From: Paragordius varius | Taxonomy: Eukaryota; Animalia; Nematomorpha | Direction of reading: 5' to 3' | Length of the DNA: 64,000 bases | Assembly: GCA_964247055.1 (NCBI GenBank) | Contig: OZ176059.1 | Location: forward strand, 1-64,000 | Part shown: positions 1-64,000 of the stretch, in pieces | Position numbering within the stretch: position 1 is the first letter of the stretch | Layout: each line of letters begins with the position of its first letter | Position numbers and translations under genes: made by a program | The notes under the pieces: model-generated | Databases searched by the model: none | Seen by the model: the letters and a program-made list of their open reading frames with translations, nothing else | Told to the model about the DNA's origin: nothing

Positions 1-3000
1 CCTAACCCTAACCCTAACCCTAACCCTAACCCTAACCCTAACCCTAACCCTAACCCTAACCCTAACCCTAACCCGTGTTAAACGTTAACTTTAACGGTAC
101 TTTAACTGTAACGTACTTAACTTGAGTAACGTTATTTAACTTGAACTGTAACTTTAACTTTAACTTTAACTTTTAACTTTAACTTTAACTTTAACTTTAA
201 CGTTAACTTACCTTGGTATAAACCCCTACCCCACCCACCCCACCCCCACCCCCTCCCCCTCCCCTCCCCTCACCCCTCCCCCAACCCCTACCCCACCCCA
301 CCCTAACCCTAACCCTAACCCTAACCCTAACCCTAACCCTAACCCTAACCCTAACCCTAACCCTAACCCTAACCCTAACCCTAACCCTAACCCTAACCCT
401 AACCCTAACCCTAACCCTAACCCTAACCCTAACCCTAACCCTAACCCTAACCCTAACCCTAACCCTAACCCTAACCCTAACCCTAACCCTAACCCTAACC
501 CTAACCCTAACCCTAACCCTAACCCTAACCCTAACCCTAACCCTAACCCTAACCCTAACCCTAACCCTAACCCTAACCCTAACCCTAACCCTAACCCTAA
601 CCCTAACCCTAACCCTAACCCTAACCCTAACCCTAACCCTAACCCTAACCCTAACCCTAACCCTAACCCTAACCCTAACCCTAACCCTAACCCTAACCCT
701 AACCCTAACCCTAACCCTAACCCTAACCCTAACCCTAACCCTAACCCTAACCCTAACCCTAACCCTAACCCTAACCCTAACCCTAACCCTAACCCTAACC
801 CTAACCCTAACCCTAACCCTAACCCTAACCCTAACCCTAACCCTAACCCTAACCCTAACCCTAACCCTAACCCTAACCCTAACCCTAACCCTAACCCTAA
901 CCCTAACCCTAACCCTAACCCTAACCCTAACCCTAACCCTAACCCTAACCCTAACCCTAACCCTAACCCTAACCCTAACCCTAACCCTAACCCTAACCCT
1001 AACCCTAACCCTAACCCTAACCCTAACCCTAACCCTAACCCTAACCCTAACCCTAACCCTAACCCTAACCCTAACCCTAACCCTAACCCTAACCCTAACC
1101 CTAACCCTAACCCTAACCCTAACCCTAACCCTAACCCTAACCCTAACCCTAACCCTAACCCTAACCCTAACCCTAACCCTAACCCTAACCCTAACCCTAA
1201 CCCTAACCCTAACCCTAACCCTAACCCTAACCCTAACCCTAACCCTAACCCTAACCCTAACCCTAACCCTAACCCTAACCCTAACCCTAACCCTAACCCT
1301 AACCCTAACCCTAACCCTAACCCTAACCCTAACCCTAACCCTAACCCTAACCCTAACCCTAACCCTAACCCTAACCCTAACCCTAACCCTAACCCTAACC
1401 CTAACCCTAACCCTAACCCTAACCCTAACCCTAACCCTAACCCTAACCCTAACCCTAACCCTAACCCTAACCCTAACCCTAACCCTAACCCTAACCCTAA
1501 CCCTAACCCTAACCCTAACCCTAACCCTAACCCTAACCCTAACCCTAACCCTAACCCTAACCCTAACCCTAACCCTAACCCTAACCCTAACCCTAACCCT
1601 AACCCTAACCCTAACCCTAACCCTAACCCTAACCCTAACCCTAACCCTAACCCTAACCCTAACCCTAACCCTAACCCTAACCCTAACCCTAACCCTAACC
1701 CTAACCCTAACCCTAACCCTAACCCTAACCCTAACCCTAACCCTAACCCTAACCCTAACCCTAACCCTAACCCTAACCCTAACCCTAACCCTAACCCTAA
1801 CCCTAACCCTAACCCTAACCCTAACCCTAACCCTAACCCTAACCCTAACCCTAACCCTAACCCTAACCCTAACCCTAACCCTAACCCTAACCCTAACCCT
1901 AACCCTAACCCTAACCCTAACCCTAACCCTAACCCTAACCCTAACCCTAACCCTAACCCTAACCCTAACCCTAACCCTAACCCTAACCCTAACCCTAACC
2001 CTAACCCTAACCCTAACCCTAACCCTAACCCTAACCCTAACCCTAACCCTAACCCTAACCCTAACCCTAACCCTAACCCTAACCCTAACCCTAACCCTAA
2101 CCCTAACCCTAACCCTAACCCTAACCCTAACCCTAACCCTAACCCTAACCCTAACCCTAACCCTAACCCTAACCCTAACCCTAACCCTAACCCTAACCCT
2201 AACCCTAACCCTAACCCTAACCCTAACCCTAACCCTAACCCTAACCCTAACCCTAACCCTAACCCTAACCCTAACCCTAACCCTAACCCTAACCCTAACC
2301 CTAACCCTAACCCTAACCCTAACCCTAACCCTAACCCTAACCCTAACCCTAACCCTAACCCTAACCCTAACCCTAACCCTAACCCTAACCCTAACCCTAA
2401 CCCTAACCCTAACCCTAACCCTAACCCTAACCCTAACCCTAACCCTAACCCTAACCCTAACCCTAACCCTAACCCTAACCCTAACCCTAACCCTAACCCT
2501 AACCCTAACCCTAACCCTAACCCTAACCCTAACCCTAACCCTAACCCTAACCCTAACCCTAACCCTAACCCTAACCCTAACCCTAACCCTAACCCTAACC
2601 CTAACCCTAACCCTAACCCTAACCCTAACCCTAACCCTAACCCTAACCCTAACCCTAACCCTAACCCTAACCCTAACCCTAACCCTAACCCTAACCCTAA
2701 CCCTAACCCTAACCCTAACCCTAACCCTAACCCTAACCCTAACCCTAACCCTAACCCTAACCCTAACCCTAACCCTAACCCTAACCCTAACCCTAACCCT
2801 AACCCTAACCCTAACCCTAACCCTAACCCTAACCCTAACCCTAACCCTAACCCTAACCCTAACCCTAACCCTAACCCTAACCCTAACCCTAACCCTAACC
2901 CTAACCCTAACCCTAACCCTAACCCTAACCCTAACCCTAACCCTAACCCTAACCCTAACCCTAACCCTAACCCTAACCCTAACCCTAACCCTAACCCTAA

Positions 3001-3030
3001 CCCTAACCCTAACCCTAACCCTAACCCTAA
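1..3030. repeat. Telomeric repeat array (CCCTAA)n / (TTAGGG)n, chromosome end
   Basis: Perfect CCCTAA hexamers at 1-74 and about 301-3030, C-rich strand on + as expected for a left chromosome end; ends abruptly at ...CCCTAA|CAATTCG. Confidence 0.97.
75..300. repeat. Degenerate block within distal telomere (CTTTAA-type, then CCCACC/CCCTCC variants)
   Basis: Runs of actttaactttaac at about 140-210 and C-rich hexamer variants at 226-300, between perfect arrays. Confidence 0.7.
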
Positions 3031-3260
3031 CAATTCGTTTATAAAAATAATTTCTCCATATTTTTTTTAATTGTAACCAATACTATTTTAACATTAATGA
3101 TATTTGTAGAAAACTATAATAAAAAATAGTTTCAAGCGCCGGCCTTTGAAATAAAGATAAGGTTTCTATCTTGAATCCCTTAACATTTAAAATAAAAGTA
3201 AGTTTTTTTTTAATACAATTGGAGGAAACTCAATTCCATACATAGTCGATAAAGGCAAGA

Positions 3261-3524
3261 TACAGTTAACAGTAAAATCATACGGACAAAATGTAAAAAT
3301 ATAGATATAGACAATTTTTTTTTTCTTAAAAACAACATACATTTAAAACCCTATAATTATTTTAGTTAAACCTCATTGTTTTGGACTGTAAAGTATGAAT
3401 TAAAGATGAAATTGGTAAAACAACCATTTATTCTTTACAATTAATTTTAGAAAGTATGGTTTTCGTTTGAAAAAATAATGTTGTATTTTTACGGTTTGTC
3501 CGTATACTTTCAATTTTTACTGTA
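3261..3524. mobile_element. Palindromic MITE, Tc1/mariner-like (family M)
   Basis: Left ACAGTAAAA..TACGGACAAAATGTAAAA; right TTTTACGGTTTGTCCGTATA..CAATTTTTACTG|TA. Confidence 0.7.
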
Positions 3525-6500
3525 GTTATTGAGCTAAGGAATAGAATTGTACAATATAATTGGTAATTATCTTCTTCTCTTCTTTATTAATAGACTATAT
3601 AAACGTATAAAGTAATATTAAACTAATTTAATAGATGTTCAACAACGGAAACAAAGACAATGATATGCCTGATTTGTACGATAAAAATTAACATTAATCA
3701 GATAATGAGAGTTTTCTTACAGAAAAGATATTAATTAACAGGGATAGGGACCTTGGCAAGCGGACAAAGCATTTAACCCTTTACTGCGGCTCACAAAAAG
3801 CATGTAAGAGATGCCAAAAGCTATTTAATATAATTCATGAATAGCTTTTGTTTTCAAAAAATTAGTTGCGTGTGCTCTAGTTTTTCCATTTTGAGATAAT
3901 TATATTTTAATAGATATTATTTTAGTTATATATTCAGCTTTGCGCTGTTCGCTGTAATTGGCAGCATTTAGGGTATTTAAAGAAATAAAAAGTCCCCTTG
4001 CTTTGAGGCGTGTAAATGCGTTGGAAGGCCGTAAGGGTTGTACTATGTTTACAGTGGCGGTAATAAATACTGCCACACTCTTTTCAGCTGTAAGATAATT
4101 TGTAACTTATAATTGAACGCTTTTCATTTAATATGCCACCAAATAAAGATAATGTATAAAACTCATTCAAAATTTTAATACTAAATCACAAAAAAGCTTT
4201 TATAATTCTCTGCTTTATAATAAGATTAAGGATTTTTTTATATTCCTTTAAACTGACCAATAATTTGCAAAACAAAAATTTAAAATAAATAAATGGCAAT
4301 CAATAAATAAGGAAAGTTTTGTAAGAATTTGTGTGGAATTACAATACTGGAGTCCTATTATTTTGGATGAAATTGGTTAAGTATAATAGATATTTCCGTT
4401 TCCTCTATTTATTGAAATAAGAATGACCATCAATAAGACCGCGTCACAGTGCAGTGTGACAAGGCCAGCTACTTTATACATAAATAATATGTATATTATT
4501 TAACCTATATAGGAGTTTTCCGTTTGTTATATATTTCCAATATATTTTTTGGCAATAGATACTTTTATAAAATTTGGAAAGTAGAGATCTAACCCATTTC
4601 TACTTAAAATTAATATTTTAAAATTAATTTATAGAAGATAAAACTACAATAGAGGGAGGTTGACAATTACTATTCTATAAATTAGTTTTAATAAGACCTT
4701 TAAATTCATTTGCCCAAAAATATTTGTAAGGATTACAAATTATCTAAGTGAGCGGGCGCTTATTTATAAAATTTTAATAATTTTTTTGCATTCGCGTATT
4801 ACAAAAGTTCAAAATAAAATTCTTTTATTCACAAGCATTTTCTGCTTTCTTCCAAGTTGTGTTAGCGGAGAGTGTCAATAAATAAATAAGATAATGCGAA
4901 TTTGTAAGGTATCAAGCAATTAAAGCAAAAGTAAAAATATTTATTTTAATGATATGTAAGAACTAAAAAAGCACCATTAAAACGTCATATTTTATGTATC
5001 AAAATTCATAAATTATATCAAAATAACTTTTGTAAATCGTGTTAACCACTAAACTATTATTAAATTAGAGAATTGTGGTTCCTTATTTATTTAAATGCCA
5101 TATTTATCATTTAATATTGGCTCATTTCTGAAATCAAATTTTAGCGAATGATTTTTACCTACCTTAAATCACTTCTTTTTTTCCGATGTCCAAGGATACC
5201 ATGGATTTCCAATGACCTTTTTCCATTCATGGCTAGATTAGTTACCTAAACTATTGCAAAGTTTGAGTTCCATTGACCCAACGATTGATCTTAATCGTTG
5301 ATTCATCCCTTCAAAAAATGAAATTTTTACCCTGTTCGTATGATTGCTATTCAAAAAACTGCCCAAATATCTCTTTAAGATTAAATACCCAAAATAGCTA
5401 GATAATAATACCCGACGTACAATCTGGCTTTTAACACTACGTATCCTTTAATGAATTTTCTACTATTATCCACAGATAAGATAATTTCGGTAGAAAGCAG
5501 TTTTCACACACATAATACATTGGCTACAATCGCTGTATGCTAACAAACAGCTCTTATCAAAACATAATAGGCTAATGTGACCAGATAGGCTGTTTTTCGC
5601 AGTACAGTACTGGATTTTCAGAAAAAACTGCGACTGTACTGCGCCCACTTTTGTACTGCTTTTTAAAATTAAAAAAAAGTAATTATTTATGATTATATAA
5701 CCTTTTAATTCAAAAAAATTATTTTAGAATTTGATATAGTAACCTCTGTAAAAATAACCCCATAATTTGTAAAGTAATGGTTATTTTGCGGTAAAAAATT
5801 AAGATTGGTCTATTTTTAATTGGTTAATATTTTATTTTCTACTCGAATTATACATAAAATTGGGTTTTTGATCACTTATGATTGCAGCCTTTCGCGCAGT
5901 GGCGAAACTTTAAATTTCGGACTCCACCGTGAGATTCGGGCCAATTGCTCCTTCACTCAGGGCTTCCGCAAAAAGAGGTGCTTTAATTTAAAATTAATAA
6001 TATGATATCTTAATTTAGAACATATTTTTTTATAATTATCAAACGGATAATTATTAGAAAAATGTTATTCTCGTAACATATTGTATAAAATTTGTTATAT
6101 AAGCATATAATTTAGAAATAACCTTTTTTTCGTATTACGTTTTAACTCATTAGTTAAGAAATATGATATTTCTTATTTTTTTCCTAAACTTTATTCTTAT
6201 TAGTTTTCTTATTTTTTTGCCTAAACAAATTTGAGATATTTTGTTGAAGCGTACTTCTAACGATTTTGAAGCATGATGGAAACGGTATAACGCTTTAAGA
6301 TTTAATGAAACCCTTTTTCTAAATAATTCGATGATGTTAATCATTCAAAATTTTAGTTTGTTTATTTTCTTAATTTTGGTGAATTTTTGTAAAAAACATT
6401 TTTTTATTGAACATTGAAAACAAACGAATATTTTACAAAATTTTGAGTGAGAAAAATGTTTAACATTATCAAATCATTTATATAAAGTGTTATAAATCAA

Positions 6501-6982
6501 CCGTTTATATCATTTCCATCATGCTCAAAATAATATGAAGTATGCTTTAACAAAAATTTGCTAAAATTTTTTTTAAATATGCATATTTTAAAAAATATAT
6601 TTCGTTGATATCAAAATTTAGAATATATTTAAAATTATATCCCGATGTCGGAATTTTCGCGTTTATTTTAAGAGAACACTCCATTATAAAAGAACCAAAA
6701 AATTTGGGATTTTCAGAGCTCACATCTAAAAATTTAAAATATTTAAAGATATTGTTTTGTTTTTATATGTAGTTTATGTTATATTTTAGTGATATTTTTT
6801 AAAATAAAGCATTCAGCTTTCACCAAAAAATATGAAAAAATTGCGCACCTTTTGTAATTTTATACGGAGTACCCACAACAAAATAGTAAATAACTTTCTT
6901 AAATAAAGGTTAAAACCAAAAGAAACATGATAATCCTGATATTTTCCTATCAAAATATGTATACTTCATCAGGATATTTTTT

Positions 6983-7183
6983 GTGGAAACTGTGTATTAT
7001 AACACATCAATGGTGTTAAAAACAGGCATAGTATGTTTTAAATTTTGTACTGCGTCAAAGTTCAAAATATCTGGTCACATTATAATAGGCCGTCTCATTT
7101 CTAACAGAGGTGCGAGACAAGGATGTTCTTTTTATGCACCTTTTCTCAACCTGTATACTGAAAAATTTCGTACCTGTGTTTGA
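6983..7183 (+). pseudogene. LINE reverse transcriptase remnant (RTE-like)
   Basis: RGARQGCSFYAPFLNLYTE resembles the RT motif RGVRQGCxLSPxLFNLY; no intact flanking ORF. Confidence 0.5.
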
Positions 7184-8699
7184 AAACATAGAAGTGAATA
7201 TCTGATGTCTAATTGCTACGAATCTCCGACACGCTTACCAAACCGTTCTGTTAGAACAAATGCTTGCTGACAGGATTAAATAAACACATAAGCGAACAAA
7301 TTTTATCCTAAAGTTATATAATATTTATGCTGTTTTTTTGACCGCAGCTCGCATCGGCAACGATAACCCTTTTATGTTATCGGAAAAAAGGAGAATTTGA
7401 ATTCATCGATAAATAACGATTCATTTTAAACGCGGTTCTTATAGAGGATCTTGGGCCACATCTTTGATTCATTTATTCGTAACTTTATCAAATCAATTCT
7501 TGCTTTACGAATTGATAATCTAGAGGCTATGAAATATCTTCATCTCACTGAACTGAATCGCTCCAAAAGAACATTATTCTTGGCTTGATGGTTCCATACT
7601 CAAAACAATAATTCACACTCGCTAATCTTCAAGAAAGCTAAGAGTCGCTAGTCAAACAGCTTCTACACATATTTAGTGTACCTGAGTTCAAACCTTTTAT
7701 AATCTAGAAAGAGCTTTTCAATACAACTCAAGTCGTACCAAAATAATGGACAATAAACGATTTATATAATTTTGTATTTCAATTTTTAACCATAAAAGGC
7801 ACTAAAAATGAATATATTTAAATATTTATTGACACCATTTTATATAATCTATATACACAATATAAAATCTTAAATGTTAAAAATTAATGTTGTTTTCTTC
7901 ATCGTCTTTTACCAAGTCATATTTCTTTATTGTCTTCATCTAATATGAAAATTTAATTAAATACCTCAATTTGGAAGAATTTAGAAAGCAAAATTAAATT
8001 ATATTTAAATTATTTCATAAAAAAAATTGTCAGTTAAAAACGTGTATACTAAATCATCGAAAAAAATAAAATATGATGGTATATTCGAAATAAACCGATT
8101 GAAAATCTAAAACTTATATAACTTTCTTAATTTAAAATCGTTGTGAAATATATTTTGCTGATTTAAAATTACCAATAGCCTCCATGTCTTCAAATATATA
8201 TATGTATAATATTGAATAAATTTGCAGTCAAAAATTTAGTTTCTGTTAATACTGTTTTTGGCAAGATAACTTACCAGCCCCAAAAAATAACGGGGTTACC
8301 TTACATTTTATATAGAAATAAGTCTTAAATTTTTTGCCATCTTTACATTTAGTTCAGTAATTTATTTTAAATTAATTATTATTCAATCGAATAAAACTAA
8401 GATACGAACTATTTTTTTAATTTTGAACGAAGCATTAGTTGATAGCGAAAACTGATCAAAGGTTAGTTGGGATTTCATTATAACACTAGCTTAAGTACCA
8501 ACTTTAACAAATGGGTTATCAAAGTGGAACGGCGTGCTTAGGTCAATGAATAGTAATACATGAATATTATCTATAATAATTAGTACATAAAAGGCAGCAG
8601 ATTTTTTAAAGTAAAAATCTGCAAACATCAAACCGATGTAAAAAGAGATATTAAATAAATTTGGCTGTATAAATTGTAAACTTTAGTGTTTTATGCGAT

Positions 8700-9800
8700 A
8701 AAATTATTTATTTAATGAGAGACAAAATAATTAAGTCATAGACATAGGCATTTAATCGGCGTCATTTTTACAAAAATTGGTTGAACGAAAAGGAAAGTAA
8801 AGGATAGATATTCAACGGATGTTAAATCGATAGAATAGAGATTAGACTGTTAGTTTTGGTCGAAAAGAGAGATTCTCACTCTTTTGCCAAAATGACAAGA
8901 AGACCAATAAGGAGATGACTTCATCAAAGAGATAAATCATACAAAGGTTAATGCTGATGACACCGGCAGAGTTGTATACCAGGTTATGGATACGAAAATA
9001 ATGTAAAAAAATAAGTTCAAAATTAACATAAAATAAATTTTCGATAATCTTACATTCTTCAGCGTTTGTTGCGTCTATTATTATAAAAATAACATCAATA
9101 TATTTATTAATTATGTGGAACTAGAATTTAAATTATACCATTAATGTCTTCAGATATTTCTGCCATGGATAATGAAAAATAATATAAATATATATCTTAC
9201 CCACTATATTTTGATCGTTGGCTAAAATATAATAATTAATAATTACCTAGAGTGGCGGATGTACTGTCTAGGGTAAAATTTTATACAATAAAGCTTAAAA
9301 ATTCAGTTTATTCCATTACGCTTTGTCTAAAAAACGTACCACTAAGTCGTTGTTCAAGAACTAATACAAAAAAATCAAATTATGATAATAAGTTAATTGT
9401 TTTATTGCAAATGTATTTCAATTTATTTTAATTAATTTAAAATACGCTATATTGCAAAAATACCTTGAAAACCGTCCTCAACGCCTGTTGGTAATATTTT
9501 ATATTCTACATATTAATTACCTTCTAGAAGTTGATGCAAATCTAGTTAAAAAAATAATTTAAAATATCTGTGTGTAAATCAATGCCCCAAAACTCAGCAC
9601 TCTGCATAATAAAAAATTCTTCTTTTTAATACCTTTCTTACTATATTATGCATCCTAAAATTTATCATCTCTCATATTTTCCGAGTAATTCCTGGGTATT
9701 CAACAGCCTTTCTCTTCGCCGCTGCTTGAAAGTTTATTTCTTGTTTTAAATCGCGCATGTTTATTATTTACACGCATACATAATCGGCTGAAATATAACC
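8700..9800 (-). pseudogene. Possible heavily decayed MULE-type transposase
   Basis: Scattered minus-strand peptides (LKQEINFQAAAKRKAVEYP; GTF; SCHFGKRVR) loosely resemble MULE motifs; many stops. Confidence 0.2.
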
Positions 9801-10079
9801 TGAAACATAGTTCTGATTATAAGCTATACCAACACACTTTATTATATTATTTATCATTTGCTAAATATACCATCGGGTATCGCCCAATTAATTATGTATT
9901 ATCTTATTACAATTCTGTTTTATATACCGGGCACAAACTTTAACCTTATTGTGATTACCTCCCAGGCAGCATTTTAAGCCAAATGTTTTTCGTTTAAATG
10001 AATATAAAAACGAATAAGATGATTATCATACATATCCAACTTTTCACATATCTACTTAAGTGTTTCACACATTTATTAA

Positions 10080-10268
10080 TATACAGTTTAGAGTCTTTTT
10101 TCCTTTTTATTAAAGGGTAAGGACTTAAATTTGTATCCGGACATGTGAAGGCTTTAACACTCGCCTGCCCAGGGCTGACAGTGATGATGGAAAAAATGCG
10201 TAGTTTCGGGGTTCGAACTCTGGCACGCAGAGTTAGAGTCCGGCGTCCTACCTACTATACCATCACGC
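10080..10268 (-). mobile_element. tRNA-derived SINE, copy 1
   Basis: Minus strand: A-box TGGTATAGTAGG, B-box GTTCGAACC; body shared with the 19.4 kb copy; flanked by a 25-bp direct repeat CTTAAGTGTTTCA(C/T)ACATTTATTAA at 10055-10079 and 10269-10293. Confidence 0.8.
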
Positions 10269-12251
10269 CTTAAGTGTTTCATACATTTATTAAAAAAACT
10301 ATAATGAGCTTAAAGCTTTGCCTATAAAAATCAAAGATCCCTATTTTACTTTGGTGAAACGCCTGTTATACAAGAATTACCACAGAATATAAACGTCCAA
10401 TATTCTCATTCTTTTTACATATTATGAATTGACCCTGTGAAAGATCTATCAAAACCTTCAATACTTTAAACCCATTTCTTTTCCAGATGGTAATTTTAAC
10501 AACTTCGTAGCATTGAAAACCATGATCACTGTAATTCCAGTAAAAAAAGACAATATAGGCAACCATGCTTTGGAAAACACTGTTTTTTCTTGAAAGCTAT
10601 ATAATAACACTTTTAAAATATATAATTAACTTTGCAATTATATCTCTTTTCCTTTTTTAACCAAAGGACGGGTTTTATTATGAATATCAATGTTTTATAT
10701 AAACTAGCTTTTAAGTTTTTCTGGATAATTTCAATTTTCGCAATATCCCGTCATTATTTGTAGCGTTTTCCGTCTTATTTAATTTACTAATTTTAGACTC
10801 CCAAAGTATTTTATTTTCTTTACAAGTCTCCCTATTTTAACTGATCTCTTCTTTAAAACGTACTATATTGTAGTATCAATTTCCCATGGTTTTTTATATT
10901 GTTTTCCGCTTTTTATACCACAAAACTTGTTTATTCTTTAAAACTGATTCTAATTTGCGACCATCATTTATGCTCTAAACGCTGTACCCGTAAAACGCCT
11001 TCTTTTTGACACCTAATTTATTTTTTTGATTGACTTATGACAGCTAATTGATTTTCTCTATATTATGCCGTAAAATCATATCCGGACAAATTATATAATA
11101 AATTTATTTTTGTATAGGGACTTTCCGATTTTTCTGCACAAAATATTGTTTCTTACTAAAACAAAGTCATTCGTTTCTAGATATCCATACATCTAACTAC
11201 TAAATTTTTATAAATCAACAATTTCAGAGCCTGGCTGGCCCGATTTAATGTTATATCTCAACAAAGATTTTCCTAATTTATTGCAAGCATGTGGTTTCGG
11301 ACAAATATAGGATAATTTTAATGTAACTAAGTGGATAACAATCTCAAAAATAATTCCTATCAAATTATATCGTTTAATTTAAGATATTATCAGGAAATTA
11401 ATTTTTTAAAATAATTCGTATTTGCCACAAAATTTGGCATTAAATATATATTACTTGTTATTTGATCTCTTAAAGCTACCATGCAAAAATTATTAATAAT
11501 GAATAAAGTAAAAATAAATACAACAGACAAAACGTAAATGGGCAAACATTTTTTGAAAAGACAACCATATATTTAAAACCTTGTTTTTTCGTATAACTCG
11601 TCGTTGGGTCCAAAACAAAATATAGAGTGATTGGTAACAAATAACTCAATTGCTATTTATATTTGTTATCCTAAATGTATTGAAAAATCAAGGTTTAAAT
11701 ATGTGTGTTTTTTAAAAAACTTGTCTTTTAGTTTTAAGACCCTTTATAATAGTTGTTGTATGTTCATTAATATAATTACTTTGTATGAAATCTAATTATA
11801 TTGATTATCAATACATGCATACTTGATTCACTCATAGCTGTATAAATTTTAAATTATTTCATTACCATGCAAATGGGTTTCAAGTCTTAGCCCAGTCATG
11901 CGTAAAACTAAAAAATAATATTTTAAACCAAATTTAAAATTATAATATTGATTAAACACAAGAGATATAAGAGAAAATTATGTGAATCAATTCGAAATAT
12001 TTAAAAACATATATGAGAAGATCATGGACTGCCATTTTTGCCATTTATATAGGCACGAGTGGCAATAATAACCCTCTATTTACTTATGAAGGAAGGAGAG
12101 ATACATGGTATTTTTGGTTTTGTAAAAAAGCCACCTACTCTTGTGCGATAATGAAGTGGATAAAAATGGTTTAATGTTTCATACAGTATTTTAAATTTTT
12201 AAATAATGACAATGCCATTTAATCGTTGTAAAAAAAGCTGGTTGAAACTTA

Positions 12252-12524
12252 CAGTAAAAATTGAAATATACGGACAAAACGTAAAAAATCTAAAATATTT
12301 TTTCTTCAAAACACAATCATACTTTTAAAACCTTAATTATTTTATAAAAATTATTTATTTCAATTGTGAAATAAATTTATTGTTTTACAATTTTACATCT
12401 TTATATCATACTTTACCGTTCAAAACAATGATATTTTAAATAATTATTTAAAATTATGGTTGTCATATGAAAAAATATTCGTCTTTATATTTTAAATTTT
12501 GTCCGTATAATTTCAATTTCACTG
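12252..12524. mobile_element. Palindromic MITE family M
   Basis: TA|CAGTAAAAATTGAAATATACGGACAAAACG ... TTTTGTCCGTATAATTTCAATTTCACTG. Confidence 0.75.
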
Positions 12525-14156
12525 AGATTTTTATTAGAAGACTAATAAATATGAAAAATTTTAGCTTTTAGAGAAATATAGTAAGCGTTAATAATATAAT
12601 GAATGGTTTTACAATTTTAGAAATATATACAAGTATAACTAAAGAGTGATATTACATACCGCTTATACATTTAGAAATTTTTTGATTAAACTTCAAATCC
12701 CTAAAAATCGTGGATTTTAACAATTTCTATTTATAAATTGTGGTTACCGGTATTTTAATTATGCGGATAGTAATCTGTTATTGTCGAATAAAGTAGAAGA
12801 ATGGAAAATCAAAAAGTTAGGGAATCAAAAATTTATTTTATCAATTATAACAGCAATCGTTAAATACAATATACTGTTATTTATTCTAGTTAATAAATAT
12901 TAAATCTAAACATTTGGATCATTGGTAAATCTTTTGGACAAATGGTGTCCAAGGTCCTACATGAGTCGGCTAGGTCGTTATATGCGACCACTTAATATTT
13001 GCAAATCCATATCTTTCATTAATGTTTTCACAAGTGTTGTGTAAGAAATAATAGTTCTCAGTCAAGTTTTTTAGGGCAATAAATCAGAAAAAATTTATTG
13101 TGTTGGCAATACAGTCTTAAGAATTTGATAAAATATTTATTAATAATTATATAAATTAATATAACCGACGAATTTTGACACCCTGATTTATGTTATCTAT
13201 TGCTGATTAAAAAAAATTATTAAATTTATCAAAATAACGATGTAGAGAGCTGTTTTATTAGAAGATCATCTGTTTTATATTTATTCTCATAAAAAGTATG
13301 CGGCCCGAGAATTAGGTTGACACCGTGATTTAGGTTATCATTATTGTTTTTCTAGTAACTTTATAAATTTTCTCTAAATTTTGAATTTTGTTGCCATATA
13401 TTCGAAATTCACGAAAAATAGCCTTTTTTGATTTTTATTATGATCACTTTACCATTTTACATGTTTTGTATTGCAAATCACTACTAAACTTAAACTAGTT
13501 AATTAATAGTTTTGTTTTTATTAATATTTATTGTATATTTTTAGTATTATTAGTTTCTATAACGCTGCAAAAATAAATTTTAATCATAAAACATTAAGGA
13601 AGCGTTTTTAAGTTGGAGTATTTAATGATTTTAGATTTTAGCCGAAGGCGCCCATTTTGTTAAAAGCTGCGACGTTAAAATACCATTTTCATCCTTCATT
13701 GACTTTTAACATATAAAAATATATTATGCATGTCCAAATTCTGTTTTTCCGGTCAAATATTGTTACGAAACAAATTGAATCAACATAAAACACATTCTAA
13801 AAATTGGTCAAATATATGTAAAAATTTAAGTTTTAAAACGAAACATTTATGCATTACATGGCTTAACGGCTGGATTTGTGCAACCGCTCAAATGTAATGA
13901 AAATAATTAAAATTTATGTTAAATCTGCTAAATAGCAAATATTATTCGTTATTATGTATAAATATTTTCCATACCTCTTCCAAGAAACCTGGTGTCTTTA
14001 GTTATAAAATTGCATTAAACATATTAAACGTTAAAATTAAAAGATAAATATTTTTTTAAAAAAGACAGTCGCACTCTTTTAAACCATGATATTTGAATAG
14101 TGCCTCTCACCAATATACATCTACATTCTATATTTTGGGAGCCAAAATTCACATGG

Positions 14157-16574
14157 TTAAAAAGTATTGCTATCTAAAAAAAATATTAGTTTTAGATGTT
14201 TGCGTTAATCTTATAATTTTGATTTCTGTGTCTAGATTATTAATAATTTATAAAAACTTACTCGTAACTATATTTTCCGCTTCATACACCACATTCTCTG
14301 CCCCTAAATATATATATGAAGTTTAGAATGAAATAAATTGATTTGTGTATTCAGTTGCTTTACCAGTTTCTATATTGTATAGAGCTAAATATATAAGAAA
14401 TTATATAATATCTAATAATAGTATTTAAAAAATATTTATAAAAATTACAACCTGCTTTTAAATGATACATTCCTATCATTATACACATTTAAATAATGAT
14501 ATATTCCTTCAAATGATAAATTTTAATATACTATGGTGATAGTTATACCGTATCGATCCACGATTTCTCGGGCTATATTATTTTAAAAATTGTTAAATAT
14601 TATTGCGTCTTATATTAATTTTGATATAAATTTTACCATTTTCAATTTCTTCTAGTGTGTGTTCTGGTCTATCAGCTAAATAATACAATATAACTATGGT
14701 TTTTACAGTAAAAATTGAAATTATACTGACAAAACGTATAAAGGCAAGTATCTTTTTCTAAAAGACAATTATACTTTTTTAATCATGATTTATTTCAATA
14801 AAACTCATTTAAATGGAGTGTGAAATAGAGATATATAGAACTAGCACAATCAATTTATATTTTACAATTGTAACTAAATAGCTCCTTAAATTTAATTTAA
14901 AAATATGGTTGTCTTTTAGATAAAATTTTTTTTTATATTTTGACGTTTTGTCCATAAAATAATTTCAAGTTTTTTTGTATTTTCATTTGTACCGCATTTA
15001 TTTTCAAAATTACCAATATCGTCTGTATCCAATGCATTCTCCGCTGGTGGATCTAATTAAAAAACAATATTATCGATAGATATGCAACAACTAATAATCT
15101 CATAATCTGGAAAATATAAACTAAATTGCCATATATAGAGTAAATGAAATTATACGGACAAAACGCAGATTTATAAAGACAACTATTTTTTCCAAATAAC
15201 CCTTTTCTTTTATTATGATTTAAATACTTATCTTGCTTATAATTTTAAAATTTGTAGCGTTATATATCACATTCAACTATATATTTTGCAAAAATGGTTT
15301 TTTTATCAAAAAAAATAGTTGTTTTTATTTTACGGTTTGTCCGTATATTTCAATTTTATTTAAAATAGTCAATATGTAACTACTGGAAGTTGAAGTTGAT
15401 TGAGAAGGTTGATTGGTTTCATGGTCAGATCTTGAGTTTCTTTCTGGATTTTCTTGTCGTTCTTCAATACTATTTTCTTCAACAGCTGGGTTTTCGTTGT
15501 TTGCGCGATTTTGTGCTACATTTTCACCCAACTCCATATCATTGACGCCTTGGGCGACAGCAATCACTTCTGGTGTTTCCGAAGCTCCGGCTCCGACCAC
15601 GGCTAAAATGAAAAATGACATTAATATTGGCAAACTTACAAAAAGTTAAATTTTTTACATTTAATGCATATTAATATATCAACATTAAAAACTAATTTAT
15701 AGGTACCAGGTACATATACCAACTCAGTCCTCAAACTAAATGATAAGCTTTGATATACTCTAAAATACATGAGGGACGGGGACAGTATGGCACTTGAAGA
15801 GAAGAGTTATAAATAAACCATGTCTTACTCCTTTAAATATATTACCCCTTTCGATTATATTAACCTGTTAAAGTTTGAAATCCCTGACACGCTTTTACAC
15901 AATATTATAAACTAACGACAAAAAAAATAGTAAAAGTTTAGGAGTCATAAAAAGTTATAGCCAAATAGTCAACTGTTTATAACCTTTTCAAAGATATTTA
16001 ATGCATTGCGCTGACTCAACCCCTATTTTATTCTGTTAGAAAAAGTTTATACAAAAAACTATATGATACAATATGTGTCTCAAACAAAAAGTAAAATTAA
16101 ATAACATACCACCAATCACACCTGTTTTAAATATTTTTATCAATAAATTTTATAAAAATAAAAATATAAAAAATTTACCTGTCGCCGCGGCTATATGTAT
16201 ATACATTGTACCATTTTAACAAATTTTAACTAATCCTACTATTATTTTAGCTGATAACTAATTTTTACCCCCAATTAATGCAGCAGTTTGACCAACTAAG
16301 TTCCCACTCTTTTTTGGACTATTTTGTTTTTTTGGATAAATTAATTTGCTATGATCAACATTTAGTTTCTTTCTTTGTGTTCGTTTTGCGATTTGTGAAG
16401 AAAAGGTATTATGCTGATCCGATATTGGAATGTTCTTTTTTTTATCAACAAAAGTTTGGATGTAAAATGAGTTTTTCGATATTTCTGAGAGAAAGTATTC
16501 CATGGTAACCGCCACTAAAACAAGAACGTAGTTTACAAAATTGATTTCTAGCAATTCTTACAATTGGAATTCAT
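14157..16574 (-). CDS. Micro-exon gene, about 227-aa orphan protein (basic N-terminus, Gly/Ala hydrophobic segment, acidic disordered C-terminus)
   Basis: Exons (minus): 16574-16562, 16514-16269, 16190-16179, 16121-16110, 15602-15384, 15052-15014, 14675-14637, 14572-14549, 14384-14364, 14303-14262, 14173-14157. All introns GT-AG and phase 1; joined length 684 nt, open from ATG to TAA: MNSNLAVTMEYF...TAALIGAAATGVIGAVVGAGASETPEV...NPPAENALDTDDIADRPEHTLEEIENAREIVDRYALYNIETGAENVVYEAENIVTNSNTF. Confidence 0.72.
14706..14980. mobile_element. MITE family M in an intron of the micro-exon gene
   Basis: TA|CAGTAAAAATTGAAATTATACTGACAAAACG left end; degenerate GTTTTGTCCATAA..TTTCAA right end. Confidence 0.7.
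15138..15360. mobile_element. MITE family M in an intron of the micro-exon gene
   Basis: GAAATTATACGGACAAAACG ... CGGTTTGTCCGTATATTTCAATTTT inverted pair. Confidence 0.7.
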
Positions 16575-17252
16575 AAGAATTTACATTTTTAACAACCAAA
16601 TTTTATTCTGTTAGGCCAGATCAGGCGAAATACATTATAATTCAAAATATGTTCCAATAGTAATATGGTGATATAAATAATCTTTTGATTTAAAACCCTT
16701 CCCTATAGTGTAAATAATATAAATTATCTTTTGTAAAAAATATTGGATATGTGCTTCTTTCAAGATTTTTGATAAGAAATGTTGAAAGTTGAAGCAACAT
16801 ACAGAATTATATGGGTATAATAGCCTTAGAAATGATATCTTTTTCCATTACTTGACATTAATTTTCTTAACTAGGGGCTGATTTATATGCTAATGCACTA
16901 AATTTAATAATTATTTGACATATTTGATAAATTTTAAACATGAATTGCGCTGATTATATATATAAATGATTATATATTTAATAATATTACCCGGCGATGT
17001 TTTGTTATTCTGTTAATTATTAGTAATATATTAAACAATATTCTAAGAAAATGATTGTCGGGATCAAATGTAATAGTTTATATAATAATAAGGCTTAATT
17101 TATTCAATAGGGTACCTCCACGTCCTCTCTTGAGGTATGAATCATAAGGACAAAGAAATTTATGTAATTGGGAAATCCCGAGATAAATGACGAAAAAATC
17201 AAATTTTTAATAAACATTTCCTCATTAAATATAATTGTAATACAATAAATAT

Positions 17253-17840
17253 ACCATTTGCACTTAAAGAGTGTCCTTGAACACTTCAAGTTGGTCCTTA
17301 AAATTTTTAAAATTTGAGTTATCCGTAATTGCATGCATTTTTTTATTTATAATTTTTATACTTTTCTTTATTTATTATAAAATTATTCATTTAAAAATAA
17401 AAATTTTTTATACAAAAACCATTTTATTTCTAACAATTTTTTTTCAATTTAACAAAATTATTAACTGTTAAATGGTTTTCAATGAATTGTAAATAACGAC
17501 CCAGAAAACTTATATATTTTTTAATTAGGTTAAAATCTTATAAATATCCATACAAATTTTAGGAAATTAAAAAAAGATATCCGGTTTCTCAATGATTAAA
17601 GGTTGATATTGATTTAAACTTTATGTTAAAATTTTGAAAATAGGTCAAAAATGATAAAATAGATCAATGATTTTCGATTTGATTAATAAAAGTTTAAAAC
17701 AAAACAAAAAAGTTAAAGGATTAAATTGAAATGTTCAAGGACCAACATGAAATGTTCAAGGACCAACTTGAAGTGTTCAACCAACTTGAATTGTTGAATC
17801 AACTTGAAGTGTTTAAGGATTCTCTTGAAGTTCAAATGAT
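17253..17840. mobile_element. Foldback element family A (21-bp GAACAATTCAAGTTGGTCCTT units)
   Basis: AT|ACCATTTGCACTTAAAGAGTGTCCTTGAAC left, TCTTGAAGTTCAAATGAT|AT right; the internal ~400 bp is shared with the copies at 27.2, 52.6 and 60 kb. Confidence 0.8.
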
Positions 17841-19269
17841 ATGTAAATTATTAGTTAACCCTTATCTCTCCAACATAAACTATTTATTAATTAGGGTATA
17901 TATTATGTATATTATTTTTGCAGCTTAAGTGATGAGTTGTAATATAATCAACATATTTAAATTGTTTAAAAATACTTTAATTCTTTATCTGTATAACTTC
18001 ATTTTCAACTATTCACCGTCGACCGAATAAGGAGTTATATAGATTAATTACAATTTAATGATATTATTTTAAAAAAATCATATTTAATCCTTAATTTTTG
18101 TGATATCCTATCGTTGTGTGTCGCAAAATAAGGAATATATTTGTTTAATGTCATAAGAAATGATTATATTTTAATATCATATGTGTAAAAATTTTTATGG
18201 AAAAGTTATGTATTAATAAATTATAGCCATCTTCCGAGAAAAAGATTCGTTCCTTAGCTTTATTTTTTACTGACTTAGGTTTAAAACGTAGTCACCGATC
18301 TTACAATATATTTATTGCGTATTTTCGAAAATGGCTAAAAATATAGCCTTCCACTCAAAAAAAATATTGATGCCTTTCTAAGTTAGATAGATATTAACCC
18401 TATGCATATTTCGTTAAAAGCATAAATTGAATCAAACGGCTTAAAGGTTTTTCTATATTGGTCAGTCACTCATAGAATAAAAAATTATGAGTAATATTAA
18501 AGGCTCCTAATAAATTCAAAGTTTAATCAAACTGTTCATCCCATCCGAATTTGACAAATCCTATTTATAATTTTTAGTAAATTATTATGTTAAATAAAAT
18601 ATGTTTTTAATAACATCATATAAAATTAGCTTTATCAGAGCTATATTAAGTATATTAAAAAATGTGAATGTTTAATAAAATTCTGGATAAATTCATACGA
18701 TAAAAGCGAAAATAAATAATATCTAATTTCAAACATTATTATTATCATCTTTTTGATTTATAAAAGCATGATTCGGGATAGGAAATTCTCTTGTTTATAT
18801 ATATACTCAAGAAATCTCTTTTAGGCTGGTAAAGAAATATGCTACTTTTTTTAGAAGATATTATTATTATTATTATTTGTTTTCTATTATATACTGTGTT
18901 CAATTGGTCGCTCCTAAATTTGGCACCGCACAAAATTATAAGACTAAAGGTGAAAACTAAAGATAAACATTTTTGAAATAAACAGCTATACTTTTTACAC
19001 TGTTTTTAATAGAAGTTTTGACGTTGAATAGGGAATAAAGATATTATAACACACTATATTAATTTTTCACAATAGTAATCATTTATGTTATTGTAAAATA
19101 TTTCTTTTGGCCTCTTTACTGTATTTTATGCGCATGAATGGGTCTAAATTTTGCATTTTTATTAAATATCTTTAACATATATGGGTAAATGGTCAACATA
19201 AGTTAAAAACACATACCGGATTTTCTGTGTGTTTTTATAAAAGATAATATATTTCCTTTATATAATTAC

Positions 19270-19706
19270 ACTAAATCTGAAATTATACGGTTAAAATGGA
19301 AAGAGAATAGTATTTTTAAAGACAACCATACTTTGTAAATCCTAATTTTTTAAATATAAAAATGTACAGTTTAGAGTCTCCTTTTTTTATTTGGATTAAA
19401 GGGTAAGGATTTAAATTGTATCCCGACATATGAAGGCTTTACACTCGCCTGCCCAGGCCTGACAGTAAAGTGATTATGAAAAAATTGCGCAGTTTCGTGG
19501 TTCGAACTCAAATAGTGTGAGAGTCCTGCGCCGTACCTACTATACCAACTACAAAGTATAATATAGAATTGTAAATTGGTAACACATTCAATTATGTATT
19601 TTACGATTGTAAAGATTTTTATAGAATAATTTAAGATATAAAAAAGTGTGGTTCTCTTCAACTTCATATTTTTCGTTTTGTCCGTTTAATTTCTATTATC
19701 ACTGTA
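19270..19706. mobile_element. MITE family M interrupted by a SINE
   Basis: Left TTACACTAAATCTGAAATTATACGG, right GTTTTGTCCGTTTAATTTCTATTATCACTG|TA; SINE inserted inside. Confidence 0.6.
19365..19551 (-). mobile_element. tRNA-derived SINE, copy 2
   Basis: Same A/B boxes (TGGTATAGTAGG, GTTCGAACC), body (GGCCTGGGCAGGCGAGTGTAAAGCCTTC) and tail (GACTCTAAACTGTA) as copy 1. Confidence 0.8.
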
Positions 19707-19869
19707 ATTTAACTGTCTATTAATGTTTACCTATCAATACATTGTAATCATCGGGCGTTTCCAATAAATTATATCTTTTGGAAAGAACATTCCAAATAAC
19801 TAAATCAAAAAATATATCTTTATATTTATTCAACCTTCTGTCTTATTCTCTTCTGCTGATAGGCCTATA

Positions 19870-20900
19870 TAGTATTTTGTAATTAAAGTTTTTATATATA
19901 AAGTTATAAACTATAATATAAACATGGCCAGTTAACTCCGCCGAATTGTAAAATATCATGTATCTTAATCGATTGTATTGTTTTGCATGTTATTCAATTT
20001 ATATTTTATTATTCTGATTACATTGCTACCTTTTAATTAAGATTAGGGTATTTTAATTTTTTGTAACAAAAATTTTATATCGATTGACTTCTAAAGTTTC
20101 TGAATTTAAATGTTAGATTCATGGTTGTAAAAATACTAAAAGATTTTGCTTCATAAATATCCGTTATAAAGCCGTTTTTAAACACGGTTTGCAAATCGCA
20201 TGTGTTAGGGAATATGATCAGTGCTACTTCGTAAACATATATAATTTTTATCAAGGTTCACTGAAAATGATTTGTAGTTTATAATTCTTTTATTTCTCAT
20301 ATTCTAAAAAAATATACTTGGAAAAGCTGATGTCTCAGTGTATTAATTGCAGATTCTGCATATATATTTATTTAAATTAATCTATTTCTCCTTAGTTAGC
20401 AATGCTTATAGCTAACCTTTGACCGGTTCCATTACGATAACGAACCTCTCATACGCCATTTTTAGTAAAAAAATTGGCTACGATGTGCTCAAATAACATT
20501 AAGCAAAATTCATTATAATTTTCCAAGATTATTGAGAACTGCATTTAGATTTAGATGTCATTTTTTTAAAAATAAATTGTCCAAAACTTATTGTCTATTA
20601 TAATTCTCATGAGTATTTTATAAAAATTATTTATTGATTGTTTTTATTAATATATATTAAATATTTAATATTAGTTTATATTTTAATTTATTTTTACGTT
20701 TGACAAGGATTACTTGTAGTAATCGAAAATTCATATAATAAACTCATATAATTTTAGCTAATTGCAACATAATATATACATATTGTTTAATCAATATTGA
20801 TAAGTTGATATAATTATTCCTATACAATAAACTATTAGGGCGGAATCTAAATAAAATGCAGCTTGTCCTTGATTAATATAAAAATTTAAGCTATAGAAAC
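19870..20900 (-). pseudogene. Decayed rhodopsin-class GPCR
   Basis: TM3-like YNEFCLMLFEHIVANFLLKMAYERFVIVMEP (ERF at the DRY position, followed by P); TM7/helix8-like FYNSAELTGHVYIIVYNFIYKNF; intervening frames contain stops. Confidence 0.45.
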
Positions 20901-20903
20901 ATA

Positions 20904-21190
20904 CAGTAAAAATTAAATGAAACTGTAAAAATATAAAGACAAAATGTTTTTCAAAAGACAACCCATATTTTTTAAAACCCTCCTTATAAAGACATTTAAT
21001 AACAATCGTATATGAATTGTATATTACCAATATACATTTCTATTCTATAAATTGGTTAAAACAATGTATTATATATTTGTCTGTATAGGAAAAAATATTA
21101 TATATCTATATTTTTATCTTTGTTATTTTTAATATCATGAAATTAATTTGTCTTGTATATAAATTTTGTCCCTATAACTTTATTTTTAAT
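20904..21190. mobile_element. MITE family M (degenerate)
   Basis: TA|CAGTAAAAATT...AAAAATATAAAGACAA left; TTTTGTCCCTATAACTTT right. Confidence 0.55.
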
Positions 21191-22533
21191 GTTAAATCAA
21201 TTTTAACCTCCAATAATTTGGCACACAATAATTATGAATAATAATTTTGATAACATATACATGATTAAAAAATAATTTATATGTAATTATGCAGATAGTT
21301 ATATGATATTTAAAAATTCTATTAATAGGATGCTTAGTACAAAGTTCATATAAAAATTCTATTTACGTTCGCAAACCAAATTATACATAATATATTAAAA
21401 ATTTATTAAATAATAAATTACCGGTTCAATGCCAAAATTATTAACTGTATATGGCTTAACATTATCAGATTATCTTAATGAATCCTTGTTTGGGTCACCG
21501 TCCGCCCGAGTCTACTTTAACTATAATTACAGGGCAAGCTTTATACAGTTGGAAATAAGCCTTCCTTTGAAGAAAAACCCAAAAAAATACAGGTATGCCA
21601 GAAAATAATAACATAATCTTTTAAGTGAATATTGGAAAAGAACAATATTTAGAAATAACTGATGATATTTTTAAAAAAACAGCCAAACTTTTATATAAAT
21701 TTTTTATATCATTGTTGTAGATTTTAAAAGACGCAAATTCACACACTCAATTATACAATAAAAATTGAAATCATACGAAAACGTAGAAACTAAAGGAGAA
21801 ATTAAATGTACATAATTTGGAGATTATTTTCTTAGCCTAGCATCGCAATAAGAAATTGCAGTACTTCCTATAAATATAAACAGTACTTACCATGTATGAT
21901 AGTATAAGACGCGTTGTTGTGAAATCTGTCACATATTATAAACACAGGTAAACATTGTCAATTAGAATTATATATAGATATATTGAGTATTCCCAATATA
22001 GTTGGTTAAGCGAAAATAGAGAACAAATCCCAGAGGGGCCGATCGAGATAAAATTATCATATCTCCTTTATATCCATTAGCCAAGATGGGAACACCATCT
22101 TTATATTAAATATGATGCACAATTTGGAGATTCTCTCATACCTAGCAATGAATAGTGATAGTACCTTCTATCACGAAATTGGTGGCTTTATGAGACGCAC
22201 ATTATGTGTGACTGATGAGTGTACAACAAGGAGAAAACGCGTCTCAAACTATGACACGTTGGAAACACTCACCTACTAAAAATTATCTTTTCAAGTACTA
22301 TCACTACTAATTGCGATGGTAAAAGAGAATTTGCAAATTTTACTTCATATTTGTTATTAAGATGGCGTTTTCTCCTGAAAATTGATTCATTAAAGGGGAC
22401 GTGTTTTTGTTTAAAAGACAACCACCCTGCTTTCTAAAAGCGTTTTTCCCACACATAGTGCATAATAATAATTTTTATAATACATAGGCGTACTGATTTT
22501 CATCCTGTCCCGTTTAAACGTAAGCGATTAATT

Positions 22534-23841
22534 CAGTGGCGGAACTATTTATGTGCCACTCCGCTACCCCCAAATAAATTGTTTGAAGTTATCCGCATCA
22601 CTAAGATTCGTAAAGGAATATATTTACATGCTTAGCATCCTGAGTCTAAAAGTTTTGCTTTCCTTGTATTTTTATTTATGAAGGCTAGTACCCACCCTAA
22701 CCACGGCCATTTCCATAATCTAACGTTCATTTTTAAAGTTTAAAATAAGAAAATAATTTATTAAGAGCATGTATTAATCAGAAAATCATGTGACCAAATT
22801 TTTTGTATCTTTTTTATCCATTGGATCCGCCATCTCCGCTTCAATTGTTAGTAACGATAAATTGCTCATCGTTTTTTGGCCCTCTAGCTTTTAATATAAT
22901 TTTTAATTATTTTTAACTTTGATAATGACCTTAGCTTTGTAGCAACCGTAATTGGTAAAGTCAAAAACAATAATAATGCTGTTTGGCAAAAACTGTTGGG
23001 TACTTAATAATTAAGAGCTCTGCTAATTGTCTGGCATTGTTAATTTGAGCAATCTCATCCTAAGCGAATTAGAAACTGACACTGTTTGAATCGGAAAATA
23101 TTCATTCAAATCGTTTGGATAATTTATTATTTAATTTTTAGCTGAATAAATATTCTACTTCACTCATTTTAGTTAAATCTGATGGAAGCAGAAATGAAAA
23201 CATATCCGATAGAAACGTTCTTTCCTAAAGTTAAAAATAATTAAAGATATTGGAACCACGTTGGCTAAAGATAATTTCCCACATAATCAAGAAAACATTT
23301 CAAAACATGATTTTCTGATTAATACTTGTTTTAATAAATTATTAAGTTATTTTAAACTTTCAAAAATAAACGTTAAGAAGGAATTAGCGTGGTTAGGGTG
23401 GGCGGGTGGCTACTAACCATTATATATATAAATACCAGACGCGCAAAACTAGACTCAAGATGCCTAGTCATGCAAGTATTATCATTTTATATTTCACTAC
23501 GATCCTAAGTGATGCGCCAGGTGAAAAGATAACTGCAAACGCATTTTGTGGATGGAAGAAGGAGGGCTAATTTAAATTTTGTGGGGGTCCATAATTTAAA
23601 GTTCCGCCACTTTTTTACGCTTTTTTTTCTTTCAATCAATAATAATTCTCTTTATTCTTTTGTCCATTTACAATCAGGCAATCATCATTTATATATATTT
23701 AAATTAAAAAAAGGTAATAAATTTGCCCCCCCCCCCCCCCGCAACATAGATGGGCCGCCCAAAGTTATATATAAATAATAAAAAAGGGCCCCTGTTTTGC
23801 CTTAAGCCACCCCCCTTCCCGTACTGCTGCTAGTTCCACGT
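22534..23841 (-). mobile_element. hAT deletion derivative with long subterminal inverted repeats
   Basis: CAGTGGCGGAACT end; diverged inverted arms at about 22570-22790 and 23300-23520; loop encodes LPITVATKLRSLSKLKIIKNYIKS on the minus strand, matching the hAT C-terminal dimerisation motif. Right end degenerate. Confidence 0.6.
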
Positions 23842-25574
23842 AGTTTCGTCATTGGATGAATTTATATATAATTAATTGAAAAATATCGTTTTATTTTTAA
23901 AAAATTGCATTAGATATAAATTTTTAATGTAATGTGTTATATAATTGTAATTATATAGTTTTGGGGTAAAATATCAGGGAAAAAATATAGTTATCTATTT
24001 AAAAAATGTTTGTCCATATTATTGTAATTTCGATTTTTCTGTATATTAATACTGTTAATGTAACGGTATAGTACCTATGAATATCAGCTTTTATTTCAAA
24101 TACTTAATATGACGATTTAATTGGAAATTTAGGCTTAATGTTGACTCACGAAGATATGTTTAATAATGATTGGTGAAACGATTTATATATCAAAATCTAA
24201 TAAAAGTGTAAAAAATCGGAAATAAAAATATAACTTTATTTCACCATTTTTTTGCTAATTAATGCCAATTGGGAAGACTTATCACAAAAATACTAAGATC
24301 TTATGAGCATATTTTTTTACCATTATTTGTGTTTATTGGGCACATTTCAAAGGGACGCGCTACAGCGCGCAGGCTGATTAGACCTTCTACTCTTAAAGTA
24401 TGAGTGATACATGTAACAAACACATACTCTTATAAGCCTTTCTTAATTATACCCATTAAAATTTTTAATATATATGTAAATATTTTTTTTATATTAGGAT
24501 TGATTATATTTTAATCTTAAAATTAAATGTTTATCAATAATTTGGATAAGCTTTGTTCAAAACAGGTTGTCTACATATATATTATATAATTAGTATAACA
24601 GGATTAAAACAAAAATGCAATAAAGCGGGGTTATTTTGTTAATAGTAAACATGCCAGGATCTAAACCTGGTTAGAAAATAAAGAGTTTTACTTTATGTCT
24701 TAAGAGTATACGAGTTTTCGCAGAGACAAATATAATTGACAGAATTTATAATAACAATTAAATACCAATGCCAAATTATTTCATTAATACTTATCGTTTG
24801 TAAAATGTGTTGCTTTTAAAATCTTGATTTTTGTCATAAATCTTTATATTACAAGATTTAAATTAAAAACATTTTTCATAAATATATTAAAAGGTTAGGA
24901 CGCAATAACATAACACATATCACACATAAATAAATCTATAATATTTTATAAAGCCATTAAACAGATGGCTGGTATTTAATGTATTTTCTTTATAATCTTA
25001 TAGAATTGCCATCCTTTGAATAGACAAAGTCATATATATAATGTTAAAATCATTTAAAAATTTTAAATTAAACATTTTAATCATATATACGGAACGGTTT
25101 AAATATGCACCTTATTATAAATGTGGCATAAACTAATTAGCTCATGCTGATTATCATGCACTTTTATAATTTTTGTAAAATAATTTACTCTTAAAATATT
25201 ACAAAGTAAAATAAAGTAATATTCAAATTATATAAATTGTAAAATCAATATATAAAATTCACATGTACTGCTAACACAATATTTAAGTTGAAAATATTGG
25301 TTTAAAATATTTCTCCTTAAAGTTTTTACGTTTTGTGTGATAATTTCAATTTTTACTGTAATTAACTTAATGCGCAATTTATAAATATAAACAATATCAT
25401 CAAATTAATTGTTTTTGCCTTAAAATATATAGTTTCTGGTGTATATTTACGAATATAAGTTGATTGAATTTATAAATTATATAGCACCCCAGAGGCAATA
25501 AGCCATATTCTCATTTAAGGTATTTAGTCGTTTTTCTTCTATTACCTGGGGTTATCGAAAGTTGTTATATATTA

Positions 25575-25667
25575 TTTTTCAGTCAAGAGCAACACTTCAA
25601 GCAAACGCAACATTTTTTCAAGCAAAAAATGTTGCATTTGGAAATAATGTTGGTTTTGACTGAAAAA
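25575..25667. mobile_element. Collapsed foldback, family B units head-to-head
   Basis: TTTTTCAGTCAA ... TTGACTGAAAAA outer palindrome enclosing TTCAAGCAAACGCAACATTTTTTCAAGC and its inverted copy, with no spacer. Confidence 0.6.
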
Positions 25668-25669
25668 CT

Positions 25670-26120
25670 TCAACCTTATTCGGTGCTTTTCTGCTTTAAT
25701 ATCTACTGATATTACCAAATAATGATTTATTATTGTGGCTTTTATTAAATCCGCTGCATTATAAAATCAAAAGATCTGAAGGGCCGCTTTCGTAAAATAT
25801 ATGGGAATTGGCAAATATATTATTAATTTCATAACTACTGAAAAAGGTACTATAACAATTTTTGCTTATTTATTGCCAAAATTCGGTAAGATTTAGTAAT
25901 TTGTTATAAATCAATTTTAACTTAAATATTGTTAAAATTTTAATTTATAAAATCTAATAATTACATTAAATAGAAAATAAAATACCAGGCCAAAACTTGA
26001 AAAAAAAAGTTATTTTGACACCATACTTTTTTATACCTTTTTATTAAGTAATTGATTATAATCGTATAATATCCGATCGAAAGTGGTAGAAAAATTACAT
26101 ATCTAACTTTATTATCGTCC
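25670..26120 (-). pseudogene. Decayed GPCR fragment (TM5-TM7-like)
   Basis: RYVIFLPLSIGLYDYNQLL (TM5-like), VVMKLIIYLPIPIYF (TM6-like), FYNAADL similar to FYNSAEL in the 19.9 kb remnant. Confidence 0.35.
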
Positions 26121-26444
26121 TCGTAACAGTAGGTTTTATCAATAAGGATATATATATATATATAAATATATGAAATATTATTTATTAGTGCTCAATTTTA
26201 CTGCGTAATTAAAGGATAAATTGCACCTTCGAAATATATTATTGGTATAAATATTGTGATACGGTTTTAATTCCTTAAGATGAAATAAATTTACGTTAAA
26301 AATATGAAATTTTGAAAAAGAAAAATAATTTCATTATACAGGCAAAATAACACTAAACAAATATTTTTTAGGTGATATATAAATATTTAAACTCATAAAT
26401 TTTCTATAGATATAGAAAATAAAGAAAAACTGTATAATAATTAC

Positions 26445-26665
26445 ACTAAAAATTTCGATCATGCGGACAAAATAGGAATAAAACAAAAAAATATTTTTAA
26501 AAACAAACATTCTTAATACCTTATCATAATTATTATCTTAAAATAAATACAAATTTGATTTCGTTACATCATTGTTTCCACTTGAAACAATAATTAAATA
26601 TAAAAATTTATAAAAAGTTTGTATTTTAAAAAATTTGTCTTTATATCCTTATGAATTTCAATTTT
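26445..26665. mobile_element. MITE family M (degenerate)
   Basis: TTACACTAAAAATTTCG..GCGGACAAAA left; TTTGTCTTTAT..TTTCAATTTTATTGTG right. Confidence 0.5.
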
Positions 26666-27212
26666 ATTGTGCTATTTTATCAGCAAAATCTTAAGCATAA
26701 AAAAATATGGTTATTTTACTAAACTCTATCAATTAAATTTCCCATTACATACTTAACCTCAGGCTGTCAAGATGATTCTGTACATTATTGGAAATATAAA
26801 TAGATGGCTTATTTAAAATATATGATATACAATATAAAGAGCCTATTATTATCTACACATTGCATTTATTGTTAAGAACAAAAATAATTAATAATATTTG
26901 CAGAATATAAAACTTTTTTGAGTACCTTTTATAGATAGATATCTGTTCGTCAGAAATTAATTTTTGCCTTAAAAAAACTTTATCAAAAAAATTATATTAT
27001 TTTATTAGTATCTGTTTTTATTGTAATAAATTATCACAATAAGCCTAATTAATTTTGGGTTCATTATCTTCATTAGCCATTTAAATTGAAATAAGGCTTA
27101 ATATGTTTTCAAATAAACATTATCGTTTAATTAATTTAACCCCGATAATTATCTACAAGTCTTTAAGTGCATTATATAGCCGTATATGAAAAATATCCTT
27201 ATGAAATAATAT

Positions 27213-27902
27213 ACCATTTACACTTCAAGAGTGTCCTTGAACAATTCAAGTTGGTCCTTGAACAATTCAAGTTGGTCCTTGAACAATTCAAGTTGGTCCT
27301 TGAACAATTCAAGTTGGTCCTTGAACAATTCAAGTTGGTCCTCGAACAATTCAGGTTGGTCCTTGAACAGTTCAAGTTGGTCCTTAAACATTTCAGTTGG
27401 TCCTTAAAATTCATAAATTTTGATTTAACCATAATTTTTGCATTTATTCTTTTATTTTATTATTTATTAACCTAATTTTCATTATTTATTATATATTTAT
27501 TCATTTAAAAATAAAAATTTTTATTGAAAAACCACTTTTTTGTTTCAAACTATTTTTTTTTCAATTGAACAAAATTATTGACTTTTAAATGTTTTTAATG
27601 AAAAAATTTAATTAATAACCCAGAAAACTTATATATTTTTTCATTTTGTGTTAAAATCTTATAAATATCTAAATTTATTTTAAGAAATTAATAAAGATAT
27701 ACGGTTTTTCAAAGATTAAAAGTTGATATCGATTTAAATTTTATGTTAAATAATAGAAAATAGGTTAAAAACAATAAAATAGATGAATTATTTACAATTT
27801 GATTGATAAAATTTAAAAACAAAACAAAAAAGTCAAAGGACCAACTTGAATTGTTCAAGGACCAACTTGAATTGTTCAAGGACACTCTTGAAGTGTAAAT
27901 GG

Positions 27903-27903
<1 letters not shown>
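27213..27903. mobile_element. Foldback element family A
   Basis: AT|ACCATTTACACTTCAAGAGTGTCCTTGAAC ... GTTCAAGGACACTCTTGAAGTGTAAATGGT|ATAT; about 8 units in the left arm and 2-3 in the right; followed by a (TA)n tract. Confidence 0.9.
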
Positions 27904-27954
<51 letters not shown>

Positions 27955-29566
27955 TAATGATGATTTTTAAATAGTAAAATATATCAGCATGATTATTTTG
28001 GTTCGAGGGCTAAGACTTATATAATAACGACTTAAATAAATGTTTTATAACAAATTGTTCAAACATAAATTTATGATATAGAAAGGTAAATTAGTATTCA
28101 ATCGTTATATAATTAATTAGTTGTTTTTTAAATTGTTTTGAGGCTTTAATTTGAATTTTTAATAGAATTTAAAAGTGTTTTTCATGGTCCTTTGGTTTAA
28201 TATATAAAATATTTACACTTTTTAAGATATGTTCCATATCAAAACGGGCATTATGCTAAAACAAATTGTATTGTCAAAGATAAGTCATGCGTCTTGACCA
28301 AGATTATTAATATTAATACACCAAAATACACAAAAAATATTCTGATGATATATATACATACATATATATAATGTGTATAAATTTAATCAATTTCTAGCCG
28401 CAAAGACAAAGGAATATTAAAAATATTATTCATATATTTCATTTTTCATGTAAAAATTGAGTCTTGCAATGATAGTGCAAGCCAGACCTGGCCAGTCGCT
28501 GGACAGAAGAGAAGATATGGACTTATACGGATAACAAATTATTTTATTTTTTATTATGATGACTTAAATTACTGAAAAACAATTAAAGTTTATTCACAGA
28601 TATTACAAATAAAAATGGTTATATATATGGGCAAATATTTATTTATTGATCGTGACACATATAGGCCATCTAATTTAAAAAAATATATTTTACTTACTTT
28701 TCATCATAATTCTGTTGTTGTGTGTGCGAGTATTTTTGTAACCATCGTCGTTTTTTATAAATTTGTTACACGCGAATAATTTAAAAAAACCGTCGCTTAT
28801 ATTTATTAACCATTACCAATGCTAATTCCCTGAGATTTATGATTGATTATTTTATGGCTCAAAATTTATATATTGTATAATAATATTTGGAATTTCTTGT
28901 ACTATCAAGTCATTTATACAAGTTATTTTTAAAAGATATTGATAACAAATAACAAGAAAATATGTAAATATACAGACAAAACGAAAAAATATATTGATAA
29001 AGGTCCCAAATATTAAATAAACTTGCTACATTTAATAAGAAGTTTTGTAGTTTGGTTTTTTTGGCTTTCAATGATAACTGATATGATCTTGGTGAACCAT
29101 TATTTAAACATAAAAAATGGTGTATGGGTTTTAGTGATGTATTACATATTAAATGGATGGCGCATTTTAAGTTAATATGATATATATTTTTAATTAATCG
29201 TCTAATTGCCAGTTAATTTAAATAAGAAAATTTTATTTTTTTTATTTGTGGCATATATTTTCTTTGAAAGCAACAAGGCTTCTTGCCCAATCAAAAATGT
29301 CGCCAGTTTTTTCAATTCACATAAAAATTATTAAGTGTTCGATATTCTACGTAATCACGTGTTTACACCCAAAATTTAAACTATGCAGAAATAATGAAAT
29401 ATCTAAAATAATCAAGTGATGTATGTGTATTAATTAATCCATGTATTTACAATTGAAATCATTTTGTTTATGTATGATATCTCAATATTTACAAAAAGTA
29501 CGTTATTTTTAGTAAAAATATTTTGTCTTATTAGATTTATATGAATAAGAAAGTTTTTGGTTATAA

Positions 29567-29775
29567 TTACCCTTGAACTTCACCCTTAAACAATTCAAAT
29601 TCACCCTAAAAATAAATTTTGTGTTTTTGAACTAAAATAACTCATTATTAATATGAAAAATACCTTTATGGAAAAAACATATATATATTATATGAGGGTG
29701 AAATTTGAATTGTTCGAGGATAAATTTGAATTGTTCAAGGATATTGTTTAAGGGTAAATTTAAAATGTAAATGGT
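29567..29775. mobile_element. Short foldback family D (21-bp AAATTTGAATTGTTCGAGGAT units)
   Basis: Right end TGTAAATGGT; inverted arms CCCTTAAACAATTCAAATTCACCC / GGGTGAAATTTGAATTGTT; left terminus eroded; units share GAATTGTTCAAGGA with family A. Confidence 0.6.
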
Positions 29776-30759
29776 AAACATCCAATATTTACCCCAATAG
29801 AACCTGTCTGAAATTAATCTGAATCCGAAAAAGGAATTTTAATTCATTTTTAGATTTGGATAATCATTATGAGATAGAAAAGTTATTTGGCTAATTGCAG
29901 TGATTTATTAAAACAATCAGAAATTCATCTTTTTATCTCTAAAGACGACAAAAAATTATGAAATATTTAAATTTTGAGCGAATAAATTCTATCGATTCAA
30001 ACTTTCATATTATTCCTATCGTCAAAATTATTATAGCATAAAATTTTGTTTTTTGACCATTAATTTTTAAGGGCGTGGGTTTTAAAGAAGTGAAGCAATA
30101 AATGTTATTTTATAAAAACTTGAAAATTGAATCTTTTGTTGACCACTCTTCTCTATGAATTTTACAACTAAAAGAGAATTTAAAGATAATTATACGTATA
30201 GTGACATAAAATTATAACAAAATTTTGTTCAAAATGTAACTTCATTATATATATTTATCTATATATATTCAAACTCATAATATTATAACATTATAAAAAG
30301 TCAACATACAAAAACCAAAAATTATAAAATTTATTTATGTATTCTACCATTCCTGATCGTAAAACTTATTTATATTAAACAAATTCCTTGTTAACATTAA
30401 TACGAGAACAATAAGTAAAAAATAAATTTAGCATTTGCTAATAAAAGCGGGGCTTTAAAATTATTTTATAAATTAATTAAATAAATGGAATACCTTATCA
30501 ATAAGAATTATAATAATACAATAATTGACCTTTGCAAGCTAAAAAACAGTAACCTTATTATTTGGCTAAAACAACCAATATTAAATTTAAAATTCATGTC
30601 CTCTAGCTACCTGTATAATTTAAGATTACCTATTAATCACTTAGTCCAGCATTTCGTTGAAAAATAAAATCTGTTTTCTAAATAGACCATAATTTACTTT
30701 TATTACAAAGATATATAATAATATTTTTAATTTATCTATATAAAAATGGAAAATGCTAG

Positions 30760-31590
30760 CTCGGTAGACCCATTTAAATCCAAATATCGAAAAAATATAA
30801 TCATCAAACAAAGCCCCGACAATAGCTTCGCCATTTTTTTGAAATAGGCCCCCAGTGCGGGCGCACCCGTGTGAAAATTTTTTGAAAACAGAAGTCCACA
30901 AAAATCGTGTCTTTGAGACAATTTTCCAGAAAACGTGTTGGACCATTCGATTTCAAAAATGATTTTTTTACTTTTTTCGATTGCGCCGAACATAGTCGTC
31001 TCAGTTTTTTAGGCCGTCTTTTTACCCGCTTACCCCATAAAATGCCATTTTTTTAAAAAAACAAAGTCTACAAAAATAATTTTTTAAATCTATTTTCCGC
31101 TTAAGGTATGAGACCGTAAAAATTAAATAAGGATTCCACATATTCCCTGTTAAAAGGCAAAAATTTTGGTCAAGCGTTTCTTTGATGATAGCTGCTGGGT
31201 AAGGAGCCACCCGCGAAAAACTGACCCGTCACATCGAAATAGCGTAATTGGGGGCTAAATTTCAGTAAACTTATCAGACCATATGAGTTTAACAACTGCT
31301 TAAAGTTTTACCCGTAAAAAGTCAAAAATTTTAATCGAGCGGGTTTTTTGAATTAGCTGTTAAATAGGCCCTTTACTCTCTAAAAAATGCGCTATCATTG
31401 AACTATCAATTTTTTGAAGTCATTCTTCCATAAACTGGAAGGAACGATTTTTCCAGGTATAAAAGCAAATTTTTTTGTCTATCTACATTTTTATAATGGC
31501 CTCTGGGTAGGGGGCTACCCGCCTACAACTGCATTATCATATCGATACAGTGCCTTTGGAGCCAAATTTCAGAATATGAGAGTAATCATT
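30760..31590. repeat. GC-richer modular degenerate repeat, probable non-autonomous DNA transposon
   Basis: Diverged ~310-bp duplication (CTGGGTAAGGAGCCACCCGC..GGGGCTAAATTTCAG at ~31195 vs CTGGGTAGGGGGCTACCCGC..GGAGCCAAATTTCAG at ~31503). Confidence 0.35.
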
Positions 31591-31596
31591 TAAAAA

Positions 31597-34024
31597 CAGT
31601 GGTACTCACCAAAAAAATTTGACGGTACAAATAAAATGTATTTTTTTTCCGAGGGCCATGAACCTTATAATGGTAATAATTCCATTTTGACACATATTCA
31701 CATATTTATACTCAACATCAGCACTGAATTTTTTGCGGGTCGCATGAAATTTCAGATAAAAACTCGTTTTATACCATTTAGTTTAACAAATTAAAATATT
31801 TTGATAACAACATTTATATTGATATAACTAATAATTTTTGACAAATTTGGTTTCGCCTCATGACAAAGGCCAATCTTAATACGTCGTCCATAGATCATCA
31901 AGCGATTTCTGTATGTATTTTTGACATAGTTTATTTCGAATATGCCATCTCAAACGTGTAAGTTGTAGGAAAAACAGTCAGGATAACTTGAGCACATTTT
32001 TTTATATTTTCATATTTATTTGGCACATCTTGCCTAAACTCTACATATCTTTCTTCTTTACAATTCTCATTGATTATATCCAAATTGTAATCATTTTTAA
32101 AATCTACGAATTATTCAATGATATGCGCTTGATAGAAACCGAAATACTCAAGTTGTTTATTGAATATATCTATATTCCATGGATTTTCAATAAGCAATTT
32201 TTAATATTTCTTATTTCTTGAAATCTGAAATCTTATTAGATAAAATGATAAATGATTGTCTATTATTAAGTTAATCTCCACGGTAAATTCCATATTTTCT
32301 TCATGAATCGTTTTAAGTGTAAAATATAGGAGTGTTTTTTCTATAAAATCTTGTTTATATATTATTAATTTTTCTTCAAAAGCAAATATTAGATTAGCGA
32401 ATTGGGTCATTATTTTGCTCCCTTTAAATTACTAAGTTTATAAGTATAGTCGCATAGGTATAATAAAACCCATCATTCGTCACTATTAATTTTTTCGTCA
32501 AACTTAGTTATCTTTAATAAAAAATAGAATTCCTTGTCTTAAAACAAAAAATATATTTGATACTTTGCTAATGCTTTAGCCATCTCATAGCGATGTACAA
32601 AAGAATATCATCAAACTCACTGTGGATATCTCTCAGATTTTTGAATTTACGGCAGTTGAATTATCGTCCAAGGATGTTGTTAACTATATCCACAACCGTT
32701 TTAATTACTGAATTGAGTGATTCATCTTTTACACGCGAAACCAAGTTTTGCTGATGAATAAAGCAGTGAAAGGATAAAATATTTTGCAAATTATATTTGT
32801 TTTTCAAAAGAGGAATAAATCCTTTGTTTATTCCAATCATAGAGGGATAGCTATCTGTGCAGATCAAAACCAATTTATGAATATACCATCATTATCGGAA
32901 GTGCTAATTATTTCGAGAAAATCACTTCCTTTCGTGGTATTATTCATTGGAAAAATTTTAAATATTCCTCGTTGATTATGTTGTCGCTGAATAATCTCAC
33001 GAAGAGTGTATATTGAGGTATTTAACTAATATCAGTGCTAAAATCAATAGCAATACCAAAAAATTTGCAGTCAGAACCAATAATGTACTGTTAAAAATAT
33101 ATTCAGACGTATCATCAATACGTCGACATGAAGTTTTTTTGCCTCATGATTTGATCTTTAATATGGAATTTATCAAATAAAAAAGTGCAACCATTTATTA
33201 GGCATTTTTTTATTAGTTGGGAATCAGTAAACGGTTTCATATTTTTCCTTAAATATAGCAAATTTTATACGAAGTTAATATTGCAGCTTTTTCCTGGGAG
33301 AAAGCTATGGACATGATAGATTTTTCTTTTTGGTATAATTCCTTAATCTTTTTGTATTTTTCACTTCTTTCCTCATGATTTTATGAGAATGATGGAATGT
33401 AAAATGCTTTGCAATATTGTATTTTTATAATTATTTTGTCCTTACATATAAGGCAGGTAACCGCATTTTTATTTAAAACGACAAAGAATTTTTCTTCCCA
33501 TTTTTTTAAAAAAGCGATTTTCATCGGATGAATTAGTTTAAATATTATGTAAATTTTTTCAAAAAAATAGGAATATAATTTAAATTATGCTATCACGTCG
33601 AAATTTAAAAATGTTGATTTGAAAAATATTTTATGGAAAATAGGTATAAAAGATGATGCAGGATAGCAATCAATAGAATACGTAGATGCAAGTTCGGGTG
33701 AAAGGCTTGCTTAAATTCAAAAAGAATGCATTTAAAATTTCAAAATAGAAAAGAAAATACAATGCAGAAGCAAAAGCAGAAACAACGTGTCCCAAAATTT
33801 CGAAATCATTTTAATGTAGGGAAATTTTTTTACATTTCAAATTGGATATAAAATAAAAATTACCAAAATTAATAATAAAGAAAATAAATTAATAATAAAA
33901 TAAGCGAAAATTCGTTTATCTGTATTAAAAATTCATGTCAATAAAAAAAATAGTATCAATATGGTCATAGGGCAAATTTAAAGCACTCTTAGGGCCGCAT
34001 GCGGCCCGCAGTTGAGTACCACTG
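31597..34024 (-). mobile_element. hAT transposon, Charlie/SPIN (GTF2IRD2-like) type, decayed
   Basis: TIRs CAGTGGTACTCA / TGAGTACCACTG; subterminal GCGGCCCGC; minus-strand remnants KKWEEKFFVVLNKNAVTCLICK and CTDSYPSMIG..GF..HCFIHQQNL..VVDIVN. Confidence 0.85.
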
Positions 34025-34285
34025 TTTTATACTTCGTGCCGCATAACAAAACTGCTTATAAAATTAAAAATGACCCCCAGAAGTCCGAAGGACTTCCTCG
34101 GACTGCGTAGCAGCACGAGATTTTCGGCTAGTATATATATATTTTGATGTTTTACTGGTTAATAAATAATAAACTTCTTAATATTTTTCATATGTGTATA
34201 TTTATTATAATAGATATATTGGCTAAAATTTGAAAAAAACTACATTTTTTGATAATTGAACAGAGAAATCTAAACAAATAGGAAT

Positions 34286-35989
34286 TTAACATTGAGCCAA
34301 ATCTACATAGATTCGGTGAGAGAGGTATTCTGTTGAAGCATGAGCCCCATTTTTATATATAGGACGAATGATGACTTCATATTCAGAGCTTGGATTCAAG
34401 TTGGAGAACCGATACATTCTGCTTTTTAACTATTAATTAAGTTATATATTGCAAATGTTGCTAATATAAAATATTCTGATGTAAAAACTTACACCAAGAG
34501 TCCCATGTCGAGCCTTTTCTCCTTCTACATCTGGGCGACTTAATATGATATCCAAATTTTCAATCCCATAAGCCTTGGCAAAAGGTTCGGAAAGGGGCTC
34601 AATATATACAAATAAATCTTTGCTGCGGCCTTCATTAGTAAAAGTAGTGGTAGCCCGAACAATTTTAGCAAAAGATTTGGAAATGTCTATTTAGTATTTA
34701 GTATTAGATAAAAATTATAAATTTTAATTATCAGTATATAAATAAAAATTATCATACCGTGCTGTTCAAGTTTATAATCATTTCCATTCACTGACACTAA
34801 AAAAGAAGGGATGATAGAAGTATATAATAAACATTCATTTGGCCTTTATATCCCATAATTAAATTTAATAGCTAAACTTTCCAATCGGTATTATATAAAT
34901 TATTTTATATGCCACAATTTTTTTTAACCATTTAAGTTGGTAAATTATTGACAATATCATTAAGTAGTTTTGTATATATTTTATATAAAATTTAATTTTC
35001 AAACATTATTCTTAACAGTGTACAATAATTTGTCCGTTGTTTAAAATTGCAACGAAAAAATGACGGCTAAATGAATTGCGAAGTATTTTTTTTTAATTTA
35101 CTTTATTCGGAAATTGTTTATCACGCAACCCAATGCTAAAGAATTTACCTTTTTAACAGCTCAATAAAAATCTATTCTAATAAGTATTTATAATCCCACT
35201 GGGAATACAAAACTACCATAAAGATAATAAAGTGTTAGGTTCAGAAACATTATTGGGGATAAACGTTAAGAATCAAATTATAAATATTAATACAAAGGGT
35301 GATACTGTTTATTAAAAGCTCAATTTAAACGTAAATGGCATATATATTTTAACTACTGCGAAATACCTTTGAATCGCAAAAAATCTGCAAAAGATCCTCG
35401 TGAAATATTTTTTTGTGAAGCTGATACCTTTAACATGTACTCTTGCTGTGGTACCAATCTCGGCAACTCAAAATGCTTAGCCTGGATAAATATACGAAAA
35501 CGATAATATTATAAATTAGAAAGAGAAATAAATTTTAATACATGTAAAGCATTAGCTCATGTAGGACCATGAGCTTCAAACAAGGAAGTTGCATTGTAAT
35601 AAGGCCAAAGTTGGTAGGAATACACCATTGGATTTTTGTTTAATCGGTTAGGTTCATCGAAAGAAGCCATCACAGAATAATGAGGTCGAGACCCAATGCT
35701 AAATCCAGACAAGCAAAGTCTCAAATTTTGTACACCCATATCTGCTGCTTGTGTAACTCTGCATTCTGATAAACATTAGGTAAAATATGATTTATATCAA
35801 TTTGATTTAATATAATTTGGTAAACATCTTGCACTTGTTATTAGTATCCTATGTTAACTAATAGTATTTTATGGTAATATAAAATATATTATTACCAATA
35901 TTGCTGGTTTCTGTCCCTTTAAGCAATCTGCAATCGGATATAGCGGTAGAAACGATAAAGAAGGTCAAAAGAGAGAATAGGGCAATCAT
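34286..35989 (-). CDS. Secreted protein with two fibronectin type III-like domains; one frame disruption in exon 2 (pseudogene or sequence error)
   Basis: Exons: 35989-35896 (signal peptide MIALFSLLTFFIVSTAIS), 35765-35542, 35482-35367, 34796-34758, 34686-34493, 34429-34286. FN3 E-F strand motifs FELPRLVPQQEYMLKVSA and YRFSNLNPSSEYEVIIRP. Exon 2 is 1 nt (mod 3) too long and reaches TGA after ...HGPT. Confidence 0.7.
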
Positions 35990-36989
35990 TATGAATTCGT
36001 TCGATTTGACAAAATTATGTGATTTTGGTCATTTATGGCAGCTCTATATATACTCTATCAAATACCTAAATAAATATTTATAATTTTTAAAATATTGGCA
36101 ATAATTTTACTTTTAAATGTAGTTTTGGACGCTATCTTGGATACGTAAATATTAAATTTTTTACTATCAAACATAAAAATTATACTAATATTAATTGACG
36201 CCAAGTTATATGAATTATATGTTAATATATAGCGCGTTATTTTTGGCAATGTGTTGGGTAAATGTGTGCCAAATATATAATATATTTGTTTTTTAGGGCT
36301 TATAAAATGGATTTTTAAATTTTGGATATTAAATAAATTAAACACATGATAAAAAACCAGATATATCTATTATATACTGAAATATTGGTGTATAATCAAT
36401 GTGCATATACAGTATGTACATTATGCTGGCCTATTCACCATATCGGCCAATTGGCAACACAGTAGTGTATGGATAAAAAGGGCTTCGAGCCGGAACCCGA
36501 TTCCGAGATTTTAGCATTCCACTTCCTCGTTTCATTTCCTTAACCCAGCCGATTTTCGTGAGAAATTAGTTGGGGTTTATTGTTAATTATATGGTATTTA
36601 TTGCAAAACAACTTTTTTCTAGATTCCCATAAATATAGGATGGCCATCATAATTTTAAAATTATCAAAAAATTAAACAAAAATATTTATATTCATATATC
36701 CGAATTACCAATTAACAATTTTATCGAATATCTTTCTTAAAGAGATTAACAGACAGATATAATTTACAAGATTTTTTTTAATATTAATAACATAACTCTA
36801 TTAATTATTCCTGGTATAACCATAACCATAGCGTCCATAATCAATACCCCCCAAAAAATCAGCCATTATATCTAGTAAACAAATTGCAGCGCACGCGAAT
36901 TAAACAATTAGATTTTTTAAGCCACACATCGATTACATACGCAATACATATTACAGCTTTTAATAATAATGACATTATATGATATCACT

Positions 36990-37138
36990 CTCGAGCGATC
37001 ATATCCGTAATCTATTTCGCCATAGAACCCTGTCTATGGTGTCCTTGCGTTTTAAGTTCACTTTTGTTATGTTTCTATTAACCGTATCAATCCATCCCGT
37101 TTTAGTGCACCCTCTTCCCCTCTTACCTTTCTATATAC

Positions 37139-37176
<38 letters not shown>

Positions 37177-37460
37177 GCATTTATATTTCAATCTTTTCCA
37201 ATGTATTTAACATCTCTTTTTTCTAGGTGCCAGTTTCTAAGATAATTTAACATCTCTTTTGCGTAACGGCTTGATTTCCGTATTTCCTCTATAATGTATA
37301 AATTCCTCGTCTTGTCTTTTCGCGTTACACTGCACTCAATGTACGAATTTTCATTTTAGTAACTTCAAATTAGGTTTGTGAGTAATACATCATTGGCTGT
37401 AAAAGAGAACTGTTGATGTGATAAAACCACATGTTTACCAATTGAGAGGGAAAGATATGG
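36990..37460 (-). pseudogene. RTE-type LINE 3' fragment
   Basis: RGRGCTKTGWIDTVNRNITKVNLKRKDTIDRVLWRNRL resembles the RTE ORF C-terminus; interrupted by a (TA)n tract near 37140-37175. Confidence 0.55.
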
Positions 37461-37676
37461 TAGTCCTACCCTATTCAATATATTTTTTTACCATAAATAT
37501 TGAAATTTTAACTCATCTCCATACATTAATATATTTTTAAATCATTTATTAAAATCATCTCTTCACATTCCCCATCATATATTCTCGTTATATTCTCCGT
37601 CACATATTCTATAATAATCTATCAATAAACTATCACATTTTTGCTTATTTCAGTGGTTTAAACATTAAAATCAAGG

Positions 37677-38380
37677 AATATGAATATAAAAGTTGCCACC
37701 TGCAATCTTATAGGTGCTTATAATAACAACAAAATCGATGTTGTGAACTAAATTACAAAATACAGCATCGACAGACTCGGTGTATCTGAAACACATATCT
37801 CTAATGGCATCTTAGAATTCGAAAATCACGTACTATTTTATTCCGGACACAACACTCTCAAATACAATGGACAGGTATCATAATGAAGAACTTAGCAAAT
37901 TTATCCGACATCTATAATCCTATTAACGAACGTATGATATCAATACGGATCCAAACTACGCCTCAGCCCATAGCAATCCTCCAAGTCTACGCTCCAACCA
38001 GTTCATACAGCGACGACAAATGCGAAACTTTTTACAATGCGCTAAAAACAGCAATAAAGCGAGTACCAAAAAAGATATTCTTTATCTCCTTTATGATTTC
38101 AACAGTATCATTGGTGAGGATACATACCCTGTAGGAGGCAAGACTAGGAACAAAAAGTCAAAGTCATAAATTTTTATAGCAATCACCTTCTTTAAGCAAC
38201 TCAAAAGACGCCTTTACACATGGCGTTCACCGTGTCAAAAATACCGGAATCAAATTGATTAAAGTTCATTCCAAAACGTTAACTGTTATCCTGGCTCTGA
38301 CTGCTACACTGATCACAACCTTTTAGTTGCTAAGCTCTGCATCAAACTCCAATTACCCAAGAAACCTAAGCACTTCGTAA
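37677..38380 (+). pseudogene. RTE-type LINE AP-endonuclease fragment
   Basis: VATCNL, LGVSETH, PINERMISIRI, ILQVYAPTS, YTWRSP, SDCYTDHNLLVAKL; frameshifted. Confidence 0.85.
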
Positions 38381-38544
38381 AACACTCGACTATAATACCA
38401 TCGATAATAATTTTAGCCTTAAATTACATAATCGTTTTAAAGACATAATTTAAATCTAGATTATATCAATATAACTCATTGTTTTATATGGCAAAGTGAG
38501 AAATAGATATATATATATATATATATAAATAACAATCAAATCTA

Positions 38545-38780
38545 TATTTTATAATTGTAACTAAATAGCTTATATGAGAAAAAATATAAAAAAGTATGGT
38601 TTTCTTTAAGTAACTAATATTTGTCTTTACATTTATTCATTTTGTCAGTATAATTTCAATTTTTACTGTAATTCATATAGCTTTTCATAACGAACCATTA
38701 ATGTTAAAACATACTCTCAACATGAAAAAAATATTTGTCTTTATATTTTTACGTTTTGTCCGTATTTCAATTTTTACTGT
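38545..38780. mobile_element. MITE family M, two tandem right ends
   Basis: TTTGTCAGTATAATTTCAATTTTTACTG|TA at ~38670 and TTTGTCCGTATTTCAATTTTTACTG|TA at ~38780. Confidence 0.6.
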
Positions 38781-39030
38781 AAAGACTGGCTAGGTCTGGC
38801 TTTCAGGCTTCATAAACCCAAAAAATACAAATAAAATGATAGTGAAAAATAATATTAATGAATAAGCAGTAAAATATAGAGAGTACTTAAAAATTTAATA
38901 AAAAATGAAAGCGATATCAAATAAAATAAAAATAATATACCTACATTAGCGATTCATATTACAGCTCACAAGATTTAAAGAAACTTTTCCAAGTTAAATT
39001 TTATATTTAGATCTAAGATCTAGTCTATCA

Positions 39031-40760
39031 CAGTGGTGTAGCTAGGGATGTGAAAAGGAGGGCTGATGCAGCGGGCGCCATAGTTGAAGGGGAGCCAGTT
39101 TTTAAATTTTTTGACTTTTATTTCAATAAAATAGGTATTTAAAAGTTATTATTTTAAATAACACATGAAAAATCACCCATTTATGCCAAGCCTTTAATCC
39201 TATCAAAATTCTCCTTTTATCAAGATTAAAATCTATCTGTTTATCTTTTATTATAACTCCACTTAATCCCCTACTTTTCTTGACCTCATCCTGTTTATAT
39301 CATTCATGGAACCCACCTTCAAATATTCGCTTCAAATCACCAAAGTGTCAGATATAAAGATAAGATAATTATTAATCTTAATGTTTAAAATTATAAAATG
39401 CAAAATTATATAATAAGAAATAGAAAATTCTAAAATAAATGTTTTATTTTTTTCCCAAATCAAGACATGGCACACTATGCCGTGCTTTTTTCTTTTTCCT
39501 TTTTTAGTTTCCCTTTATATTTTTGTTCAATAGCGACTTTAATCTTTTACTTCTTGCAATTTAAATATTTCTTTTTTTTTATTATCCGATTTTCCATTAG
39601 AGGGGTATGACATACGAATATATATTTATTTTAGTGCAACTATTTTCAACTATTTTAAAAAACAAAATACAGCTTAAAGTATTTTTACACATGGCCATCA
39701 ATTATATAAATCGATATTAATAAGTGTATTGAGTTACGTTTAAACCTAACAATTAAATTTGTTTTCACGGCTATTTTAACGTATAATTTTTTAACTGTTA
39801 CCTCAAAAAAAAGAAAAAATAAGATTTTAGATCAAAATCTAGTGGAACCGTTTTGGAATTAAAATCAATTAAAAAAATAGAACAGGAACCGAAATTAGAA
39901 AAAAACTAACTGGGCCCAAAACGGTTCCTGTTTGAATTCATGGATTTTAATATACTAGCTAAAGATTTGATATTTTTTAATTCTATTCCAATGGTTCGAT
40001 ATCTATTTTAATCTCGACGGGTAGGATAGGTAAATAGTTCTGCGAAAAATAATTATTTTAATTAAATTATATTATCAGGAATGCCTATTTAGCGCTTAAG
40101 ATAAAAAACAAAAGCAACTTATACCGCACAAAAATTAAGAGAAAGGTTAAAATTATATTTGCATAATGCTAATAATCATAATACCAATTGCACTTTACTG
40201 CCAAAAAACGGTGGCCCAGCATTTTTCGAGTAATTCGACAATAAAACTTGTGCCTAACGGCGCCTCAATATTTTGCGACAGTAGTCATACAATAGAGGAC
40301 TTTATTAAATGCTATAGAAATAAATGTGGATTATATATATAATATGCTATATTTATGTGGCAGTCTTCATGGAAACTAATATTTAATTTTTGAAAAAATT
40401 TTGATGATTTTAATACCTAAAGATGGCCATTCTCCGGACGTAAGTCTTTATCAAATTTTTTAGTCGGGTCACGCATTCGAATGCACTTTGATTACTGCTT
40501 GTATATAACATTTACATAAACGATCTTTTCGCGCAGAAACTAATATCATTTTTTTTAATTTCTGATAAATTTGCTAATCAAGCCGTCGTTTTCAAAGAGT
40601 TGTATGTGCATGTTCTTTCCGGTTTCTGTTTAGGACGGGCGACATTCGTCCCGCTCATTTGAATTTAATTATATTTAAAAAAGCAAGGGGTTGCATGGAG
40701 GGGAGAAGGAGCCGTCACAGATTCCTGCACCCGGCGCCAGGAATGCAAGCTACGCCACTG
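39031..40760. mobile_element. Non-autonomous hAT-like element
   Basis: TIRs CAGTGGTGTAGCT / AGCTACGCCACTG with GC-rich subterminal regions; no clean TSD. Confidence 0.7.
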
Positions 40761-41442
40761 GTTTCACGACTGAATTGGTTGTTACAATGAATTTTTACAG
40801 TCGAAAATATTCTTTATAGATGCGATGGTTAAATAAAATAGACTTATATAGACCTATGTACTTAAACATTTGGATTTTATGTTGTAATTTACAATTGTAA
40901 TTTAAAGCTCTATTATACTAAATGTTGTATGAAAACCATTGAATGAAAAGTCACCAAACAAAATGAAAATCAGGGAACTCAATAGAGAGTGCCTGGTGTA
41001 TTTATTTCTTCCATGTTTTGGGGTTGTAGGCGTCTTTAACATTTTTCGTTCCTCAACATCTTCTGTGATTTTGTGCCATATTTTAAAAGGACAACCTGGT
41101 ATATTTTTGAATCTAATTATTAATGTTGCATCTTTCTCAATATATTATCGTTTCTTGGCTTAATGTGTCCTAACCAGCTTAGTCTTTGGGATTGGAATAT
41201 ATGATCAATTGGGTCTTTTTGAAAGATTGCGTAGGCGTCTGATAGATTTGAATACACCAGTTAGCTAATTTTAGTAGACAAATTTATATATAGGATTTGC
41301 ATACTTTTTGATGACCTTTTATATTTGAATTAAACTATTGTATCAATTTTGTATTTAACATGCACACGTTATTGTACCTTGGTTTAACATCACCGCTAAT
41401 TTTATATAGTTTTGTTTTTGTATTTTATCTCAATAAATATTT

Positions 41443-42153
41443 TTGTTCGGTTTCTCGAGTGACCACATTTGGCGCGGTCGTTTTATATCATTACATTCGC
41501 GCATGGAGAAATTCAGTCTGGAAGCATATGATTCGGCAACCATCTTTGATGAATATATCGTTTATATAAATAGAATGTTAAAAGTGAAATTTATTCAAGG
41601 AGATGACAAAACAAAAAAAACTTCTTATTGGCCTACATCGGTCTATCCCATATTTAAAGTCGAAGAAATTCTTTTATCGCGTACAAGAAGTGGGCTGGGA
41701 TGCTTTGGTAGCGGCTGGAAAAAATTTTGCTCCGACATACATGTGTTTGCAGCCAGATTCCAGTTTACGCAACTCCGGGGAGAAGCCACGGAATCAGTGA
41801 TGGATTATTTTCGGGTAAAGGAATGTGCTGCCCGATGCAACTTTGGGCAAGATGCAATGCTAAGAATCAGAGATGGGTTTGTTGGAGGATTACAACTCAA
41901 AAGATTGGAAATAGATCTGTTCACGAAACTTCCAAATGCAATGTTTGATGGGAAACCTGTTACGTTGGAGATGGTGGTAGAAATGGCAATGGCGTACAAA
42001 AAGGCGGATAGTTGTTTGATTAAACAGGGTTCTGACCATAAGCAGGTGATGATAATAAAGAAGAAGTGTGGAAAATGTGGATTGCATGCGATCAACTGTT
42101 CGCTCCAAACAAAGAGTGTTACCGATGCAAAGGACGAGGTCATTAGGTGTTGA
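41443..42153 (+). CDS. gag-like ORF of the gypsy element
   Basis: RFQFTQLRGEATESVMDYFRVKECAARCNFG..IRDGFVGGL resembles retrotransposon gag; CGKCG..C knuckle remnant. Confidence 0.7.
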   Translation: MFGFSSDHIWRGRFISLHSRMEKFSLEAYDSATIFDEYIVYINRMLKVKFIQGDDKTKKTSYWPTSVYPIFKVEEILLSRTRSGLGCFGSGWKKFCSDIHVFAARFQFTQLRGEATESVMDYFRVKECAARCNFGQDAMLRIRDGFVGGLQLKRLEIDLFTKLPNAMFDGKPVTLEMVVEMAMAYKKADSCLIKQGSDHKQVMIIKKKCGKCGLHAINCSLQTKSVTDAKDEVIRC

Positions 42154-42227
42154 TGGCGAGTTAATATAGTGAATGGTAACAATAATAAAATGAAGCCCGG
42201 ACGCAAGCAAGTCTGAATGGCCATTGG

Positions 42228-43350
42228 GTGAGGATGTTATACGATACCGGAGCTCAAATATCATTGATTGGGAAAAGCACGTGGATGGAGATTGGAAGGC
42301 CGACCTTAGCACCCGCGGGTCTATTAGTTGGGTTTAACCATCAAGGTGTAGAGGCGATGGGACAATGCGTGCTAGATGTTAACTGGATTGGTATGGTCAA
42401 ACAGTTGGAATGTATGGTTACCAGGGAGGATTGGTATAACATTTTTGGGTTACCGTGGATGAAAAGCTTTCAATGTAGATTTCCAGATGATGTCTGTGTA
42501 AAGAATGTTAGTTATGTTGCTTTAAACATATTTAAGGATTTGTTTTGTGAAGGTATTGGGTGTTACACGGGACCACTCATCAAGTTGTTTCTCAAAAAAA
42601 GTAGTATCCCCAAAAGATTTGCAGCTAGGAGGGTACCTATTCCGCTTCAATCTAAGGTGGAGAGTGAATCAAAGAGGCTTGAAAGTCTGGGTATCATTGA
42701 GGCCAAAAACCTAAACACGAATTGATTGGGTAACTCCGTTGGTGATAGTTAAGAAGAATGATAATGATATTCGCATATGTGGTGATTTTAGAGTTACTGT
42801 TAACCGAAGTTCGGTTCTTGTCGATCATTTGATTCCAACGTTTGATCAGTTAGTGTTTAAAATCGGGCAGGGAAAACTTTTTACGACCTTAGATCTAAAA
42901 AGAGTGTATTGGCCAGGTATAAACGAAGACATCGAAAGTTATGTGAGATCTTGTATGGGGTGTCAGTTAAACCGGGGTAACATAAAAGGCAATCCCACGT
43001 ACGAATGGAATTTTAATACGGGTATCTGGGAACGGGTACATTTGGATATTGCCGGTCCTATTGATGGGTTTTATTGGTTTGTAGCTATCGATAGTAGCTC
43101 CAGATGGGTTGATGTCGAATTGCTAGGAACTGTTAATTCTGCAAACATATTACATTGGTTAGAAATTTGGTGTGTAAGGTACAGGTTTCCCCGAATGATA
43201 GTTACCGATAATGCATCATATTTTGCATCGAAGGATTTAAAAGATATCTTGCAACGAGCAAACATTAAACATGTCACTAGTGCCCCCTATCATCCACGAA
43301 CAAATGGGATGGTGGAACGGGTTATTTACACCTTAAAAGAACACTATTAA
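42228..43350 (+). pseudogene. pol remnant: protease, RT N-terminus fused to integrase
   Basis: LYDTGAQISL; IRICGDFRVTVN..TTLDL joined directly to KRVYWPGINEDIESYVRSCMGCQ; WERVHLDIAGP, IVTDNASYF, PYHPRTNGMVER. Confidence 0.85.
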
Positions 43351-44580
43351 TCACTAACGGATTCTAAGCTGACTCCTGACAAAAAATAAATCAAGTGTTA
43401 TGGGGTTATCGCTCCGCCGTACATAGCGCCACAAAAGAGTGCCCGTATAACTTATTTCTGAAAAGAAATATAAATACCCCTTTTTTGGGTTAGGGAAACA
43501 CCTTCACAACAATTAGAGGACGACATTATACCCAATCAAGTTTTTACGGACGAAGAAGTGTACATAAAGAATGAAATCAATTCGGGGTGGAGAAAAGTTT
43601 TAATTTTGGAGAGAACAGGGGTACTCTCGTACACGGTAAAAGATAGAAATCGAACTCTTCGCAAACCAGATCAATTACGGCCGACCGGCGTCGAGAACGG
43701 CGGAGATGGGGATGATGGTGGTTTAACGATAAACCAAACGGATGAATGTGTTACAACCAATAATCGGGAGGTGGGGAAGGAACAAAGCAAAGAAAACGAG
43801 AAAGACACCCAGGTTGAAATGAAAACGGAAAAGACAATTGAGAAAGAACCTGAAAGAAGATATCCTCCTAGGGAAAGAAAAGCACCAGATCGGCTGGGAT
43901 TCGGATAAGGAGATATGATAGATTTGAATACATTAGTTAGCTAATCTTAGACTAACAAATTTATATATTAGATTTGAATACATTTTTGATGACAATTTTA
44001 TATAGTTTAGTTTTTGTATTTTATCTCAATAAATATTCTTGTTTTACGGTTTATCGAGTCACAGCGTCAAAACTATTATTGAAACTTTTGGATAAGTTTA
44101 ATGTAAAAGTATTGTCTGGAGGATTTAATATCTGTTCCTAAAATTTTATTTTTATTAGTTTTAGTCAACGGGCATGTTTCTGCGCCGTATGTAAGGGCTG
44201 GTCGTATCGCTGTAGTGTACATTTTTGCTTTGTAATGTTTATTAATTTGTTGTTATGCTTGATTTAATGGTATTTTTCCACTCTTATTGGATCGGTGTTT
44301 TATTCATTAACTATACCTCCTTTAGTGGTAATAACGTGGCGGAGGTATATAAAGGAATCTACTGTTTTAATTGCATGTGGGTTGTAAATAATTGGTTTTG
44401 CACTTTGAATGGATGTTAACTCATTCCATGGTTTACATAGGAAGTGTAGAATGTCCAAGGATGGGACAAAAATACTTTTTGTGTACCCACAAACTGCAAC
44501 GTGTGCACATTAAGGAGTTAAATTTGATATCTTTGCTACAAACACTACAGGCATACTTTGTTTTTTACCAATAGCGTCTG

Positions 44581-45290
44581 TCATAATTTAGTTTTGCTAA
44601 GATCTTCAAGACCAACTTCAAGAATAGATTTCCAAATTTCCAAATAGTGTACAAGGTCTACTTGGGATGTGGAAGTAAGTAAAGAATCGTCGGCGAACAA
44701 GATCTGCCACGCTAACCCTGTCCTAATGACGCCTGTAATTTTATCTATTACATTGAAAAGTATAGGGCTCGTAACGGAGCCTTGATGCAAGCCGGAATCG
44801 ATTTGGAATTTTTGAGTAAAGCCATAGGCAGTTTTTATCTAGGCATAACTATTGTGGTAGAGATCCATAATTGCCTGTTTGATTTATTCTTCGCACCCAT
44901 TTCTCCTTAAAGCCCATGGTATTAGTGTTCTGGTTACACTATCAAAAGCCTTCTCTAGGTCGACAAAAGCTAATGAAGTGGAGATTTATTGGAATGTGCC
45001 GTTTGTAACACTCTTAATATAAATCTAGTCTATTGTATTTTATTATTGATAAAACCTATTGGCATATCGTTTGTTTGTAGTTTATTTTTGAGTTTGTCGA
45101 GCCGAATCATTTCATATATTTTCAATGAATGTTCTAAAATTTTGAAAGGCCTGTATCATTGGGATGACATGGATCGCCTTTCCCTTTGTAAATTGGAATT
45201 ATAAAACTATCTTTCCTTTCATCAGGGATCTTGTCTGTTTTAAGTATATTATTAAACATATAGGGAGTTTAGGACTTATTATGGCCGGGT
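44581..45290 (-). pseudogene. RTE-type LINE reverse transcriptase fragment
   Basis: AFVDLEKAFD, HQGSVTSPILFN, WQILFADD motifs; stops and frameshifts. Confidence 0.85.
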
Positions 45291-47113
45291 CAATGCATTT
45301 AATTAAGTCGACACAAACGTTCGCATAAGCCGGGTGTTCTTTTGTATTTTAGTTTGGATGGAGCTTTTACTATGTCGTTTAGATTTAACTCTGCACAACC
45401 CTGGACAGATAAGGAGTTAGTGTAGTTAACTACTTAAATAGAATGGTTTAGAGACGCTTTAAAATAGTCATGAAACTTTGATATCGAGTTGCGGATCAAA
45501 GCTGATCACGTTGGATATGCGTGTGGCATTTGAAAGTTTTCGTTCATTACATTCATTTAAACTCTTTGCCCATTTGTAGACTTTTTGTGGCTTACTTTTT
45601 TCTCTATATGGTTGGCAAAATCGGTGACTAGGGTATTTTTCCAACGACGCAGTATTTTTTGCGCCTCACGCTTTGCTTGTAGATATGAATTTTTTATTTA
45701 AATTTTCACGATCATTATCAGACCCTGTAGTCATTGTTTTTTGTGGCAAAATGTTTTACACTTTTTTCAAACCATCATTTATATTTTTGTTTGGAGGGCT
45801 GAGCTTTTTTAGTGTGGCGTCCTACTACTTAAAAAATTTAACGCATTAGGCTGAATTGAAAAATATGTTCTAGTCTTTTGGGCGCGTTATACAAAAAAAA
45901 CTTTAACAAAATGTAATTTTTTAAAAATCCTTATCTCATGGCGCCATTTTTTTATATATTACTTTTATTAAATCGCTATTGAAACAGGCAAATGATTGCT
46001 ATGATAAGAAATTGTAGATAATTTAAAAAGCTTTCAGACCACATTTTACCAGCTAAAATTTGATGTATTTTATAATTTAAATATCAGCTGTTTGTTTCAG
46101 TCGTGTTATGGAGCTGTTATATCAGACTCTATAAGTCAAATCTTAAAAGATATAAGTTTTTATTATCTGATACATAAGAAAAATGTTTGATAATTATTTT
46201 AACAAAATAACTTTCATTTTGGTTTATTCGCAAAACTAAGCTCTGGGATATAAAACTACATTAAAATGTATACATTAGGGCAAAAAAACCTAAAGGTAAT
46301 AAATTGTTAATCAATCGGAGTTGATAGAAAAGTTCAGCATAATCGAATTATATGGAAAGAGTGTTTTTATAATACGTTTTCATACCGTTTCCATTTGGGT
46401 CAAAATGGTATGAACGCTTTAACAAAATTTAGCAAAAAATCAATTTTGAAAAAGTATGATTTTTTTAAAAAAATTTAGGTGCTATCAAAATTAATTATGT
46501 ATTGCTATCCCCAAATTTCGTTTATTTTAAAAGAACTAGCCCATTTTAAAAGAACAAAAAACTTTGGACTTTGAGAGCTCACAATTAAAAAATTATTTAC
46601 AAAAAGAGCTTTTCGTGGGCAGAACCCTGGTTCCTCAGTGCGCCCCATTTCCACGGCTTAAATATAAAATGCCTTCCTTAAAATGCTTTAATGTTTTAAA
46701 AACGACGAGCCACTTAAAAGAACTCATAAAATTATATACACTCTAATGTAATAAATATTTTAGCTTAAAAATATGAAGCAATACATACATAATCTGGGGC
46801 AAATCTAAGATTCGAACACTTAAATATTTCAAAAAAAATAATCCAGTTTAAATGATATATTAAAATTTTAAATTTTCGAAATTTTGTTTGCTGGCAGCGA
46901 ATTACTGCCGAAGTACGCGTGTAGAACATTGCTGGCAGAGACAAATGGATTATAAATATCGAGATCCTAGCGTTAAGATTATGAGGTTTCAATTACTTCT
47001 GTTTTGGCTATTCAAAATCTTCCAAAATGAGAATTAAATAATTGTTTTAAATATTTATTTAATGTTTGTGGAAAATAACTAACTTTAGTAAATCATTGAA
47101 AAATGAAATTGAT

Positions 47114-48520
47114 TTAGATATTTTGTGTTATTATTAGTTTTAATTGATTATTAATAATAGCGAGTTGATCTCCGACCGAAAGAAGCAATTTTCTACAAGA
47201 ATTCGCTCTGCATTCGATTGTGTACGGAGACTGATTCTTGGCATGGACAGTTACTTCCGTGGAATATTGGTTTGGTAAGAGGTGTGACTTGATTTGATCC
47301 CACGTCCTTGCCTTATTATTCCATCTAATATCTAATATATCGATAAAATAAAAATATTACACATTAATAAAAAAAATGCATTGAGGTTGGCTTATAACAT
47401 ATATTACGGTCAATTTTATGCAAAAAATCATCGTAGTAATTCTAGTTAGTAACTAAGGCGAATATTAACTAATGTCCACCAAACTACATTTTCTCAATCT
47501 AGCGTTAAAATGCATGTTCCAAAGAATTATTAAAACGCTATTTTCTTTAGGTAAATTTTAAAAAATTGAGATTATATTAAATTTTATGAAAAATCGTATA
47601 TATATATATAAGCTATTAGGTGAGATTCTCTATAAAGCTAACCCTGGAAAATTGTGTGTTATCCGACAACTATCTAAAAAACTAATTTTAATATAATAGT
47701 TACATTAGAAAAGCGATTGAGTATCGTTCTTTTCTACTCATAGCCAATTATATATTCTTCTAGGTTAATTAATAAATACCCTATATGAATTAATAAAAAT
47801 AAATTTTAATAATATTGCCTTTTATAAAAATCTAAAAGTTGAAGTCAATTCTCTTATATCATTTATAATTTTATTATTAAAAATAATACTTTTGGAAATA
47901 GTTTTGCACTCTTGAGCTACCAGTTTGATTTCATGAAGAGAATCTGATTTTTTTAGATATATTTTGTCGTATTTGGATATTTGTGTTCCCGGAACACTTA
48001 GTATCAATTGATTTTTGTCCATGGATGTCTTAAATTTGTTCAAATATTCATAAGAAGGGCCGAGAAGCTCAACATCATTCACATTCCATCCAAGTGTTGA
48101 AAAACTAACTGTATTTTCACATTGATAGTATTTCCGCACGCTTGTTGCTATTATTCAATAAATTTAACGTGTTTGTAAAATTTAAGGAGCGTTTGTTATA
48201 CGGTAATACACCACTTCTAGTTTTTAAGCAAGAATACGCTATATGGAATTGACTTGACAAGGAATTTTCGATTTAATGTTAATTATTAATATCTTAAGTA
48301 CTGTTTAAATTTATGGTTTAGCATGTGTGATAAAAGCAAAATATTTTAATGAAAGGTTGGAATATCTGATTTTTTACACAATGTCATATTAACAAATAGG
48401 AATGATGTATTATTTCTATAATATATATTTGTCATAGAAAATATTAATAGTAATAGAACTTACTTAAACTTTTAGGCGTATATTTAAAGTTTCCAGCTTT
48501 GTCCCACGTTCCTACATCAA

Positions 48521-48551
<31 letters not shown>

Positions 48552-51249
48552 CCATTTCCCAGTCTAAATAAACGTTTTCCCAGTCAATCGAAACATTTTC
48601 CCAATCAATCGAAACGTTTTCCCAGTCAATCGAAACGTTTTCCCAGTCAATCGAAACATTTTCCCAGTCAATCGAAACATTTTCCCAGTCAATCGAAACG
48701 TTTTCTCAGTCAATCGAAACATTTTCCCAGTCAATAAAAACATTTTCCCAATCAATAAAAACGTTTTCCCAGTCAATAAAAACGGTTTTATTTTTATGGT
48801 AAATATCAAAACAAGATATAAAAATAACTTTTAACCATTATCAGCGTAAAATTAGGATATTGTTTTTATAAAAACACAATTATTGAATGACAATTTTTCC
48901 AAGTATATTCCAGTGCACAATCATTAATGACTTATTCTTTAAATGTTATATTTTTGGAATATGAGTTAAGATAATATTTTTTATTTTATCTATGGTTCGC
49001 ATTAATATATGCGGCTAACTTATACCTATAGTTACGGATAAAATAACAAAATTTATAAAAATATACCATTTTTATCACAAAAGTCATTTAACACTTTATA
49101 TTGGATCTTAACATATATTTTACGCTAATTTTATAATATATAACATTTGAATGGGGGCCTTTTTAAATATCTTTGAGCGGGCCGCAAAAAATTTGAAAAC
49201 CATATGTAAAAATATGCCCACAAAATCTTAGTAATATTCATGTATCTTACGCAATCATTATAAATGAGTCAATTAAATTGGTAACGAATTAAAAAAAATT
49301 GTTATATTGTGTTTGTATTTTACATTCTTAGAAAATTATGTGAATGCCCGTATATATTTCGAATGGGGAACCGCGTGCTTTTTGAGTTAAAAATGCGGCC
49401 CGCGAAGGCATTTAGTTGGACACCCTTGTTTAGTAAAATCTCCTTTTTATTAAATATTTTTATATCAAAAACATTTTTATTAAAAAAAATTCGTTAAGAT
49501 ATTTTTTCCGATAGTATTTTTATCGACAAACCGGACATATTTAAAAACTATTGTGAAGCGTTCCACAAATATTAATGCAAACTATCGCTAAAATAAATAT
49601 TATCTTAACTCAAATTCCTAAAATATAACATTTAAAGAATAAGTCATTAATGATTGTGCACTGAAATATACTTGGAAAAATTGTCATTCAATAATTGTGT
49701 TTTTATAAAAACAATATCCTAATTTTACGCTGATAATGGTTAAAAGTTATTTTTATATCTTGTTTTGATATTTAACATAAAAATAAAACCGTTTTTATTG
49801 ATTGGGAAAACGTTTTTATTGATTGGGAAAATGTTTTTATTGACTGGGAAAATGTTTCGATTGACTGAGAAAACGTTTCGATTGACTGGGAAAATGTTTC
49901 GATTGACTGGGAAAATGTTTCGATTGACTGGGAAAACGTTTCGATTGATTGGGAAAATGTTTCGATTGACTGGGAAAATGTTTCGATTGACTGGGAAAAC
50001 GTTTATTTAGACTGGGAAATGGTATATATATATTAGAATCATTTTCCTTTCATATGAGATAAATAAAAACAATGGCATAAGGACTTTTGTAAGCTTTAAT
50101 ACTCACCTACCAGGGTAGACAGTCATGACACTTAATGTTAAATATATTTATGTGAAAATATTAATATAAATGATGGAATACCAACAAATTTAGTTTCCCA
50201 AGTTCTATAAGCATAACCATTCACAAAAAGGACTAAAGACTCATTAGGGACCGCTGTTATATTAGCACGGATTGACCCGTTAGATACTTCAGAAATTCGA
50301 TTGAAACTATAAAGAATTAATTGACACGTTTTTGCTAAATTTGGGTCATTAAACAAATCAGAACAATCTTCCTCAAATATAAATCGCCCATTGTAGCTCC
50401 TGTATTCCGTCAAAGGGTAGGAGACTATAATATAGTTTTCAAGTTTTTTTCCATCTATGGTAATGATCAAATTTCCAGCATAATCACATTTACCAGGTAT
50501 GTTAAAAATTAATTTCGTTTTGTTTGACACTTGGAAGGGCACTCGTTTTCCATATTTGGTAGTTATTTGAATGGTAGGGGGTGTTTTGGAATTTTTAAGA
50601 GGTTGCCAAAATTCAGCTATATCAAATTCACACTTTTTTATCTGATTCGGAGATACCTCTATGGTATCTGTATGTTCTATATATCGAAAAATTACAATTT
50701 AATATAGGAGAAAAAATATCAATTGATAAGGTTAAATTGAGAAAATAATCTTTACAGAGCGTGTAACAATACATCTACTGTTTAGTTATTCAATGATATT
50801 TAACCAAAAGAATAAAGTATATATATGCAATTCCAAATCAAAATTTAAGGATTTAAAATATTTGTTAGAACATACAAGTAGCCTCTGGTTATCATACAAA
50901 AAACAGCAATTGCACAATGTTAGAGTATCTTATTAATAAGGAATATACCTTCAATAAAAATTTGTCCACGGCTAACTGTCACGCCATTTTTCAGTACTGA
51001 ATAAGGGCCGTCCACTAGATTTAATTTAGGTGCTATCTCTTGATTAAGAAATTGACTATAATTGACATTACGGTAAGAAAATGTTCTGTACGCAAAATTG
51101 ACAGTTATGTTAGCTCTCCCTTTGTAGACATCAAGAAGTTCATAATAATATTCGTCACCAAATCTAACCCATATATCTTTTGGCTTTGGTTGAGATTGAG
51201 CTAATACACCGTAGAACCCAAATAGGAATAAAATTGATAGTGGTATCAT
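47114..51249 (-). CDS. Orphan secreted protein, about 423 aa, 4 exons
   Basis: Exons 51249-50949 (signal peptide MIPLSILFLFGFYGVLA), 50676-50182, 48147-47890, 47331-47114; all GT-AG phase-1 introns, open reading throughout. The exon 3-4 join is less certain; an alternative stop lies at 47822. Confidence 0.62.
48551..50023. mobile_element. Foldback element family C (21-bp CAATCGAAACATTTTCCCAGT units) in intron 2 of the secreted-protein gene
   Basis: (AT)n|ACCATTTCCCAGTC ... GACTGGGAAATGGT|ATAT; near-perfect inverted arms of ~460 bp around a ~550-bp loop. Confidence 0.92.
49150..49430. mobile_element. hAT-like MITE remnant within the foldback loop
   Basis: GCGGGCCGC and GCGGCCCGCG..TTGGACACCCTTG, typical Charlie-like subterminal and terminal sequence. 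Confidence 0.45.
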
Positions 51250-51399
51250 TTCAAAAAAATTAATAGCCTTGATATAATTTTTGGAAGTCTTATATAGAGA
51301 ATAAAAATGCCTACAGTATTGAAGGAGATTAAGTAAATATTTTTAAATTTGGAAATAAAGAACGATATAACTGACTAAATAAATATTTTTAAATTTTTT

Positions 51400-51790
51400 G
51401 GCCCAAAGCCTAATTTTTATGGCAAAATCATTACATAACTCGTGCGTAATACGTTATTTTTGTAGAAAATGTCAATATTTGCATTAATTCAAAACAACTT
51501 GCTCGACAGTTACTACAGTAAAATAAATTATACAAATACTATCTGGCTAAACTTACACTTCTGATTTAAGACCGATTGCCGAATTATAATGTATAACAAA
51601 ATTTAAATAAAACATTTTTTTATATTTAATAAAAATTAACCGTATAATTATAAATGATATAAAAAAAGCATAAAAACGGAATAATTTGTTTTCTGTTTGA
51701 TGTATTTAGAATTTTACCAACTTAGATAAAATTGATATAATATAAATGTTTTATACCTGATCGGGATACTTTTAAATGATTTTTGTTATG
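51400..51790. repeat. ~390-bp dispersed direct repeat, copy 1
   Basis: Colinear with 53940-54340 (e.g. CAAAACAACTTGCTCGACAGTTACTA..GTAAAATAAATTATACAAAT identical core). Confidence 0.8.
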
Positions 51791-52137
51791 GCCTATTTTA
51801 GCGGTAAAAAGTGGGACTGAATTTAATTAATTGTTTTGTAAATATAATCTAAGATCTGTTTATTATAAAATATATTTAATTTGCTTTTATAAAAAAAAAT
51901 AAATTAAAATAATATCTGTGTGATCCATTAAAGTGGATATAACTTCTTAATAACTCGTGAGGGCCAAACTCAAAAGCACTGTAAAAACTATGATTTTTTT
52001 CTATCAGAATATTTAAATATTTCATCAAACTTTACTGTCAATATCAAATGGATTTATATTGTAGCTTTTGATACTTATGATTCCCGTTAAATATTTTTAA
52101 TGTCTTCTGGGATGATATGCATTTATTTCCCTTGTAT

Positions 52138-53520
52138 ACCATTTTTCATGCAAAAACATCATTTTTTCAAGCAAACGCACCATTTTTTCAAGCATACGCA
52201 ACAATTTTTCAAGCAAATGCAACATTTTTTCAAGCAAAGACAACATTTTTTCAAGCAAACGCAACATTTTTTCAACCAAATACAACATTTTTTCATCCAA
52301 ACGCAACATTTTTTCAACCAAAGACAACATTTTTTCAAGCAAAAACAACACTTTTTTTAATATTACAAAGAATTATTATTTATTGTTAATTATAAATTAT
52401 TTATTGATTTTAAGTAAATGTAATTTATTTTTAGCGTTGAATTAAGATTTTTATCGTTTTATCATCAATATTTGATGGTAAAATTGATTTTCAAACATTT
52501 TGAATTTGCCCATAAATTGCCTTATTTATTTATATTAATTATATTTTTCTTTTACAATTTTGGTTTCGCCTAATCAAATTATTTAATTTGCACTTCAACA
52601 GTGTCCTTGAACACTTCAAGTTGGTCCTTGAACGTTTCCAGTTGGTCCTTGAAGTCTTTAAGTTGGTCCTTAAAATATATAAATTTAGTTTTACCCTAAT
52701 TTTTGCATTTATTTTTTAATATATATTATTATTTATTAACCTAATTTTCTTTATTTATTATATATTTATTCATTTAAAAATAAAAAATTTTATTGAAACC
52801 ACTTTTTTGTTTCAAAATATTTTTTTAATTGAACAAAATTATTAACTTTTAATGTTTTTAATGAAAATTTTTTACTAACCCAGAAAACTCATATATTTTT
52901 TTTCGTGTTATAAATATCTAAAATTATTTTAAAAAATTAATATACGGTTTCTCAAAGATTAAAAGATGATATCGATTTAAAATTTATGTTAAATAATAGA
53001 AAATAGGTTAAAAACAATAAAATAGATAAATTATTTTCGATTTAATTTATAAAAGTTAAAAACAAAACAAAAAAGTCAAAGGACCAACTTGAAGTGAAGG
53101 ACAACTTTAAACTTTCAAAGACATTCTTTAGTGCAAATTAAATAATTTGATTAGGCGAAACCAAAATTGTAAAAGAAAAATATAATTAATATAAATAAAT
53201 AAGGCAATTTATGGGCAAATTCAAAATGTTTGAAAATCAATTTTACCATCAAATATTGATGATAAAACGATAAAAATCATAATTCAACGCTAAAAATAAA
53301 TTACATTTACTTAAAATCAATAAATAATTTATAATTAACAATAAATAATAATTCTTTGTAATATAAAAAAGTTGTTTTTGCTTGAAAAAATGTTGTCTTT
53401 GCTTGAAAAAATGTTGCATTTGCTTGAAAAATTGTTGCCTTTGCTTGCAAAAAATGTTGCGTTTGCTTGAAAAAATGGTGCGTTTGCTTGAAAAAATGAT
53501 GTTTTTGCATGAAAAATGGT
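52138..53520. mobile_element. Composite foldback: family B outer arms enclosing a family A core
   Basis: AT|ACCATTTTTCATGC ... GCATGAAAAATGGT|AT; 21-bp CAAACGCAACATTTTTTCAAG arrays at 52150-52350 and 53370-53510; ~240-bp AT-rich inverted spacers; family A core at ~52590-53135. Confidence 0.9.
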
Positions 53521-53939
53521 ATATTAGCATTTAGAAAAATAAAAGAAAAAAAAGTGGCGAAAGGTTTTAGATAAATATTTTTTCATTTTATTTTTGAAAA
53601 AAATGTATTATGTGCCTACAAGGCTAAAGAAAGCATATTTTTATTTTGGCCTTCACTATTAAATCACAATGTAGATAACTACCCCAAAAAAGTCAGTTTT
53701 AAAAATATGAAAATGATCAATATTAGCTCTCCTAACTGTATCTTAAATCGCAGGTATTAAAACATATTTTAATATTTTGAGATTTTTATTAGAATTTAAA
53801 TATATAATAATTTAAAAAGTTTATATTTTTATATAATTTTTAGGTTGAATTATCCGAAATTCATTCAATTCAGCTGATTTATAATCCCAAAATGATAATT
53901 GTTCAGCCTATTTATTTTATACGAAAAACAAATCCTTAA

Positions 53940-54340
53940 ATTTTTGGACCAAAGCCTATTTTATATATATTTTGTCAAAATCTTACATAAAACTCGTACA
54001 TGATACCGTACTTTTGTAATATATGTAAATATTTGCATTAAATCAAAACAACTTGCTCGACAGTTACTAGAGTAAAATAAATTATACAAATGCTATCTAG
54101 CTAAACTTACACTTCTGGTTTACCGATTGTTAAATTAATATAATATATAACAAAATTTGAATAAACCTTTTTATATTTCGTAAAAAAAATTAACCGAATA
54201 AATATAAATATAAATGATTTAAAAAGCATAAAACGGGAAAAATTACGTTTTTCGTTTGCTTGTATTTAGAAATATTACCAACTTAGATACATTTGATATA
54301 AATGTTTTATACCTAATTTTTTAAATGATTTTTGTTGAAA
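53940..54340. repeat. ~390-bp dispersed direct repeat, copy 2
   Basis: Colinear with 51400-51790. Confidence 0.8.
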
Positions 54341-55139
54341 TTGACTAAACATAGAAATATTTGTATAAATAATTTATTAACTATGAATGCGATAAATTAT
54401 AAAAATTAATCGTATTTTTAGTTAATATAGGTTAACTCTTTTTCACTAACTTTTTGTATAAAATTTAATAAATTGTCAATTATTTCCTTATTCTACTCAC
54501 CAAGTCCAAATTTATAATCATTTTATCCTAAGTTTGCGCATACAAATTTCTATCTCATTTATTAATAATATCGTCACACGTCACAAAAACATGTGTTTTA
54601 AAAACACTAATACACACAGCCTGAAAATCCCAAATAACATCCTTTATAAACGCCCTCAGGATAGTAAAAATTGCCTCAGCTTTCAAATCTATTCAAATTA
54701 GCAGAACCCCATATCATAAGATAAGCATTCGTCAAAACGGCACTAAGGCATATAGACTCTTGTATCTGACTAAAAATAATTATATCACACAATTTGTTAA
54801 TTGACAGTACATCATGATTATAAGTTTATTTAATAAAAAATCAATCGATATTTATGCTCCTCGAGGTGACGATATTTTTCCATCAATATTTTCTGTTATG
54901 ACTTGATTTTAAAAAATATAATATATATTATTATCACTGAAGTAACTTAGAAAATAATGAAAAATAAGGTGTCAAATGGTCATTAAAACAATCCAAAAAT
55001 TCATGACTTGATAATTAAAACGATACCACAACTCAACACTTGTTTATGAATTGATCACTTTATTGAATCAACTCTATTGCATCATATATCGAACTATTTA
55101 ATTTTATTAGCTCCGCTTCTGTATTCATACGCCTACCCC

Positions 55140-58100
55140 ATATCTCCTCAAGTTTGGCTCTTGGAGTATTTCTGGCATTTGGCGGAGGTAAGAATGATTT
55201 GCACAAATAACTCCCTTTAACTTCTTTGCTTTCAGAAAACTCGCTGCACCTTCGATGGTCTCCAAAAATTTGGTCAGCAACTCTCTTTATCAGCAAAGCA
55301 AATTATATGTCTGGAGGAGTTTGGTTCTTGGAGGTTATTAATTATGTACCGCATTCTCATAGATTGGCCGAGCTCCAAATAAAAAATACTAAACACTATA
55401 CGCTTATTAGTGCCCACGGCCTAAATGATGTCTCGGAGTATGCTGAATTTTTGAACGATTTAGAATCCATTCTACATTTGGTTCCAGCACGAAATAATCT
55501 TCTGATATCAAGTGCAGAGTGAGAAGAAACATATCTTCGTGGTCTATTGGAAGACAGACTCTAACTGCTTCCACCAAGACTGGTAAACTTCTTGCATTCT
55601 TTTGAAATGACCGAGGTCTTCTGTTGGCAACACTTTTTTTCCGGATTGCCAACATGGTCTGTACACAAAAATAAGAAATGTGTGCCCTTCCCAAATTTAT
55701 TTCGTCATTGTGCGAGAGAAAGACCTGTCGATGGTTAACAATGTTGGATGCTTGATCAACAACGACCTCATTAGCGATCATCTCTTGATCTGCGCTGAAT
55801 TACAGGTGACATAGATTCCTCCGCGCCCCTTAATAGGTCCAAAATTAAATGAACCACAGTGCTTGGTGAACTCACTTCCAACAGGCAAAGGCATGCTGTC
55901 TACGAGGATTGGTTATCTTCGGGGACTAAACGATTTCCTTATGCGATACGAAGTAAGTGTTACACGAGTCGCCGCAGAGCATGGATCAATGCTAATGTGA
56001 ATCGTTTAAAACGCAACAGGAAAGCGTTTGCTTTACGATATTTTTCTAGGCTGGCAGCTAATGAGAAGCACTGAAGGAAACATTTTTCAATGATTCGCTT
56101 CCTGCTTCGACGGCCCAGGCCCTGCACTAGTCTGCATTCTGATGGCAGGCTGGTAATAGACAGTGCACCGCCATTACAATGATTTGTTGGGGGATAATAA
56201 AGCGGCCCAGGATGACGTTATCAATAACCATCCATTCTCAGTGCAGTTTGATGTAGGGTCCTTTCGACTGGGTATGAATTCTTCCGAAACTATAAATGTA
56301 CAGGACCAGACCACAGCGCAGCTGATGTTTGGAAAAAAGAAATTGATTGGTGCACCGACAACGTCCTGCCTGTATATTGATGGAGGAAAGGGTGGAATAT
56401 GAGTTAATCAATATTGCAAAGCAGGAACCCAGCCATTCCTAAAGATTACAGGTCGTGAACACAGTGTATAAAGTATTGGCCAACATTGCCCTGTCTAGAC
56501 TTCAGTCCTTTGATGATAAACTGCATCATGCAATCTGTGGTTTTAGGCGGGGTAGATGAACAATGGACCTATTCTGCTCTTTGGTAATTTCCATCGAGAA
56601 AAGCAAACGCTATAAACACTTCTCTACCTGGGCTACCTGGATATAACTAAGGCTTTTGATTAACTGGATAGGAAGCACGTCATGCGTTTGCTGAAGAGGG
56701 TTGACATGGAGGAAAATTTTATGAACTTTATAATTCACTTGATAGTGAAACACGTAGTCAGGTGGCAGTTGAAACGACCTATTCGGACAGTGGCGTACCG
56801 ATGGGGGGGCAAGGGGTGCATCATGCCCCGGGTGACTATTACTTTTTATCAAATATCAATGCCTAAACTCAGCGTTTAGCAAATAAACAAAAAATCCGGA
56901 AAGAGAATAAAAAACAAATAAAATGCGAATGAATATGAAATCTTTAACGAAAATATCTGGCCCTAACATTGAAAAAGTGTATGCGACACAAATATAACGG
57001 TACCTCTAAATATAACTACTTAAATACACCAGAAATCCTAGTTATTGTTCCAATAAATAGAGATGAGAAAATTACAAATATACCATTGGTAATTCCAAGC
57101 GCTATACCTATAGAGTTTCATGATGTCGCCTTTTTAAAATTTCTTAATAAAATGTTCCCCTAATATCTAATCAACTCCCAGAAAGATTTATTCGTGGATA
57201 TTAAGGATTTAGATAAATGCAATCTTTTTGAAACACAAAAAATTATCGTTCTATGCCCCAACCTTGGTTTTTTTTCGACGTTGCAGTAAAAAAGAAGGAT
57301 TTAAAATTGAGAGGTCTTGGCTTTTATCAAAGAATAAATCTGTGTATTCTTTTTGTTGCCTACTTTTTAATTGATCTAATTCTTTATCATCTCTTATAAC
57401 TACGCATGATTTTAATAAATGGAGGATAAGAGATAGATTGATCCATCATATAGCCTCAATCATGAGCATTTGAAAGAGGCCGAAAGAAGACTGATAAATA
57501 AAACAGGAATATATTCTGCTCTAGAAGCTCACACAATCGGAAGGATCGATGGCGAAATATTTTATATTGAAAATTGGCCTGCATGAAATTAATCACCCAA
57601 GATCCTCCTTCTCAAGTACATGTTATAAGTTTAATGTATCTAAATGCCTCAGCACCGAATCCTAAAACGTCTTATCTACTAAAACTTGTAGCTCAGTTTG
57701 ACCCAATAATGGGTGAACTTATGAGAAACACTGAATCTCCCACCACTTTATCCTATATTCCACCCAAAATCCAAAACAAGTTTATACATCTTTTAGCTTC
57801 AGCAGTTAAAGCTAAGTTGATCGATGAAATAAAAAAAGTAAATATTATGGACTTATATTTCATTTAACGCCGGATATAGCCCACCGAGAACAAATTTCTC
57901 AAGTTGTCAGGCATGCATTGATAATGATCATAAAAGAATCCTTTTGGGTTTTTTTTCGGTTATTCAAAGATGCAATGTCAATTGAAAAGGTCATTAAAGA
58001 AAATTGAAATATGGATAATATTAAGTTATCAAATTGTAGATCTTAATGCTATGATAAATGCAACTGTGATGTCTGGAATAAAATAAAAGAGCAATATTTA

Positions 58101-58560
58101 TCAACTGTGACGATTATCCCTTGAATTTAGTAAGGAGTTACGGTAGCAAAACAAGATGATTTTGTTGTGACCTGTGGAATAATTGAAAATATCTATTTTT
58201 TCAAGTTCAACTATTAGATGTGACCTAGTTGCAACGTTTGTATTTTTTTTACTAAATTGTAATATTGGTTTTCAAAAAGAAAAGAAGGGGGGCGGTTTTA
58301 TGCCCCAGGCGCTGCAAATGCTAGGTACGCCACTGCGTTGACTATTATTCGGAACGAGGTCTGAAGCAAGGATGCCCTCTGTGGCAAAAACCCTTCAACT
58401 CGGCAATGGACTCAATAGTAAGAAAGTTTCACTCGAGCTTTCCCAACGTCTTTTTCCAAGTACTCTCCTACGCAGATGACCTTTGCATCTTGACGGATTC
58501 GGAGCAAAATCTGGGATAGGCTCTCAATCAACTGGAATCTGAACCGATGCCTTTTGGCTT
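55140..58560 (+). mobile_element. Decayed RTE-like LINE (endonuclease + RT) split by a hAT insertion
   Basis: APE-like LKFGSW, TLISAHG..EFLNDLESIL; RT motifs CGFRRGR, YLDITKAFD, GLKQGCPL, YADD. Confidence 0.75.
56788..58335 (+). mobile_element. hAT element (ZMYM1/DUF4371-like transposase remnant)
   Basis: TIRs CAGTGGCGTACC / GGTACGCCACTG; remnant LSYIPPKIQNKFIHLLASAVKAKLIDEIKK..HREQISQVVR; no clean TSD. Confidence 0.8.
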
Positions 58561-59499
58561 TAATATAGTGAAATATGGATGTGAAAAGCCTTATTAGAAA
58601 ACTAAAAATTTCATATAAAACAAAACCAAATTGCTGTCTCTCAGTTTTTGTCTAGAAGAATATAGATTAGAATGCTTCAAATTTTCTTATTCGTAAAACT
58701 ATAGAGTAAAAAAATTTTAACCAAGTTAGAAATATGTTAATAAATAATTTTATAGAGTTTTTGTCCCGAATAGAAACAAACATCCAAATAAGATTTTATA
58801 ATTTTTCCTTAAATTGTCATTTTTATACTTGCTAATATATTTGCAAATTAAATTTTTAGGGTCTTTATCATGTCATTAACCAAAATACTGATAGATAAAA
58901 TCTATATTAATATAATCAACCTTTCTTTTAATAGGTATGGTACAATACTATGATCATTATACGTAATTAATGATAGTTCTTACTATAAAAATAAGCACAT
59001 TGTGTAAGATATTATTTTCTTGCCTAGGGAGGACATATTTAGCGGATCTGTTTTATCAATTAGAGAGTATGTTAAGAAAAATTTCACGCGGAAAACTCAA
59101 GATTAATAAAATTTTCCAAATATAATTTAATGGCTATTACCTCCTATTTTGTCATAGGTTAGAATTTAAGGAGGTGATATTTAAAAAAATATAAAACTCT
59201 TTAACCGACATACTTCACTTAGATGGTATTTTACTTTTTCTGAAATAATTTAATATAAAGTTATGACCTACTGTAGTATACATGTCATTATATTTACTAC
59301 TTAATTTTATTATTTATTAAGAAAAAATTCTTATTATTGTTCATTAAATTGCTTAATTAAGAACATATTTATAAAATTATTGTTGAAAGACTTGTTTGGT
59401 TGTTAAATGTTGGACTAATAGGTTAAATGATCTCTAGATGAAGGTATATAAGACATGAATCGTCTATGAAAGTCATATTTTGATATTTATATTTTGTTA

Positions 59500-59870
59500 A
59501 CTTCTTCACAATATAAATTGTATCAAATTATTCAACAAATGCCTATGAGTCTAAAAAATCAAAAAATGTCCACGCATGTCGCTAATATCCATTGCTATAG
59601 CTTTACTCCTATTTATACAGGCCATTGACGAGATTAAAAGTAGTGATTCAGGAATTGCCTATAACAATCGAAATCGGCGTCAGAGCGATGATGAGGAAAG
59701 CTCCACAGATGAACCAGTATGAATATTTTTACAAAATATTTTTGTCCTTTACTTTTCCTTTTGTCTCTATAATTTTGATGTATAATCAATAACTTTTCTT
59801 CGGTTGCCCTCATAATGAACTTTGTAGACGGTATACAGCCAAATCTTGAACTGATAATCATACTCTTTTA
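59500..59870 (-). pseudogene. Decayed GPCR fragment (TM5-TM6-like)
   Basis: YWFICGAFLIIALTPISIV (TM6-like) and GCIPSTKFIM..KLLII (TM5-like) in different frames. Confidence 0.3.
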
Positions 59871-59959
59871 TAATAATTTATATAAAATTTTAAATTTTTG
59901 GATAGCAAAAGTTGCCGGTTGGTATTTCTAATTTATTTAATATTAATATTAATTATTAA

Positions 59960-60360
59960 AAAACCAATTTTTCGTTTCGAAATTTTTTCTATTTAACCAT
60001 ATTATTCAATTATAAATGTTTTAAACAAAAAATCGTAATCAAAAAACTTATATATTTTGAATTACATATTAAAACATTGATGAATTTTTTAGAACATAAA
60101 GATACCCGGTTTCTAGAATCAAAAGTAATTTTTTTTAAAAGTTTGGTCAAATCAAGAGAATAGGTAAAAAACATTAAAATATTAATGATACACGGTTTGA
60201 TAGATAAAAGTTAAAAGCAATCTAAAAAAGTTGAAAGTCCAATTTGCAATATTTAGGGAGCAACTTGAAAAGTTAAAGAACCAACTAGAAGTGTGGAGCA
60301 ACACCCGCGAATGTTCAAGGACCAAAGCGAAGTAGAGGCAAATCTTGAAGTGCAAACGGT
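59960..60360. mobile_element. Old truncated foldback family A
   Basis: Family A internal sequence plus degenerate right arm ending TCTTGAAGTGCAAACGGT|AT. Confidence 0.65.
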
Positions 60361-61213
60361 ATGAAAAATAGATATGTTTAGACAGTAAATTATTTATTGC
60401 GTTTTCTCATTATTTGAAACTCTAATATCATTAAATGATATTGCCTTATGATATTATTTATATAAAATCCATCAACTCAAATTTCCCGCAAATATTTTAG
60501 AATCCCTAAACATATCCAATCCCCTTTATATCTAACAAAAATTTGTGATCGATATTTTTTAAATACTCAAAAAGGTTACCCAATTCAAATATTGGTTCTC
60601 CATTAATGATTATATTAATAAAATTATTGATTACTTCGCAGCCCCTTTGTTTTACAATTTTTACAATGAAACATTTTGCAAAGGTTTTTTTATAATAATA
60701 ACATTTGCTTTTTATTTATATATGGTTAAAATCGGTTTATGCCCACGTGTCATGTTTTCTAACTTAAATGTTTTTCCATAACAAATAAAGTGTAATATTG
60801 AATTATTTTTTAAACATATTTATATATTTTAGGAACATCAATTTATTTTTGTCGATTTTCGAAATGATTTAAATTCCATGTTTATGTTATAGCGTTGAAA
60901 AAAAGCACAAGGTGATCAAAAACGCGTTAATTTTAATGTTCAGAGGGAGTTTGTTAAATAAAAAGGTGAATACTATTAAAAAAGTAATAAATTATTAATA
61001 ACTTTTTTCGGATTGTAATGTCTTTAACTTATACATGCTATATATAATTACTACCGTTAAAAATAGATATTATTTTATTTTATAATAATAAATTTTACGT
61101 CATTGACGGTGAGAGAGATTGATTAATATTATTTATGAATTAGCATATTTACCTGATATCTTTTATAGAACAAAATAAGTCAATTTCTCCAGTTTAAATT
61201 AATCAGAAATATT

Positions 61214-62460
61214 ATGGTAGTCAAGTCATATTCATTTAATCAAAATAATTCATGTTTGGAGACACAATGTTTAGTTATACAGTGTTCGAACGAAATTCCT
61301 TCCTGGCAATTGGAAATGCCAATTTCCCAATTCGATACTTTCTTACAAGTGGTAATTTGGCCGATCCTCTCCATAGCCGGCATCTTGGGGAATGCTTTTG
61401 ACCTCATAATATTACGACGAATAAGAAGACATATGACATTTCCAGCTAGTCAGTCGTATTATTATTATTTGACAAGTCTGATTTGGATCAATTTTTGGAA
61501 TTCAATCCTGAGTGTCGTGCATGAAATGCGTCAGATATGTATGAAAATTAAGGATTCTCCATTTGTTGCTAATCCTAACCTTCTTAAAAGCCTTTATGTA
61601 GCACTAATGTTATCTAATGGCTTGGAAGTTGGAGGAACAATAGTTTTAGCATTCATGTTAAGGGACCAGTATGTCTCGTTGGTCCATCCTTTACAACAAT
61701 ACAAACAATACTGTGCAAAATATAGGCTAATTAAGCTCTCTATTCCATGGATAAGTTGTATACTAGCTATCGCCTTTTCATTTACTGCCTTTTTTTGGTA
61801 TAACGTAGAAAAATGTTGGAAATTTAATTGCCCATTTTTAAATGTTACGCAAGACAATTACTTTTATCTTTTATCAAGCGATTTGAAGGAAAACACAGTA
61901 ACAAGCGAAAAGATATATTACTTTGATCGTGAAATATTTGTACTGTATTGGGTAGGTTATTATGATATAATTCGTATGACCCTTTTCTCTATTCTTCCCA
62001 CTTTGATAATCCTGTTTTATGGCATAAAACTAACGTATCTGATAGGGTTAGTGAGACAGGACTCAAATACTCGTAAAAAATATCTTGGCTTGCATTTTAA
62101 GTTTAAAACTATGGAAACTATACAAATTTATACTATAAATGTGAATGAATCTGTTAGAAAAACTACCTCTGTCAAAATAGCTTAACTAAAGAAGCGAGGA
62201 GATTATCAACACTCAATAAAAATGATAAATTGCCAACAGAGCCATTAATAAGAGATTTATCGAACCTTATTTTCATCATATCTTATTGCATCTGTCAATT
62301 GCCAAACGTAATAATGATAACAGCTCGCGAACAAATACAAAATCCTACACTAATTTTGGTTTCGGACACGTCTGTTCTAATGCTTCACACTATGATAGTA
62401 TTTGTTTACATGTTTTGCGACAAAAATTTTCATAAATATTTCCCGCACTGTAAACTTTGA
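61214..62460 (+). CDS. Rhodopsin-class (class A) GPCR, peptide/chemoreceptor-like, split in the third intracellular loop
   Basis: TM1 WPILSIAGILGN, TM3 end RDQYVSLVHP, TM5 LFSILPTLII in 61214-62185; TM6 SYCICQLP and TM7 in the other frame, open from 62158 to 62460. Can be joined by a GTGAGA..TTAG intron (62051-62157) or a 1-nt indel in the A5 run at 62158. Confidence 0.8.
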
Positions 62461-62639
62461 TATAAACTGGAATTTAACAAAATAAAATAAATATAGTATT
62501 GCTTCTGAAATTTGATGTGATAACATTTAACATCAGTTCCTATCATCCATATTTGAACTGAATGGTGGAACGAGTGAGACATACCCTCAAAACACATTAT
62601 CAGGTAGGAGATGACTGTGACTTTCAATCAAAAAATATA

Positions 62640-63328
62640 TAACACCCTTTGGGGATACCGCATTAACATAAACAGTGCTACAAATACATGTCCCGCACAA
62701 CTTTTATAAAACAAACTACGCCCCCAATCTAATCACATGCAAAAACAGACTTCTTAAACGATGTACAAGCGAATCACGAATACCATAAAAACGAAAAAGT
62801 ATATATAAAAAATGAACTAGCGAATGGTTGGCGAGAAGGAATTGTAAATAAACGACTCGGGTTACTCTCATATAATACGAGATGGTAACAAATCATCGGA
62901 AAACGCCGATCAACTGACACCAAGGGAAAGAGGTGAAAGAATGATGGGAAAGACAACTTCGTCCAAAGAAAACCATCATCGCACGACCTATGTGTCAGGT
63001 ACCCTACTGCCACGACCGAGACCCGACCTTACCTCGGCCCCAACTCTCGAAACCCATCATTGAGTTGCCATCCCAACAAACACCCATTATAGCACCTACC
63101 ACTGACACTCATACAGAACAGCGATACCCTACACGAATCCGACACCCACCACATAGATATCAAGGACAGGGAAAGAATTATGTTAAGTTAGATCATACTT
63201 TCGTGGACACAAACGCACCTATATAATTGCAAACAATTATAACTCTTTGTGATACACCCAGTGAATGTTAATTGTAGCTTCAAGCAAAATAGTTAGTATA
63301 TAATTCAAGTTATGTTATATTGCACACA
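62640..63328 (+). mobile_element. Ty3/gypsy 3' remnant (integrase C-terminus, PPT, LTR)
   Basis: LWGYR..SATNTCP and RYPTRIRHPPHRY parallel the 43.4-43.9 kb element; purine tract AGGACAGGGAAAGA followed by TGTT at 63181. Confidence 0.65.
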
Positions 63329-63331
63329 TAT

Positions 63332-63395
63332 CAGTGGCGCTACGGGGAGCTAGGGGGAGCGATGCGGGGGGCCCAAGGCGAAACAGGGGCCCTTT
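63332..63395. mobile_element. hAT-like terminal sequence (single end)
   Basis: CAGTGGCG followed by GC-rich GGGGGCCC subterminal motifs like the other hAT ends. Confidence 0.45.
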
Positions 63396-64000
63396 TTTAT
63401 ATTTTATATTTAATTTGGGGCAAAATTTATTACCTTTTTTTATTTACAGATATGTAAGTAATGATTGCCTGATTGTAAGTATACAGGCAAAGAATAAAGA
63501 GAATAATTATTGATCGAAAGGAAGAAAAAGCGAAAAAATGCATTTATATCATTAATTCAATAAGCGGTTTTATTATGAGTTAACAATTAATAAACACCTT
63601 CAAATTCTCTCCAGTTAACACCTTAAAAAAGTTAAAATAGTTAAAAAATAAATAAATGGGTATAGATATTAACACCAAAAATTAAGTGAAGCTTATAAAT
63701 CTTCAAGCCCGAAATTATTTTTATCGGTTCATGTAGTTTTAATATTATTGAGTTAAAGGAAGAAAGAGTGAAAAATGCATTTTTTCACTATATTTTAAAT
63801 TTTAGCCATAATGATATTGTTTGTTCTTATATTAATTTCTGGCAGTTTTAACACTTGGATACAACACATTCATTTTAGTCCTTCGATTCAAATTGGGGTA
63901 GTTAAATACCCCAGGCCTGTTTAAAATTAAATTTTTTAAAGTATATGGAAGGAATTGATACCATTGCAAAATTTTGCACTTATATAACATTAATAAACCG

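Follow-up and report, generated by a model that had tools for sequence, protein, structure and literature searches.

Does the interval between about 14.2 and 16.6 kb of this window, by which we mean the whole 64-kb stretch of DNA that was analysed, encode a protein and, if so, does the gene follow the logic of the Schistosoma micro-exon genes (MEGs), as the earlier note had proposed? The telomere-proximal position on which that note remarked is readily confirmed: the telomere, (CCCTAA)n, occupies positions 1-3031, the gap from it to the 3' end of the gene is 11.1 kb, and transcription from the minus strand would point toward the telomere. The interval most likely holds a real minus-strand protein-coding gene without detectable relatives. 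The gene interpretation thus stands in part: the gene is probably real and intron-rich, with supported introns all in phase 1 and real-looking micro-exons of 12-42 nt, but its assignment to the MEG kind is not supported.

The exon model of the earlier note could be re-derived exactly, and comprises 11 exons on the minus strand with every intron running GT...AG:

Exon 1, 16562..16574, minus strand: 13 nt, ATG...GTAAGA, GC 0.23; unsupported as coding.
Exon 2, 16269..16514, minus strand: 246 nt; basic N-terminal region and start of the hydrophobic helix.
Exon 3, 16179..16190, minus strand: 12-nt micro-exon, GC 0.83 amid introns of GC 0.07-0.21; encodes Ala-Ala-Ala-Thr of the helix.
Exon 4, 16110..16121, minus strand: 12-nt micro-exon; encodes Gly-Val-Ile-Gly of the helix.
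Exon 5, 15384..15602, minus strand: 219 nt; end of the helix, Ala-Gly-Ala/Ser site, then an acidic Asn/Glu-rich stretch.
Exon 6, 15014..15052, minus strand: 39 nt; acidic module with an Ala-Glu-Asn-Ala-Leu-Asp motif.
Exon 7, 14637..14675, minus strand: 39 nt; acidic module loosely resembling exon 6.
Exon 8, 14549..14572, minus strand: 24 nt; supported, GC 0.54, contrast 0.36.
Exon 9, 14364..14384, minus strand: 21 nt, GC 0.29; can be omitted in frame.
Exon 10, 14262..14303, minus strand: 42 nt; supported; two Ala-Glu-Asn-(Val/Ile)-Val motifs; GTAAGT donor.
Exon 11, 14157..14173, minus strand: 17 nt including TAA, GC 0.18; unsupported.

Joined, these exons give 684 nt and an open frame of 227 codons, and all 10 introns are in phase 1, splitting a codon after its first base. 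The nine internal exons, with a total of 654 nt, were reproduced at the sizes originally given; their lengths are all multiples of three and all are phase 1-1. The GC-richer islets with AG/GT boundaries were likewise recovered, in that exons 2-8 and 10 have a GC content of 0.32-0.83 vs 0.07-0.28 for the introns. The statement that any subset of exons could be skipped in frame also holds, as no skipped-exon junction creates a stop codon; the sole exon with a final T is exon 1, and none of the eleven opens with AA, AG or GA.

How much such an open chain means depends on what the rest of the window offers. When the best AG/GT-bounded symmetric phase-1 chain is built within 2.4-kb segments taken at will from the window, the median length is 438 nt and the 95th percentile 930 nt. 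The 654-nt chain lies between these values, and an open phase-1 chain by itself is unremarkable in this window; the earlier note had itself cautioned that exons picked by eye favour frame-compatible choices. There are, moreover, about 95 stop-free stretches of at least 70 codons in 61 kb, and the opposite strand is also open across both long exons. GC-rich islets are frequent across the window. Look-alike islets were seen at 10.1 and 19.4 kb. Another GC-rich, AG/GT-bounded islet, within intron 4 (15769-15792), was left out of the model, having no G at codon position 1.

Several checks that are less open to selection by eye favour a real gene core, among them the codon-position bias of G. Of the 63 codons of the seven micro-exons, 33 begin with G, vs 6 with G as the second base and 13 with G as the third. 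The resulting share at position 1, 0.52, compares with 0.21 under a null in which GC-matched sets were redrawn from 555 candidate micro-exons in other parts of the window, and was reached in none of 20,000 draws; when the last, donor-adjacent base of each exon was removed, it was reached in one of 50,000 (P about 2e-5). By GC contrast and G at position 1 taken together, six of the seven lie in the top few percent of 621 phase-1 candidates, and these six are the supported micro-exons; exon 9, whose joint tail among phase-1 candidates is 0.11, does not stand out from chance. Exon 5 shows the strongest codon periodicity in the locus, with G at 32 first, 9 second and 6 third codon positions (P = 2e-6), and its position-1 share exceeds that of all 91 control open frames. 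Between the exon 2 donor and the exon 5 acceptor, the only two phase-1 candidates of 12-15 nt are exons 3 and 4 themselves, and these encode exclusively small or hydrophobic residues (background 26/135). Coding-like phase-1 micro-exons are concentrated in the locus and nearly absent from 6.6 kb of flanking sequence (3.7 kb downstream and 2.9 kb upstream).

The signal is uneven along the model. Exon 2 as a whole is weakly periodic (G 17/8/11 at positions 1/2/3, P = 0.17); its first 72 codons, ahead of the helix, are nonetheless open (P about 0.002), and within it residue M9 is encoded by an in-frame ATG (16501-16503) whose surroundings read ACCATGG. Exons 1 and 11 match the introns in AT-richness, and exon 1 may be the tail of a 5' exon lying before a well-formed 47-nt intron. 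Were the exon 10 donor left unused, the frame would close at a TAA at 14248-14250. Neither AATAAA nor ATTAAA occurs within about 450 nt past the stop in exon 11 or about 550 nt past this alternative stop. Taken together, exons 2-8 and 10 are probably the core of the gene that exceeds chance, and the description of the locus as built entirely from symmetric phase-1 exons goes too far, since splice dinucleotides are the sole backing of exons 1, 9 and 11.

Sequence variation points in the same frame. Among the 40 of 131 variants listed from the DNA runs, in which alleles and paralogues are possibly mixed, 8 of the 16 exon changes are synonymous vs 22% expected (P = 0.012), and for the variants listed the frame of the model gives the best synonymous excess of the six. 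In exons 5 and 7 combined, four of the five listed changes are synonymous (P = 0.009), the sole listed variant of exon 7 being so. Of the 16 listed exon variants, 11 fall in exon 2, seven of these being non-synonymous, and the variants listed include one in-frame 3-nt deletion in this exon. Of the five sequencing runs listed as containing the stretch, none is entered as RNA. The variants come from four of them, whose contigs cover the introns, which identifies them as DNA, and every joint listed for these four falls in transposon copies. Over parts of exon 2 they supply up to eight distinct contigs per position, which may represent paralogues elsewhere or alleles from pooled or heterozygous material. 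In five further runs with the same species label, guessed to be RNA, next to none of the sampled words of the locus is present.

Two of the introns are largely filled by copies of inverted-repeat transposons (MITEs):

MITE copy, 15130..15360, no strand assigned: fills most of intron 5; ends TATACGGACAAAAC...
MITE copy, 14702..14968, no strand assigned: fills most of intron 6.

Over the MITE in intron 6, the summed contig depth in the four DNA runs is about 1000 times that of the flanks. We rejected contig depth as a measure of copy number, the values being sums over contigs that vary 10-fold within introns. We also rejected the idea that the gene lies inside a repeat-bounded transposon, as the repeats concerned (17.3-17.9 and 27.2-28.0 kb) are both upstream and do not enclose it.

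Searches for relatives returned nothing. The exon-2 peptide has no homologue among 1.84 billion representative proteins in a full HMMER search, and the exon-5 peptide none among proteins of 40-126 residues in a word-index search. Pfam holds no family for the two long-exon peptides or for a 55-residue region around the helix, Atlas searches with both long-exon peptides yielded no lead, and tblastn revealed no paralogue of the gene within the 64-kb window. No non-coding RNA emerged when the window was scanned with Rfam and for tRNAs.

The predicted product of about 210-227 residues contains neither Cys nor Trp and falls into three parts. The N-terminal stretch of about 70 residues is basic. It is followed by a Gly/Ala-rich hydrophobic helix of 25 residues (77-101), assembled from the end of exon 2, exons 3 and 4 and the start of exon 5; its best 19-residue Kyte-Doolittle mean is 1.86 with both 12-nt exons vs 1.34 without them. 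The C-terminal stretch of about 125 residues, from exon 5 and four or five small phase-1 exons, is acidic, Asn/Glu-rich and probably disordered, and the small tail exons repeat a Glu-Asn-hydrophobic motif. Before the helix there are 14 K/R vs 5 D/E, and after it 7 K/R vs 29 D/E. As the earlier note had it, there is no N-terminal signal peptide and only an internal hydrophobic segment, the first hydrophobic stretch being that at residues 77-101; nor does a phase-1 first exon encoding a signal peptide stand out in the 15 kb upstream, where the few hydrophobic candidates are AT-rich or in repeats. Type II signal-anchor proteins have one hydrophobic span of about 20-25 residues, no cleaved N-terminal signal and a net positive N-terminal flank, and the predicted product shows all three features in its sequence. 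Because positive charge lies ahead of the helix and negative charge behind it, the helix would be expected to act as a signal-anchor, leaving the N-terminus cytosolic and the acidic tail outside.

On balance we lean toward reading the locus as a real orphan gene encoding a predicted type II acidic protein, with largely constitutive phase-1 splicing. Most likely, small 1-1 exons were duplicated and inserted as the tail grew, which would have left the uniform phase 1 seen today. Symmetric 1-1 exons are the usual pattern of extracellular modules. Splicing is expected to be largely constitutive; frame-neutral exon skipping is possible from the exon structure, and nothing points to its occurrence.

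Three other readings compete with this one. That there is no gene at all, the islets being transposon debris or chance and the frame a product of splice dinucleotides picked by eye, would accord with how readily open phase-1 chains (at the median length given above) turn up in nearly every part of the window, with the abundance of GC-rich islets and long stop-free stretches, and with the blank searches for homologues of the exon-2 and exon-5 peptides and for RNA. We regard it as unlikely: a G periodicity of the strength found in the micro-exons and in exon 5 is hard to select by eye, the synonymous excess among the variants listed is specific to the frame of the model, and the helix runs in frame through the two sole 12-nt candidates. 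We give still less credence to MEG-like variation, in which symmetric exons of a member of a subtelomeric family would be skipped combinatorially to yield a pool of protein variants. Every exon being phase-1 symmetric with stop-free skipped junctions, and the multiple contigs on exon 2, if they mean paralogues, would suit this scheme, which we nevertheless hold to be very improbable. The small share of micro-exons in the coding sequence and the missing signal peptide (see below) tell against it, as do the want of a paralogue in the window and the fact that the contigs could equally be alleles. Exons 3 and 4, moreover, build the helix, which without them would drop below the threshold for a membrane span; that it needs both 12-nt exons argues for their constitutive use.

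The protein could instead be secreted, with the Gly/Ala-rich stretch serving as the core of a signal peptide; cleavage behind Ala-Gly-Ala would then free the acidic tail. Signal-peptidase sites have small residues at -3 and -1, and the Ala-Gly-Ala/Ser-Glu-Thr just past the hydrophobic stretch fits such a site. Two routes would lead there: either the signal peptide is exceptionally long and takes in the long N-terminal extension, or a 5' exon joins an internal acceptor at 16295/16296, reducing exon 2 to a 27-nt micro-exon and moving the gene nearer the MEG and bicycle design. The corresponding phase-1 candidate, 16269-16295, has an AG acceptor and looks coding (G at position 1 = 0.56), and the 219 nt of exon 2 upstream of it are weakly periodic (G 12/6/10) and the most variable part of the locus. 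Against this, the internal acceptor is preceded by the purine-rich gtgggaacttag, where the ten other acceptors have T-rich tracts; the 72 upstream codons are open and include both the ATG within ACCATGG and the in-frame 3-nt deletion; and no signal-like first exon stands out upstream. Secretion thus appears improbable to us. A bolder extension, that the gene belongs to a genome-wide class of phase-1 micro-exon genes outside flatworms and sap-sucking insects, in which regulated skipping of the 12-nt exons shortens the helix from 25 to 17 residues and toggles the protein between membrane-anchored and soluble or secreted forms, is in our view a long shot.

Taken alone, the locus is of modest import, being an orphan gene whose predicted product is small, acidic and either membrane-bound or secreted. 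It would still make a clean test case, since within 2.4 kb and with two 12-nt candidates, the inclusion or exclusion of 24 nt is predicted to keep or lose a membrane span. Were phase-1 micro-exon genes confirmed in this genome, the design of the fluke MEGs and aphid bicycle genes would extend to a third animal lineage. For annotation, the consequence would be that such genes escape standard gene finders.

Among known systems, the MEGs (2010, as described in PMC4350168) devote the greater part of their coding sequence to tiny symmetric exons, and their products all have an N-terminal signal peptide (PMC4350168). Alternative splicing of the micro-exons into a pool of protein variants, gland expression and membership in a gene family are further traits of MEGs. 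The present gene resembles them in exon lengths that are multiples of three, each exon being skippable in frame, and in an acidic, probably disordered product without homologues outside its lineage that is predicted to lie at or beyond the membrane. It differs in that exons of up to 42 nt make up 189 of 684 coding nucleotides (28%) while the 246- and 219-nt exons account for 465 (68%), and in that its single hydrophobic stretch begins with residue 77 rather than at the N-terminus. There is no sequence similarity. With a micro-exon share of 28% and no signal peptide, the locus falls outside the definition of a MEG, and the Schistosoma logic proposed for it finds no support here.

The bicycle and megacycle genes of aphids offer a second comparison: in both, almost every internal exon begins with the second base of a codon, micro-exons are numerous and evolution outpaces searches by sequence, and a bicycle gene has on average about 17 mostly tiny exons (PMC9168663). 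All ten introns of the present gene lie in that same phase. Unlike the bicycle proteins, with their CYC motifs and secretion signal, its 227 residues include no cysteine and no N-terminal signal, and two ordinary exons hold two thirds of the coding sequence. A third comparison is with the rule of exon shuffling, by which class 1-1 exon modules occur in metazoan extracellular proteins. The phase symmetry and disorder of exons have been treated elsewhere (PMC3632108). Unlike such modules, those of the present gene comprise 8-14 residues, far below domain size, and include no recognisable shuffled domain. Like them, they are symmetric phase-1 exons that encode segments predicted to be disordered and extracellular and whose duplication or insertion would leave the frame intact, and a short acidic motif recurs in exons 6, 7 and 10.

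The exon model of the earlier note, which describes a gene at 14157-16574, was rebuilt from the window sequence, lies on the minus strand and consists of the following parts.

Exons of the predicted gene
16562-16574, minus strand, exon 1, 13 nt
16269-16514, minus strand, exon 2, 246 nt
16179-16190, minus strand, exon 3, 12 nt
16110-16121, minus strand, exon 4, 12 nt
15384-15602, minus strand, exon 5, 219 nt
15014-15052, minus strand, exon 6, 39 nt
14637-14675, minus strand, exon 7, 39 nt
14549-14572, minus strand, exon 8, 24 nt
14364-14384, minus strand, exon 9, 21 nt
14262-14303, minus strand, exon 10, 42 nt
14157-14173, minus strand, exon 11, 17 nt

All acceptors are TAG or CAG, all donors begin with GTA, and the joined exons (684 nt) form, as claimed, a single open frame of 227 codons ending in TAA, with all ten introns in phase 1. 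The frame survives every combination of skipped exons, bearing out the proposal that any subset could be skipped in frame: a final T occurs in exon 1 alone, and AA, AG or GA begins none of the exons. The introns measure 47-88 nt, except for introns 4 (507 nt), 8 (164 nt), 5 (331 nt) and 6 (338 nt), the latter two each consisting largely of a single copy of an inverted-repeat transposon, whose foldback arms are long and whose ends read TATACGGACAAAAC.

Copies of the inverted-repeat (MITE-like) transposon, ~230-290 nt
3270-3524
12245-12531
14702-14968
15130-15360

Contig depth summed over one such copy in four public DNA runs is ~1000x that of its flanks, indicating very many copies in the genome. 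Intron 4 also holds a GC-rich islet (15758-15802) with a 24-nt AG/GT-bounded minus-strand stretch (15769-15792), in phase 1 and in frame, which lacks G at codon position 1 and codes for Pro/Cys; the islet may be debris, or else an exon that goes unused or serves as a cassette.

Dynamic programming was used to find the longest chain of stop-free, symmetric phase-1 exons with AG/GT boundaries: arbitrary 2.4-kb stretches of the window gave a median of 438 nt (95th percentile 930 nt) and the locus gave 924 nt, the internal exons of the model totalling 654 nt. The open phase-1 chain alone is no more than chance. GC-rich islets and stop-free stretches of at least 70 codons are likewise common in the window and, with chance chains so frequent, the caveat that picking by eye favours frame-compatible exons was justified.

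However, properties not easily selected by eye tell a different story. Of the 63 codons in the seven micro-exons (exons 3, 4 and 6-10), 33 have G at the first position, compared with 6 at the second and 13 at the third. This position-1 share was reached in 0/20,000 sets of seven GC-matched draws from 555 candidate micro-exons in phase 1 that lie in the window outside the locus, and in 1/50,000 when the donor-adjacent last base was excluded. Six of the seven fall within the top few percent when GC contrast with the flanks and position-1 G are combined, the exception being exon 9 (joint tail 0.11). Exon 5 displays the same bias (G counts 32/9/6 by codon position, P = 2e-6), its position-1 share exceeding that of each of 91 control open frames. 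Between the exon 2 donor and the exon 5 acceptor the only two phase-1 candidates of 12-15 nt are exons 3 and 4, both encoding small or hydrophobic residues only (background 26/135). Moreover, coding-like phase-1 micro-exons are concentrated in the locus, with nearly none across 6.6 kb of flanks.

Variation points the same way. The contigs of the four public runs cover the introns, identifying the runs as DNA, and have joints only within the transposon copies. Among the single-base differences listed (40 of 131, from contigs that may mix alleles and paralogues), 8/16 in exons are synonymous versus 22% expected (P = 0.012), and none of the five alternative frames yields as many synonymous changes as the model frame. 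Of the changes listed for exons 5 and 7, 4/5 are synonymous (P = 0.009). Exon 2 accounts for 11 of the 16 exon variants listed, with 7 of its 11 non-synonymous, and also carries one in-frame 3-nt deletion. Single positions of exon 2 (16301, 16344, 16495) are covered by up to 5-8 distinct contigs from the DNA runs X1, X4 and X5, and an X1 contig over 16192-16368 differs at 17/177 letters, while adjacent contigs match the window exactly; the source is either alleles that have diverged or paralogues located elsewhere in the genome.

Taking the membrane-anchored and secreted readings of its product together, the gene core, exons 2-8 and 10, is quite probably real. The proposal that the gene is built wholly of symmetric phase-1 exons is not supported for exons 1, 9 and 11 (GC 0.23, 0.29 and 0.18), whose sole support is their splice dinucleotides. 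An in-frame ATG in exon 2 (M9, context ACCATGG), 11 nt past the acceptor, is an equally good start to that in exon 1. If the exon 10 donor is unused, the frame stops five codons on (14248-14250); AATAAA/ATTAAA is absent within ~450 nt past the model's stop and 550 nt past this alternative. Exon 2 is the weaker of the two long exons, with a codon periodicity that falls short of significance (G 17/8/11, P = 0.17). It is supported mainly by its 72 codons before the helix, which are open in the frame set by the downstream exons (P ~0.002).

The predicted product, without Cys or Trp, has a basic N-terminal region (residues 1-76; 14 K/R versus 5 D/E), a Gly/Ala-rich hydrophobic stretch of 25 residues (77-101) encoded across exons 2-5, the two 12-nt exons included, and followed by Ala-Gly-Ala|Ser, and an acidic, Asn- and Glu-rich C-terminal part of ~125 residues (29 D/E versus 7 K/R) that repeats a Glu-Asn-hydrophobic motif in exons 5, 6, 7/8 and 10. 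Applied to the charges around the helix, the positive-inside rule predicts that the acidic tail lies outside, which would make the product a signal-anchor protein of type II. The stretch might alternatively work as a signal peptide, which needs a long N-terminal extension or an internal acceptor at 16295/16296, but the latter is weak. As to the predicted anchor, removing both 12-nt exons lowers the best 19-residue hydrophobicity from 1.86 to 1.34, so that both belong to the structure of the span; this argues for their constitutive inclusion or for an anchored/soluble switch.

A perfect (CCCTAA)n array of ~3 kb, reaching 3031, opens the window and marks a chromosome end, beyond which the sequence is very AT-rich (~25% GC). 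The gene is transcribed toward the telomere, with its 3' end 11.1 kb from the repeat, confirming its telomere-proximal position. GC-richer look-alike islets flank it (9997-10270 and 19374-19685), each lying in an open frame of 85-104 codons on the minus strand. They are not terminal repeats enclosing the gene and probably represent a different repeat family.

Elsewhere in the window, two element copies (17260-17850 and 27199-27972; 76-84% alike) have inverted ends made of tandem arrays of a 21-nt unit, GTCCTTGAACAATTCAAGTTG, with a third array fragment at 29701-29772. A degraded LTR-type retroelement (41437-43905, plus strand) has open frames matching an aspartyl protease and an integrase (rve 1.4e-10; integrase zinc-binding domain), with no reverse-transcriptase match in the frames scanned. 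Two adjacent minus-strand open frames (50141-50698 and 50923-51342; 186 and 140 codons), of protein-like composition and without a Pfam match, may be exons of another orphan gene. With its several hydrophobic segments, an intron-less plus-strand frame of 323 codons (61214-62185) resembles a multi-pass membrane receptor; Pfam gave no family for it at E up to 0.1.

The 64-kb window holds no paralogue of the gene. For the long-exon peptides no Pfam family was found and an Atlas search gave no lead; that of exon 2 has no match among 1.84 billion representative proteins, and that of exon 5 none among proteins of 40-126 residues. None of the runs found to contain the locus is catalogued as RNA. Five runs guessed to be RNA, with the same species label and small transcriptomes, contain next to no words of the locus, which does not prove the gene silent.

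In Schistosoma micro-exon genes (MEGs), the greater part of the coding region consists of very small symmetric exons, all products carry a signal peptide, and pools of variants arise by splicing (PMC4350168). Of the MEG logic seen in the earlier note, the exon symmetry is retained here; however, micro-exons constitute only 28% of the coding region and the predicted product departs from the signal-peptide rule. MEG-like combinatorial variation at the locus is unsupported and, in our estimate, very unlikely. The aphid bicycle genes, whose exons start at codon position 2 (PMC9168663), share the uniform intron phase but have signal peptides and CYC motifs, in contrast to the cysteine-free protein predicted here. 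The locus has part of the gene structure of both families and is a member of neither. It is small and atypical, is useful chiefly as a compact test case, and is most nearly described in general terms as having a 1-1 modular exon architecture with a predicted disordered extracellular tail.
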